A DNA stretch of 32,000 bases, from assembly GCA_025839675.1 (NCBI GenBank), contig CP104013.1, positions 5,850,001 through 5,882,000 on the forward strand, given 5' to 3'. The translations under genes and the position numbers were made by a program. How positions within the stretch are numbered: position 1 is the stretch's first letter; each line of letters starts with the position of its first letter. Positions 1 through 32,000 of the stretch are shown one piece after another. This DNA comes from Candidatus Lokiarchaeum ossiferum (GTDB lineage: Archaea > Asgardarchaeota > Lokiarchaeia > Sigyniarchaeales > Promethearchaeaceae). The notes under the pieces are model-generated. The model saw nothing but the letters and a program-made list of their open reading frames with translations, was not told the DNA's origin and made no database searches.

Positions 1-699
1 TTTCATGTCAAATCCGGTCAACGAGTTGCCTTAGTGGGGAATACTGGATCGGGTAAAACCACAATTGCTTCTCTTTTAATGCGTTTTTATGATATACAAG
101 AAGGACAAATATTAATTGATGATCATCCGATCCAAGATTATGATATTTCTTCTTTACGGAATGCGATAGGTCTGGTAAGTCAGCGAGTACTGTTATTCAA
201 AGGAACTATACGCGAAAATTTATTGCTGGCCTATCCTGAGGCTACCGATGACCATTTGTGGAGTGCTTTAGATGCTGTTCAAGCCCGAGAATTTATTGAA
301 TTGTTGCCCGATGGATTAGATTCGAAAGTATCCGATGGGGGGAATAACTTATCTGCTGGTCAACGTCAAATGATCACTTTTGCCCGTGTTTTACTTGGAA
401 ATCCCCAAATGATCATCCTTGATGAGGCCACATCTGCAGTCGATCTTTATACCGAATCCAAAATTCAAGATTCTACCGATCTCCTCTTAAAGGGAAGAAC
501 TAGTATTGTAATTGCTCATCGTTTGACCACTATTTTAAAAAGTGATCTCATAATTGTCTTAGAAGATGGAATGTTGCGTCAATTTGGGACCCATAATGAG
601 TTAATGGCTGTAGATGGCCCCTATCAAGAAATGTATCAGTTATATTTCAAAACTCAATCCGCCAAGTATTTAGAAAATATTAAAACGGCTGCGAGCTAA
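1..699 (+). CDS. ABC transporter ATP-binding domain, C-terminal part of an exporter (5' end lies outside the window)
   Basis: Frame 1 is open from nt 1 (FHVKSGQRVALVGNTGSGKTT = Walker A). ABC signature LSAGQRQ, Walker B MIILDEATSAVD, H-loop IVIAHRL. Stop at 697-699. Confidence 0.9.
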   Translation, partial: FHVKSGQRVALVGNTGSGKTTIASLLMRFYDIQEGQILIDDHPIQDYDISSLRNAIGLVSQRVLLFKGTIRENLLLAYPEATDDHLWSALDAVQAREFIELLPDGLDSKVSDGGNNLSAGQRQMITFARVLLGNPQMIILDEATSAVDLYTESKIQDSTDLLLKGRTSIVIAHRLTTILKSDLIIVLEDGMLRQFGTHNELMAVDGPYQEMYQLYFKTQSAKYLENIKTAAS

Positions 700-720
700 T
701 CTTTTTTCTTTTCCATTTTT
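700..720 (+). terminator. T-rich tract directly after the ABC gene stop (archaeal-style terminator candidate)
   Basis: tcttttttcttttccattttt begins 1 nt after the TAA stop. Confidence 0.4.
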
Positions 721-765
721 CCCGAAACCTTTTTCATCCTTTACATCCAAATTAATGTACGGAAG

Positions 766-1524
766 ATGGGATCTTATAACAAAAGTTTGAAACAATTAAT
801 AGATGATGATCCGGAAATACGAATCAAGGCTTTGCGAGTTTTAGGTGATCAGAAGGCCTCGGAATGTCTTTCTGATATTATACGCATAATTGAAAAAGAT
901 ACTGATGATAATGTAAAACTTGAAGCCGTTGTTACCTTGGGTAAGATCGGAGACATTTCAGCAGGAGATATTCTTTTACCCTTTTTAGAATCCGACGATA
1001 TACCTTTAATCATGGAATGTGTTAATGTTTTAGGGCTCTTCTGTGCAAATGGATATACAAAGGGAATTCCACCAATCGAAAAACTTATCGATCATCCTAA
1101 TTTTCGCGTCCGCAAATTTGCCATTGATGCTTTGGGAAAAGCAGGATCCTCTTCATCCCTCCAATTATTGTTTGATCATTTAAAGAAAGAAGAAACTTCG
1201 ATTGAAACTAAACAACTCGTAGCCACGGCGATCGGTCAAATTGGGGGATCGGAAGCCATCAATATTTTAAAATTATTAATATCTCCGAATGATGAAGTCG
1301 CAGAATCTGTAATGGAAGTTAGACGGGCTGCAATTTATGCTCTCGGGGAATCAAAGAAAACTGCTGCGCTTGATATTTTAGGCAAAATTTATAACAATAA
1401 AGAAGAACATAAGATCATTCGGAAATACGCTGAGGAAGCCATTAAAAAGACCATTTTAGGTGCAAAACAAGACTTTTTGGCAATCAAACAAAGAGCCGAA
1501 GATGTCTTGAAAGGAAAAAAATAA
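766..1524 (+). CDS. HEAT / PBS-lyase-type repeat protein
   Basis: Five to six roughly 30-aa helical repeats ending in an A..ALG..G motif: IRIKALRVLGD, VKLEAVVTLGKIGD, FRVRKFAIDALGKAG, TKQLVATAIGQIGG, VRRAAIYALGESK. Confidence 0.65.
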   Translation: MGSYNKSLKQLIDDDPEIRIKALRVLGDQKASECLSDIIRIIEKDTDDNVKLEAVVTLGKIGDISAGDILLPFLESDDIPLIMECVNVLGLFCANGYTKGIPPIEKLIDHPNFRVRKFAIDALGKAGSSSSLQLLFDHLKKEETSIETKQLVATAIGQIGGSEAINILKLLISPNDEVAESVMEVRRAAIYALGESKKTAALDILGKIYNNKEEHKIIRKYAEEAIKKTILGAKQDFLAIKQRAEDVLKGKK

Positions 1525-1525
1525 A

Positions 1526-2146
1526 GTGATGCAAATGGCTGATATTCGCGCTTTTTTTGCAATTGAAATAGAAAATCAAGATACTCTTGAGAAAATTGGT
1601 AAATTCCAGCAAGAATTGCAGAAATCCATTGGTCCCTTAAAATTAGTGAAACCGGAGTTGATGCATATTACATTGCGGTTTCTCGGTAATATTTCAGAAC
1701 AGAATGCTCAAAATCTCCTTGAATTTCTTCAAAAGGAGATTAACTCTGTATTCTTTCCTCAAGGAAAAGTATATTCGAGTTTCTTTAAGGGGGTTGGTGA
1801 TTTTGGAAAGCGGGTGTTCTTTGTTAAGATTCAGGAACAACACGATTTCCTCCAAAAACTTAATTCCCTAATAGAAGCAAAACTAACCGAATTCTCTGGA
1901 ATTAAAGCTGAATCAAAACCATTCACTCCCCATTTAACAATTGCTCGTGCTAAAAGATCTCGCCATTCTTCTCGATCGAATCAAATTATTCATGCGAATG
2001 CAGTTCATCCTGGGCAGCTCCCCTATTCTGAACTAAAAAAAAATTACACCAATTATAGCTTTGGATTATGGACAATTACAAAAGTAGTATTAAAAAAATC
2101 GGTTTTAACTCCTCAAGGACCGATATATTCCAATTTTTCATTATAA
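1526..2146 (+). CDS. ligT: 2H-phosphoesterase, RNA 2',3'-cyclic phosphodiesterase / 2'-5' RNA ligase (LigT/ThpR family)
   Basis: Two H-x-T-x motifs at the expected spacing (HITLRFLG and HLTIARAK), about 200 aa. GTG start 1 nt after the upstream stop; ATG at 1529 is an alternative start. Confidence 0.8.
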   Translation: MMQMADIRAFFAIEIENQDTLEKIGKFQQELQKSIGPLKLVKPELMHITLRFLGNISEQNAQNLLEFLQKEINSVFFPQGKVYSSFFKGVGDFGKRVFFVKIQEQHDFLQKLNSLIEAKLTEFSGIKAESKPFTPHLTIARAKRSRHSSRSNQIIHANAVHPGQLPYSELKKNYTNYSFGLWTITKVVLKKSVLTPQGPIYSNFSL

Positions 2147-2159
2147 TTTTTGTATGTCT

Positions 2160-3131
2160 TTAAGGGTTAAGTGCTTTTTCCATCTCCATATCGTCTACCA
2201 ATAAACTTCGGAGAATTTCATAGATTTCGGTCGTTGAATGTTCGAAGAAATTAAATTGATCTATCACTACTTCTGGATCATGTTCTTCTAAGATTAATAG
2301 AATATAGAATTGCAATCCCTCAATATCAAAGGCTTGAATTAATCCCGAAATTTTGGTGAAAGCATCTAACCTATCACTAAATTCGTAGGAATTCATATTC
2401 TCGTCAACAATGCGACGTTGAGCTATTTCATATAATGTTAAGACTTTTTTACGCATATCTAAGGTGATATTTTCCATAAAATAACTTCCTAATTCGATCC
2501 CATTTTGCTCAAAGATCATTAGGGATATTACGTTTTCCATTTTACTGACCATATCAATAAGAAACTTCTGAATTGCCTCATTTTGAGAATACAGCAACTT
2601 TATTCCTTGGGAAAAGCCTTGAATAATAGTATGAATTTCAAAGATGTTGGTTTCAAAAAAGCGAATTTTGAATTTTTCCAACCATTGACGGACACGATGC
2701 TTCACAACGCCAACATTCTTACGTATTGTCGGATCTTGCTTCAATTTTGGATCCGTTTTATGAAGCATGATAACCACTGGCACATCCATATTACTTTCTT
2801 CAAAATATGCTAAGATTTTATCTAAATAACTTATTGATTCATCAAATCGTAAAGAATCCTGTATATCAACCACATAAAAGAGTAGGTCAATTCCACTCAA
2901 ATATCTAATCTTATGTTTAAGATATTCGTCAATATAATGTGCTTGACCGCCGAAATCATTCAGATAAATCAAATGGTCAAGGAATTGAAAAGATGAGCGA
3001 TCAATCTTCAAAGTTGGTTTTAAACCGCGTACAAAAGATGGTAAATCAAATTTTTGTTTCATACCTGTAATTATGCTAGTTTTTCCTGCGTTATCGAGCC
3101 CTAATATTGCCAATTTTTTATCTGATACCAT
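2160..3131 (-). CDS. Rag/Gtr-family GTPase with C-terminal roadblock-type domain
   Basis: G1 GLDNAGKTS, G2 KPTLK, G3 LNDFGGQ, G4 HKTD (His instead of Asn, as in RagA HKMD; nt 2751-2762). FFETNIFEIHTIIQGFSQ aligns with RagA FRTSIWDETLYKAWSS. It is followed by about 140 aa of alpha/beta domain (MIFEQNGIELGS vs RagA LLFERATFLVIS). I prefer the start at M11 (nt 3131), which has GGAG 8 nt upstream; the ORF extends to 3161. Confidence 0.8.
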   Translation of the reverse strand: MVSDKKLAILGLDNAGKTSIITGMKQKFDLPSFVRGLKPTLKIDRSSFQFLDHLIYLNDFGGQAHYIDEYLKHKIRYLSGIDLLFYVVDIQDSLRFDESISYLDKILAYFEESNMDVPVVIMLHKTDPKLKQDPTIRKNVGVVKHRVRQWLEKFKIRFFETNIFEIHTIIQGFSQGIKLLYSQNEAIQKFLIDMVSKMENVISLMIFEQNGIELGSYFMENITLDMRKKVLTLYEIAQRRIVDENMNSYEFSDRLDAFTKISGLIQAFDIEGLQFYILLILEEHDPEVVIDQFNFFEHSTTEIYEILRSLLVDDMEMEKALNP

Positions 3132-3196
3132 TTTAATTGCTCCAAATTCTAGATATTTCATAAAATACTTTTGTATTTATTTCTACAATCTATACT

Positions 3197-3250
3197 ATTC
3201 TTTTGGATTATTGGGTTTTTTATTCTTTTGGGTTATTGGGATTTTTTTTT
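3197..3250. repeat. Tandem direct repeat, 2 x about 25 bp, in a divergent intergenic region
   Basis: ATTCTTTTGGATTATTGGGTTTTTT (3197-3221) is immediately followed by ATTCTTTTGGGTTATTGGGATTTTTTTTT (3222-3250). It lies between the Rag-like gene (-) and pyrF (+). Confidence 0.85.
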
Positions 3251-3287
3251 AAGCTTGTTGTTTTATGTGTTTTGGAGTCAAAAAAAA

Positions 3288-4277
3288 ATGAGTTGTGAAT
3301 TATTTGCTGATCGGTTAGTTGACCAAATTAAAAAGAAACAGTCCATTATTTGTGTTGGCTTGGATCCACGTATCGGAGAAAAATCCACCATCCCACAAAG
3401 TGTTTTAGATAAAGTAGGTCATGATAATAATGAAGCAATATGGGAATTTAATAAGGGAATTATTGATCATACCCATGAAATAACCCCAATCTATAAACCT
3501 CAAATTGCTTTTTATGAACAATATGATGCTATGGATGCCCTAAAGAGAACAATTGATTATATTCATGAAAAAGGCGCTTTGGCGTTATTGGATGCAAAGC
3601 GTAATGATATAGGTTCTACCTCTGGGGCTTATGCCAAGGCTGTCTTTGAGCACTTAGGGGCCGATGCGGTCACAGTAAATAGTTATTTTGGAATTGATGG
3701 CGTTGCTCCCTTTTTGAAATATATCCCTGCAGGAAAAGGGGTGATCATGCTGTTGAAGACTTCCAATAAATCAAGCGGAGAATTCCAAGATTTATTCTCT
3801 GTAGGGCTCAATGAAATTGGACCAGAAACAATAGAAACCACTGTTGATAAGACTACGCTTGCTCGCAATTATATTCACATGACCCGATTAATGGTAAAAT
3901 GGAGTGAAGATTCATCAATTGTTGGAGAAGGAAATGAATCCGGAAAGAGTGGATATTCAAGTTTAGGTGGTGTGGTAGGCGCAACCTATCCCGCACAGAT
4001 GAAGGCAGTAAGAAAAGAAGCTCCGCTTAATTTTATTTTAATTCCTGGGTATGGTGCTCAAGGTGGTACGGCTGCAGATATTCTTCACGGACTCAACGCT
4101 GATGGGTTGGGGGCGATTGTGAATGCTTCACGTTCCATTAATTTTGCCTATCAAGCTTCTCAATACAAAGATCTTTTCTCTCCCGAACAATTTGGGGAAG
4201 CGGCCGGTCAAGCTGCAAAGGATATGCAACACGCCATAAACCAAGTCTTGAAGACTGCTGGAAAAATTGCATATTAA
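3288..4277 (+). CDS. pyrF: Orotidine 5'-phosphate decarboxylase, type 2
   Basis: IICVGLDPR, LDAKRNDIGST and PGYGAQGG motifs, about 330 aa. Start placed at the ATG at 3288. The upstream 39 codons of the ORF are just a translation of the T-rich repeat. Confidence 0.85.
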   Translation: MSCELFADRLVDQIKKKQSIICVGLDPRIGEKSTIPQSVLDKVGHDNNEAIWEFNKGIIDHTHEITPIYKPQIAFYEQYDAMDALKRTIDYIHEKGALALLDAKRNDIGSTSGAYAKAVFEHLGADAVTVNSYFGIDGVAPFLKYIPAGKGVIMLLKTSNKSSGEFQDLFSVGLNEIGPETIETTVDKTTLARNYIHMTRLMVKWSEDSSIVGEGNESGKSGYSSLGGVVGATYPAQMKAVRKEAPLNFILIPGYGAQGGTAADILHGLNADGLGAIVNASRSINFAYQASQYKDLFSPEQFGEAAGQAAKDMQHAINQVLKTAGKIAY

Positions 4278-4290
4278 TTCTTTTTTTCTC
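4278..4290 (+). terminator. T7-containing tract after the pyrF stop, in the 20-nt gap between convergent genes
   Basis: ttctttttttctc directly follows the TAA at 4275-4277. Confidence 0.4.
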
Positions 4291-4297
4291 AAAACTC

Positions 4298-6133
4298 TCA
4301 AATTTTGGAAATTTCCATAACCATCCTCTCAGAAGTGCTATTTAATTCTTCCGCTCCTGCAGCGAGTTCTTCTAATGTTGCAGCCATTTCTTCTGCAGAT
4401 GAAGATAAATTTTCAGTAACACTTTGATTACTCTCAATAATTTTATTCATTTTATTTGTTTGAATCAAGGTTTGTTCCAATAATGTATCTTCCTTTTGGA
4501 TTTGATTTAAATTAGCTTGTATTGCTTGATCTGTTTGATTTATAATATCAAAGAGATTTTCTAATTTTAACTTGGTTTTTGAAATTGCTTGTCTTCCATT
4601 TTCTACAGAAGAATATGATTGTTCTGTATTTTCAATAGCAATATTGATTTCATCATGAATTTCATGAATTAACTCTCCAATTTGAGTAGCAGCAGTTTTT
4701 GAATCTTCAGCAAGTTTTCTTACTTGATCTGCTACAACTGCAAAACCTTTCCCTGCATCACCTGCACGAGCAGCCTCAATTGCCGCATTTAGAGCAAGTA
4801 AATTTGTTTCATTAGATATGCTTGCAATAATATCAATAATTTTTGTAATTTCTTCACTTTTTTTCCCCAACCTTTCCATTACAGCTTGAATTTTCCTGGT
4901 ATCATCCATAATTAGTGCGATATTTTCTGAAATTTCGATACTTAGATTATTTCCTGTTTTTGCCATTTCTTTTCCATTTTTAGATAAAGATGTAATATCA
5001 TTTTCTCTTGAAACAATATTTGCACTAATTTTTTTTATTCCTTCAAGCATTTTTGAGATGCTATGAATATCATTTGTCTGGTTTTGTGCACCTTTAGCGA
5101 CTATCTGAGAACCTTGGGAGACTTCCTGAATGGAGATATTTATTTGATTTGCTGAGATTGTAAATTGATCTGACATGGATGAGAGATCTTGAGCTATTTT
5201 TTGCACTTGTTTAACTAGTAGAATTGTTTGGGTGATATCCATGATAGTGACAAGATATCCTTGTTCAGTTTGGTTGTCTGAATTGGTTTGTTTGATACTG
5301 AGATAACCAATTTTTTTTTTTGTGTTTTTTGTTTTTAATTCAAATTGGAAATCTTGCAGTTCTCCTTCGTATTTCAACTTTGAAATCATTTCTGCATAAT
5401 CTTCACTATTCGTACAGATTTCATGGAATTTTTTGCCTAAGTAATCTTTTTTATCGAATCCCGAGAGATATTTTATAGAATCGCTGATATCTACTATGAT
5501 CAGATTGTTATCCAGAATTACAATCGGCGCTGTTGTGCTGTCAATTATTTCTCTAATAGAATTTTGCTGTGATTGAATTTTTCCTGCCATATCTTTAATA
5601 TTTCGTGCAAGTTCTCCTATTTCTTCCTTTCGGCTGAATATTGCAGAATCAATTTCATAATTAAAAAGGTTTTGGCCAATCGCGCTTGTGTAATCTCTAA
5701 TATCTAGTAATGGCGTTCTGATGTTTGACACAGTAAAGATCAAAAAAAGTACTATTAATCCTGCACCTAAGGTAACCCCTAAAATTATTACATCAAGACG
5801 ATAATCAAAAAGACTCATTATTAAGACTACATAAATCCCAAATACAATCATTGTAGCTATAGGTACCGATAATTTTCGAAAAAGACTTTGCTTGAAAAAA
5901 ATAAAGAAACTCGAGATAACTAAAATCGCAACGATCAGTACAATTTGCCCCATTGTTGGTGCATCAAGTTGGCTGTTTAACCAGGATGTATTATTAGTTC
6001 TTCGAATGTTGACAAATATTAGCAAAAGAAGAGCGGTGAAAGAGATTAAAAAAAAAGCGATGATCAATAATAGTTTACGGAGTTCTTTTATGGTTCTCCG
6101 TTGAGAAGGTTGGATTGTCATTTTTTTTCCCAA
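4298..6133 (-). CDS. Methyl-accepting chemotaxis protein (4 predicted TM helices, HAMP, PAS, MA signalling domain)
   Basis: Highly conserved hairpin tip [37 protein letters not shown]. Four hydrophobic segments in the first ~135 aa, then a HAMP-like [17 protein letters not shown] and a PAS-like segment [36 protein letters not shown]. Confidence 0.9.
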
Positions 6134-6592
6134 ATAGATTTTTTATGTTCGTAATCATCTCTAACATAAATGTCCTTTCTTTTAGAAAAATTACAATGTT
6201 ATAGTAGTCTATTTATCGAAATAGTCGAATATGAAAAGAAATCAATATAGAAGTTTATATTTTAGTTGTAATCTAATTGAGGTTTAAGAGATGAAGGATC
6301 TTTTTTTTTTTTTTGGATTTGATCATAAATCTTATTTTTCCTTAGCAGATTCTTGCAGATCATTTTAGAATTGTATAAATATCTTTAGATATAACAAAAG
6401 AAAGGATTATTCACAAAACTTAGATAGTCATTTTGAGGGTAGCCGCCAGAAATGTCTATTTGGTGATGATTTTATTATGGTTGATAAAATAGCAGATATC
6501 GAATCATCAAATGCAGCGATGAAAAAGGGTGATATTGATGAAATACTTCTTCCTTAATTTCAAATGCAATTGAAAGGGGAAATCAGTCCTTT

Positions 6593-6793
6593 ATGGGAAA
6601 AATCTTTAGTTTAGTGATGAAACAAAGTAAGGATATTGTTGATGAAAGTATAGAGCATCTTGACTTAGAAGAAATGGCTAAGAAATATTCCGTAGAATTG
6701 CCAAAAAATTTCCTTGATGGGTTATCCAAGAAATCTTTGGTGGAAGAAAGGGTTTTTAGTTCCTCAACAAACGAAAGGGCTTTTGTATGTTAA
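6593..6793 (+). CDS. Hypothetical small protein (66 aa)
   Basis: ORF only; its stop overlaps the start of the next ORF (ATGTTAA). No recognisable motif. Confidence 0.25.
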   Translation: MGKIFSLVMKQSKDIVDESIEHLDLEEMAKKYSVELPKNFLDGLSKKSLVEERVFSSSTNERAFVC

Positions 6794-7053
6794 CAATGTT
6801 TCTCAAAATGTGTTTTTTAAGAAAAAAGTTGAAGGAAAATGAGGTTATGAAAGCCATGTTAGCCAATATGAATACAAATAATATCACCAATTCGATAAAG
6901 GAAAGAATCATGGATAGCGATTTAGTGAAAAAATTGATTGCTATGGTATCTGCTCCATTGTTGGCATATCTTAGCCAAATAACCCAAGATCGTTCCCTTT
7001 TGAATAATTGGTATAGTAATATTGCTCAATTTTTCCAAGGATTTGGAATTTAG
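6787..7053 (+). CDS. Hypothetical small protein (88 aa; may start at an internal Met)
   Basis: ORF followed 2 nt later by a T12 run, which supports a real + strand transcript end. No recognisable motif. Confidence 0.3.
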   Translation: MLTMFLKMCFLRKKLKENEVMKAMLANMNTNNITNSIKERIMDSDLVKKLIAMVSAPLLAYLSQITQDRSLLNNWYSNIAQFFQGFGI

Positions 7054-7055
7054 TG

Positions 7056-7084
7056 TTTTTTTTTTTTCATTTTTTATAAAAAAA
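7056..7084. terminator. Bidirectional terminator candidate between convergent genes
   Basis: T12 (7056-7067) serves the + strand. TTTTTATAAAAAAA (7071-7084) gives a T7 on the - strand, downstream of the 7122 stop. Confidence 0.5.
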
Positions 7085-7121
7085 TGTTGGAGTGCATAAT
7101 TTACTTCTTTTCTTAAATTGA

Positions 7122-8087
7122 TTACAAGTGATCAAGAGTTATTACTACACTTCCTACTTTATGACCCTTTTCTGCATAAGCATGAGCATCTGCAACCTTT
7201 TCTAATGGATAAACTTTATCAATGATTATCTGCAATTTATTAGACTCCACTAAATCTTTTAGAAGAGTTAAATTTTCACCCGCTTCTGCAATTCCAGTTA
7301 TTACCTTTTTCTTCCCTAGTTTTGAGGTCCATAACATTTGAATAAACAATTTAAACGAAGGAATAATATTCAAATAAATTCCATTTTTTGTCATTAATTT
7401 TCTACATTTTGAGAACGAACTTTTTCCAACTATATCAAATATGAGATCATATTTTTGGTTCTTTTCCTTAGTAAAATCTGCTTTTGTATAATCAATTACT
7501 CTTTTCGCTCCAAGAGATCGTACTAAATCCACATTCTTAGAACTACATACTCCTGTGACTTCCGCTCCAAATTGGTTCGCTAATTGAACTGCAAAAACTC
7601 CCACACCACCTGATGCCCCATTAATGAGTATTCTTTGTCCACGCTGAATATTTGCGATTCTTTTTAGAAAATGAATTGCTGAAATAAATCCAAAATAAAC
7701 AGACGCTCCCTGCTCAAAGCTCATGGAGTCAGGCATCAATTCCAGCTTATTTTTTTCTGTTGCGATAAAATACTCCGCGTATACATTTTCACCCGTTCCA
7801 AATACTTTATCACCAATTTTAAATTTTTTAACAGCATTTCCTATTTCAACGACCTCACCACTTACTTCGGTTCCCAGAATTTTCTGTTTTGGTTTCCAGA
7901 ATCCTATCAATATTTTTGAAATAGGCCACAATGGTACTTTTCCACTCCTTACCCGATAATCCATCGGAGTGACTGAAGTGGCATGTACTTTGATGAGGAT
8001 TTCATTTTCCTTTATAATTGGTTTTTCAATTTCTTCTAATTTTAGAACCTCTGGTGCACCATATTTTGTCCGGACAATTGCTTTCAA
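7122..8087 (-). CDS. NAD(P)H-dependent oxidoreductase, medium-chain dehydrogenase/reductase (quinone oxidoreductase / Zn-ADH-like) family
   Basis: GroES-like N-terminal domain and a Rossmann motif INGASGGVGVFAVQLA, about 320 aa. TTG start forms a 4-nt overlap (TTGA) with the upstream gene's stop. Confidence 0.85.
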   Translation of the reverse strand: MKAIVRTKYGAPEVLKLEEIEKPIIKENEILIKVHATSVTPMDYRVRSGKVPLWPISKILIGFWKPKQKILGTEVSGEVVEIGNAVKKFKIGDKVFGTGENVYAEYFIATEKNKLELMPDSMSFEQGASVYFGFISAIHFLKRIANIQRGQRILINGASGGVGVFAVQLANQFGAEVTGVCSSKNVDLVRSLGAKRVIDYTKADFTKEKNQKYDLIFDIVGKSSFSKCRKLMTKNGIYLNIIPSFKLFIQMLWTSKLGKKKVITGIAEAGENLTLLKDLVESNKLQIIIDKVYPLEKVADAHAYAEKGHKVGSVVITLDHL

Positions 8088-8551
8088 GCTTCATTTCCCT
8101 CCTTAATCGATTGATCATCAATATATTTTTCCAATAAACTGGCAGCATCAACAACATACTTTTTACAATTTATAAAAATGGCTTCTTGGTCTGCTTGTTT
8201 TAAATTTCCAACATCGGTCAAATCATGCCCTACTAATTCACGGCAGATGATTGATCCATTAATTTTTTTGAATTCTTCTAAAAATTGAGATGAATACTTG
8301 GTCACATCTTGCATATTTCCATTAAATTTGAGCCCTAATGACATTAAGGCCCCTGAGATTGCACCACAAACGTTTCCTGTAAGATTAATCCCCCCTCCAA
8401 ATGCAGAGGTAATTTTCATACAATCTTCAAAATCCAGTTTTTCCTTAGCTAGAAAAGGGCCATATGTTGCAAAAATCGCTTGGGCACAATTTCCTTGACG
8501 GTTTCCCATAAAATCTTTTGCTGATTTTATTAATTCTGATTTATTTTCCAT
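8084..8551 (-). CDS. C_GCAxxG_C_C family putative redox-active protein
   Basis: GNCAQAIFATYG, FGGGI...GNVCGAISGALMSLG and the later CRELV / NCKKYV cysteines match the family pattern. Translationally coupled to the MDR oxidoreductase. Confidence 0.75.
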   Translation of the reverse strand: MENKSELIKSAKDFMGNRQGNCAQAIFATYGPFLAKEKLDFEDCMKITSAFGGGINLTGNVCGAISGALMSLGLKFNGNMQDVTKYSSQFLEEFKKINGSIICRELVGHDLTDVGNLKQADQEAIFINCKKYVVDAASLLEKYIDDQSIKEGNEA

Positions 8552-8574
8552 ATTTTTTCACATTTTTTTTTGTT

Positions 8575-8612
8575 TCTCTTTCTCATATCTCTTTCTCATA
8601 TCTCTTTCTCAT
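8575..8612. repeat. 13-bp tandem repeat, 3 copies (TCTCTTTCTCATA)
   Basis: Copies at 8575-8587 and 8588-8600 are exact; 8601-8612 has 12 of 13 nt. The array spans the stop codon of the 8596..9348 gene and lies about 25-60 nt upstream of the 8551 start codon. Confidence 0.9.
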
Positions 8613-9348
8613 CTTTATATCTTTCATACTCCATAATTTTATCTAAACCAATTAAAGTCCCAACTTTCTCCAAATTTTTAGCAAAATCTTTACAAAAAAA
8701 AGCAAAGTGTCCAGCTATAATGACAAATTCATGGATATCGATTTTTGATTTATAAAGGAGAGGATATTTATCCTTAATCCATGAAAAAAGCTTGAAGTAA
8801 TACTCTTCTAATAGTAATACACTTTCATCTACTAGTTTGTCAATTGTTTCAGAATCGATTTCTGGATTCAAGTCTTTTGCCATTTGTTTCATTGGATTAA
8901 AAATATCTTGCATAATTGAATCGGTTAGAATATTATCTAACTGCTCAGTGATAACTATTGCAGTTCGACCATAATATGCGATGTAATGTCTTCCTTCCAG
9001 AATTTTTACAATCTCTTTTAAATATCCATCTTCTACTAAAGATTTAATATGAAAATGAAAATTTGAAAGTGAATATTGTTGACTATTTTGTTTTTTCAAA
9101 TAAGCAGTATGAAGTTCTTTTGCTGTGAATGCATGTCTACGAGAAAGTTGAAATTTCTTTCCAAATTCATCTTCCAATCCATCACGAATATATTTAATTA
9201 TAAAGCTTTGAACTTCTGATTTCTGAACTTGAGAATATTTTGAAGATTCAATTGTTTTGAAATATTTTAGCTTATGCCAATAAGTGTACAATAATTTCCT
9301 CTTTTTTTCGCTTTCAATATCTTGGGAAGTCATAATAAAAAACACCAT
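8596..9348 (-). CDS. Hypothetical protein with probable ArsR-like winged-helix domain
   Basis: FTAKELHTAYLKKQNSQQYSLSNFHFHIKSLVEDGYLKEIVKILEGRHYIAYYGRTA looks like helix-turn-helix plus a beta wing; the C-terminal half is helical. The start may be M6 (nt 9333). Confidence 0.45.
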   Translation of the reverse strand: MVFFIMTSQDIESEKKRKLLYTYWHKLKYFKTIESSKYSQVQKSEVQSFIIKYIRDGLEDEFGKKFQLSRRHAFTAKELHTAYLKKQNSQQYSLSNFHFHIKSLVEDGYLKEIVKILEGRHYIAYYGRTAIVITEQLDNILTDSIMQDIFNPMKQMAKDLNPEIDSETIDKLVDESVLLLEEYYFKLFSWIKDKYPLLYKSKIDIHEFVIIAGHFAFFCKDFAKNLEKVGTLIGLDKIMEYERYKDEKEI

Positions 9349-9390
9349 TTAGTAAAGACTGAATGATACGATTTAGTAATAACTAAATGG
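9345..9390. promoter_or_regulatory. Three copies of the ATTTAGT core (two direct, one inverted) at and upstream of the wHTH gene start
   Basis: ATTTAGTAA occurs at 9347-9355 and 9371-9379. Inverted copy ACTAAAT at 9382-9388. CCATTTAGT (9345-9353) and ACTAAATGG (9382-9390) form a 9-bp inverted repeat. Confidence 0.3.
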
Positions 9391-9572
9391 TTATATCTTT
9401 TAAAGATTCTCATTTTAATTCTTTATAACTTGATCAAAAAAATTTTATTAAGGTTACTTAATCACTCGATGGAGCAGAATTCGGGGATAATTTAAAGCTT
9501 CGAAAGGTACCTGCAAATTAATAGATTGTTTTAATTTGGAAGTATTAAATTTGTTGCTTCACTTGAATGATC

Positions 9573-10121
9573 TCAAAGTTCATACCGATCAATTTCTAAC
9601 AATGTTTGATTATGATCAAGAAATTCAATTTCCGTGATATCCTTTGAGATTCCGGTAATCCACCCTTCCATCCGGTACTCCCACAAACAAGTACAATATT
9701 CGTCAAGATCTTTCGGTTTTGGGATCATTGAGAAATTTAGTTGGATTTTAGATGGCATTCGCCTAATACTAAAATGAAAATCTGCTTCCTCGGGCAAATA
9801 TTTTTGAAAACAGATAAATTGAAAGTATAATATCTCACCCTCTAAAACAAAATTATAAGGTGCCCGAGTTTCTGCTGATAGATCTACACCAAGAGCAATT
9901 TGTGTTGTATTCATGAATGATTCTGACAAATCGAAATTGGGTAAAGATTCAATATGGGCTTGAAGGGGTATATCAAAATAGGGATAATAGTCTCCTAATT
10001 CTTTTTTTTTTTGAGAAGGAGGATAGAATGCGAGAAAATAAACAAGTATAGAGGTTGAACAAACTAGAGCTATTCCGATAATGCCCATCGTTTTTCTTTT
10101 TTGGGTACTCGATATCGACAT
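9573..10121 (-). CDS. Hypothetical membrane-anchored protein (single N-terminal TM helix, extracytoplasmic domain)
   Basis: N-terminal KRKTMGIIGIALVCSTSILVYFLAFY hydrophobic anchor. The remaining ~140 aa have no motif I recognise. Confidence 0.5.
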   Translation of the reverse strand: MSISSTQKRKTMGIIGIALVCSTSILVYFLAFYPPSQKKKELGDYYPYFDIPLQAHIESLPNFDLSESFMNTTQIALGVDLSAETRAPYNFVLEGEILYFQFICFQKYLPEEADFHFSIRRMPSKIQLNFSMIPKPKDLDEYCTCLWEYRMEGWITGISKDITEIEFLDHNQTLLEIDRYEL

Positions 10122-10230
10122 ACTAGAATCCTAATAATTTATAGTATTCAATCGTAATAAATCTACCATTTTGTAGGATCGAAGGATTATCAATAAGGAA
10201 TAAGAAAAAATAGAGTTCAGATATAATTTT

Positions 10231-10791
10231 TTAACTACAAATTGCAGTCCAAAATTGAGTGCGACCAACTTTTTGAGTACGAATAACTGCATTGGCTTCT
10301 TCTAATTGGCTCATTACTCGCCAAATTTCCGAATTACTGAGTTTGAAATATCTTCGCAGTTCTGGAGTGCTAATTTCCTGCCCGTTAAGTAAGTTTATGA
10401 CAATTCGTTTAATCTCCTCGTAATCTGTGCCTTCTACTTCCGTTTCAGTATCTTGTTCTTCTTCAGTATTATCCATTTGTTGAACCAGCTCGTTTGCAAT
10501 CTGTCCCAATCGTTCCAACTTAGTATTTAAGTTTTCTGGGCGCATGAACAAACAACACAGTTCTAATCCACGGGAAAAAGCCACGATATAAAAATTATTA
10601 TAGAGAATCGCTAAAGGTTGTAGTCCTTCATCGCCCCCCCTGAAGCTCAGATAGAAATTCATTAGAAAAGATTCCATATCAATATTAAATTCACAATCTT
10701 CAAATTGTCGGAACCATTTTATCCCAGGTCCTTCAATCATGTCAAAACCAATCATCGCTGCTGCAATTATTTCACTTTCATCAAATTTCAT
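10231..10791 (-). CDS. Roadblock/longin-like domain protein fused to a C-terminal winged helix-turn-helix
   Basis: An N-terminal ~105-aa alpha/beta domain (IIAAAMIGFDMIEG...LAILYNNFYIVAFSRGLELCCLFMRPEN...LERLGQIANELVQQM), an acidic linker (DNTEEEQDTETEVEGTDYEE), then a wHTH (STPELRRYFKLSNSEIWRVMSQLEEANAVIRTQKVGRTQFW). The ATG directly abuts the upstream GTPase stop (TAAATG). Confidence 0.5.
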   Translation of the reverse strand: MKFDESEIIAAAMIGFDMIEGPGIKWFRQFEDCEFNIDMESFLMNFYLSFRGGDEGLQPLAILYNNFYIVAFSRGLELCCLFMRPENLNTKLERLGQIANELVQQMDNTEEEQDTETEVEGTDYEEIKRIVINLLNGQEISTPELRRYFKLSNSEIWRVMSQLEEANAVIRTQKVGRTQFWTAICS

Positions 10792-11358
10792 TTAATTATC
10801 TCCTCGTTTTCGAGCATCTACATAATTCATGAGTGTATTTATTAATTCGACAATCCGTTGTCGATTATTTTTATCAATGGCCACCATCGGGAAGGTAGGA
10901 ATTTGTAACACATCTTCAACCCGTTCAGGGGACATATGTCCTTGTAAGTCTTGTTTATTCGCTAAGGCGACGAGTTCACAACTTTCGTCAACCAAAGTTT
11001 TGGAATGTTCCAATAATTCTTTCGTTGTGAGAACATTTTTTGGTGTGGAGTCGGTGACAACAAATATAATATCACTTCCGTGCACATATTTGCTCAAATG
11101 TTGTTTAAGATATGCTTTTTGGCCTCCAAAATCCCAGAGACGAACATTTAATCCATCCAAATTTGTAGCTCCTAAATTAAAACCCATGGTAGGATTGTAT
11201 TTTCCTGAGATCAATTGTCCCCGCATGAGTTTGGTTAAAGTGGTTTTTCCTACCGCAGGTGTTCCAATAATGGAAATTTTTGCAGCAGGAGCTTGTTGCG
11301 ATGGTTTAAATGTAGAATTTTTAATAAAGGATTTAAATGTTGATTGCATGGTCATCAC
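10792..11358 (-). CDS. Arf/Arl-like small GTPase
   Basis: G1 GTPAVGKTT, G2 PTMGFN (Arf PTIGFN), G3 WDFGGQ (Arf WDVGGQ), G4 NKQD. The interswitch and IIFVVTDS are colinear with Arf1. It has a 25-aa N-terminal extension containing TFKSFIKNSTF. Confidence 0.85.
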   Translation of the reverse strand: MMTMQSTFKSFIKNSTFKPSQQAPAAKISIIGTPAVGKTTLTKLMRGQLISGKYNPTMGFNLGATNLDGLNVRLWDFGGQKAYLKQHLSKYVHGSDIIFVVTDSTPKNVLTTKELLEHSKTLVDESCELVALANKQDLQGHMSPERVEDVLQIPTFPMVAIDKNNRQRIVELINTLMNYVDARKRGDN

Positions 11359-11564
11359 TATTTTGCTAAAAATCTATACCTTTCTTTAATCAGAAAAAGC
11401 TAATATAGCAAGATATCATCAAGATATGATCACCATCTTGTGTCTCTTATTTGGTAAATATTCCAAAATTATTTTTAAATAGTTTTTAATACTCAACTAA
11501 AAAAGGCTCAGTTTGATTGAGTACAGTAGGTAAGTATAGGGTTCGAAAAAAAAATTTGATTGGA

Positions 11565-11789
11565 ATGCGTTGTATATATCATGAATCTTGCTCCATGATT
11601 AAGAGCAAACGGTTGAAAGCTTTAATGGGGGAACATATTCCCGTCTATTGTGATGGTGATTTTCAGCAATGCGCGCGGGTCAAGTTAAAAGTGGCAGGGA
11701 AGATTGTTCCTATCATGTTATTACCTGATGGAAAAATGATTATAATATCAAAAAAAAAGACTTCAGTAGTGAATTATTCTACTGACTAG
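11565..11789 (+). CDS. Hypothetical small Cys-containing protein
   Basis: ORF with C-x5-C ... YC-x7-C spacing (MRCIYHESC...VYCDGDFQQCARV). Start placed at the first ATG; the ORF track starts it at TTG 11517. No family recognised. Confidence 0.3.
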   Translation: MRCIYHESCSMIKSKRLKALMGEHIPVYCDGDFQQCARVKLKVAGKIVPIMLLPDGKMIIISKKKTSVVNYSTD

Positions 11790-11800
11790 GACCTTGATGC

Positions 11801-12724
11801 CTATTTATTTTTCTTTGTTTTTGTAAAATATAGTATCGAAAATATACCCAATGACAAACTTGAAGCAATTCCGATTAGAGAATAGCCTGGAATACTGGAA
11901 AGATCAATTCCTAAATCCTCAACAAATTCTAGAGAATCAGCCCATGGATAATCATTTAATAAATCATCGTTATCCATGCCCCAGCTATAAGTTTCGCGAA
12001 TTTTACTCTCTTCATTGATTGATGTGTCGGGATTGAATTGAGTTACATTTATCTCGGTCGTGGCAGTTTGCTGTAAAAGCATATTGGAACTTTTTCCATA
12101 CACTAGATAATTAAGTATACGAATTGAAACATCCATCCAAGGTGTGTCTACTGCGGTTGGATAATCTCCAGTTAAGTTCACTTTTAGAAAATACTCCATT
12201 TTGTATGACATAATACGATCTTTTCTGGTGATATAGGCGATATTTTTATCTTCAAAAGCAATGGAATTGCCTTCATTTTGACTAAAGTCGAGTGCTTCGG
12301 TTAGGTAGGTCGAAGCATGGGGAGAATAAATCTGCATCCAGAATAGATCATAGAACATGGATTCCGGCATGCTCGAAGCTTTGGTATTGTTCACCGAGAA
12401 TAGCCATTGATAGTGGGTGGAAGTACTACTATTCATTGTTCCACTATGTTCAATATCTCCATCCCAGATGGTGTCGTCTTCAAGATACCACTCAAATTCC
12501 GTACCATTGACAGTATCGGTCTTTTTAATTATGTCCATATAGACAATTGAAGTGGAATTTTGGGGAACATTATCCCAATCATCCCCATAGTCAGAATAGG
12601 TGTTATCCCATTCGAAGGAGTCATTTTGGTTAAAATAGACTTGTACGGATGCCGAAACTTGTGCGAATTGGGCACTCAGCATAAGGACTAACCCCAATAA
12701 AAGATATGTAATTTTCCGATTCAT
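11801..12724 (-). CDS. Secreted/surface glycoprotein candidate with signal peptide and PGF-CTERM-like anchor
   Basis: N-terminal MNRKITYLLLGLVLMLSAQFAQVSAS signal. Seven N-x-S/T sequons (NDS, NST, NGT, NSS, NNT, NLT, NVT). C-terminus is PGY + 20 hydrophobic residues + KTKKNK. Confidence 0.55.
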   Translation of the reverse strand: MNRKITYLLLGLVLMLSAQFAQVSASVQVYFNQNDSFEWDNTYSDYGDDWDNVPQNSTSIVYMDIIKKTDTVNGTEFEWYLEDDTIWDGDIEHSGTMNSSTSTHYQWLFSVNNTKASSMPESMFYDLFWMQIYSPHASTYLTEALDFSQNEGNSIAFEDKNIAYITRKDRIMSYKMEYFLKVNLTGDYPTAVDTPWMDVSIRILNYLVYGKSSNMLLQQTATTEINVTQFNPDTSINEESKIRETYSWGMDNDDLLNDYPWADSLEFVEDLGIDLSSIPGYSLIGIASSLSLGIFSILYFTKTKKNK

Positions 12725-12834
12725 GATATTTTCCTCTTTTAGTAAAGAAGGATATAATAAAATTGGTTAAACTGAAATATAAATGGAGAAGAAAAACAAA
12801 AACTAAAAATGGAGTTAAAATATCATAAATATCA

Positions 12835-13620
12835 ATGGAACTTGAAATTCTTCGATTAGTGAAATCATTTAATGAAATCATTCGCAACTCTATAACTGGT
12901 CCAGATTGTTTAGATCCGCAGATTTGTTTAGGTGATTGTTGCTTTATTCAAATTCCTGTTCCCAAAGCTTTAGCTTCATATTATATCCAGCAAGGATGGG
13001 CAAAAAAAACTAATTTCAAACGAGGAACTGAATTTTCCTTCGTGATGGCTGCCGATCTATCTTCATTGCGCTGTGTTTTCTTTGATAAGTCGCTCAATGG
13101 TTGTTCTTTGCATATGAGTGGCTATAAAGCTCCACAATGTTGGGTATATCCAACAGGATTGGATATCGATACATTGAATCATTCATGTAAGAAGGCTTCA
13201 GGGTGGAACACCGAAAATACAGAAAATTTATCAAAAGCCAAAGAAATCCTGACCAACTATGTAAAAATTTGCAAAGAAGAAGCTCATTATGAGAACTCCG
13301 CAAAACAAATTCTTCATCGTTTACATTCTAAATATTTAAAGGAACTTCCCAATCTAACCCCCTATCAAGTAACAGGTCTCCAAGATTCTTGGGATCGCTT
13401 TAATATATTGATAGGTGATGGCTATTCAATGGGAATGAAACATTTTTGTGATAAAGTAAAATGTTCTGAATCATATTTTCAATGTGAAAAAATATGTATC
13501 CCCGCTTACAATCAATTCCTTGCTTTTTATGAACTTTATTTGTCCATTTACATTGAGAATTTTGGATTTAAGCAAGATTATCCTATAATCGAGCTAAAAA
13601 AGGTCGAAAATTTATCTTAA
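12835..13620 (+). CDS. Cys-rich protein, YkgJ/CxxCxxCC-like putative Fe-S or zinc-binding domain
   Basis: N-terminal C-x5-C-x3-CC (CLDPQICLGDCCF) and further conserved-looking Cys (LRCVFF, GCSLH, PQCWVYP) resemble PF03692-type proteins. The C-terminal half is unknown. Confidence 0.45.
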   Translation: MELEILRLVKSFNEIIRNSITGPDCLDPQICLGDCCFIQIPVPKALASYYIQQGWAKKTNFKRGTEFSFVMAADLSSLRCVFFDKSLNGCSLHMSGYKAPQCWVYPTGLDIDTLNHSCKKASGWNTENTENLSKAKEILTNYVKICKEEAHYENSAKQILHRLHSKYLKELPNLTPYQVTGLQDSWDRFNILIGDGYSMGMKHFCDKVKCSESYFQCEKICIPAYNQFLAFYELYLSIYIENFGFKQDYPIIELKKVENLS

Positions 13621-13877
13621 TCTAAGCGATCTCAACAGATTTATTGCAAGATTATTTTTATTATAAGGTGGTTATTTTTGGCGAATTTTGTCGGTACTGT
13701 GGAAGTGTAAATTTCCTAATGTATCCCCGTAAGAATATATGGATCTTATACTGGATTTAATATCATCCTCGTTCCTTTTTACATAATACTTAAATAAGCA
13801 AATGATCTTACATATTTATTAAGTAGTTAACATATTAACCCAATAACAACTTAACAATCTGTCAGATCCTTGTGTGA

Positions 13878-14261
13878 ATGGATGTGTGTGAAACAATGGA
13901 TAATATAATCTCATTAAATGAACTAACTCGTACATTTTTCAGCCGTAAATATGAATATATCGTTCCGGAAGAGCCTATTCGGGGTCGTTCGGGGCATAAA
14001 TGGAGTTTTGATGGCATGATAAATTACAAAGGATCTGGCGATGAATCACTGAAAATTGGTGTTTTCGTCAGGGAATGGAATCGAAGTGTTGGTGTGAATC
14101 AAGTACGCCAATTGGAAAAGGCGTGTCGCGATACAAAGTGTGACGGTGGTATTATCGTTGCAGATATTTTCAGTTCAAATGCAGAGATTTTTGCAGAAAA
14201 TTTAGGGATCACTACCGTAGATCGTGCAAAAATCATGTCAAAAATGCAATCTGGTTTATAA
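13878..14261 (+). CDS. Restriction-endonuclease-like (Mrr_cat-like) fold protein, small and stand-alone
   Basis: WSFDGMI...KIGVFVREWNRSVGVNQVRQLEKA...GGIIVADIFSSNAEIFAENLGITTVD follows the Mrr_cat layout (D ... [QE]xK-strand ... V..V..l ... ilvt..f...A...A...gi.l.d). The (D/E)xK position is not canonical. Confidence 0.4.
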   Translation: MDVCETMDNIISLNELTRTFFSRKYEYIVPEEPIRGRSGHKWSFDGMINYKGSGDESLKIGVFVREWNRSVGVNQVRQLEKACRDTKCDGGIIVADIFSSNAEIFAENLGITTVDRAKIMSKMQSGL

Positions 14262-14362
14262 TAGAAGTAGTCATTTTATTGGTTTTTTTCGAAGGTGTTT
14301 CCTTTTTCTCCCTTTATTTGGTCTTAAAATTTTTATGATTATAAGTGATAACTAACTTATTC

Positions 14363-15028
14363 ATGAAAAAAGAAGCCTATTTGCATCCACATAATATAGA
14401 CCAAAAAAATTTAGAGTGGCAAAATGAGCTGGTGCGAATCAAAACTCATTTTCCTTTTTCAATTAAATCCTCTAAAGTGGCATTACTTGTATTGGATATG
14501 CAAGATATCTTTTTAAATGAAGACTCGCATGCCTATATCCCTTCGGGTCCAAGTATTATACCAAATATTAAAAAATTGGTATCTACTTTCTCAGTTCAAA
14601 AGAGTTTGGTTATTTTCACTCGCCATCTTACTTCAAAAGATGAGCAAGATGTAATGTTTCGATGGTGGAGAAATCCGATACTTGAGAGTGATCCGATGTC
14701 GAAAATTACAAACATGCTTGATACTTCAAAGGCTAAAATCCTTCAAAAAAATCAATATAGTGCCTTTTTTTCGACCGATTTGAAGACGTTCCTTCAGAAA
14801 AAAGGGATTAAACAAGTAATAATTACCGGAGTGATGACTCATCTCTGCTGCGAAACGACTGCTCGCGATGCTTTTATGAATGGTTTTGAAATCTTTTTTG
14901 CAATGGATGCCACGGCTGCCTATACGGAAGAATTACATTTGGGAACTTTACGTTCCATCACTCATGGGTTTGGAAGATGTCTTCCTACAACAGAAATTAT
15001 TAAGTCATTTCACACCGAGGTATTGTAG
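14363..15028 (+). CDS. Isochorismatase-family cysteine hydrolase
   Basis: ALLVLDMQDIF (catalytic Asp region) and VIITGVMTHLCCETTARDA (nucleophile Cys region). Start placed at ATG 14363; the ORF opens at GTG 14345. Confidence 0.85.
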   Translation: MKKEAYLHPHNIDQKNLEWQNELVRIKTHFPFSIKSSKVALLVLDMQDIFLNEDSHAYIPSGPSIIPNIKKLVSTFSVQKSLVIFTRHLTSKDEQDVMFRWWRNPILESDPMSKITNMLDTSKAKILQKNQYSAFFSTDLKTFLQKKGIKQVIITGVMTHLCCETTARDAFMNGFEIFFAMDATAAYTEELHLGTLRSITHGFGRCLPTTEIIKSFHTEVL

Positions 15029-15038
15029 GGCGAAGAAC

Positions 15039-15929
15039 ATGGTGCATCCTAAAGAATATCCTGTTATCCTTATTGGTGCTGGTCCTGCTTGCATTACTGC
15101 TGCGATTCAATTAAAGCGTAGTAATATTTCATTTCTGATGATTGGAAAAGATCCTGGAGGGCTTATAGCAAATGCAAACTTGATTGAAAATTTATTAGGT
15201 TTTCCAAAAGGTATTTCTGGAGAAAATTTTGTGTCATTAATATTAACCCAACTAAAAAATCATTCAATAACAATACTCGAAGATGAAGTATTAGCCGTTG
15301 ATTATAAGGAAAGTAAATATTTTGTTAAAACTAAACAAAATCAGTTTGTTGGCAAGAAAATTATCATTGGAACAGGAACATTGCCAAGAAAGATGAATAT
15401 ATCTGACGAATCTCTCTTGTTTGAACAAAGAAAGCTCTTTTATGAAATTAAAAATACGATTCATATAAAACAACCTGAAAAATGGATCATTATTGGAAGT
15501 GGGGATGCTGCTTATGATTACGCATTAAATTTGGCTTCAAGATCGAATCATGTGACAATTTTACAAAGAAGTGAGTCATCTAAAGCGCTACCCTTATTGA
15601 TCAATCGTGTCCAAAAAATATCACAAATCCAAGTAAAATGCAATGTTTCAGTCCTAAAATTGGATCGAAAATCATCAAATGTGGTTCTCACTGTTTCAGA
15701 AGGTCATCAAGAAACCCTACTTTCTGCAGATCGCGTTTTAGTTGCCATCGGAAGGCATCCAAATACGTATTTTCTTTCAAACGATCTTTCAAGCAAAGTT
15801 GATGACTTAATATTGCAAGGATCACTTTTTATGGTGGGAGATGTAAAAAATAAGAGTTTTCGGCAAGTTTCAATTGCCATGGGGGATGGATTGTGGGCAG
15901 CTATGACCATTCTCGGCAACTTTAAATGA
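15039..15929 (+). CDS. Thioredoxin-reductase-like FAD/NAD(P)H flavoprotein without a redox-active CxxC
   Basis: FAD motif VILIGAGPACITAA, IIIGTGTLPR, NAD(P)H motif IIIGSGDAAYDYA, VLVAIGRHPNT, LFMVGDV. The segment where TrxR carries CAxCDG reads LFYEIKN. Start placed at ATG 15039, 8 nt after the isochorismatase stop. Confidence 0.75.
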   Translation: MVHPKEYPVILIGAGPACITAAIQLKRSNISFLMIGKDPGGLIANANLIENLLGFPKGISGENFVSLILTQLKNHSITILEDEVLAVDYKESKYFVKTKQNQFVGKKIIIGTGTLPRKMNISDESLLFEQRKLFYEIKNTIHIKQPEKWIIIGSGDAAYDYALNLASRSNHVTILQRSESSKALPLLINRVQKISQIQVKCNVSVLKLDRKSSNVVLTVSEGHQETLLSADRVLVAIGRHPNTYFLSNDLSSKVDDLILQGSLFMVGDVKNKSFRQVSIAMGDGLWAAMTILGNFK

Positions 15930-16008
15930 TTTTTTTCATCTTTTATATGTATTAGCAAGGAAATTTTGCACATAAAGGATCGTTTTATCAGTTATTGGTT
16001 AGATTGAC

Positions 16009-16953
16009 ATGGAAATTCTTGGAAAATATGGAAAGGATGATTTAGCAATATTATACGTTGCGAAAATTAATGGAAAAGTGGTTGAATTTGTGGAATCCAT
16101 TCAGCCACCTTTATCACGGGAAGAAAAGTGGGTTTTGATCATATCCACTCTCTATGGGTGCCCGATGCAATGTTTAATGTGTGATGCTGGAGAATATTAT
16201 CAAGGTAAGGTTTCAAAAGATGCAATGCTTGCCCAAATTGAGCATATGGTGCTTCCTCGATTTCCTGATAGAAGTATTCCAATACCAAAATTGAAAATTC
16301 AATTTGCTCGAATGGGTGAACCTTCATTAAATTCTGATGTTTTAAAATTCTTAAAAGAATTACCTGTCACATATGATGTTCCGGGGTTAATTCCATGTAT
16401 CAGTACTGTTGCCCCTAAGGGAACCGAAGCTTTCTTTGAGGAACTCTTTGAAATTAAAAATTCGCTTTATGCCAATGGTTTTTTTCAATTGCAATTCTCC
16501 ATTCATTCTACCGATGTCGAAGAACGTCGAAAGTGGATTCCAAAATCCATTTGGAATTTTGAACAGATTGCTCAATTTGGAAAAAAATGGTTACTCCCAG
16601 GAGATCGCAAGATCACACTCAATTTTGCGGTGGGAGAAACTTCTATTATTGATCCACAAGTTATTCGGAAATATTTTGATCCCTCCCAATTTTTCATCAA
16701 ACTAACTCCGGTTAATCCGACGTACAATGCCGTGCGAAATAACTTGAAAAGTGGCATCAAAGAATCCAATTCTCATGACTTTCAGCTTGCGAAAGATTTT
16801 CGTGATTTAGGATATGAAACCTTAGTGAGCATCGGAGAATGGGAAGAAAATCAAATTGGGTCTAACTGTGGGCAATTTGCAACTCAATTTCTGGATGGGG
16901 AAGTAAAACTTAAAGAAACTTATACTTGTCAAGAATATCGTCTAACCTCTTAG
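16009..16953 (+). CDS. Radical SAM enzyme, RlmN/Cfr-like
   Basis: CX3CX2C motif (GCPMQCLMCDAG), FARMGEPSLN (RlmN MGMGEPL.N), QLQFSIHSTDVEERRKWIP (RlmN LAISLHAP.D.LR..i.P), KLTPVNP, and C-terminal SNCGQF (RlmN AACGQL). Confidence 0.7.
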   Translation: MEILGKYGKDDLAILYVAKINGKVVEFVESIQPPLSREEKWVLIISTLYGCPMQCLMCDAGEYYQGKVSKDAMLAQIEHMVLPRFPDRSIPIPKLKIQFARMGEPSLNSDVLKFLKELPVTYDVPGLIPCISTVAPKGTEAFFEELFEIKNSLYANGFFQLQFSIHSTDVEERRKWIPKSIWNFEQIAQFGKKWLLPGDRKITLNFAVGETSIIDPQVIRKYFDPSQFFIKLTPVNPTYNAVRNNLKSGIKESNSHDFQLAKDFRDLGYETLVSIGEWEENQIGSNCGQFATQFLDGEVKLKETYTCQEYRLTS

Positions 16954-17147
16954 TATTTATACCACTATTTTTTTCTAAAAATAATAATAAAAAATGTATC
17001 CAAGACTGTATAATCCCCACTATGGATAAATTTTTTCAGATTTTCTTAATTAAATTCTCAAGAGTGAAATCATATTAATAAAGGTTATTTGTATTATAAT
17101 TAGTAACCATAAGATTCATATGGGTAACTCCGTTGTGAGATAAAGAA

Positions 17148-18719
17148 ATGTCTATTTTAAAGAAGGGTCCAGTTAAAGAATTAGAGAATAATTATCCAGA
17201 TTCACACATTTTAGAAGATTCTTCTGTGGAAAAGCATGATCTTTATAATTTTGAAGCAAAAATGGATTATCAACTTCAGAATATTCCAGTAAATCGATAT
17301 GAATTAGGGTTATACTTTTTTATACCCCGATCCTTACAAATAAATCCAACAAATTATTCAAGAGAAACATTTTATACGGATTTAAACAATTATATGCGGT
17401 TTAAAACACCTCAAATTGCCTTAAGTGGATTAATGAACGAAAAAAATGAACGTTCACCCTTTACCAAAATTAATGCTCATCTTGAAAACATTACCAATGG
17501 ATCGAAAAACCCACATAATTACAAAAAAATAGTAGATGAACTGAAAGTTTTAGGGTGTGTGGTTAATGTCTGTATTCGGGATCAAATTCAGTATTTTATT
17601 GAAAATCCGGAGTCACTTCATAATGAAGAAGAAGATTATCATCATTTAATGGCCTTTCTCGATCAAATTGAATTATTGCAAGAAAAAATGAAAAAATACG
17701 CCCAAGAATTTATTCTTGTTCAAATACCGGGCAATTTACAAGAAGCGTTCCGTTTTTCAGATATTTATATTAGTTCTCAAATAGAAAAACACATTTTAAC
17801 TGCAATTAAGAAATTTCAATCACAACCAAGATTCGATGAAACATGCAAACCTTTGGCCCTTAGACTTGTATCTAACGAGAAAAAACATCGAGAATTAATT
17901 GATAATTCCCTGGAAATTTCTAAAGATTCTTCTAATGAGAAATATTCATATTGGAATGGAATCTTGAAAAAATTTATTCAAAGTATTTTATATTTGGACA
18001 TTCGTCCAAGAGATAAGAAGTCCAAAGCACTTTCTGCACTCTATTCATTTGCAGCTGGAATAGCGATGTTTTTTTCAATACTTTTAGGGTTTTTAATCGT
18101 GGATCATTACGAACAAAAACCGTATGCATACATATCTGCTTTAATTATCGTTTATATTTTGAAAGATAAACTTAAAGATTCCATTCGCAATGCTTCAACC
18201 CGAATTATTGCTAAAGTGTTTCCTGATCGTCGTTTTGAAGTACATGATGGCTTTACGGATAATAAAATTGGTACTACTAAGGAAACAGTACGATTTTTAG
18301 AATGGGGGCAAATTCCTGCTGAAATTGTGAATATTCGGGAAGCTACAAATAAAACAACGCTAGAAAGAACTGGGAAACCTGAAATTATCTTGCGGTATGT
18401 GAAGAATGTAATGTTGAAAACCAAATCAATTCAAGAGTATCACTCACGACATGGAGACATTAATGATATTATTAGGTTCAATATCCGTCATTTTCTACAA
18501 TATGCGGATGATTCCGTTCAAAATGAAAATATCTGGGATGAAGACTCCCAAAAAATTATTTCAGTACCTTGTTCAAAAGTTTATCATATCAATGTGATTT
18601 TCAAAATTCGTTCGTTTACCAAATCTGATAAAGAAGGTGCTGTTTATTATAAAAAAGTACGTGTTATCTTAGATCAAAACGGAATAAAGCGCATAATGAC
18701 CTTGGATACTAAAGTATAA
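17148..18719 (+). CDS. Hypothetical protein, 523 aa, with a central two-helix membrane hairpin
   Basis: Long ORF flanked by 194-bp and 423-bp AT-rich non-coding regions. Hydrophobic helices ALSALYSFAAGIAMFFSILLGFLIV and YAYISALIIVYIL. N-terminal ~290 aa look helical and the C-terminal ~180 aa beta-rich. No family recognised. Confidence 0.5.
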   Translation: MSILKKGPVKELENNYPDSHILEDSSVEKHDLYNFEAKMDYQLQNIPVNRYELGLYFFIPRSLQINPTNYSRETFYTDLNNYMRFKTPQIALSGLMNEKNERSPFTKINAHLENITNGSKNPHNYKKIVDELKVLGCVVNVCIRDQIQYFIENPESLHNEEEDYHHLMAFLDQIELLQEKMKKYAQEFILVQIPGNLQEAFRFSDIYISSQIEKHILTAIKKFQSQPRFDETCKPLALRLVSNEKKHRELIDNSLEISKDSSNEKYSYWNGILKKFIQSILYLDIRPRDKKSKALSALYSFAAGIAMFFSILLGFLIVDHYEQKPYAYISALIIVYILKDKLKDSIRNASTRIIAKVFPDRRFEVHDGFTDNKIGTTKETVRFLEWGQIPAEIVNIREATNKTTLERTGKPEIILRYVKNVMLKTKSIQEYHSRHGDINDIIRFNIRHFLQYADDSVQNENIWDEDSQKIISVPCSKVYHINVIFKIRSFTKSDKEGAVYYKKVRVILDQNGIKRIMTLDTKV

Positions 18720-19142
18720 GTCCGAAGATATCCAGATCCTATCCACTGGTGCATAATTTCATTTAATTTGGTTTCATAAATCCATGCAGCATAAAGAAAA
18801 GGTATTTCCTTGTTGTCATTTTTACACTTATTTATCTGTTTTTTAACTTATTCTTTTTATATTGTTAATTTCCTTTGAGAGAAGGATAAATAATCAGTTT
18901 AATCTCCCCCAAATCTAAATATTTGTATTTCATCAAGGTAACTTATAAACCATACGTGTTCTTTTTAAAGAAAAATCCAACATATAAGAAATAAATTAAA
19001 GTTCCTTTGAATGATACCTACAATACTAATCGAAGCTCAAATCTTTAAAAAGAGGGATTTGGATGTAAAATCTTTGATTTTCGAAACAAACAAAAACTTG
19101 TTGATAGTATCAAAGTAGATAAAAAAAAGGAGAATAATAGAT

Positions 19143-19868
19143 ATGGATGATAGTAAAGCAATAGAAGTTAATGATGGGATTTATTGGGTTGGCTTTTCTG
19201 ATGAAAATGCTGGGTTTTCCAACAATCCTTACTTACTAATTGAAGGAGAATCGGTTGTATTATTTGATCCAGGTTCTCGATTACCAGAACATTTTGAAAT
19301 TGTAAAAAAAAAAATTGAATCTGTGATACCGATTGAGAAGATCACTATGATTGTTGTTCATCATCAAGATCCTGATCTTTGTGCTTCAATTCCCTTATTT
19401 GAAGAAATCATTGGGGTAAATAATTTCGAATTAATCGCAACAATGCGTACTTCATTACTTTTACCGTATTATGGAATTCGAACCGAAATCACTACAGTTG
19501 AAGATGGAGATATTCTTGAATTGGATAATGGGAGAGAAATAATGTTTATTACATCCCCTTACTTACATTTTGCTGGTGCTCACGTTTCCTATGACATGAA
19601 AACAAAAACTATGTTTTCAAGTGATATTTTTGCGGCTTTTTCAGCTGATTGGAATTTATACGCAAATGAAAATTATACGGAGGCTATGAGAATATTCCAT
19701 GAGCCATATATTGCTCACAAATCGGCTATTGACAGTTTTGCTAATAAAATTAAAGATATTGAACTTAAAATGATATGCCCACAACATGGATCAGTAATTA
19801 AAGAAGAATCCATTTCGAGGTGTATGGAAGCGTTATTAAGTTTTGAGGTGGGATCATGGCTTATTTAA
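19143..19868 (+). CDS. Metallo-beta-lactamase-fold di-iron domain protein (flavodiiron-core / ODP-like), no flavodoxin domain
   Basis: IYWVG...NPYLLIEGESVVLFDPG, VVHHQDPDLC (FDP H-x-E-x-D-H position), MFSSDIFAAF (FDP lfscDaFG) and ICPQHGSVI (FDP P.HGp.). 241 aa, which is the lactamase-like core only. AAGGAG lies 10 nt upstream of the ATG. Confidence 0.65.
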   Translation: MDDSKAIEVNDGIYWVGFSDENAGFSNNPYLLIEGESVVLFDPGSRLPEHFEIVKKKIESVIPIEKITMIVVHHQDPDLCASIPLFEEIIGVNNFELIATMRTSLLLPYYGIRTEITTVEDGDILELDNGREIMFITSPYLHFAGAHVSYDMKTKTMFSSDIFAAFSADWNLYANENYTEAMRIFHEPYIAHKSAIDSFANKIKDIELKMICPQHGSVIKEESISRCMEALLSFEVGSWLI

Positions 19869-20179
19869 ACGATCAAAAATTGAAGGAATTTGTTGATTTA
19901 CTCGTGCTTCGTGGGTTAGGATTATATGGGCAAGAAAAAATGGCCGAAATCTGCTATAATTCAGGAATCGCTTTAACTGATAAGAATGAAATTGAATGGA
20001 TGGAAGACAACCACACAGTGGTTGTTGAAAACCTGCTAGTAAATTATGGATCCAAAAATCTTCCTGCCAAAATGACAGCGATTGTACTCGCTCGGCAACA
20101 TGCAATTCCAGTCCCTCAGGTTTTACTTGCAAAAAAACGTAATCGCCGCAGAAGTATTTTCAAACGAAGAAAGAGCTAA
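19856..20179 (+). CDS. Hypothetical small protein with a strongly basic C-terminal tail
   Basis: The ATG overlaps the upstream gene's end by 13 nt and shares the orientation of its neighbours. The tail is KKRNRRRSIFKRRKS. A competing antisense ORF was rejected. Confidence 0.4.
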   Translation: MAYLNDQKLKEFVDLLVLRGLGLYGQEKMAEICYNSGIALTDKNEIEWMEDNHTVVVENLLVNYGSKNLPAKMTAIVLARQHAIPVPQVLLAKKRNRRRSIFKRRKS

Positions 20180-20213
20180 TTTTTTTTCAATAAATAACAT
20201 ATAAGGTGAATTA

Positions 20214-21446
20214 ATGAGACAGATAGATAAGGTGATTATCTTTGATAATTTTGGGCTCGCAAAAGTAATGTTTGATTTCAATGAACATAAATTAATTGTG
20301 GATGAAGTTCTTCTTTCTGGATTTCTCAGTGCTATTGATGGTTTATCCCAAAGTATTTTCCAAGGCCAATCTTCTTATTTTATCATTGACAATGGTAATC
20401 AGAAGATCTCTTTATTCAAAAATCGAAATATTGTACTTGCTGCAATATCAAATGAATCCTTAATCGATTTCAAAGATCAGATGCATTCCCTTCTGCAATA
20501 TTTTGAAGAGAAATATGATATTACCCAAGATGAAGTTTTTGATAATGAGTTTTATGAGGAATTTCGAATTAAATTAATTCGAATACTATTTTTCTTGCCT
20601 ATTGCTCAAGATTGGATTCCTGTACTTAAGAATGACATGCCGAAATTGCCTTGGTTTCAACAACAATTTCCTTTGATGGAAAAAATTAATGGAAAAAAAG
20701 AAATCCAGAACTTTGAAAATTATTCAATAGAAATTAAAGAAGAAATTTTTGAAATCTTAAATTATGCATTTTTTGAGGATATTTTAACTTTTAAGAACAT
20801 AATTGAATCTAAAGATTATATTGTTGGCTCAGAAAAACTACAAAATCTATTATTGGGTAAATCCGATGAGTACAAAATATTAAAAAACCAATTTTTTAAC
20901 TTCAATTTGCTTAATATATGTAAAGATGTCCAGAATTATTCACGAATTTTAGATCTGCAAAGTAAATTTGGTGATAATGTAATTAATGTCATAGAAGAAT
21001 TGTACAATCTTGGATATATCACTTTGGTTGGCGATGAGATTCGAAAACTTCTAAACGCAGTTGATTTAATCGAAGATCTAATTATAGCATTTCAAAAAGT
21101 TGGAAGAAAAGGTAAAATTATTCCCGAAATCAAATTTTTTGTGGAAGAATTTGATGAACCGGAGATTATATCACGTTTTCAGTTTGACAAAAATCAAATA
21201 TCTCTCAATAAAGAAAACTTATTTGACATTTCGAACCAATTTCAGTCAACCAAAAAATCTGTCGATCTATGGTTGCACTTTGGAGAATTACTTTTAGATA
21301 AATTTTATTTAAGCTATGAGAAGAAGCTTAACAACATATTTCAAGATTCAATTCTGAATAAATACCTCTCGTGTCTTCATCGAGAAGACATGGCTATCTT
21401 AGATCCATTTTTATCTAAACTCGAAGCCTCATGTTTTGATGAATAA
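20214..21446 (+). CDS. Hypothetical protein with N-terminal longin/roadblock-like domain and helical C-terminal region
   Basis: The first ~100 aa show a beta-beta-alpha-beta-beta-beta-alpha pattern: VIIFDNFG, KVMFDF, LLSGFLSAIDGLSQSIF, YFIIDNGNQKISLFK, NIVLAAIS, FKDQMHSLLQYFEEKY. There is a possible wHTH near NVINVIEELYNLGYITLV. Confidence 0.45.
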   Translation: MRQIDKVIIFDNFGLAKVMFDFNEHKLIVDEVLLSGFLSAIDGLSQSIFQGQSSYFIIDNGNQKISLFKNRNIVLAAISNESLIDFKDQMHSLLQYFEEKYDITQDEVFDNEFYEEFRIKLIRILFFLPIAQDWIPVLKNDMPKLPWFQQQFPLMEKINGKKEIQNFENYSIEIKEEIFEILNYAFFEDILTFKNIIESKDYIVGSEKLQNLLLGKSDEYKILKNQFFNFNLLNICKDVQNYSRILDLQSKFGDNVINVIEELYNLGYITLVGDEIRKLLNAVDLIEDLIIAFQKVGRKGKIIPEIKFFVEEFDEPEIISRFQFDKNQISLNKENLFDISNQFQSTKKSVDLWLHFGELLLDKFYLSYEKKLNNIFQDSILNKYLSCLHREDMAILDPFLSKLEASCFDE

Positions 21447-21656
21447 CCCAATAATTGTTCTTGTAACTTTTTTTATTACCCTTCACTTATTATATTAGGA
21501 AATATTCCGCATAAACTATTTGCGAAAGATGACTTATCTGACCCATCCGATATTTGGAGCGAATTTTACATTTACTCTAAACAAATGACGAAGATCTTGA
21601 GTATCGATTTTTCAAGTGGTTGGAGTATTTCCTTCATAGTAAAAGAGGTAAAATGA

Positions 21657-23948
21657 ATGTCTCGCCGCGTAAAAATGACTGCTGATATTTTAAGACTGAT
21701 GGAAAATCCGCAACAAGTAAGAAACATAGGACTCATTGGACATATAGATCATGGTAAAACCACTCTTTCTGATTCACTTTTAGCGGAAGCCGGTTTACTC
21801 GCCAAATCTCTTGCTGGGGAAGCACGAGTATTGGACTATTTAGAAGAAGAACAGAGGCGAGGAATTACGATGAAATCGGCAAACATCTCTTTAGTCTATG
21901 AACACAGCTTATCTTCAGTAGATCCTTTTTTGATTAATCTTGTAGATACTCCTGGACATTTAGATTTCTCGGGAAAAGTAACTCGAGCCCTTAGAATTGC
22001 TGATGGAGTTGTGGTTATTGTAGACAGTGTGGAAGAAGTTAGTTCGCAAACTGAAACCGTTGTACGACAAGCTCTTCAAGAAGGTCTACGTCCCTTATTA
22101 TTCATAAATAAAATTGATCGCTTATTCAAAGAGTTGAAGTTGGATAGTGATGAAATAAAGAACAAGTTTTCAAGGATCATACAAGATTTTAATAAACTAA
22201 TTTATATGTACGGTGATGCTCTCGCCAAAGATCTTTGGCTCGTGTCGGCTGAAAAAGGGTCGGTGTTATTTGGTTCTGCATTACACAAATGGGGGTTTGT
22301 AATTCCTCAGTTAGTCCAAAATAAACATAATTTTGATTATTTTCAACACGCTTATGATAATGATACTTATCGAGCTCTTCCAAATCAATATCCTGTGTGG
22401 AAATCGGTGCTTGCGGCTGTAGTGCAATTCTTACCCAATCCTGTTGAAGCCCAAAAATACAGAATAAAAACAATTTGGAGTGGGGATTGTGGTACAGATG
22501 TTGGAAAAGCGTTATTAAATTGCGATCCAAAAGGTCCTCTAGTCATAGGGCTAAGCAAGGTACAAAAACTTAAGAATCGCTTGATTGGAACTGGTCGAAT
22601 TTTTTCGGGAACTCTAAAGAGAGGTCAAAGCGTATGGCTAGTGAATGGAAAAGAAAAATCATCGATAAATCAATTAAGTATATTTATGGGTTCTAGGTTA
22701 GAGAGTGTTTCTGAAGTTCCAGCCGGAAATATTGCAGCCATCGGTGGCATTAAAAAAATCCGGAGTGGAGAAACATTATTTGGAGTAAAGGCGAAAGAAG
22801 ATGCGAAACCTTTTGAGACAGTGAAATATGTCAGCGAACCTGTAGTTACTGTAGCAATTGAGCCCGATATGTTAAAAAATCTTAATCAATTACAAGAGAT
22901 TCTTGAGGAAATACAAGTTGAAGATCCTAATATTTCTGTGGAAATCAGTTCGGATTCTGGGGAGTGCCTTTTATCTGGAATGGGTCCTTTACATTTAGAA
23001 ATTGTAGCAAATACCATAAAAGAGCGTGGGGTTGAGGTGGAAGTTTCAAAACCGACCAGTGTTTTTCATGAATCTATCGAAAATATAAGTTCCTATCATG
23101 ACGCAACGAGTCCTAATGGGTTAAACAGTATTCGTATGTTAGTTATGAGGATGGATACTCCAACGGTCGCTTATTTACGGGGAGTTAAATCTCAAATTAT
23201 TGAAAATGATATATTGCGGGAACAAGAATTACCTCAACATACTAGTTTTAGTGTTTATGAATCTCGAGGGTTTTGGAATGTGGATAAATTTCAAAATGTA
23301 ATTATCTCCCGTTTGAAAGAAGATACTGGAATTGAGTATGATGACGAAGATAATGAAGTTTTAGAAAGTAAAACTAAGACATCAAAGAAGAAAAGTCGAA
23401 AAGGTAAATCTAAAAATGATCCTGAAGATAATCGACAAGTTCCCTTGGATATGCGAGGTCAAATAATGGAATCTATACATGGTATTTTATCTCATGGTGT
23501 AATTGCTCAGGAACCGATTTCAGAAGTAAAAATTGTAATTAAAGAAGTCAATTTAGCTAAAAATAGAGAAGATGCGAATTTCTTTGAAATTTCTACTATG
23601 ATTCAGGATGCTTTTATGGCATGCTTGCGAGAAGCACAACCTGTTTTATTGGAGCCCATTTATACTCTGATGATCGCTACTCCTGAAGAGTATATTGGCA
23701 CTGTCACTTCTCTTGTAAATCAGTTTCAAGGAAAAATTTTAGAAATAACTCAGGATGCCTTCAAATCTCATGTAACTGCTAAGATGTCCGTCCGTCAATC
23801 TATCGATTTTGCTCAAGAAATTCGAGGTCAAACGAGTGGCAGAGTATTTTGGCAAAATCTATTTGATAAGTATTCTCCCGTACCTGAACATGAACGTGAA
23901 TCAATCATTCAAGATATTAAATTTAGAAAAGGTTTAGCTTTTTTCTAA
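21657..23948 (+). CDS. Elongation factor 2 family GTPase, divergent paralog (EF-2p-like)
   Basis: Colinear with archaeal EF-2 from the N-terminus (MSRRVKM...VRNIGLIGHIDHGKTTLSDSLL) to the C-terminus (KFRKGL). G3 DTPGH, G4 NKID, YVSEPVVTVAIEP, GMGPLHLEIV. Both domain IV tip loops are diverged and there is a charged insertion (see findings). GAGGT lies upstream of the ATG. Confidence 0.85.
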   Translation: MSRRVKMTADILRLMENPQQVRNIGLIGHIDHGKTTLSDSLLAEAGLLAKSLAGEARVLDYLEEEQRRGITMKSANISLVYEHSLSSVDPFLINLVDTPGHLDFSGKVTRALRIADGVVVIVDSVEEVSSQTETVVRQALQEGLRPLLFINKIDRLFKELKLDSDEIKNKFSRIIQDFNKLIYMYGDALAKDLWLVSAEKGSVLFGSALHKWGFVIPQLVQNKHNFDYFQHAYDNDTYRALPNQYPVWKSVLAAVVQFLPNPVEAQKYRIKTIWSGDCGTDVGKALLNCDPKGPLVIGLSKVQKLKNRLIGTGRIFSGTLKRGQSVWLVNGKEKSSINQLSIFMGSRLESVSEVPAGNIAAIGGIKKIRSGETLFGVKAKEDAKPFETVKYVSEPVVTVAIEPDMLKNLNQLQEILEEIQVEDPNISVEISSDSGECLLSGMGPLHLEIVANTIKERGVEVEVSKPTSVFHESIENISSYHDATSPNGLNSIRMLVMRMDTPTVAYLRGVKSQIIENDILREQELPQHTSFSVYESRGFWNVDKFQNVIISRLKEDTGIEYDDEDNEVLESKTKTSKKKSRKGKSKNDPEDNRQVPLDMRGQIMESIHGILSHGVIAQEPISEVKIVIKEVNLAKNREDANFFEISTMIQDAFMACLREAQPVLLEPIYTLMIATPEEYIGTVTSLVNQFQGKILEITQDAFKSHVTAKMSVRQSIDFAQEIRGQTSGRVFWQNLFDKYSPVPEHERESIIQDIKFRKGLAFF

Positions 23949-23973
23949 TGCCAAACGACTTCCTTTTCTTTTT

Positions 23974-24915
23974 TTATCTTAAAATACGATATTTTTTTTG
24001 AATACGCAATCGTTCAGTTAGGCTTGCGATTATGGGATCATCTCGTTCTTTTTCAGCTTCCAATATCCGTCTTTCTTCGTAGTTTCCCTCATGGAGCAAA
24101 CGATCAATTTGTCTTTTGGGCATTTTGAAGTCCAATTTGCAATAACTATGGGCAAGTTCTGCAGGTGATTTTTCATAATAAATTAGTAATTTTTCTATGT
24201 TTCCCATTTGTTCCCGATTGCTATAGAAATTATTTAATAGATTTTGTCCATAAACCGCCAATTGAAGATGTTTATAGTTTTCTTCTATGGAATTGAGAAT
24301 TGCCATGACATTTTCTTTGGTAATTCCATACAGACTTCGTATTGGATTTTGGTTTAATTTAATAAATGTGTCTGGATTCAGCTTCTTTGGGATTCCTTTT
24401 AAACTAGATAAATTGTTATGATCTAACTGAAGTTCAACTAATTGATCTGGATATTTTGGTAGATCTTCTAATAAATCTAAGTTGTTCGAATTTAGAAATA
24501 AGTGTTTTAATTTCGGGCAGTGTGCAGGAAAATAATCCGTTGATCTTAAGGCATTAAATGAGATATCAATAGATTCTACGTTTGGTAATCTTGGGGATAT
24601 TCCTTTGAGTGTTCTTAATCGATTCTGTTTAAGGTTGAGTTCAATTAATTTTGGCATTTCAGATGGAAATCCTTGTAAATCTGTCAATAAATTTCGAGCA
24701 AAATAGAATCCTTGTAAATTTGGTAGGTATTCTGGTAACCCCTGGAGTGACGTAAATCCTTCTTGCTCCTTTTTTGATCTATATCGTTGAGATCCTTCAA
24801 ATTCTTTTAAGAAAGGCATTTTTTTTGGAAAACCTTTAAAATTTTGGAAGTTGCTTGAACCTAAGTGGATTTCAACTGTTTTCTCATTAAAACTTTGGTG
24901 AGTTTGGTTTTCCAT
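23974..24915 (-). CDS. Leucine-rich repeat protein
   Basis: About 7 repeats of ~22 aa of the form L.G.P..LP.L..L.L..N.L..L (LQGLPEYLPNLQGFYFARNLLTDLQGFPSEMPKLIELNLKQNRLRTLKGI...). Helical C-terminal region. Confidence 0.8.
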   Translation of the reverse strand: MENQTHQSFNEKTVEIHLGSSNFQNFKGFPKKMPFLKEFEGSQRYRSKKEQEGFTSLQGLPEYLPNLQGFYFARNLLTDLQGFPSEMPKLIELNLKQNRLRTLKGISPRLPNVESIDISFNALRSTDYFPAHCPKLKHLFLNSNNLDLLEDLPKYPDQLVELQLDHNNLSSLKGIPKKLNPDTFIKLNQNPIRSLYGITKENVMAILNSIEENYKHLQLAVYGQNLLNNFYSNREQMGNIEKLLIYYEKSPAELAHSYCKLDFKMPKRQIDRLLHEGNYEERRILEAEKERDDPIIASLTERLRIQKKYRILR

Positions 24916-25007
24916 TAAGTATCGTTATGTGTTTAAATACCTAAATTTCTTAGGACTTAAATCAAAACCTTAAAATTATTGTATCTTTAATATGGATTGA
25001 GCATATC

Positions 25008-25424
25008 ATGAAATCCTACAGAAAAGAACTTTGGTTTAATGTACCTTCGAGAAGAGGTTTTATCAATATTACTCCTAATATTGAAACATGCCTAAAAGAG
25101 AGTGGAATTGAGGAAGGTATGGTATTAGTTAATGCAATGCATATCACAGCCTCTGTTTTTATCAATGATGATGAATCTGGCCTTCATCATGATTATGAAG
25201 TTTGGTTAGAGAAGCTTGCACCACATGAGCCGGTTTCTTCCTATCAACATAATTACGGCGAAGATAATGCTGATGCTCATATGAAGAGACAGATCATGGG
25301 AAGGGGTGTGGTTGTGGCAATCACAAAAGGAGTACTTGATTTTGGACCTTGGGAACAGATATTCTATGGGGAATTTGATGGCCGCAGAAATAAACGTGTG
25401 TTAGTTAAAATAATTGGAGAGTAA
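25008..25424 (+). CDS. yjbQ: YjbQ/UPF0047 family protein (secondary thiamine-phosphate synthase-type)
   Basis: Family-typical length (138 aa) and motifs: [29 protein letters not shown] and [12 protein letters not shown]. Confidence 0.85.
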
Positions 25425-25440
25425 ATGTTTTCATTAAAAC

Positions 25441-26523
25441 CTAATTCAAAATGATTTCTAAGATTTCTCTGGTTAAATTATATTTTTCTAATACTTCCCA
25501 CTTGGAAAATAAATAAGGTCGCAAATATTTTTGAATTATTTTCATCCATACATTTTCTCCTGCGACAGATTTAATCACTTTCTTAAAATGTTTAATTACA
25601 ATCATAAATATTGGAGTTAATACATTTGAATCTAACCCAATAGGGTTTAAGCCTAAAACTTTGGTACCTTCGGTTTGATTGAAATTAATTTTATAATTTA
25701 TTATATCAATTTGGGGTAAAAATAAGTCAATTATGCGATATCGATCAAAAATGGCTTCTGTTTTTAACCATTGCTCAATTTTCTTTTTATATCCGTGAAT
25801 ATTACGCAGAATTTCCTCATGCATAAGAGCTCCAAAATTCTCATTAATTATTTTAATAAATAAATATAATATCTCTTGAAATATTCCTAAAAGATCAAAT
25901 ATTACTCCTACATTCATCATTTCATTTGCTTTTGCCCATTGTTCTTGGAGAGTAGTAACTATATCATTAAATGAATTAAATTTTGATGTATTCCCGTCCC
26001 AATCTTCCCAAAATTCTTTGTTTATCCCAAAAGTGGTAATAAACATTTTCTGAATCACCGATAATCTTTCTTGCATGACTGTAGAATTGCATTCTTTATC
26101 GCATGCAGCAATAATTAGAAGATTTAAAGATGAATCTGGAGTATATATCCATTGTAAATCACCCATTTCAATATTATTGATCCCTTGAGGACCGATTTTT
26201 TCTTCAGAAAAAATATTTAGCGCAGAGAGTAATCCTGAAATTAATATCCCATCTAAGGGTTTATCGTCAAAAAATTCATGATAGAATAGATATTGAGATG
26301 AATCCTTCTGAATAATCCATAGATATTTCATATCTTGACTTGGATTGCATAATAAATTAGCCGGTTGGTACTTTGTAGTTTCTTTAATTCTTTTGAGTGA
26401 TTCAAACATTACTAAATAAAACAATCGAGAATGATGACTTATTGCATTGTTTTGGAAAAATTTTAGATTCTTTCGGAAAAATTTTGGATAATTTTTAGAT
26501 TCAATATATTTTTTTGAAGGCAA
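25441..26523 (-). CDS. Hypothetical protein with longin/roadblock-like domain (aa ~65-165) and helical C-terminal region
   Basis: YLWIIQKDSSQYLFYHEF, LISGLLSALNIFSEEKI (same L.SG.LSA...FS motif as the 20214 protein), LQWIYTPDSSLNLLIIAACD, MQERLSVIQKMF. Confidence 0.4.
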   Translation of the reverse strand: MPSKKYIESKNYPKFFRKNLKFFQNNAISHHSRLFYLVMFESLKRIKETTKYQPANLLCNPSQDMKYLWIIQKDSSQYLFYHEFFDDKPLDGILISGLLSALNIFSEEKIGPQGINNIEMGDLQWIYTPDSSLNLLIIAACDKECNSTVMQERLSVIQKMFITTFGINKEFWEDWDGNTSKFNSFNDIVTTLQEQWAKANEMMNVGVIFDLLGIFQEILYLFIKIINENFGALMHEEILRNIHGYKKKIEQWLKTEAIFDRYRIIDLFLPQIDIINYKINFNQTEGTKVLGLNPIGLDSNVLTPIFMIVIKHFKKVIKSVAGENVWMKIIQKYLRPYLFSKWEVLEKYNLTREILEIILN

Positions 26524-26654
26524 AATTTAATCTTAACAAAATTTATCCCGTTTTGTGAAGTATTCAATATCTGCAACGTTTATGTGAAATTCATAACATA
26601 TTTTTAATAGAGTGAATATTCAAATAGAATAAAAACCAAAGGTTATTTAATTAA

Positions 26655-27089
26655 ATGTCATCTGAATGCTTACCGATCATTGTTTTGATTGGGCTTGATA
26701 CAAAAAATTTTGAACTGATTGACTCATTTATCGGATCGAAGTATTTGCTTTATCCAGTGGATCAAGTTGATTCCATGGAATTAATTGGATTTCCTCAAAA
26801 TGTTATACTTTTTATGGTTGATACTGATAATCCCCTTATCAGGCGGGATCTTATAATTGAGAAGATAAAAACAACCGAATTCTTTGAAAATATTCCTATT
26901 ATTGGACTTTCGTTGAAACAGCATTATGCTGAAATGACTAAAGATGATAAATGGAATTTTAATGATATTCTCTTGATGCCTTGTGGAACCGAAGATATGT
27001 TAACTCGGATTGATATTTGGATAAAAACCTATGAGACGATTTGTAATGAAACTGGAGGAAAATCCTTTTCTCTGGAACCTTTAGAATAG
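26655..27089 (+). CDS. CheY-like receiver-fold protein, degenerate (pseudo-receiver)
   Basis: Alternating beta/alpha pattern of receiver size: IIVLIGLD, VILFMVDTDNP (phospho-Asp position), IPIIGLS (T/S position), DILLMPCGTEDMLTRI (the K of the KP motif is replaced by M). Confidence 0.4.
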   Translation: MSSECLPIIVLIGLDTKNFELIDSFIGSKYLLYPVDQVDSMELIGFPQNVILFMVDTDNPLIRRDLIIEKIKTTEFFENIPIIGLSLKQHYAEMTKDDKWNFNDILLMPCGTEDMLTRIDIWIKTYETICNETGGKSFSLEPLE

Positions 27090-27213
27090 TGATTTGAGTA
27101 TGAAATCTCCAAACGACTGTTATTAAGTTTTTAGCCTCATTTATCCATTGTAAAATTTCTTAGATTTTTTTTAATCCATATCCTACAAATTTGATCCCAT
27201 TTTTAAGGTTATC

Positions 27214-28797
27214 ATGGAACTTGTTGAAATGGATACAGAATTAGTCCAAGAATTCATTTCATTGTTTGAAAATGCAAACAATATTAACATTTCCACAATC
27301 ATTCAGAACCTTGGGATAAGTAGAAGTGAATTATTTGATTCATTAGTTTCATGGAGTGATTATTTTGATTTTTCAATTGAAGATGATCGAGTTTATGTAA
27401 AGAATTTATCATCTCTTATTCAAGCAAAGGAAAATGTTCTGAATAACTCAGTAAAAAATGCGTTACCGATTCATGAAATCTTTGAAGGTGCTCTTCTATA
27501 CCAAAATGTACCCCTTTATTCCAAAGAAACTCAATTCTTACAAATATTAGAACAATTAATTCAGACTCCTATCCTAGAATCAAGTCAAAATAATTTCTTG
27601 AATGGTTTTTATGCAGAAGGTGGTCATATCCTAAAGTTAGGGTTAAATCATCAATTTCTATCCCAATTACCAGAAAGTATCTCTGATCTTCAATATTTAA
27701 CTGAATTAAAGCTTGACAATCTCCAACTGAAGTTTCTTCCCGATTCTTTGGTCCATTTGTCCCACTTAACTCATCTTTCATTAACGAATAATTTTCTAAG
27801 AAGCCTTCCCAAAAATTTTGGGGATTTAACACAGCTTTCCAGTCTTTTATTAGATGATAATAATCTGGAATCTTTACCTTACTCCTTGATTCACTGCTCA
27901 AGTTTAAAAAATCTTTCTATCACTCGAAATAATATAAATCTTAAGGAATCTTTTGAAATTCTGCGAAAATTGAAACAAGATGGGTGTTTAATTGATCAGA
28001 AACAAGCTTTTAGATGGTCCGAAGTGGGTTATGAAGGTATTATTTGTAATTCCGGGTTAAAGCAAGATGATTTTGTAAATACAATTTTTCATCTTGATTC
28101 GATGCTTTCTTTTGAAGAACTTTGTGCTCAAATGGTTCTAGTGGAAAAAGAAGATAAGAGATTTGTAAAACCCGATGATTTCGATAGGTGGGACATTAAA
28201 GAACGTTCAATTGTTAAAAATATGGTTGATCCTGATGAAGATTATAGTTGGGCTCTATTCTATAATGATATTCCTCTTGTTAAGGATGAATATGACATTA
28301 TGAAATATCTTGAAGAATTGCTTGGTCTGCCCATTCCACCTGTTTCTTCAGTAGAGATGAAATTTGGATTTATTGCTGAAGAAGGACACGTTGTTGAATT
28401 AGGTCTTTATTATCTGAATTTAATCACCGTCCCTGAAGCTATAGTCTTATTGACCTCACTAAGGCATTTATTTTTGGGAAATAATCGTTTTTCATCAATT
28501 CCCTACTGGATTGGATGTCTAACTTCTTTGGAAATCTTAAATTTCCAACAAAATCACATTTTTTCAATACCAGATCTTTTTAGCAGTTTGACCAAACTAA
28601 CAAAATTGGATTTAAGTCATAACAGAATCCTCTCTCTTCCCAAATCTATGGAAAAACTAACCAATTTGAGATATTTGAACATTGAAGACAATCAATTAAA
28701 TTTAACAAAAAGTAAGGAAGCCCTTCAGAAAATTAAGCATAATGGGTGTTCAATTGATAGTATTAAGGCATTTAGAATGCGGGAAATAAGGAAATAA
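27214..28797 (+). CDS. Leucine-rich repeat protein with N-terminal wHTH-like domain and two tandem copies of a leader + LRR + cap module
   Basis: LRRs such as LPESISDLQYLTELKLDNLQLKFLPDSLVHLSHLTHLSLTNNFLRSLPKNFGDLTQLSSLLLDDNNLESLP, plus a second block VPEAIVLLTSLRHLFLGNNRFSSIPYWIGCLTSLEILNFQQNHIFSIPDLFSSLTKLTKLDLSHNRILSLP. Confidence 0.8.
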   Translation: MELVEMDTELVQEFISLFENANNINISTIIQNLGISRSELFDSLVSWSDYFDFSIEDDRVYVKNLSSLIQAKENVLNNSVKNALPIHEIFEGALLYQNVPLYSKETQFLQILEQLIQTPILESSQNNFLNGFYAEGGHILKLGLNHQFLSQLPESISDLQYLTELKLDNLQLKFLPDSLVHLSHLTHLSLTNNFLRSLPKNFGDLTQLSSLLLDDNNLESLPYSLIHCSSLKNLSITRNNINLKESFEILRKLKQDGCLIDQKQAFRWSEVGYEGIICNSGLKQDDFVNTIFHLDSMLSFEELCAQMVLVEKEDKRFVKPDDFDRWDIKERSIVKNMVDPDEDYSWALFYNDIPLVKDEYDIMKYLEELLGLPIPPVSSVEMKFGFIAEEGHVVELGLYYLNLITVPEAIVLLTSLRHLFLGNNRFSSIPYWIGCLTSLEILNFQQNHIFSIPDLFSSLTKLTKLDLSHNRILSLPKSMEKLTNLRYLNIEDNQLNLTKSKEALQKIKHNGCSIDSIKAFRMREIRK

Positions 28798-28872
28798 GAA
28801 TCTTTTGTTGTACTTTCACTTTCCTCTTTTCAATGATTTTTTAAAAGGTTCTGCATAATTTTTAAGGGATTT

Positions 28873-29613
28873 ATGAATAATTCACCTCGATATGCAATAC
28901 TGTCCGATATTCATGGGAATCGTTGGGCTTTAGAAGCTGTGCTAGAAGATCTTCAAAAAAGACATACATCCCAAATTATAAATCTCGGTGATTCCATTTA
29001 TGGGCCCTTAGATCCACTAGGAACTATTAAATTAATATTGAAGTGGGATATGATATCCATCGCTGGGAATCAAGATCGAATTTTGTTCGAAAATCAATAT
29101 AGTGATAATCTTAATGTTAGAATTATAAGGTCTAAAATCTCAGATATTCATTTAGATTACCTCAAATCATTACCTGCTACACTTCATTACAATGGACTGT
29201 TTCTCTGTCATGGAATTCCAAAATCTGATAATGAATATCTTTTTGAGCATATTTTACCTGATACAGTAGAAATTCGATCTTCAAATGAGCTTCAGAATAT
29301 AATTCAAGAAATATCAGCTAAATGTGTGTGTTGCGGGCATAGCCACTTACATCGAAATGTTAGATTGTCTGATGGAACCTTAATCTTAAATCCTGGGAGT
29401 GTGGGGTTACCAGCTTATGATGATGATATGCCTTATTATCATAAAATGGAAACAAAATCTCCAGATGCCCATTATTCTGTTCTATATCAAGAAAATGGAA
29501 TATGGCAAGTTGAGCATCATCAAGTATCCTATCCTTGGAAAAAAGCTGTTTTAATGGCTGAAAAAAATGATAGACCGGATTGGGCGCGATGGCTTGCCAC
29601 CGGAATGGCATGA
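28873..29613 (+). CDS. Calcineurin-like metallophosphoesterase (YfcE/MJ0936-like)
   Basis: Ordered motifs AILSDIHGN, NLGDSIYGP, GNQD, CHGIP, CCGHSHL and LNPGSVG. Confidence 0.85.
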   Translation: MNNSPRYAILSDIHGNRWALEAVLEDLQKRHTSQIINLGDSIYGPLDPLGTIKLILKWDMISIAGNQDRILFENQYSDNLNVRIIRSKISDIHLDYLKSLPATLHYNGLFLCHGIPKSDNEYLFEHILPDTVEIRSSNELQNIIQEISAKCVCCGHSHLHRNVRLSDGTLILNPGSVGLPAYDDDMPYYHKMETKSPDAHYSVLYQENGIWQVEHHQVSYPWKKAVLMAEKNDRPDWARWLATGMA

Positions 29614-29617
29614 ATTC

Positions 29618-30871
29618 TTAAAAATTATAGGAGATATTTTGAATCGAGATGTCATTGATTTTCGAGTGTGACCTTTTCAATTGACAAATTTTACTATCGG
29701 TAAAGAATTCAAACTTGAATTCTGTGCTCTCTCCTGCCTTCTTATTGGGTATTGGCATTAATCGGGCCGTTAAGGGCTTTTTTAGCCGTATGGAAATCAT
29801 CGCAAGATCTAATAATAAAAGTTCAATTGATTCTATATCTGTATCTCCAGGTATTGGAATGCAATCTAGCCCCAAACCACACATCGTGGATAGTAATACT
29901 AATTTTGAAATATCTACCTTATCTTCATTATTTCGTAAGGAAATTGTATAATCTTCTAAAAGTGGTTGCATAAATCCCGAAAACCCTATTTTTGGTCGAT
30001 TTGTAGATTGTAGTGCTTCTGTTAAGAAGCCTACTGCAAATACTGATCCTGTTTCACCAAAATGAGAAAATTGTAATTTTTCTAACACAGTTCCGATACT
30101 TTTTTCTTGGGTGGGATATGGGGCGGGGCTAAAGTCGATTCCTTCAAAAGTTATTTTATTTTCTTCACAAAATGGGGCTGCGATATTTGCAATCTGATCA
30201 TAAATTGCCTCAAATCGATTATGGATCTGTTCTTTAATTTTCGATAGTGAATATTGAGTTGGAGGATAATTTTCTAATATTTTAACCATTTCATCTGCAG
30301 CTTCCAAAGCAATTGACAGTTTAGGGGCCATTCCTTGATGATATGCTGATGGAAAAAAAGGCGTGTTTGGTTTTACATTGAAAGTTACTGCAAATTGAAC
30401 ATTCTGAAATGGATCTGGGGTTGAAAGGTGTTGAATTATTTGAGCTCCTGCTTTTACTGCTTCAAAATTGATACCTTGTTGGGTTGAAGCCACTTGTAAG
30501 CTAGAAAACATATTTGAATGGGATTTCATCAATATTGGAAGTTCATCTATTATCATTTTCTGAGAAATTGTTAAAGGTGTTGATTGATCACAAAGCCCGG
30601 GGCAAAATGAATAGATTCCTAAAAGTTCTTCTTCCACTAAAGAATCCATTTCTGTCAAAATTTCATGTCGATTTGCCAAAATTTCATCTTTGTTTACATC
30701 AGATTGTTTTGAGAATGGTTCTCCAGCAAATCTTATGTATTGAACTTCAATATTAGTTTTTTCAAAACTTTGTTTTAACGATTGGATCTTGATGAGATTC
30801 TCCTTAATTTTTTTGAGATCCTTAGATCTATCTCGAATATTTTGTCCTAACGTGATTGCCCGAATTTTCAT
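29618..30871 (-). CDS. DUF711 / UPF0210 family protein
   Basis: N-terminal KIRAITLG and C-terminal GFSGFMQPLLEDY...STMCGLGLDCIPIPGDT...ARLMPIP match the family pattern as I recall it. 417 aa. Confidence 0.65.
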   Translation of the reverse strand: MKIRAITLGQNIRDRSKDLKKIKENLIKIQSLKQSFEKTNIEVQYIRFAGEPFSKQSDVNKDEILANRHEILTEMDSLVEEELLGIYSFCPGLCDQSTPLTISQKMIIDELPILMKSHSNMFSSLQVASTQQGINFEAVKAGAQIIQHLSTPDPFQNVQFAVTFNVKPNTPFFPSAYHQGMAPKLSIALEAADEMVKILENYPPTQYSLSKIKEQIHNRFEAIYDQIANIAAPFCEENKITFEGIDFSPAPYPTQEKSIGTVLEKLQFSHFGETGSVFAVGFLTEALQSTNRPKIGFSGFMQPLLEDYTISLRNNEDKVDISKLVLLSTMCGLGLDCIPIPGDTDIESIELLLLDLAMISIRLKKPLTARLMPIPNKKAGESTEFKFEFFTDSKICQLKRSHSKINDISIQNISYNF

Positions 30872-30916
30872 GCTAAGTACTAAAGAATGGGATAAAAAAA
30901 TAAGGTTTCGAAAATC

Positions 30917-31918
30917 CTAAAGACCATGGAAGAACTTTTCAGCGGTTTTCCAATAAATATTTTCTAAGACATCCATGGGAAGATCTAGTCCGTTAATTAC
31001 GGTTTTGTTGTCATTCTCCGGATCGGGAAATGGTAATGCAAGATTTTTCACTTTTGTTTCCAATAGTGCTTGATAAGTTAAATATCGAGTGAAATAGTAT
31101 TCAGGAATTTCAATATGGCGTTGGCTACCAAAGGAAAGGTCCGTTCCCCATAAAATTCGATCACTGTATTTTTTAAAGAATGTAATTGATTCTTCTCGTT
31201 TTTGAGAAAATTCCCTCGCCATCCATCTCGCAGAACTTGCGTCTACATAATAATTTGGGTAGGTATCAAACCATCTTGCTAAATTATCAAGATGTTCAGG
31301 TTGAGCTCCAAAATGTGCACCTAATATCTTCATTTTAGGATATTTTTTCAGAACTTCTTCAAATGAATCGAGATGTTCTTTTTTTGTTCCATATTTACTT
31401 TCAGGTTGGTAAACTCTTTCGTAATAAGTGTCTGGATCACTGTTATGCACCAAGAATATTAATCCAAGTTCTTCAATTTTAGAATATATGGGATCAAAAA
31501 TCGGGTTGGAGAGTCTCAGTTTTCCTGCTTTCTTTTTAAATTCTTCGTCTACATAATCTATCCAGCGAGGTCCAAACCAAAATTTGATTATTGGATATCC
31601 TTGGTTGTAGTATTCCTGAACCATATTTGCGCTATCTTTAGCGTTACCCTTCAAAAGTGTTTTACTTCGCAAAAACCTCGCAAATATAAATCGTTCTTTG
31701 AGTTCTGGGGAAAGATTTTGAGCGATATCTTCATCTAGAATCGCCAAGGATTTTTTTATATTAAAATCTTCGACATATGTGAGATGTTCTTCTGCTAATT
31801 TTAAATCCCAAACATGAGTGTGTGCATCAAATTTTGGACCAGTATATTTTATTGCGAGATCTTTGAAATCATTTTCCATGTGCTCTTTTCCAAAGCGTTG
31901 TATCCTTTCGGTTGTCAA
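30917..31918 (-). CDS. Metal-dependent amidohydrolase (amidohydrolase_2 / TIM-barrel hydrolase)
   Basis: FDAHTHVWD (H-x-H), LVHNSD, ILGAHFG and WGTDLSF (Asp ligand) occur in the expected order. Confidence 0.75.
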   Translation of the reverse strand: MTTERIQRFGKEHMENDFKDLAIKYTGPKFDAHTHVWDLKLAEEHLTYVEDFNIKKSLAILDEDIAQNLSPELKERFIFARFLRSKTLLKGNAKDSANMVQEYYNQGYPIIKFWFGPRWIDYVDEEFKKKAGKLRLSNPIFDPIYSKIEELGLIFLVHNSDPDTYYERVYQPESKYGTKKEHLDSFEEVLKKYPKMKILGAHFGAQPEHLDNLARWFDTYPNYYVDASSARWMAREFSQKREESITFFKKYSDRILWGTDLSFGSQRHIEIPEYYFTRYLTYQALLETKVKNLALPFPDPENDNKTVINGLDLPMDVLENIYWKTAEKFFHGL

Positions 31919-32000
31919 TTTTTATTCAATTCCATTAATTTTGATAAGGTGTGAACGAAAAAATATTTTATGGTTAGGATGACTGTGATAAAAATTAAAA

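Follow-up and report, generated by a model that had tools for sequence, protein, structure and literature searches.

In eukaryotes, Rag GTPases are central to nutrient sensing, and their Asgard relatives count among the "eukaryotic signature" systems used for reconstructing the origin of the nutrient-sensing machinery. We wanted to know whether a small GTPase encoded in the analysed stretch of DNA (32 kb, called the window below) belongs to this family or to the Arf/Arl/Sar or MglA GTPases, and in which oligomeric state such a protein may act. The gene product, from a Lokiarchaeon related to Promethearchaeum, is very probably a two-domain small GTPase of the Rag/Gtr family, composed of a G domain and a roadblock domain, and the ortholog of WP_147663476.1 of Promethearchaeum syntrophicum MK-D1. 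As an earlier reading of the locus (the sequence-only reading) had stated, Rag-like GTPases were already reported from Asgard archaea. The family is catalogued there (the GR proteins of MK-D1) and partly solved (LokiRagO and LokiRagM); the window gene is a further member of it and not a new kind of system.

Coding sequence of the GTPase

The coding sequence of the Rag/Gtr-like GTPase lies on the minus strand at 2160..3131 and specifies 323 aa and a stop codon, as judged from the translation, the lengths of homologs and the starts of ortholog ORFs. In translation, the minus-strand reading frame stays open as far as an ATG at 3161 (2160..3161), and this 333-aa form is the one recorded by automatic gene callers; a look-up with the exact 323-aa sequence gave no match. 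The 323-aa form begins at an internal start, MVSDKK. All orthologs start with MVSDKK and are 323-325 aa long; at two loci (L001 and L002) the longest ORF has 323 aa and begins there. The additional 10 residues up to 3161 were not common to the orthologs. A GGAG sequence was located 11-14 nt upstream of the MVSDKK start.

Motifs of the G domain

The G domain (residues 1-180; 2592..3131, minus strand, as are all motifs below) was delimited from the Pfam Gtr1_RagA match, which covers residues 6-209, and from the Ras-like alternation of strands and helices in the AF2 model. Exact translation of 3078..3101 gives the G1/P-loop GLDNAGKT, in which 35 homologs show no variation at G11, G16 and K17. In switch I, Pro39 and Thr40 (3012..3017) are likewise invariant across 35 homologs; from general knowledge of small GTPases, we take Thr40 to be the ligand of Mg2+ and the gamma-phosphate. 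The switch I region (residues 30-44) is the sole internal low-confidence stretch in the AF2 model. G3 and the start of switch II, DFGGQ (2943..2957), have Gln63 at the catalytic position and were aligned by the family profile with DCGGQ of RagA. Across 35 homologs G61 and G62 never vary, and Q63 rarely does. Judging from the alignment gaps, switch II is of Rag length, i.e. 4 residues longer than that of Arl3. The same switch II insert is carried by GTPase-roadblock (GR) architectures and not by RG ones (Tran et al. 2024, PMC10933270).

Two motifs had been singled out in the sequence-only reading as specific to Rag proteins, and both were recovered. The first is G4, which reads HKTD in the translation of 2751..2762 and is paired by the family profile with HKMD of RagA, making it a Rag-type HKxD and not an NKxD motif; H124 is near-invariant, K125 and D127 invariant in 35 family members. 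The second is the G5 region with the subsequent helix, FFETNIFEIHTIIQGFSQ (2607..2660), which the family profile pairs with FRTSIWDETLYKAWSS of RagA. The family consensus of this stretch is FFxTSIYD...AFS, with S174 invariant in 35 homologs, and the position of Asn162 varies between T, N and S among orthologs.

The N-terminus passes from MVSDKK at once into strand 1, with only 5 residues before the strand. In the translated sequence we found no Gly2, no N-terminal amphipathic helix and no lipid-modification motif, the C-terminus (...EKALNP) being free of Cys. As read from the translation, the nucleotide-binding elements, namely the P-loop, Thr40, DFGGQ with Gln63, HKTD and the Rag-length switch II, are all intact.

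Fold of the C-terminal domain

The second domain (residues 181-312; 2196..2591, minus strand) was delimited from the AF2 model (pLDDT about 87-94 in this part), Foldseek and the profile alignment. Its predicted elements are a helix (183-196), two strands (201-208 and 213-218), a helix (224-243), three strands (248-254, 260-270 and 273-282) and a final helix (286-311). This order, helix-strand-strand-helix-strand-strand-strand-helix over residues 183-311, is the roadblock topology. The whole monomer model reached a pLDDT of 83 and a pTM of 0.81. Foldseek alignments to Rag/Gtr/LokiRag chains span ~300 columns and therefore include the roadblock domain, and the family-profile alignment runs to RagA residue 281, thus covering the C-terminal domain. 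When searched alone, this domain gave zero Pfam matches, even at E up to 10. The model and the profile show homology of this domain with its C-terminal counterpart in RagA/Gtr1, and a roadblock fold is predicted for it, in agreement with the fused roadblock domain that had been proposed earlier. Among 33 orthologs, conservation was 0.67 in the roadblock domain vs 0.60 in the G domain, and the best-conserved parts were helix 2 (0.70) and strands 3-5 (0.77).

Assignment to the Rag/Gtr family

Pfam PF04670 (Gtr1_RagA) matched the protein with 79 bits (E = 4.7e-22, cutoff 22), 24 bits ahead of Arf, which at 55 bits was also above its cutoff. Together with the 109 full-length homologs that we found, this E value indicates that the resemblance is not due to chance. 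PF04670 was matched by 35/35 family members, while NCBIfam returned only TIGR00231, below threshold. When the family profile was compared with the PDB, we obtained 259 bits for LokiRagO, 177 for LokiRagM, 113 for human RagA, 106 for S. pombe Gtr1, 82 for Arl3 (G domain only) and 75 for RagC. The human RagA match extends over profile positions 4-286, i.e. both domains, and over RagA residues 6-281. The fold comparison with RagA/Gtr1 structures that the sequence-only reading had proposed gave the same picture, as Foldseek ranks 1-38 went without exception to chains of Loki Rag-like, Rag or Gtr proteins. That reading had named two outcomes that would speak against it, a place in a non-Rag Arf/Sar or MglA clade and a C-terminal domain of another fold; the profiles and the AF2 model gave neither.

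It is extremely improbable that the protein is of the Arf/Arl/Sar or MglA type, that its C-terminal part is an unrelated addition and that it resembles Rag only superficially. Homologs are publicly annotated as "ADP-ribosylation factor-like" or "SAR1 family", which would fit such an origin, as would the Arf match over the Pfam cutoff. Moreover, in single-sequence phmmer searches Arl3, matched over the G domain (E = 2.5e-8), was slightly ahead of RagA (E = 3.6e-7). Since RagA is no closer than Arl3 by single sequence, the Rag assignment rests on the profiles, the C-terminal domain and the fold. Arf-family proteins are typically single-domain proteins of ~180 aa that have an NKxD motif and, at the N-terminus, an amphipathic helix, in many cases together with myristoylation of Gly2. 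The window protein shares the G-domain core and the Arf/Arl-like P-loop GLDNAGKT with Arf/Arl/Sar proteins and the Asgard AArfs (PMC11914678), but it has 323 aa with an added roadblock domain, HKTD in place of NKxD, a longer switch II and neither Gly2, an amphipathic helix nor any other N-terminal extension. Further, the RagA/Gtr1 profile and fold matches continue through its C-terminal domain. We rejected an Arf/Sar identity on these grounds, and we regard the Arf Pfam match as secondary. "Arfl" proteins of this kind were placed near Rag, outside the Arf clade (PMC11914678). As for an MglA identity, which we also rejected, MglA chains were absent from the 60 best PDB sequence matches and the 50 best fold matches, and the MglA-like GTPases of MK-D1 form a separate group (Tran et al. 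2024, PMC10933270).

Comparison with known Rag proteins

The Rag/Gtr protein of the window shares 72% identity over all 323 residues with WP_147663476.1 of MK-D1, which has equal length and the same architecture. In a published supplementary alignment, WP_147663476.1-GR stands beside RRAGA_HUMAN (Tran et al. 2024, PMC10933270). A Rag-like clade of Loki-, Thor-, Hod-, Hermod- and Odinarchaeota forms the sister group of the plain GR clade to which the protein belongs. The clade at ~40% identity may be orthologous or paralogous, the evidence on this point being an NJ tree and a nearby Hexapep-Hexapep gene pair that is shared.

Two Lokiarchaeota paralogs have been solved, and their oligomeric states are given here as worded in the PDB titles, our only source for them. 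LokiRagO (PDB 8YL2; sequence of MK-D1 WP_147663357.1) is a GTP-bound, homotetrameric RagA-like GTPase and was the best PDB match by both sequence (phmmer E = 1.8e-28) and fold (Foldseek E = 4.5e-20). It has the G and roadblock domains, HKxD and a Rag-length switch II in common with the window protein, but identity is 31%, it falls in a separate clade, the global TM is only 0.50, and its N-terminal extension ("XGR"; the chain match begins at residue 42) has no counterpart in the window protein. LokiRagM (PDB 8ZLA/9M28; sequence of MK-D1 WP_147662243.1), a monomeric Rag-like GTPase, has the same two domains and 33% identity (phmmer E = 1.8e-24 for 8ZLA) and gave the best global superposition with the AF2 model. 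It also belongs to a separate clade, and it carries a C-terminal extension of ~75 residues ("GRX"; the match ends at 307/385) which the window protein lacks. With the window gene, the family gains a well-defined subfamily that is widely conserved, has the plain G and roadblock architecture and differs from both solved Loki paralogs.

With RagA/B and Gtr1 the protein shares HKxD, a TSI-type G5 with its helix, the long switch II, the C-terminal roadblock domain and the lack of a lipid anchor. Eukaryotic Rag/Gtr chains were matched by Foldseek at E = 1e-16 to 1e-12, the structural alignments showing ~17-20% identity.

Possible oligomeric states

Eukaryotic Rags are obligate RagA/B-RagC/D heterodimers that sit on Ragulator/EGO and signal to TORC1. 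Rag partners of the Ragulator/EGO/TORC1 type are not known in archaea. The sequence-only reading had taken the presence of one Rag-like gene to suggest a homodimeric, ancestral-type arrangement. Our results do not support this argument. The gene is single only within the 32-kb window, in which a second Rag-like gene was not found, while the closest cultured relative, MK-D1, encodes 11 GTPase-roadblock paralogs (PMC10933270 and its supplement), so "single gene" fails at the level of the genome.

The homodimer itself can be argued on other grounds. We tentatively hold it possible that the protein is an obligate homodimer formed via its roadblock domains, the ancestral condition from which the RagA/RagC heterodimer would have arisen by duplication. 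The plain GR architecture, free of the extensions of LokiRagO and LokiRagM, is consistent with it, as is the lack of a second Rag-like gene next to this one, both in the window and at nine orthologous loci. The canonical dimer face of roadblock domains, made up of helix 2 and strand 3, has the highest conservation within the C-terminal domain, although conservation of the strands may be a mere effect of the fold core. Of the MK-D1 combinations modelled with AF2 by Tran et al. (PMC10933270), all with a single exception were predicted to form dimers with typical roadblock/longin interfaces. Against the homodimer stand the number of paralogs in MK-D1 and the states of the solved ones, a tetramer (8YL2) and a monomer (8ZLA, 9M28) with no dimer among them.

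The global conformation of the AF2 model also speaks for a different state. It was nearest to monomeric LokiRagM (8ZLA/9M28; TMq 0.66/0.64, rmsd 5.4-5.7 A, ~335 columns), while Rag/Gtr chains gave a TM of 0.47-0.50 and dimeric or tetrameric Rag chains aligned worse (rmsd 13-14 A). The pTM of the model suggests a defined arrangement of the two domains. The protein could thus be a monomeric switch of the LokiRagM type, in which the roadblock domain packs on its own G domain as an intramolecular module for regulation or partner binding. We find this doubtful, as the AF2 run was made on a single chain and was incapable of revealing a dimer, identity to LokiRagM is only 33%, the clades differ, and the extra C-terminal segment of LokiRagM is missing.

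Finally, the protein might form an asymmetric, Rag-style heterodimer through its roadblock domain with a GTPase-roadblock paralog from another genomic locus. Several GR paralogs coexist in MK-D1, and the operonic pair WP_147663117.1 and WP_147663118.1 was predicted to heterodimerise like Gtr1-Gtr2, with one of the two homodimers not predicted (PMC10933270). In the ten genomes that we examined, the gene never had a paralog next to it, and we regard such a heterodimer as unlikely. Owing to its plain architecture and to the ortholog in cultured MK-D1, the protein is a reasonable target for asking whether a simple roadblock dimer preceded the RagA/RagC heterodimer.

Neighbouring genes

The Rag-like gene is separated by an AT-rich intergenic region (3132..3287), with the presumed promoters of both genes, from the divergent pyrF (3288-4277, plus strand). 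This divergent arrangement is kept in 9/9 orthologous loci, and the pyrF/Rag/LigT synteny in nine genomes. We found no operonic partner in the neighbourhood, with divergent pyrF on one side and convergent LigT on the other. A function deduced from the adjacency of pyrF and LigT was rejected, since the genes lie on opposite strands and the arrangement was observed only in the nine orthologous loci of close relatives. At one sister-clade locus (L010) LigT is also located beside the Rag-like gene, but on the same strand.

An Arf/Arl-like small GTPase is encoded at 10792..11358 on the minus strand (Pfam Arf 3e-17; best PDB matches Arl3 and Arl2). It is not Rag-like, has no roadblock domain and is linked to the Rag-like gene by synteny alone. 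Abutting it with zero gap is the gene for a 186-aa protein (10231..10791, minus strand), for which AF2 predicted an N-terminal roadblock/longin-like domain and a C-terminal winged helix (pLDDT 73). No Pfam family was matched by this protein, which has 357 Asgard homologs at >=50% identity. Its Foldseek matches (LAMTOR2-5, MK-D1 Roadblock2, ArsR/HlyU) were weak (E = 1e-3 to 1e-2). A search for LAMTOR-like proteins, also proposed earlier, thus yielded this one candidate in the window; its fold match is weak, and its gene is coupled to that of the Arf-like GTPase.

In relatives, too, the pair of Arf-like GTPase and 186-aa protein keeps its synteny with the Rag-like gene. The MK-D1 locus has the same local order, with pyrF divergent, LigT convergent and the pair nearby, whereas in the window a block of ~6 kb (MCP, ADH, GCAxxG and two unknown genes) parts Rag/pyrF from the pair.

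We also considered the adjacent HEAT-repeat protein (766-1524) as a TOR/Raptor-like partner and rejected it. Its "mTOR_dom" match was weak (E = 0.001, below cutoff), it is an ordinary HEAT protein of the PBS-lyase type, and it is missing from the matching position in MK-D1.

Possible role of the protein

Most likely, the Rag/Gtr protein works as a GTP switch that depends on a GAP, with assembly mediated by its roadblock domain. It would cycle between GTP and GDP states. As switch I, like that of the other roadblock-containing GTPases of MK-D1, has no intrinsic arginine, an external GAP is probably required. The roadblock domain would supply the assembly surface: its canonical helix-2/strand-3 face may serve dimerisation with itself or with a paralog, and the opposite helical face may take a partner. 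The GTPase would most likely mark or regulate a site on a membrane or scaffold, as has been proposed for Asgard small GTPases generally. TOR is not known from archaea, and for this reason action in the manner of eukaryotic Rags would be impossible.

A more specific scheme would make the GR clade the closest archaeal counterpart of RagA/Gtr1, with roadblock dimers placed on the 186-aa protein as a primordial module resembling Rag-Ragulator and with a transcriptional or metabolic output in place of TOR. We consider this scheme very unlikely. As context for it, pyrF is divergent from the Rag-like gene here, and ThiS/ThiI sulfur-relay genes are located beside the sister clade.

Identity of the Rag-like protein

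The Rag-like gene is one long minus-strand ORF (2160..3161, 333 aa by ORF translation), and this 333-aa form is what automatic gene callers record. An internal Met gives a product beginning with MVSDKK (2160-3131, 323 aa), the extent adopted in the sequence-only reading. This start was common to every ortholog (homologs are 323-325 aa), and the longest ORFs at two orthologous loci, L001 and that of Promethearchaeum syntrophicum MK-D1, start with it. GGAG was found 11-14 nt 5' of the MVSDKK start.

We checked the motifs by translation of the exact coordinates, all on the minus strand. G1 GLDNAGKT was found at 3078-3101, the switch I Pro-Thr at 3012-3017, G3 DFGGQ at 2943-2957, G4 HKTD at 2751-2762, exactly where the sequence-only reading had placed it, and the post-G5 helix region FFETNIFEIHTIIQGFSQ at 2607-2660. 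Among 35 aligned homologs the P-loop Gly and Lys, P39, T40, G61, G62, K125, D127 and S174 were invariant, while D59, Q63 and H124 were nearly so. The nucleotide-binding site is intact, with Gln at the catalytic position. The family-profile alignment paired the HKxD of the family with RagA HKMD, and the post-G5 helix with RagA FRTSIWD-ETLYKAWSS, in agreement with the likeness first proposed for this helix. Switch II was 4 residues longer than in Arl3 and equal in length to that of Rag. A switch II insert is described as a feature of GR (GTPase-then-roadblock) architectures, and absence of the switch I arginine was taken there to imply GAP dependence (Tran et al. 2024, PMC10933270).

The top Pfam family was Gtr1_RagA (79 bits, residues 6-209, cutoff 22), followed by Arf (55 bits), and PF04670 was matched by 35 of the 35 aligned homologs. 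A single-sequence search of the PDB returned two unnamed 'GTP-binding proteins' first (8YL2, E 1.8e-28; 8ZLA/9M28, 1.8e-24), then Arl3 (~1e-8), RagA (3.6e-7) and Gtr1. The order was sharper with the family profile: 8YL2 scored 259 bits, 8ZLA 177, human RagA 113 (profile positions 4-286, both domains), S. pombe Gtr1 106, Arl3 82 (G domain only) and RagC 75.

Further, we built an AF2 model on the 35-sequence alignment (pLDDT 83, pTM 0.81), which was weak only in switch I (30-44) and over the nine C-terminal residues. Residues 183-311 were predicted as H-E-E-H-E-E-E-H (pLDDT about 87-94), which matches the roadblock order. In Foldseek against the PDB, ranks 1-3 were LokiRagO (8YL2, E 4.5e-20), a solved Lokiarchaeal protein entitled 'Homo Tetrameric RagA-like small GTPase from Asgard Lokiarchaeota'. 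Ranks 4 and 9 were LokiRagM (8ZLA, TM 0.66; 9M28, TM 0.64), both entries being titled 'monomeric Rag-like small GTPase', and chains of RagA, RagC, Gtr1 and Gtr2 took the other ranks down to 38. Since the Rag/Gtr alignments covered ~300 columns, they included the C-terminal domain; Arf/Arl chains appeared from about rank 39, with the G domain only. The protein has a C-terminal roadblock domain homologous to that of Rag, with a predicted fold.

Pfam, the PDB profile search and Foldseek, as several independent lines, concur that this is a Rag/Gtr-type GTPase with a fused C-terminal roadblock domain, a well-supported identity that upholds the original assignment. Profiles, AF2 and Foldseek gave neither a place in a non-Rag Arf/Sar or MglA clade nor a non-roadblock C-terminal fold, the two outcomes named beforehand as speaking against it. 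Asgard 'Arf-like' proteins of such kind have independently been placed near Rag, outside the Arf clade (PMC11914678).

Paralogs and oligomeric state

In a supplementary alignment, Tran et al. 2024 (PMC10933270) give 11 GTPases of MK-D1 whose roadblock domain is C-terminal. By sequence match to this supplement, WP_147663476.1-GR is the MK-D1 ortholog of our protein, and it stands there beside RRAGA_HUMAN; by sequence, WP_147663357.1 is LokiRagO and WP_147662243.1 is LokiRagM. The annotation is correct and well-supported in a known family, already reported in Asgard archaea as the sequence-only reading had said, with the ortholog catalogued and paralogs solved. In a rough NJ tree the protein fell in its own clade; a sister clade of ~40% identity comprised 71 loci from Loki-, Thor-, Hod-, Hermod- and Odinarchaeota (NJ tree and genome scan). 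Among 1.84 billion cluster representatives searched, 953 related clusters were found at E <=1e-3 and 26 at <=1e-30, many with N-terminal extensions.

An ancestral homodimer had been proposed from the presence of one gene. This inference is not supported: 32 kb is the whole span over which the gene is known to be single, and the nearest cultured relative, MK-D1, has 11 paralogs. We consider a homodimer somewhat doubtful. Our protein (31% identity to LokiRagO, 33% to LokiRagM) lacks both the N-terminal extension of the former and the C-terminal extension of the latter, which favours dimerisation, and helix 2 and strands 3-5, which hold the canonical roadblock dimer face, were the best conserved parts of the C-terminal domain (33 orthologs; helix 2 0.70, strands 3-5 0.77, helices 1 and 3 0.53-0.57). 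However, core strands are usually conserved anyway, so this is weak evidence, and of the paralogs with solved structures one is a tetramer and the other a monomer. The global conformation in the AF2 model was nearest to monomeric LokiRagM (Foldseek), which speaks for a monomer, a state we consider rather unlikely. For the MK-D1 operonic pair WP_147663117.1 and WP_147663118.1 a Gtr1-Gtr2-like heterodimer was predicted (PMC10933270). We found no operonic partner for the Rag-like gene, its conserved neighbours pyrF and LigT being on opposite strands, and pairing with a distant paralog seems slightly less likely than a monomer.

The protein probably acts as a GTP/GDP switch needing an external GAP, with the roadblock domain mediating assembly. 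Since TOR is not known in archaea, its output would be something other than TOR.

Gene order and neighbouring genes

A scan of species-representative genomes gave 9 orthologous loci (61-84% identity), including MK-D1 (72%, NZ_CP042905.2), three Promethearchaeum MAGs and Ca. Harpocratesius repetitus. The order pyrF (divergent), Rag-like gene, LigT (convergent) was present in 9/9 and seen only in these close relatives. The mechanical pyrF ORF, with a TTG start at 3171, is longer by a hydrophobic leader of 38 residues; a start at ~3288 (329 aa), favoured by gene callers and Pfam, leaves a divergent intergenic region of about 126-156 bp, very AT-rich.

An Arf-like GTPase and a 186-aa protein were encoded 1-3 kb past pyrF in 8 of the 9 loci. 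Their counterparts in the window (10231-11358) are split from pyrF by a ~6-kb block (4298-10121) missing from the orthologous loci of relatives (comparison with L001-L009; MK-D1, Harpocratesius and others), which looks like a lineage-specific insertion. At 4298-6133 the block encodes a methyl-accepting chemotaxis protein of PAS/HAMP type; it also holds a zinc-type ADH, a C_GCAxxG_C_C protein and, at 8596-9348 and 9573-10121, two unknown ORFs. The arrangement, including the block, was identical on three independent Logan assemblies of the window genome.

In a search for LAMTOR-like partners, there were no Pfam roadblock or longin matches within the window. The gene of the 186-aa protein (10231-10791, minus strand) abuts that of the Arf/Arl-like small GTPase (10792-11358, minus strand) without a gap. 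No Pfam family was found for this protein, which is kept at >=50% identity in 357 Asgard proteins (Loki, Thor, Hod, Odin). AF2 (pLDDT 73) gave an N-terminal strand-strand-helix-strand-strand-helix and a C-terminal winged helix. Foldseek matches were weak but coherent (E 1e-3 to 1e-2): LAMTOR2-5, MK-D1 Roadblock2 and zeta-COP/sigma-adaptin for the N-terminal domain, ArsR/HlyU repressors for the C-terminal one. The N-terminal domain is predicted to be roadblock/longin-like. Most simply, the Arf-like GTPase would have its cognate partner in this protein, and the pair may represent a widely distributed GTPase-regulator or GTPase-to-DNA module; a tie to the Rag-like protein is speculative.

In the sister clade, a 93-aa ThiS-family ubiquitin-like protein with a GG end directly precedes the Rag-like gene in 66 of 80 fetched loci (examples from L011-L080: L012 1820-8730; L017 5563-5844), with a ThiI/THUMP protein immediately upstream of that gene in 26. 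The wider cluster includes two Hexapep proteins, a 530-aa metallophosphoesterase, S25e and a methyltransferase. In eukaryotes tRNA thiolation and TOR signalling are linked, which makes a sulfur-relay/Urm1-like system adjoining a Rag-like GTPase intriguing. In the window genome a tandem membrane Hexapep-repeat pair follows the Rag-like gene at a distance of ~7 kb downstream (L081 18334-19901, past the left edge of the window); it is also near the gene in MK-D1 (L002 11195-12819) and Harpocratesius, and ~5 kb upstream of it in the sister clade. This hints that the two clades are orthologous, with an ancestral neighbourhood that has been rearranged.

A PBS-lyase type HEAT-repeat protein (766-1524, plus strand) is encoded two genes from the Rag-like gene, a position kept in Harpocratesius and two MAGs and not in MK-D1. 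Its matches to Adaptin_N and mTOR_dom were both sub-threshold, and we judged them generic HEAT similarity. An EF-2/EF-G family translation GTPase is found at 21657-23948. Two leucine-rich-repeat proteins (23974-24915, minus strand; 27214-28797, plus strand) lie on either side of UPF0047 and unknown genes; their type is frequent among the 'eukaryote-like' proteins of Asgard archaea.

Follow-up and report, generated by a model that had tools for sequence, protein, structure and literature searches.

A small GTPase with Arf-type motifs and a 186-residue partner protein, predicted to join a longin-type domain to a winged helix (wHTH), are encoded by adjoining genes in Candidatus Lokiarchaeum ossiferum, and the two genes stay together across Asgard archaea. 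The pair is best explained as a signalling module of two translationally coupled genes that is confined to Asgard archaea. In this model the GTPase has a dedicated longin-type partner, the winged helix of the partner would bind the operon's own promoter, and the state of the GTPase would be passed on to transcription. The probability of the model as a whole is put at about one half. The features of the locus are collected in Table 1, with positions counted in the window, which is the whole 32,000-nucleotide stretch of DNA that was analysed.

Table 1. Features of the GTPase-partner locus and of its promoter, with positions in the window
Feature	Positions	Strand	Basis or remark
Possible archaeal oligo-T terminator (T6 run)	10204–10209	−	∼22 nt past the partner stop codon; read from the sequence
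Partner gene	10231–10791	−	186 aa
wHTH, partner residues 124–186 and stop	10231–10422	−	pLDDT 80–93
Acidic variable linker, partner residues ∼107–123, DNTEEEQDTETEVEGTD	10423–10473	−	pLDDT 49–60 in the full-length model
Predicted longin-type domain, partner residues 1–112	10456–10791	−	AlphaFold2, Foldseek, conservation
Gene junction	10789–10794	−	GTPase TAA (10794–10792), then immediately partner ATG (10791–10789)
GGAG	10800–10803	−	8 nt 5′ of the partner ATG
GTPase gene	10792–11358	−	188 aa from GTG at 11358; publicly annotated start is ATG at 11355, giving 187 aa
GTPase N-terminal extension, residues 1–25	11284–11358	−	Polar, S/T/K/Q-rich; contains TFKSFIKNSTF
TATA-box-like sequence, CTATATTAG	11400–11408	−	Directly downstream of the repeats; position and conservation
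Operator-like element, two 11-nt-spaced repeats, GATCATATCTTG and ATGATATCTTG	11410–11431	−	55–76 nt upstream of the GTPase ATG

Gene Order and Conservation of the Pair

Both open reading frames (locus tags NEF87_004961/004960) are on the minus strand. An earlier first-pass annotation of this DNA had reported that the stop codon of the GTPase gene is contiguous with the next ATG and had taken the two genes to be co-translated. The contiguity is seen on the minus strand, the plus strand at 10789–10794 reading CATTTA. The tight coupling is borne out as well, and it is kept across the orthologous loci: 77 of the 86 have the genes spaced by −20 to +4 nt and none by more than 49 nt, with an ATGA-type overlap of −4 nt in 27 loci and a spacing of −11 nt in 26. 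It had also been asked whether the fusion gene always adjoins an Arf-like GTPase. At every one of the 86 loci the orthologous GTPase gene lies directly upstream of the partner gene on the same strand, and the adjacency is therefore not a matter of chance. That it is incidental, with the two proteins acting independently, can hardly be credited, since this synteny contradicts it and the pair and its overlapping frames persist though the other neighbors differ.

The partner is present in 134 species-level genomes. Both Lokiarchaeia in culture, L. ossiferum and MK-D1, have the pair, as do MAGs that carry the labels Hod-, Thor-, Hermod- and Odinarchaeota. In the divergent relatives P0131 and P0143 of the partner, an Arf-like GTPase is again encoded immediately upstream. 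No neighbor other than the GTPase gene is universal across the examined loci. Genes for DUF2070, a DUF3786-like 270-aa protein, an RsmB-like protein and an EI24-like protein were considered as a third universal member and rejected, being common outside Lokiarchaeales and absent from the window; the DUF3786-like neighbor is unrelated to the CxxCxxCC protein encoded in the window. Pairwise distances between the GTPases follow those of the partner N-terminal domain more than those of the wHTH (partial r of 0.61 versus 0.41), which is weak evidence.

Downstream of the pair, the genes at 9573–10121 and 8596–9348 do not keep their adjacency to it in other lineages. If the T6 run past the partner stop codon is a terminator, the operon would be bicistronic. 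A scan for bacterial sigma-70 promoters and hairpin terminators returned counts at chance level and is uninformative for an archaeon.

Motifs and Class of the GTPase

The translation of the GTPase gene contains the motifs PTMGFN (residues 55–60), WDFGGQ (74–79) and NKQD (133–136), on which its first description as Arf-like had been based. The P-loop reads GTPAVGKTT, switch I carries PTMGF, and WDFGGQ in switch II includes the catalytic Gln; the G-motif residues are invariant in 82 orthologs. The distance from the switch I Thr (T56) to the switch II Asp (D75) is 19 residues, the same as in Arf1, and together with PT.GF and WD.GGQ makes up the Arf-type switch II/interswitch signature. The protein scores 63 bits against Pfam Arf, for which the cut-off is 22.3, and its closest solved structures are Arl3 and Arl2 (E ∼1e-15). 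A weak match to Pfam SRPRB is also observed (E 3.6e-5).

The description as Arf-like thus stands for the motifs and the Pfam score; it does not extend to membership of the Arf clade. The MK-D1 ortholog (WP_147663483.1, L014), which is 63% identical and encoded in the same operon, is listed as ArfL in Table S3 of Vargova et al. ArfL is an Asgard-only group that two studies put outside the Arf clade and that one phylogeny sets near Rag and Rup2. By this assignment, which is a literature look-up through the ortholog, the GTPase falls outside the strict Arf family (Arf/Arl/Sar/SRβ and Asgard ArfR).

The N-terminal extension of the GTPase had been proposed to stand where Arf carries its amphipathic membrane helix. 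The extension is variable, most orthologs having instead a 10-residue MLSSE[IL]xxLx, and even close relatives bear unrelated extensions. Its hydrophobic moment of 0.54 lies within the range of shuffles (mean 0.40, 95th percentile 0.56), and its mean hydrophobicity is 0.01, as against 0.40 for the Arf1 helix. A conserved N-terminal amphipathic helix of the Arf type was not found among the GTPase orthologs. On the lack of conservation and the low hydrophobicity, the membrane-helix reading was rejected.

The Longin-Type Domain of the Partner

AlphaFold2 prediction of the partner N-terminal domain alone gave a pLDDT of 89.4 and a pTM of 0.78. The predicted elements are β1 (residues 8–17), β2 (21–29), α1 (39–51), β3 (61–63), β4 (68–74), β5 (77–83) and α2 (88–111). 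Their order, β-β-α-β-β-β-α, is superposable in the model on solved longins and indicates a longin-type rather than an MglB-type domain. The N terminus had been described at first pass as roadblock- or longin-like; the fold predicted here is of the longin/roadblock superfamily, and it is the longin side of that description that is favored. The first-pass reading depended on such a fold and on the pair being kept elsewhere, and both were found.

The Foldseek matches of the domain comprise AP μ/σ and δ/ζ-COP longins, LAMTORs, MK-D1 Roadblock2, DENND1A and SMCR8-C9orf72, with the adaptor/COPI longins and LAMTORs ranked first and SMCR8-C9orf72 at rank 50. By profile the domain has no Pfam or NCBIfam match and no relevant PDB match. 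Robl_LC7 gave no match in the partner even at E ≤10; roadblock structures are nonetheless among its fold matches. The exhaustive HMM search of the library, which served as the sequence-profile test for the longin family, came to 32 clusters at 50% identity. The full-length matches whose gene context was checked (P0131 and P0143) belong to the partner family, and at least two matches, P0145 and P0150, were discarded as spurious translations of tandem repeats.

Conservation in the domain centers on two loops. At the β1-β2 hairpin, F16-D17-x3-G21-P22 is invariant, also in the most divergent members, and G21-P22, the first residues of β2, are invariant in 22 of 22 diverse N-terminal domains. For GAP-type longins, a GP motif that ends the β1-β2 loop or begins β2 has been reported as a specific feature (PMC12290439). 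In the α1-β3 loop, directly after α1, F50-R51-G52-G53 (FRGG) is invariant in the core family. Divergent relatives have K, Q, N, M or L in place of R51, and the β4-β5 turn, which is placed at the position of the NPRL2/FLCN arginine finger, has R, K, H, N or Q at residue 74. Because both positions vary, they do not establish an arginine finger of the classical kind.

The Linker and the Winged Helix

The linker that follows differs in length and sequence among homologs. In the predicted structure of the wHTH, helices H1 (residues 124–135), H2 (142–149) and H3 (153–165) form a three-helix bundle, which together with a β-hairpin wing (169–183) is superposable on DNA-binding wHTH domains. Foldseek matches are ArsR/MarR proteins, namely HlyU (rmsd 1.1 Å over 58 residues, 26% identity), SqrR (1.5 Å) and ZitR. 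Structure prediction and fold search therefore agree with the acidic linker and DNA-binding-type wHTH that had been read from the sequence at first pass.

The wHTH encoded in the window is below the Pfam cut-offs (HTH_11, 20.5 bits versus 25; MarR, GntR, TrmB and ArsR are also sub-threshold). The divergent members P0127, P0131 and P0133 exceed those for HTH_DeoR, HTH_11, HTH_5 and HTH_24. By Foldseek and Pfam the likeness is confined to DNA-binding families, and Pfam detected no similarity to DUF742. Residues T142, P143, R146, F149, N153, S154, W157, R171, K174, G176, R177 and W181 are invariant; N153-S154 begin the recognition helix, and R171, K174 and R177 form a basic wing. On the predicted structure, the partner C terminus is an ArsR/DeoR-like winged helix. 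A tandem helix-hairpin-helix seen by eye at the C terminus of the variant relatives P0141 and P0143 is supported by neither Pfam nor PDB and was set aside.

A Candidate Operator Upstream of the GTPase Gene

What is new, and was outside the first-pass annotation, is a conserved element of paired repeats that adjoins a TATA-like box ahead of the GTPase gene. In other lineages the box takes the form CNAGA-TTCATAT(A/T), a putative BRE plus TATA when judged by general knowledge of archaeal promoters. The repeat element is conserved while the DNA flanking it varies. Of 79 distinct orthologous promoters, 76 have it at about −81 to −50, a count that is circular in that the matrix behind it was trained on the same sequences that were scored. 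Only the test with held-out loci avoids this circularity. With a 19-nt matrix built from 65 non-Lokiarchaeales loci, positions 11413–11431 rank first of 63,964 window positions, and 11 of 13 held-out loci have their top site upstream of the GTPase gene; the scan took in the window (32 kb) and loci of about 0.7 Mb in all. The one relative with a non-wHTH C terminus (L087) has no such site upstream, a contrast that is a single case and in DNA of different composition.

A nucleic-acid-binding output had been one of two suggestions made at first pass for the GTPase switch. To that suggestion the conservation of the candidate operator lends independent support.

Comparison with Known Systems

MglA/MglB, a bacterial and archaeal Ras-like GTPase and its roadblock GAP encoded in one operon, resembles the present pair in that the genes for a GTPase and a roadblock/longin-superfamily protein lie side by side (at 86/86 loci here). 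By analogy, the platform domain would be expected to sit on the switch face here too. The GTPases differ, the one described here being ArfL with an Arf-type WDFGGQ and not MglA. MglB has the roadblock order α-β-β-α-β-β-β, matches Robl_LC7 and carries no wHTH, whereas the partner has the longin order, no N-terminal helix, no Robl_LC7 match and a fused wHTH. In the actinobacterial conservon (CvnA-D; MfpB-E), the roadblock protein MfpD is the GAP and the HTH-type MfpC/DUF742 the GEF of one small GTPase. The kinds of domain that serve one GTPase are therefore alike, except that they are separate proteins there and share one polypeptide here. The four-gene set of the conservon (sensor kinase, roadblock, DUF742 and GTPase) is not present: a histidine-kinase gene is not among the neighbors, the partner has no DUF742 or Robl_LC7 match, and GTPase class and phylum are different. 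The resemblance is one of analogy only.

A longin domain followed by one or more winged helices is the published architecture of Npr2/Npr3 (PMC3521125). NPRL2/NPRL3, as well as FLCN, SMCR8 and C9orf72, share with the partner an N-terminal longin domain, a following winged helix and a GP motif at the start of β2, and GAP longins have an aromatic residue five positions and an Asp four positions before GP, as the partner does. The GTPase served by NPRL2/NPRL3 is on the Arf/Rag side of the superfamily, as is the GTPase here. In contrast, NPRL2/NPRL3 have three wHTH domains and 380 or more residues, against one wHTH and 186 residues in the partner. Unlike GAP longins, the partner has no TINI/INT or DENN-like middle region, no R78-equivalent arginine and no gene for a heterodimer partner.

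CodY, the GTP-responsive repressor of Firmicutes (GAF plus wHTH), is like the partner in having an α/β sensor of related topology followed by a C-terminal wHTH, and the proposed pair would, by analogy, also link guanine-nucleotide status to transcription. CodY (5ey2_C) is the top full-length Foldseek match of the partner, although a poor one (TM 0.26, rmsd 17.9 Å). GTP is bound by the GAF domain of CodY itself, whereas here the nucleotide would sit on a separate GTPase. Asgard ArfR/AArf proteins (HodArfR1 and GerdArfR1; PDB 8oul and 8oun) share the Arf-type motifs of the window GTPase, which as an ArfL is excluded from the Arf clade in those studies. ArfR has a conserved hydrophobic N-terminal amphipathic helix that mediates membrane binding; the window GTPase lacks it.

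Proposed Mechanism and Alternatives

In the proposed mechanism, the first gene would provide an ArfL-class GTPase with a complete nucleotide switch, catalytic Gln included, and the second its dedicated partner. The longin-type domain would bind the switch face of the GTPase, probably as a dimer. To our knowledge, all longin and roadblock platforms so far characterised contact their GTPases in this way. Once bound, the domain may either set the nucleotide state, as a GAP and/or GEF, or read it as an effector. The ArsR/DeoR-like winged helix would bind the paired repeat abutting the BRE/TATA of the operon's own promoter, so that the GTP/GDP state of the GTPase would be converted to transcriptional output, at minimum as autoregulation and perhaps at targets beyond the operon. 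Some factor other than the partner could bind the promoter element instead. Winged helices of Npr2/3 and DUF742 act in protein complexes, and a DNA role for the partner wHTH is thus not guaranteed.

Such precedents suggest that the partner may be purely a regulator of its GTPase, a longin GAP/GEF whose winged helix is a protein-protein or exchange module. The output would then be non-transcriptional (membrane, cytoskeleton or polarity, as for MglA/MglB) and the promoter element would belong to another regulator. This is possible, if rather doubtful. MfpD and MfpC show a roadblock GAP and an HTH-type GEF acting on one GTPase, and Npr2/3 join longin and wHTH domains without known DNA binding. 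The GP motif of the GAP-longin type, the sub-threshold Pfam scores of the window wHTH and the correlation of GTPase distances with the wHTH as well (the partial r of 0.41) are also consistent with a pure regulator. The character of the wHTH argues for DNA, however: it has no DUF742 signal, it resembles DNA-binding families only, with divergent members above the cut-offs, and its N153-S154 and basic wing (R171, K174 and R177) do not vary. It is, moreover, the sole DNA-binding-type domain that accompanies the candidate operator across lineages.

The first-pass annotation had offered, as its other suggestion, a longin plus winged-helix GAP reminiscent of Nprl2/Nprl3. Architecture and GP motif conform to it, and profile homology does not; beyond the fold, the architecture and the common FD-x3-GP motif, no specific link of the partner to NPRL2 or C9orf72 was found. 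True homology of the partner to the GAP longins NPRL2, FLCN, SMCR8 and C9orf72, with the pair as a minimal archaeal Rag-GATOR1-type GAP module, is unlikely. In favor of homology are the shared order of longin and wHTH, the phylogenetic position of ArfL near Rag and Rup2, and the invariant G21-P22 with its preceding aromatic residue and Asp, spaced as W33-D34 and G38-P39 are in C9orf72. The full-length partner model was also aligned to yeast Npr2 (8adl_S) over 205 columns, but at a TM-score of only 0.25 and a probability of 0.66, and SMCR8-C9orf72 stands low among the Foldseek matches. The hhalign comparison with an NPRL2 alignment gave a probability of 0.2% and a mis-registered alignment. With single sequences (human queries verified as 100% identical to the PDB chains), E was 0.2 for NPRL2 and 0.14 for C9orf72, in the latter case over 20 aligned columns; the sole aligned segment of C9orf72 is the FD-x3-GP stretch, which covers its essential W33-D34 and G38-P39. 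An arginine is not conserved at the turn equivalent to NPRL2 R78. Known GAP longins act as heterodimers, and the operon has no second longin gene.

Very unlikely is a role of the partner as an effector or adaptor of the GTP form that serves localisation and neither the nucleotide cycle nor transcription, in the manner of SRX of SRα on the Arf-like SRβ or of σ/ζ longins in Arf-recruited coats. The best Foldseek matches, adaptor/COPI longin subunits of Arf1-bound complexes, point in this direction, as do the SRPRB match of the GTPase and the SRβ-SRX pairing cited in PMC3521125. Against it, both proteins lack a membrane anchor and a conserved amphipathic helix, and coat or SRP components were not found nearby. 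The wHTH and the operator would also be left unexplained.

Implications for Asgard Signalling

Asgard genomes encode dozens of small GTPases together with dozens of longin and roadblock proteins. For the assignment of regulators to GTPases in Asgard archaea, the locus offers a strictly syntenic, one-to-one pair of a GTPase and a longin-type protein. According to Zhu et al., the native regulators of Asgard Arf-like GTPases are still to be identified, and the survey of GAP longins raises the question of which GTPases pair with GP-motif Asgard longins (PMC12290439). Pfam is blind to the N-terminal half of the partner, which may be why the pair was missed. The locus supplies named residues for mutation and a defined DNA probe.

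Together with the operator-like site, the pair is a candidate GTPase switch wired to gene regulation. In a bolder version, which is improbable, the G protein would be read directly onto DNA, and the ancestor of the longin-GAP complexes of eukaryotes would have a living relative in this pair. The 186-aa protein would then act on its Rag/Arf-side GTPase as a longin GAP with a GP motif and would also be a state-reading transcription factor, and the winged helices of Npr2/Npr3 would be relics of a DNA-binding past. If such direct reading is true, the module would be an Asgard nutrient- or state-sensing circuit made of "eukaryotic" parts with a prokaryotic output. If the winged helix binds the operator, the pair would be unusual in coupling a switch of the Ras superfamily directly to transcription, and would illustrate the wiring of "eukaryotic signature" parts in prokaryotes that are related to eukaryotes.

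The Gene Pair and Its Neighborhood

The two genes of the pair lie on the minus strand of the window, and their proteins are 100% identical to NEF87_004961 (the GTPase) and NEF87_004960 (its partner) of Candidatus Lokiarchaeum ossiferum, a cultured Asgard archaeon. The GTPase stop codon TAA (10794-10792) abuts the partner ATG with zero spacer, and a GGAG is located 8 nt 5′ of that ATG; the contiguity of stop and start claimed in the first-pass annotation is borne out by both the ORF listing and the raw sequence. In the public record, the GTPase is 187 aa long, counted from the ATG at 11355. Antisense to it, the plus strand carries a 186-aa shadow ORF (10829-11389) that lacks support as a gene.

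Coordinates of the gene pair, the promoter element, the predicted N-domain and the neighboring conserved block
Feature	Position	Strand	Remarks
GTPase ORF, 188 aa	window 10792-11358	minus	ORF listing and raw sequence; GTG start at 11358
Partner ORF, 186 aa	window 10231-10791	minus	ORF listing and raw sequence; ATG at 10791-10789
Operator-like element and TATA-like box	window 11431-11400	minus	reads GATCATATCTTG-ATGATATCTTG-CTATATTAG
Partner N-domain elements (residues)	β1 8-17, β2 21-29, α1 39-51, β3 61-63, β4 68-74, β5 77-83, α2 88-111		AlphaFold2
Conserved block outside Lokiarchaeales	L001 (orthologous locus) 2383-4302, 5622-6434, 6474-7583, 1254-2258		equivalents in 47-69 loci

The pair is real. 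An Arf-Pfam GTPase was found directly 5′ of the partner in four of four spot checks (genomes labeled Hod-, Odin- and Thorarchaeota and a distant Promethearchaeota MAG), and tblastn placed an orthologous GTPase on the same strand, ending 0-80 nt from the partner start, in 86/86 loci. After ORF calling, the stop-to-start distance was -4 nt in 27/86 loci and -11 nt in 26/86; it fell between -20 and +4 nt in 77/86, with a maximum of 49 nt. Conservation of the pair elsewhere, and the constant neighborhood of the fusion with an Arf-like GTPase, thus hold across these loci. In P0139, a 182-aa profile match, a close copy of the family wHTH (ETEMTTPELRAYFKLNSSKIWKLMRELEKAQKIRRSGKKGRAILWS) is joined to Cys-rich zinc-finger-like stretches and a membrane segment at the N terminus, so the wHTH module also exists apart from the longin domain.

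Two divergent relatives likewise have an Arf-like GTPase immediately 5′. One of them, P0143 (L087 3480-4061), shares with P0141 the same longin-type N-domain followed by another C-terminal domain in place of the wHTH. As P0143 lies directly 3′ of an Arf-like GTPase in L087 though it lacks the wHTH, the constant association is that of the GTPase with the longin-type domain. A resemblance of the P0141/P0143 C terminus to a helix-hairpin-helix was seen by eye only, and Pfam and the PDB gave no support. Two further profile matches are not relatives: P0150 (587 aa, multiple matching stretches) consists of highly repetitive sequence, probably translated tandem DNA repeats, and P0145 (1617 aa) was judged a similar repeat translation from its 9-stretch match pattern only.

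Clustering of all flanking ORFs revealed no other universal neighbor. Outside Lokiarchaeales, the pair is frequently accompanied by a block, absent from the window, that comprises a DUF2070 protein upstream, a convergent 270-aa DUF3786-like protein downstream, an RsmB-like methyltransferase and an EI24-like membrane protein. In L. ossiferum and Promethearchaeum syntrophicum MK-D1, a divergent gene upstream of the operon encodes a Cys-rich protein of ∼260 aa (window 12835-13620, plus strand; MK-D1 locus L014 2593-3369, minus strand; 49% identity) with a weak CxxCxxCC/PF03692 match. In L. ossiferum it is separated from the operon by ORFs 11517-11789 and 11801-12724. The latter (minus strand, 307 aa) has a signal-like N terminus and a C-terminal match to the Loki-CTERM sorting domain slightly below threshold (17.1 versus 19.9 bits), and is probably a surface protein. 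One Asgard pair with its operator lies on a contig deposited as 'Candidatus Nanopelagicaceae bacterium', an actinobacterial MAG (L037, DATKTW010000082.1), probably a mis-binned Asgard contig.

Identity of the GTPase

The GTPase scored 63 bits against Pfam Arf (cut-off 22.3), with Roc, Ras and SRPRB ranking below. Its nearest solved structures are Arl3 and Arl2 (E ∼1e-15), with 8oul and 8oun, both Asgard ArfR proteins, at a greater distance (E ∼3e-9). The motifs quoted in the first-pass annotation are confirmed: among 82 orthologs, the P-loop G-x-P-A-x-G-K-T-T, switch I P-T-x-G, switch II W-D-x-x-G-Q and N-K-Q-D vary little or not at all. Since the catalytic Gln is kept, the protein looks like a working nucleotide switch. 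At the position of Ras Gly12, P33 (window ∼11260-11262) is a proline in 82/82 orthologs, which is unusual. The term Arf-like, which agrees with the Pfam score and the motifs, needs qualifying: WP_147663483.1, the ortholog from MK-D1 and part of the corresponding operon at L014, is labeled 'ArfL' in a published table (Vargova et al., Table S3), and ArfL lies near Rag and Rup2, outside the Arf clade of the study concerned (Zhu et al.).

The N-terminal extension had been likened to the amphipathic membrane helix of Arf, and this is unsupported. The extension varies, most orthologs carrying a short MLSSE[IL]xxLx and the closest relatives unrelated polar extensions. Its best 11-residue hydrophobic moment (0.54) is within the expectation from shuffled sequences (mean 0.40, 95th percentile 0.56), and its mean hydrophobicity is ∼0, compared with 0.40 for the Arf1 helix.

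Predicted Folds of the Partner

The partner family gave 357 matches in a 5.8-billion-protein collection, all unnamed or 'hypothetical', and only 32 clusters at 50% identity in an exhaustive profile search of 1.84 billion representatives. It occurs in 134 of the species-level genomes scanned, including MK-D1; their labels, which are those of the deposited MAGs, include Promethearchaeota, Hod-, Hermod- and Thorarchaeota, and the larger collection contains an Odinarchaeota-labeled member. Judged by sequence, the family is narrow and well conserved. The sole signal from sequence methods was a weak HTH_11 match at residues 129-171; the N-terminal 112 residues had no match in Pfam or profile-versus-PDB searches.

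AlphaFold2 predicted the wHTH of the full-length protein confidently (pLDDT 80-93) and the N-domain less so. Residues 1-112 modeled alone with 63 diverse sequences reached pLDDT 89.4 and pTM 0.78 with unchanged topology. The predicted order of strands and helices is that of a longin, without the N-terminal helix of roadblocks and with the C-terminal helix. Foldseek against the PDB returned longin subunits of AP-3, AP-2 and COPI, LAMTOR roadblocks, MK-D1 Roadblock2, DENND1A and SMCR8-C9orf72, with probability near 1 and TM ∼0.5, yet with E values of only 5e-3 to 7e-2. In structural superposition the C-terminal domain matches DNA-binding winged helices of the ArsR/MarR type (HlyU, 1.1 Å over 58 residues, 26% identity), and three divergent members of the family score above the curated Pfam cut-offs for HTH_DeoR, HTH_11, HTH_5 or HTH_24. 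Both domains proposed in the first-pass annotation, longin/roadblock-like and DNA-binding-type wHTH, are supported by these predictions, the former as longin-type.

Throughout the core family two loops show no variation: F16-D17-x3-G21-P22 at the β1-β2 hairpin and F50-R51-G52-G53 following α1. They are the best candidates for a contact or catalytic surface. Reasoned from strand order and topology, both should lie with the β4-β5 turn at one end of the sheet. A G-P opening β2 has been reported as specific to the GAP longins C9orf72, SMCR8, FLCN and NPRL2, together with a class of Asgard longins that have yet to be matched to a GTPase (Novák Vanclová et al., PMC12290439). The essential W33-D34 of C9orf72 precedes G38-P39 by four residues, a spacing identical to that in the partner; hhalign against C9orf72 aligned only this 20-residue stretch (E 0.14, not significant).

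An Operator-like Promoter Element

An addition to the original finding came from aligning, for 79 distinct loci, the 160 nt 5′ of the GTPase gene. A shared block stands at about -81 to -50 from the start codon in otherwise unalignable DNA. Outside Lokiarchaeales its consensus is RTAATAY-N4-GATATTATC-N-AGA-TTCATAT(A/T), which looks like two half-sites 11 bp apart, then a putative BRE and TATA box. Either direct RTAWTAY repeats or an inverted repeat, TAATA-N6-TATTA, would describe the half-sites, and the site scores on both strands.

The element was found in 76/79 promoters. With a 32-column matrix, trained on the very sequences scored, the median best score was 25.6 bits in promoters and -9.0 in composition-matched control segments of the same loci, and 96% of promoters exceeded the control 99th percentile (5.7). 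Because this matrix had scored its own training set, a 19-column matrix was retrained on 65 non-Lokiarchaeales loci only. It ranked 11413-11431, 58-76 nt 5′ of the GTPase ATG, first of 63,964 positions in the 32-kb window, and in 11/13 held-out loci, MK-D1 among them, the top-scoring site anywhere in the locus was just 5′ of the GTPase gene. Beyond these promoters, the motif hardly occurs in ∼0.7 Mb of flanking DNA. A search of L087, the locus of the wHTH-less relative, yielded no operator-like site, a contrast of one locus; the locus of a divergent wHTH relative has related but weaker repeats.

Proposed Mechanism and Alternatives

A longin or roadblock domain beside a small GTPase is a switch-face platform in every characterized case, acting as a GAP (MglB, MfpD, FLCN, NPRL2, SMCR8-C9orf72), a GEF (TRAPP, Mon1-Ccz1, DENN, Ragulator) or an effector (SRX-SRβ). 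From the strict one-to-one synteny and coupled translation, we infer that the partner N-domain binds the ArfL GTPase of its operon. The partner is also proposed to bind the operator, because its own wHTH is the only DNA-binding-type domain that travels with the element and key residues, the recognition-helix start N153-S154 and the wing basics R171, K174 and R177, are invariant. The partner, probably dimeric, would occupy the paired repeats adjoining the BRE/TATA, and GTPase binding in one nucleotide state would alter that occupancy. The output would be autoregulation at least; as the site abuts the BRE and could act either way, both repression and activation are possible.

In the main rival, the winged helix would serve as a protein module and would not read DNA, the partner would be a fused GAP/GEF, and the operator would be the site of another factor. 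Npr2/Npr3 carry three winged helices after the longin domain with no demonstrated DNA role (PMC3521125), and the conservons of actinobacteria supply a single small GTPase with both a roadblock GAP (MfpD) and a GEF that is an HTH-type DUF742 protein (MfpC); a domain profile search of the partner gave no DUF742 signal. A more restricted rival, that the partner truly belongs to the NPRL2/FLCN/SMCR8/C9orf72 family, could not be supported: hhalign gave a probability of 0.2% against the NPRL2 profile, Foldseek did not favor GAP longins, the turn placed as the equivalent of NPRL2 R78 is R, K, H, N or Q in the family, and the operon has no second longin gene. An effector or adaptor like SRX-SRβ would account for neither the wHTH nor the operator, and a membrane anchor is evident in neither protein. 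Incidental adjacency is excluded by the synteny.

A GTPase with a roadblock or longin partner is, as previously noted, an already known kind of system. Searches of the accessible literature turned up no prior account of the unnamed partner family, whose N-domain is invisible to Pfam, of the obligatory link between this family and an ArfL GTPase in Asgard lineages, of a longin domain fused to a prokaryotic-type wHTH, or of the conserved operator. NPRL2-like longins have been noted, and Roadblock/longin and GTPase families listed among Asgard core genes (Liu et al.); both families may be catalogued in the supplementary tables of that study. MK-D1 GTPases have been described as generally without operonic longin or roadblock partners, and the native regulators of Asgard Arf-like GTPases as yet to be identified (Zhu et al.), statements which suggest that the pair has not yet been exploited. 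Less likely, but striking if true, is that the pair forms a direct GTPase-to-DNA switch, one related to the ancestors of the longin GAP complexes found in eukaryotes. The pair would overturn nothing; it would make the open problem of matching GTPases to regulators a concrete experiment in two cultured organisms.

Follow-up and report, generated by a model that had tools for sequence, protein, structure and literature searches.

What does an elongation factor 2 (EF-2) do when its GTPase core is intact but its diphthamide site is gone? The question is raised by a gene lying in a 32,000-nucleotide (32-kb) stretch of the Candidatus Lokiarchaeum ossiferum genome, here called the window. A sequence-only reading of this DNA described the product as just such an EF-2 paralog, and stated that paralogs of this kind, of no known function, had been noted in Asgard archaea and Korarchaeota. 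Both statements hold: the motifs of the GTPase core were found exactly where that reading had placed them, the protein falls in the clade of the archaeal paralog aEF-2p, and it is this family that the second statement concerned (PMC6143161; PMC10307638). On the grounds of sequence and phylogeny, the L. ossiferum product is orthologous to aEF-2p, the second EF-2 paralog of most Asgard archaea, which has no diphthamide site. We estimate a probability of about 0.8 that it would act as a ribosome-dependent GTPase and not as a translocase.

The aEF-2p family was described from Asgard archaea in 2018, with further hosts in Korarchaeota and in some Bathyarchaeota (Narrowe et al., Genome Biol Evol 10:2380; PMC6143161). 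Eme et al. confirmed it in 2023 and took it as a marker setting Hodarchaeales apart from other Asgard archaea (PMC10307638). The existence of aEF-2p and its sequence features were therefore already published in 2018, and reused in 2023, and the observation itself is nothing new. In sequence, architecture and phylogeny the L. ossiferum protein agrees with the published description feature by feature, nothing essential differing, and it belongs to a lineage for which an absence of dph genes has been reported. Added here are an acidic–basic disordered insert, a measured relaxation of domain IV, a reversal in the charge of the tip, and dN/dS values. No later functional study of aEF-2p, nor any Asgard ribosome structure containing it, was found in the literature.

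Architecture of the protein

The product of the gene was 100% identical to P0001, a protein of the closed Ca. Lokiarchaeum ossiferum genome that carries the annotation 'Elongation factor 2', and the gene was present in several independent assemblies. Its features are as follows.

21657–23948, + strand: aEF-2p gene, ATG start, 763 aa plus stop (ORF list and translation)
21657–22436, + strand: G domain with G′ insert, aa 1–260 (Pfam GTP_EFTU, 1.6e-49)
21738–21764, + strand: G1 motif GHIDHGKTT, aa 28–36
within 21657–22436, + strand: switch I, RGITMKS, inside the G domain
21945–21959, + strand: G3 motif DTPGH, aa 97–101
22107–22118, + strand: G4 motif NKID, aa 151–154
22272–22286, + strand: G5 motif GSALH
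22524–22784, + strand: domain II, about aa 290–376 (Pfam GTP_EFTU_D2 and EF-G_D2; a beta-barrel in the AF2 model)
22830–23048, + strand: domain III, about aa 392–464 (Pfam EFG_III, 3e-19)
23061–23636, + strand: domain IV, divergent, about aa 469–660 (no Pfam EFG_IV match; folds confidently)
23643–23897, + strand: domain V, about aa 663–747 (Pfam EFG_C, 3.8e-19; dN/dS 0.013)

The five motifs GHIDHGKTT, RGITMKS, DTPGH, NKID and GSALH were invariant or nearly so in at least 118 aEF-2p homologs, and 55 of the 87 positions common to aEF-2p, canonical Asgard aEF-2 and classical aEF-2 lay in the G domain. When the PDB was searched with phmmer, the best match of the L. ossiferum protein was an archaeal EF-2 (E = 3.6e-164); together with the Pfam matches to GTP_EFTU, D2, EFG_III and EFG_C, this means that the resemblance to EF-2 is not due to chance. 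The AF2 model of the protein (pLDDT 84, pTM 0.76) had as its best Foldseek match the EF-2 of M. nitroreducens with GMPPCP (TM 0.81–0.85), and the five-domain architecture of EF-2/EF-G is borne out by Pfam, the AF2 model and Foldseek taken together. The protein had been called colinear with archaeal EF-2 from end to end; this was borne out for the five domains, but domain IV carries an insert of ∼38 aa and was left unmatched by Pfam EFG_IV at E ≤ 0.01. Fold and domain order are those of the canonical archaeal aEF-2 (TIGR00490; 8hl1, 5h7j, 6u45), although the score against the TIGR00490 equivalog model (612.5 bits) was under its cutoff (738.45), and the diphthamide His, the Arg and Gly of the canonical protein and its loop-2 Lys and His are all missing in that of L. 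ossiferum.

The tip of domain IV and the divergence of the domains

Three features mark the domain IV of the protein.

23541–23588, + strand: tip loop 1, the equivalent of the diphthamide loop, KEVNLAKNREDANFFE, aa 629–644, with Asp640 at the position of the diphthamide His
23109–23126, + strand: tip loop 2, SPNKHN replaced by SPNGLN, aa 485–490, Lys and His lost
23322–23441, + strand: disordered insert of ∼38 aa, about aa 556–595, with no counterpart in 8hl1 when aligned by HMMER

In a residue-by-residue HMMER alignment, AKNREDAN stood opposite HEDPAHRG of the archaeal EF-2 8hl1, a register in which the diphthamide His is replaced by Asp, the Arg by Ala and the Gly by Asn; a joint MAFFT alignment with canonical sequences gave the same register for this loop. 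The claim that no diphthamide site is present, and that KEVNLAKNREDANFFE stands in its place, is therefore supported by both alignments, the first of which placed no conserved His-Arg-Gly at the tip. The substitution reported for the neighbouring loop was likewise confirmed, down to its coordinates. The H-x-D-x-x-H loop was missing in all 47 of the top homologs whose loops were inspected (47/47; first 45 alignment rows and 17 full sequences), and the mean number of His residues in loop 1 was 0.04 in aEF-2p (118 aligned homologs) versus 2.0 in canonical sequences. The mean net charge of loop 1 was –3.05 in aEF-2p, –1.15 in canonical Asgard aEF-2 and –0.71 in classical aEF-2; that of an eight-residue window on loop 2 (aa 484–491) was +0.18, +2.0 and +2.4, respectively. 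Judged by these sequences, no His or Lys with a contact to the decoding centre is left in either tip loop, and the tip is now acidic. The sequences of the loops also varied widely between members of aEF-2p, the lack of conservation of both HxDxxHRG and SP(H/N)KHN being among the defining traits of the family (Narrowe et al. 2018, PMC6143161).

Within the insert a poly-basic patch, KTKTSKKKSRKGKSK, comes after an acidic one, EYDDEDNEVLE; the pLDDT of the AF2 model was <50 at aa 571–590. The insert was 36–60 aa long in most homologs of the Lokiarchaeum family, and was missing from P0015–P0017 and from the group of 729-aa proteins. This distribution across the sequences compared marks it as lineage-specific to the Lokiarchaeum family.

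Domain IV is the sole drifted, selectively relaxed domain of aEF-2p; in G, II, III and V, conservation is high and purifying selection strong. Within aEF-2p, mean pairwise identity was 72% for G, 60% for II, 66% for III, 39.6% for IV and 57% for V; within canonical Asgard aEF-2 the corresponding values were 87, 77, 82, 74 and 78%. Compared with classical aEF-2, the L. ossiferum protein showed identities of 44, 36, 43, 16 and 30% for G, II, III, IV and V (15.6% for domain IV), and canonical Asgard aEF-2 of 40, 34, 30, 28 and 34%. Eight positions that vary in aEF-2p were conserved in both canonical and classical EF-2; six of the eight were in domain IV, where they include K484, H489, H634 and D636. 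On these sequence comparisons the divergence of the two copies would be complementary, aEF-2p being ancestral-like in G and III with its tip lost, and the canonical copy having kept the tip and diverged elsewhere, a pattern that fits subfunctionalisation.

The drift of domain IV and the loss of its key residues could be taken to mean that the gene is a decaying duplicate, a pseudogene in the making. That explanation is effectively refuted. When the L. ossiferum gene was compared with that of a 92%-identical congener, dN/dS was 0.047 overall, 0.077 in domain IV and 0.14 in the tip loop, so that even these parts remain within 0.08–0.14, and the gene is under strong purifying selection. Moreover, the ORF was intact in at least 118 database clusters, the 87 positions mentioned above are common to all EF-2 types, and domain IV is confidently folded in the AF2 model, with a pLDDT of about 88–95 outside the insert.

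Relationship to canonical aEF-2 and to other paralogs

In a neighbour-joining (NJ) tree of 139 EF-2-family sequences, a simple distance method in which deep nodes are unreliable, the L. ossiferum protein was placed inside a monophyletic aEF-2p clade (bootstrap 99/100), and canonical Asgard aEF-2 formed a separate clade (100/100). The phylogeny proposed as a check on the paralogy thus groups the protein with aEF-2p and apart from canonical Asgard aEF-2, as far as a distance method can. Its identity was 47–92% to the aEF-2p matches listed versus 34% to the canonical Asgard type. The latter (P0173 type) belongs to the same superfamily and occurs in the same set of organisms, and both proteins form long branches relative to classical aEF-2. 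Unlike aEF-2p, it has 750 aa, reads HEDPRHT[S/Q/G] with the diphthamide-position His kept, and is matched by Pfam EFG_IV; it is also far better conserved (72–90% across Asgard classes), although in domain III it has diverged more than aEF-2p. Putative mini-introns of the BHB type, 30 nt long, interrupt canonical aEF-2 genes in related MAGs, in a Lokiarchaeon by the P-loop region.

The protein could instead be a real translocase, perhaps the only one of L. ossiferum, working with a rewired, diphthamide-free tip. The strong purifying selection on the gene would fit such a role, as would the fact that its domains G and III are closer to classical aEF-2 than those of canonical Asgard aEF-2. In addition, the canonical copy of L. 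ossiferum was not among the best 120 matches of a search seeded with the canonical P0173 (HEDPRHTS), nor among the best 120 of a profile search with the divergent HEDPAHTG subgroup, and a degenerate DNA pattern for QINDTPGHISFTGEV hit 70 Asgard genome loci, none of them from L. ossiferum or from JAIZWK01, a related genome that is also closed. These results are no evidence that the copy is absent, and they have trivial explanations: the copy may have escaped because the lists held 120 matches, because the pattern required Q-I-N-D (it demanded Ile before NDTPGH, where 53 of 120 canonical sequences carry Leu), or because canonical genes can contain 30-nt introns. A metagenome scan with the aEF-2p alignment, keyed on the universal motifs DHGKTTLS and NLVDTPGH, contributed little, its matches being for the most part canonical archaeal EF-2. 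Across Asgard lineages, Lokiarchaeia included, at least 130 clusters of highly conserved, His-retaining canonical aEF-2 were found, and the acidic and widely variable tip loops of aEF-2p are unlike a constrained probe of the decoding centre. Both copies have been reported for every lokiarchaeote examined and, Hodarchaeales excepted, for Asgard archaea throughout (PMC6143161; PMC10307638). A role as translocase, sole or not, is very unlikely, the picture of a paralog beside a canonical copy being drawn from other Asgard genomes and the literature.

Other EF-2-derived GTPases offer precedents for a non-translocase role. EFL1/Ria1 is the eukaryotic GTPase of 60S maturation, and evicts eIF6 together with SBDS; it resembles aEF-2p in being an EF-2 paralog with GTPase and docking domains and no translocation. 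Snu114, the GTPase of the U5 snRNP, is also derived from EF-2, has the five-domain fold and a non-translational role; we know of no spliceosome in archaea. That a diphthamide-site-less EF-2-family GTPase should occur in the archaeal group closest to eukaryotes invites the view that aEF-2p is an ortholog, or the direct ancestor, of one of these proteins, and Snu114 structures gave TM values of 0.72–0.75 to the AF2 model in Foldseek. Relatedness to Snu114 on the strength of TM values above that of ribosome-bound eEF2 was rejected, since they reflect the inter-domain pose of the model. Orthology is scarcely credible. In the PDB phmmer search, the E-values of EFL1 (5anb_K; 6.1e-64) and Snu114 (5e-60) were far weaker than the 3.6e-164 of archaeal EF-2; long eukaryote-type sequences clustered with eEF2, far from aEF-2p, in the NJ tree; and the characteristic insertions of EFL1 (a large one) and Snu114, as well as the N-terminal acidic domain of the latter, are missing from aEF-2p. 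Published ML trees place EFL1, Snu114 and eEF2 as sister to the aEF-2 of Heimdall-LC3 and not with aEF-2p (PMC6143161). EFL1 and aEF-2p arose by separate duplications, and Snu114 too has a phylogenetic origin of its own. The comparison with EFL1 and Snu114 suggested by the sequence-only reading survives as an analogy and fails as orthology. For EFL1 a functional analogy is plausible, because archaeal aEF-2 itself releases aIF6 (PMC8024482).

Similar parallels exist among the bacterial EF-G paralog families Tet(M)/Tet(O) and EF4/LepA, translational GTPases that bind where the translocase does on the ribosome but serve another purpose, their domain IV tip being altered or missing. A Tet-like ribosome-protection protein that dislodges an inhibitor, an analogy drawn by Narrowe et al. 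(PMC6143161), shares with aEF-2p its descent as an EF-G/EF-2 paralog and its non-canonical tip, yet this explanation is highly improbable: the NCBIfam tet_protect model scored 183 bits versus a cutoff of 775, the loops of Tet proteins are conserved where they contact the drug site whereas those of aEF-2p vary freely, and the aEF-2p gene lies on the chromosome, keeps its synteny at the level of the family and has been passed on broadly vertically in Asgard archaea. The lepA model scored 151.8 bits versus a cutoff of 533.9, and aEF-2p has a folded domain IV, whereas EF4/LepA is marked by the lack of that domain and by a unique C-terminal one.

Gene context and possible function

No ribosomal-protein or EF-1alpha gene was found anywhere within the 32-kb window, in agreement with the earlier statement that the gene does not lie beside such genes. 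Canonical Asgard aEF-2 genes also lay outside ribosomal operons at the two loci checked, and a non-operon location is therefore no mark of the paralog. The description of the family includes a host genome lacking dph1/2, dph5 and dph6; the window contained no dph gene, and Rfam and tRNA scans of it gave no matches. At the L. ossiferum locus and eleven homolog loci, no translation, ribosome-biogenesis, aIF6 or SBDS genes were present near aEF-2p, whose neighbours differed between lineages. A protein of ∼490–545 aa that no Pfam model matched, and whose apparently hydrophobic stretches may span a membrane, is encoded upstream in most loci of the Lokiarchaeum family, and a PurN-like gene directly upstream in two other lineages only. 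Both were rejected as functional clues, being too weak; the former may be mere family-level synteny. Gene context thus gave no hint of the function of aEF-2p.

The translocases EF-G and EF-2 dock at the GTPase-associated centre of the ribosome (sarcin-ricin loop and stalk), and the tip of their domain IV enters the decoding centre. By this mechanism, aEF-2p would still bind the GTPase-associated centre and hydrolyse GTP there. It would probably be unable to drive tRNA-mRNA translocation, because the tip that reaches the decoding centre is gone and an acidic one would be electrostatically repelled. With docking and GTPase activity kept and translocation lost, we infer a ribosome-dependent GTPase with a non-translocase job. 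Under subfunctionalisation after duplication, aEF-2p would have kept the ancestral ribosome-docking body, the other copy the tip and translocation, and a side job of what had been a single ancestral aEF-2 would have passed to aEF-2p.

What that side job may be is a matter of tentative choices. One possible candidate is the GTP-dependent removal of the anti-association factor aIF6 from 50S subunits, or licensing of the large subunit; the aEF-2 of S. solfataricus releases aIF6 from 50S in a GTPase-dependent manner, archaea having no EFL1 (PMC8024482). Somewhat less probable is a part in occupying, protecting or rescuing idle or stalled ribosomes, and some other job altogether would be about as probable as this. 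Doubtful, and to be rated lower again, is back-translocation or fidelity compensation on elongating 70S ribosomes, offsetting the diphthamide missing from canonical aEF-2, as suggested by Narrowe et al. (PMC6143161). EF4/LepA, an EF-G paralog whose domain IV is altered or absent, would be a precedent, and the small-subunit-contacting domains II and III are kept. Among Asgard archaea, dph genes occur only in Hodarchaeales, together with a single EF-2, and aEF-2p is found in lineages without dph genes (PMC10307638; PMC6143161), a co-occurrence with dph loss that extends to Korarchaeota. However, K. cryptofilum and Geoarchaea are dph-less yet without aEF-2p (PMC6143161), and the acidic, variable tip offers no obvious means of acting on tRNA-mRNA.

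The release of aIF6 could be taken further, with some hesitation: aEF-2p might be an independently evolved counterpart of EFL1 that kept the docking body and took over aIF6 release or licensing, the task of the single aEF-2 in other archaea, so that the translocase copy was free to change. After a duplication in the lineages of Asgard archaea and Korarchaeota, the paralog would have been left with the docking body of domains G, III and V; the freed translocase copy would then have changed radically, with Arg becoming Thr beside the His and diphthamide being lost; and in the Lokiarchaeum family the poly-basic disordered insert would be an added rRNA tether. A purely 50S-based role is not favoured, since conservation extends to domains II and III, through which the small subunit is contacted in 70S complexes, and the correlation of aEF-2p with dph loss suggests a link to translation elongation rather than a biogenesis role.

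The domain-by-domain pattern turns the reading of aEF-2p as a non-translocase GTPase into a concrete subfunctionalisation hypothesis, testable by an aIF6-release assay. L. ossiferum is among the few cultured Asgard archaea, so aEF-2p is open to ribosome co-fractionation, in situ cryo-ET and biochemistry, beyond metagenomics. The protein matters because the archaea closest to eukaryotes conserve this GTPase of ribosomal type under strong selection, and would translate without diphthamide.

Identity of the window protein

The gene is an intact ORF of 763 codons (21657-23948, + strand), the product of which bears the following features:

aa 28-36, + strand: G motif GHIDHGKTT
aa 97-101, + strand: G motif DTPGH
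aa 151-154, + strand: G motif NKID
aa 485-490, nt 23109-23126, + strand: loop 2 (SPNKHN equivalent), SPNGLN
nt 23322-23441, + strand: domain IV insert of ~38 aa, acidic EYDDEDNEVLE followed by poly-basic KTKTSKKKSRKGKSK
aa 629-644, nt 23541-23588, + strand: loop 1 (diphthamide-loop equivalent at the domain IV tip), KEVNLAKNREDANFFE

The motifs and coordinates of the sequence-only reading, which does not mention the insert, were all exact. Pfam matches were obtained for GTP_EFTU, GTP_EFTU_D2/EF-G_D2, EFG_III and EFG_C, but not for EFG_IV, and the score against the NCBIfam aEF-2 equivalog model was 612.5 bits, below the cutoff of 738.45; a canonical aEF-2 was rejected on these grounds. The best PDB match was archaeal EF-2 8hl1 (E = 3.6e-164), aligned in two pieces with the insert skipped. 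In this alignment AKNREDAN of the window protein faces HEDPAHRG of 8hl1, so that the diphthamide His is replaced by Asp, the Arg by Ala and the Gly by Asn; the earlier claim of a lost diphthamide site and an altered domain IV tip is thus confirmed. A database protein named 'Elongation factor 2 [Candidatus Lokiarchaeum ossiferum]' is 100% identical to the window protein, which recurs across independent assemblies of sequencing runs. The NCBI taxonomy places the organism in Promethearchaeota, and the G+C content of the window (~33%) fits L. ossiferum.

The EFG_IV annotation was missing in most of the 120 best homologs listed (46-92% identical to the window protein), and the H-x-D-x-x-H loop was absent in all 47 top homologs whose loops were inspected. 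When the 50%-identity representatives were searched exhaustively, a loop of the canonical Asgard type (HEDPRHTS) turned up in a single one, P0173, which has 750 aa and shares 34% identity with the window protein. With P0173 as the seed, at least 120 clusters were recovered, making up one very conserved canonical family whose members, from MAGs that carry the labels Loki, Thor, Odin, Heimdall and Hermod, are 72-90% identical; among the canonical clusters listed, EFG_IV was annotated in 120 of 120 and D[ML]xIHEDxxHT was found in 111, the other nine giving no motif-search match. A neighbour-joining (NJ) tree of 139 members of the EF-2 family (697 columns, 100 bootstraps) recovered both the paralogs (23 sampled, window protein included; 99/100) and the 14 canonical Asgard aEF-2 sequences (100/100) as monophyletic; long eukaryote-type sequences were placed elsewhere.

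Narrowe et al. 2018 (PMC6143161) described a second EF-2 from the majority of Asgard archaea and from part of the Korarchaeota and Bathyarchaeota; this paralog, aEF-2p, conserves motifs G1-G5, lacks HxDxxHRG and SPHKHN, and was judged by them to be an unlikely translocase, with no function assigned to it. Our literature searches found no later paper on its function. The window protein agrees with the published description feature by feature and, as judged from sequence and phylogeny, is an aEF-2p; this kind of paralog is therefore already on record. The gene is a member of that kind within the published genome of a cultured organism, and its presence here would not surprise a specialist. EFL1, Snu114, Tet and LepA were also considered, and the window protein failed the tests for all four (family models, PDB matches and NJ tree). 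The comparison with the eukaryotic GTPases EFL1 and Snu114, offered as an analogy in the sequence-only reading, holds as an analogy, not as orthology.

Gene neighbourhood

No ribosomal-protein, EF-1alpha, aIF6, SBDS or dph gene lies within the 32-kb window, in keeping with the earlier remark that the gene does not adjoin ribosomal-protein or EF-1alpha genes; no RNA genes were found within it either. Location outside ribosomal operons is not discriminating, however, since canonical Asgard aEF-2 also lay outside them at the two loci checked (2/2). The flanks contain LRR proteins, small Arf/Roc and Rag-type GTPases and metabolic genes; the genes of interest here and in two homologous loci (L082, L085) are:

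1526-2146, + strand: LigT-like 2',5' RNA ligase/phosphoesterase
2160-3161, - strand: Gtr1/RagA-type GTPase
10792-11358, - strand: Arf/Roc-type small GTPase
17148-18719, + strand: 523-aa protein, no Pfam match, with apparent hydrophobic, possibly membrane-spanning stretches (by eye)
19143-21446, + strand: variable cassette (ODP-family metallo-beta-lactamase-fold protein, 107-aa ORF, 410-aa protein without Pfam match)
23974-24915, - strand, and 27214-28797, + strand: two LRR proteins flanking the aEF-2p region
L082 7114-7746 and L085 404-1021, + strand: PurN-like formyltransferase (Pfam Formyl_trans_N), immediately upstream of aEF-2p, same strand

Gtr1/RagA-type and Arf/Roc-type GTPases, LRR proteins and LigT-like proteins are typical of Asgard genomes, and this gene content is ordinary for L. 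ossiferum. As listed, two + strand ORFs, for an isochorismatase (14345-15028) and a pyridine-nucleotide-disulphide oxidoreductase (14880-15929), share 149 nt; the start given for the latter is probably too far upstream.

The neighbours of aEF-2p vary across 11 homolog loci, the exceptions being homologs of the 523-aa protein and the PurN-like gene. In most Lokiarchaeum-family loci the former (43-47% identical) share the strand of aEF-2p and lie directly upstream of it (adjoining in L071, L075, L078, L079 and L080; as partial ORFs at the contig edge in L076 and L081; with one gene in between in L074 and L166); most other neighbours differ among these loci. This could be co-transcription or simply family-level synteny. 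The cassette sits between the two genes; in L166 a single methyltransferase gene takes its place, both flanks being collinear. The two PurN-like copies share 61% identity, and the gene was not seen in the other aEF-2p loci inspected; the adjoining aEF-2p proteins of L082 and L085 (47% and 52% identity with the window protein) belong to two different aEF-2p lineages.

Insertions in canonical aEF-2 genes

Outside the window, 70 canonical aEF-2 loci of GTDB Asgard MAGs were examined. Seven contain, within the first ~70 codons, insertions of 30-31 nt that include stop codons or shift the frame, at five sites in P-loop and pre-switch-I codons (AH^ID, AHID^HG, HG^K, TD^SD and DSD^EEE):

L022, ~3800-3830, + strand
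L021, ~5335-5365, - strand
L009, ~710-740, + strand
L025, ~43-72, + strand
L048, - strand; L056, + strand; L068, - strand

In six of the seven, the four exon-1 nucleotides that precede a 2-nt overhang form perfect pairs with insertion nucleotides -6 to -3. The 4-bp central helix so made has 3-nt bulges and adjoins an inner hairpin of 5-9 bp, and the conserved frame is restored exactly when the insertion is cut out at the bulges. The bulge-helix-bulge (BHB) is the canonical geometry of archaeal splicing-endonuclease substrates. The insertions look like mini-introns of an essential mRNA, with the tRNA-splicing endonuclease as the enzyme predicted from sequence to cut them. Such introns would explain ~25 '702-aa' canonical aEF-2 clusters among the matches listed, which start with MR(E/P)EDAGQLQ and lack the P-loop. 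A full-text search of the literature turned up no report of BHB introns in protein-coding genes of Asgard archaea.

Ten representatives of the classical aEF-2 type (P0123, P0135, P0137-P0141, P0150, P0152 and P0157) are 916-1233 aa long, their EF-2 match beginning after ~215-540 extra residues, at or after the P-loop. The extra residues are probably inteins; if so, the gene region around the P-loop would be a recurrent site of insertion, taken by inteins in other archaea and by mini-introns in Asgard. At about ten loci (L006, L012, L016, L023, L034, L038, L053, L054, L061 and L070) a second translational-GTPase G-domain match (query aa ~26-258) was seen ~3-5 kb from canonical aEF-2.

No L. ossiferum canonical aEF-2 was among the best 120 matches listed of either canonical-seeded search, nor was L. 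ossiferum among the 70 GTDB loci matching a DNA pattern for QINDTPGHISFTGEV, which demanded Ile where 53 of the 120 canonical sequences listed have Leu. Interrupted genes would, moreover, shorten the called ORFs and can break sequence patterns. The missing matches are thus no evidence of absence, and a canonical copy alongside aEF-2p in L. ossiferum is expected from other Asgard genomes and from the literature.

Domain IV divergence and the possible role of aEF-2p

In the AlphaFold2 model (118 homologs as input; pLDDT 84.1, pTM 0.76), domain IV was predicted confidently, tip included (blocks ~88-95), with residues 571-590, part of the lineage-specific insert, disordered. The best Foldseek match of the model was Methanoperedens EF-2 with GMPPCP (TM 0.81 and 0.85). 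Similar acidic-basic inserts of 36-60 aa, variable in length and sequence but consistently Lys/Arg/Ser-rich, occur in most Lokiarchaeum-family homologs; the P0023-P0039 aEF-2p subgroup has basic inserts in the same region, and P0015-P0017 and a 729-aa group have none.

Identity by domain in one joint alignment (%; mean pairwise)
Within aEF-2p: G 72, II 60, III 66, IV 40, V 57
Within canonical Asgard aEF-2: G 87, II 77, III 82, IV 74, V 78
Window protein vs classical aEF-2: G 44, II 36, III 43, IV 16, V 30
Canonical Asgard vs classical aEF-2: G 40, II 34, III 30, IV 28, V 34

By these values, domain IV is the selectively relaxed domain of aEF-2p. The divergence of the two copies is complementary: aEF-2p has lost domain IV but kept a G/III body that is ancestral-like, whereas the canonical copy retains the tip and diverges elsewhere. 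The 87 positions conserved in all three groups include 55 in G and 2 in IV. Of the eight positions that vary in aEF-2p although canonical and classical EF-2 conserve them, six fall in domain IV, among them the Lys and His of loop 2 and the H and D of HxD. The mean net charge of loop 1 was -3.05 in aEF-2p, -1.15 in canonical Asgard and -0.71 in classical sequences (mean His count 0.04 in aEF-2p versus 2.0); that of loop 2 was +0.18, +2.0 and +2.4, respectively. Against the 92%-identical congener L166, dN/dS was 0.047 overall, 0.077 in domain IV and 0.14 in both the tip loop and the insert, ratios that are approximate because dS is ~0.9-1.1; the gene is not decaying. In canonical Asgard aEF-2 (P0173, P0270-P0406) the GTP_EFTU_D2 Pfam annotation is mostly missing, and the stem branch in the NJ tree is long (0.6).

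The window protein thus has intact GTPase motifs, domains G, II, III and V conserved and under selection, and a folded, fast-evolving domain IV with an acidic tip lacking all decoding-centre residues. By the EF-G/EF-2 mechanism, aEF-2p would dock at the sarcin-ricin loop and stalk and hydrolyse GTP, but would be unable to push tRNA-mRNA through the decoding centre. The best-documented side job of aEF-2 is the GTPase-dependent release of the anti-association factor aIF6 from 50S subunits, performed by S. solfataricus aEF-2; archaea lack EFL1, the EF-2 paralog that eukaryotes use for this job (PMC8024482). By analogy, aEF-2p may release aIF6, a role to which we give a probability of about 0.3. 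Counting against it, domains II and III, which make small-subunit contacts, are still conserved, and the phyletic link of aEF-2p with dph loss points instead to elongation (the Hodarchaeales are the only Asgard archaea with dph genes and with just one, canonical EF-2; Eme et al. 2023, PMC10307638). Binding or rescue of idle or stalled ribosomes is a somewhat less likely role, and back-translocation or diphthamide compensation, the idea of Narrowe et al., one less likely still; some other function takes what probability remains. The favoured reading is that aEF-2p is subfunctionalised and would have taken over a side job of the ancestral aEF-2.
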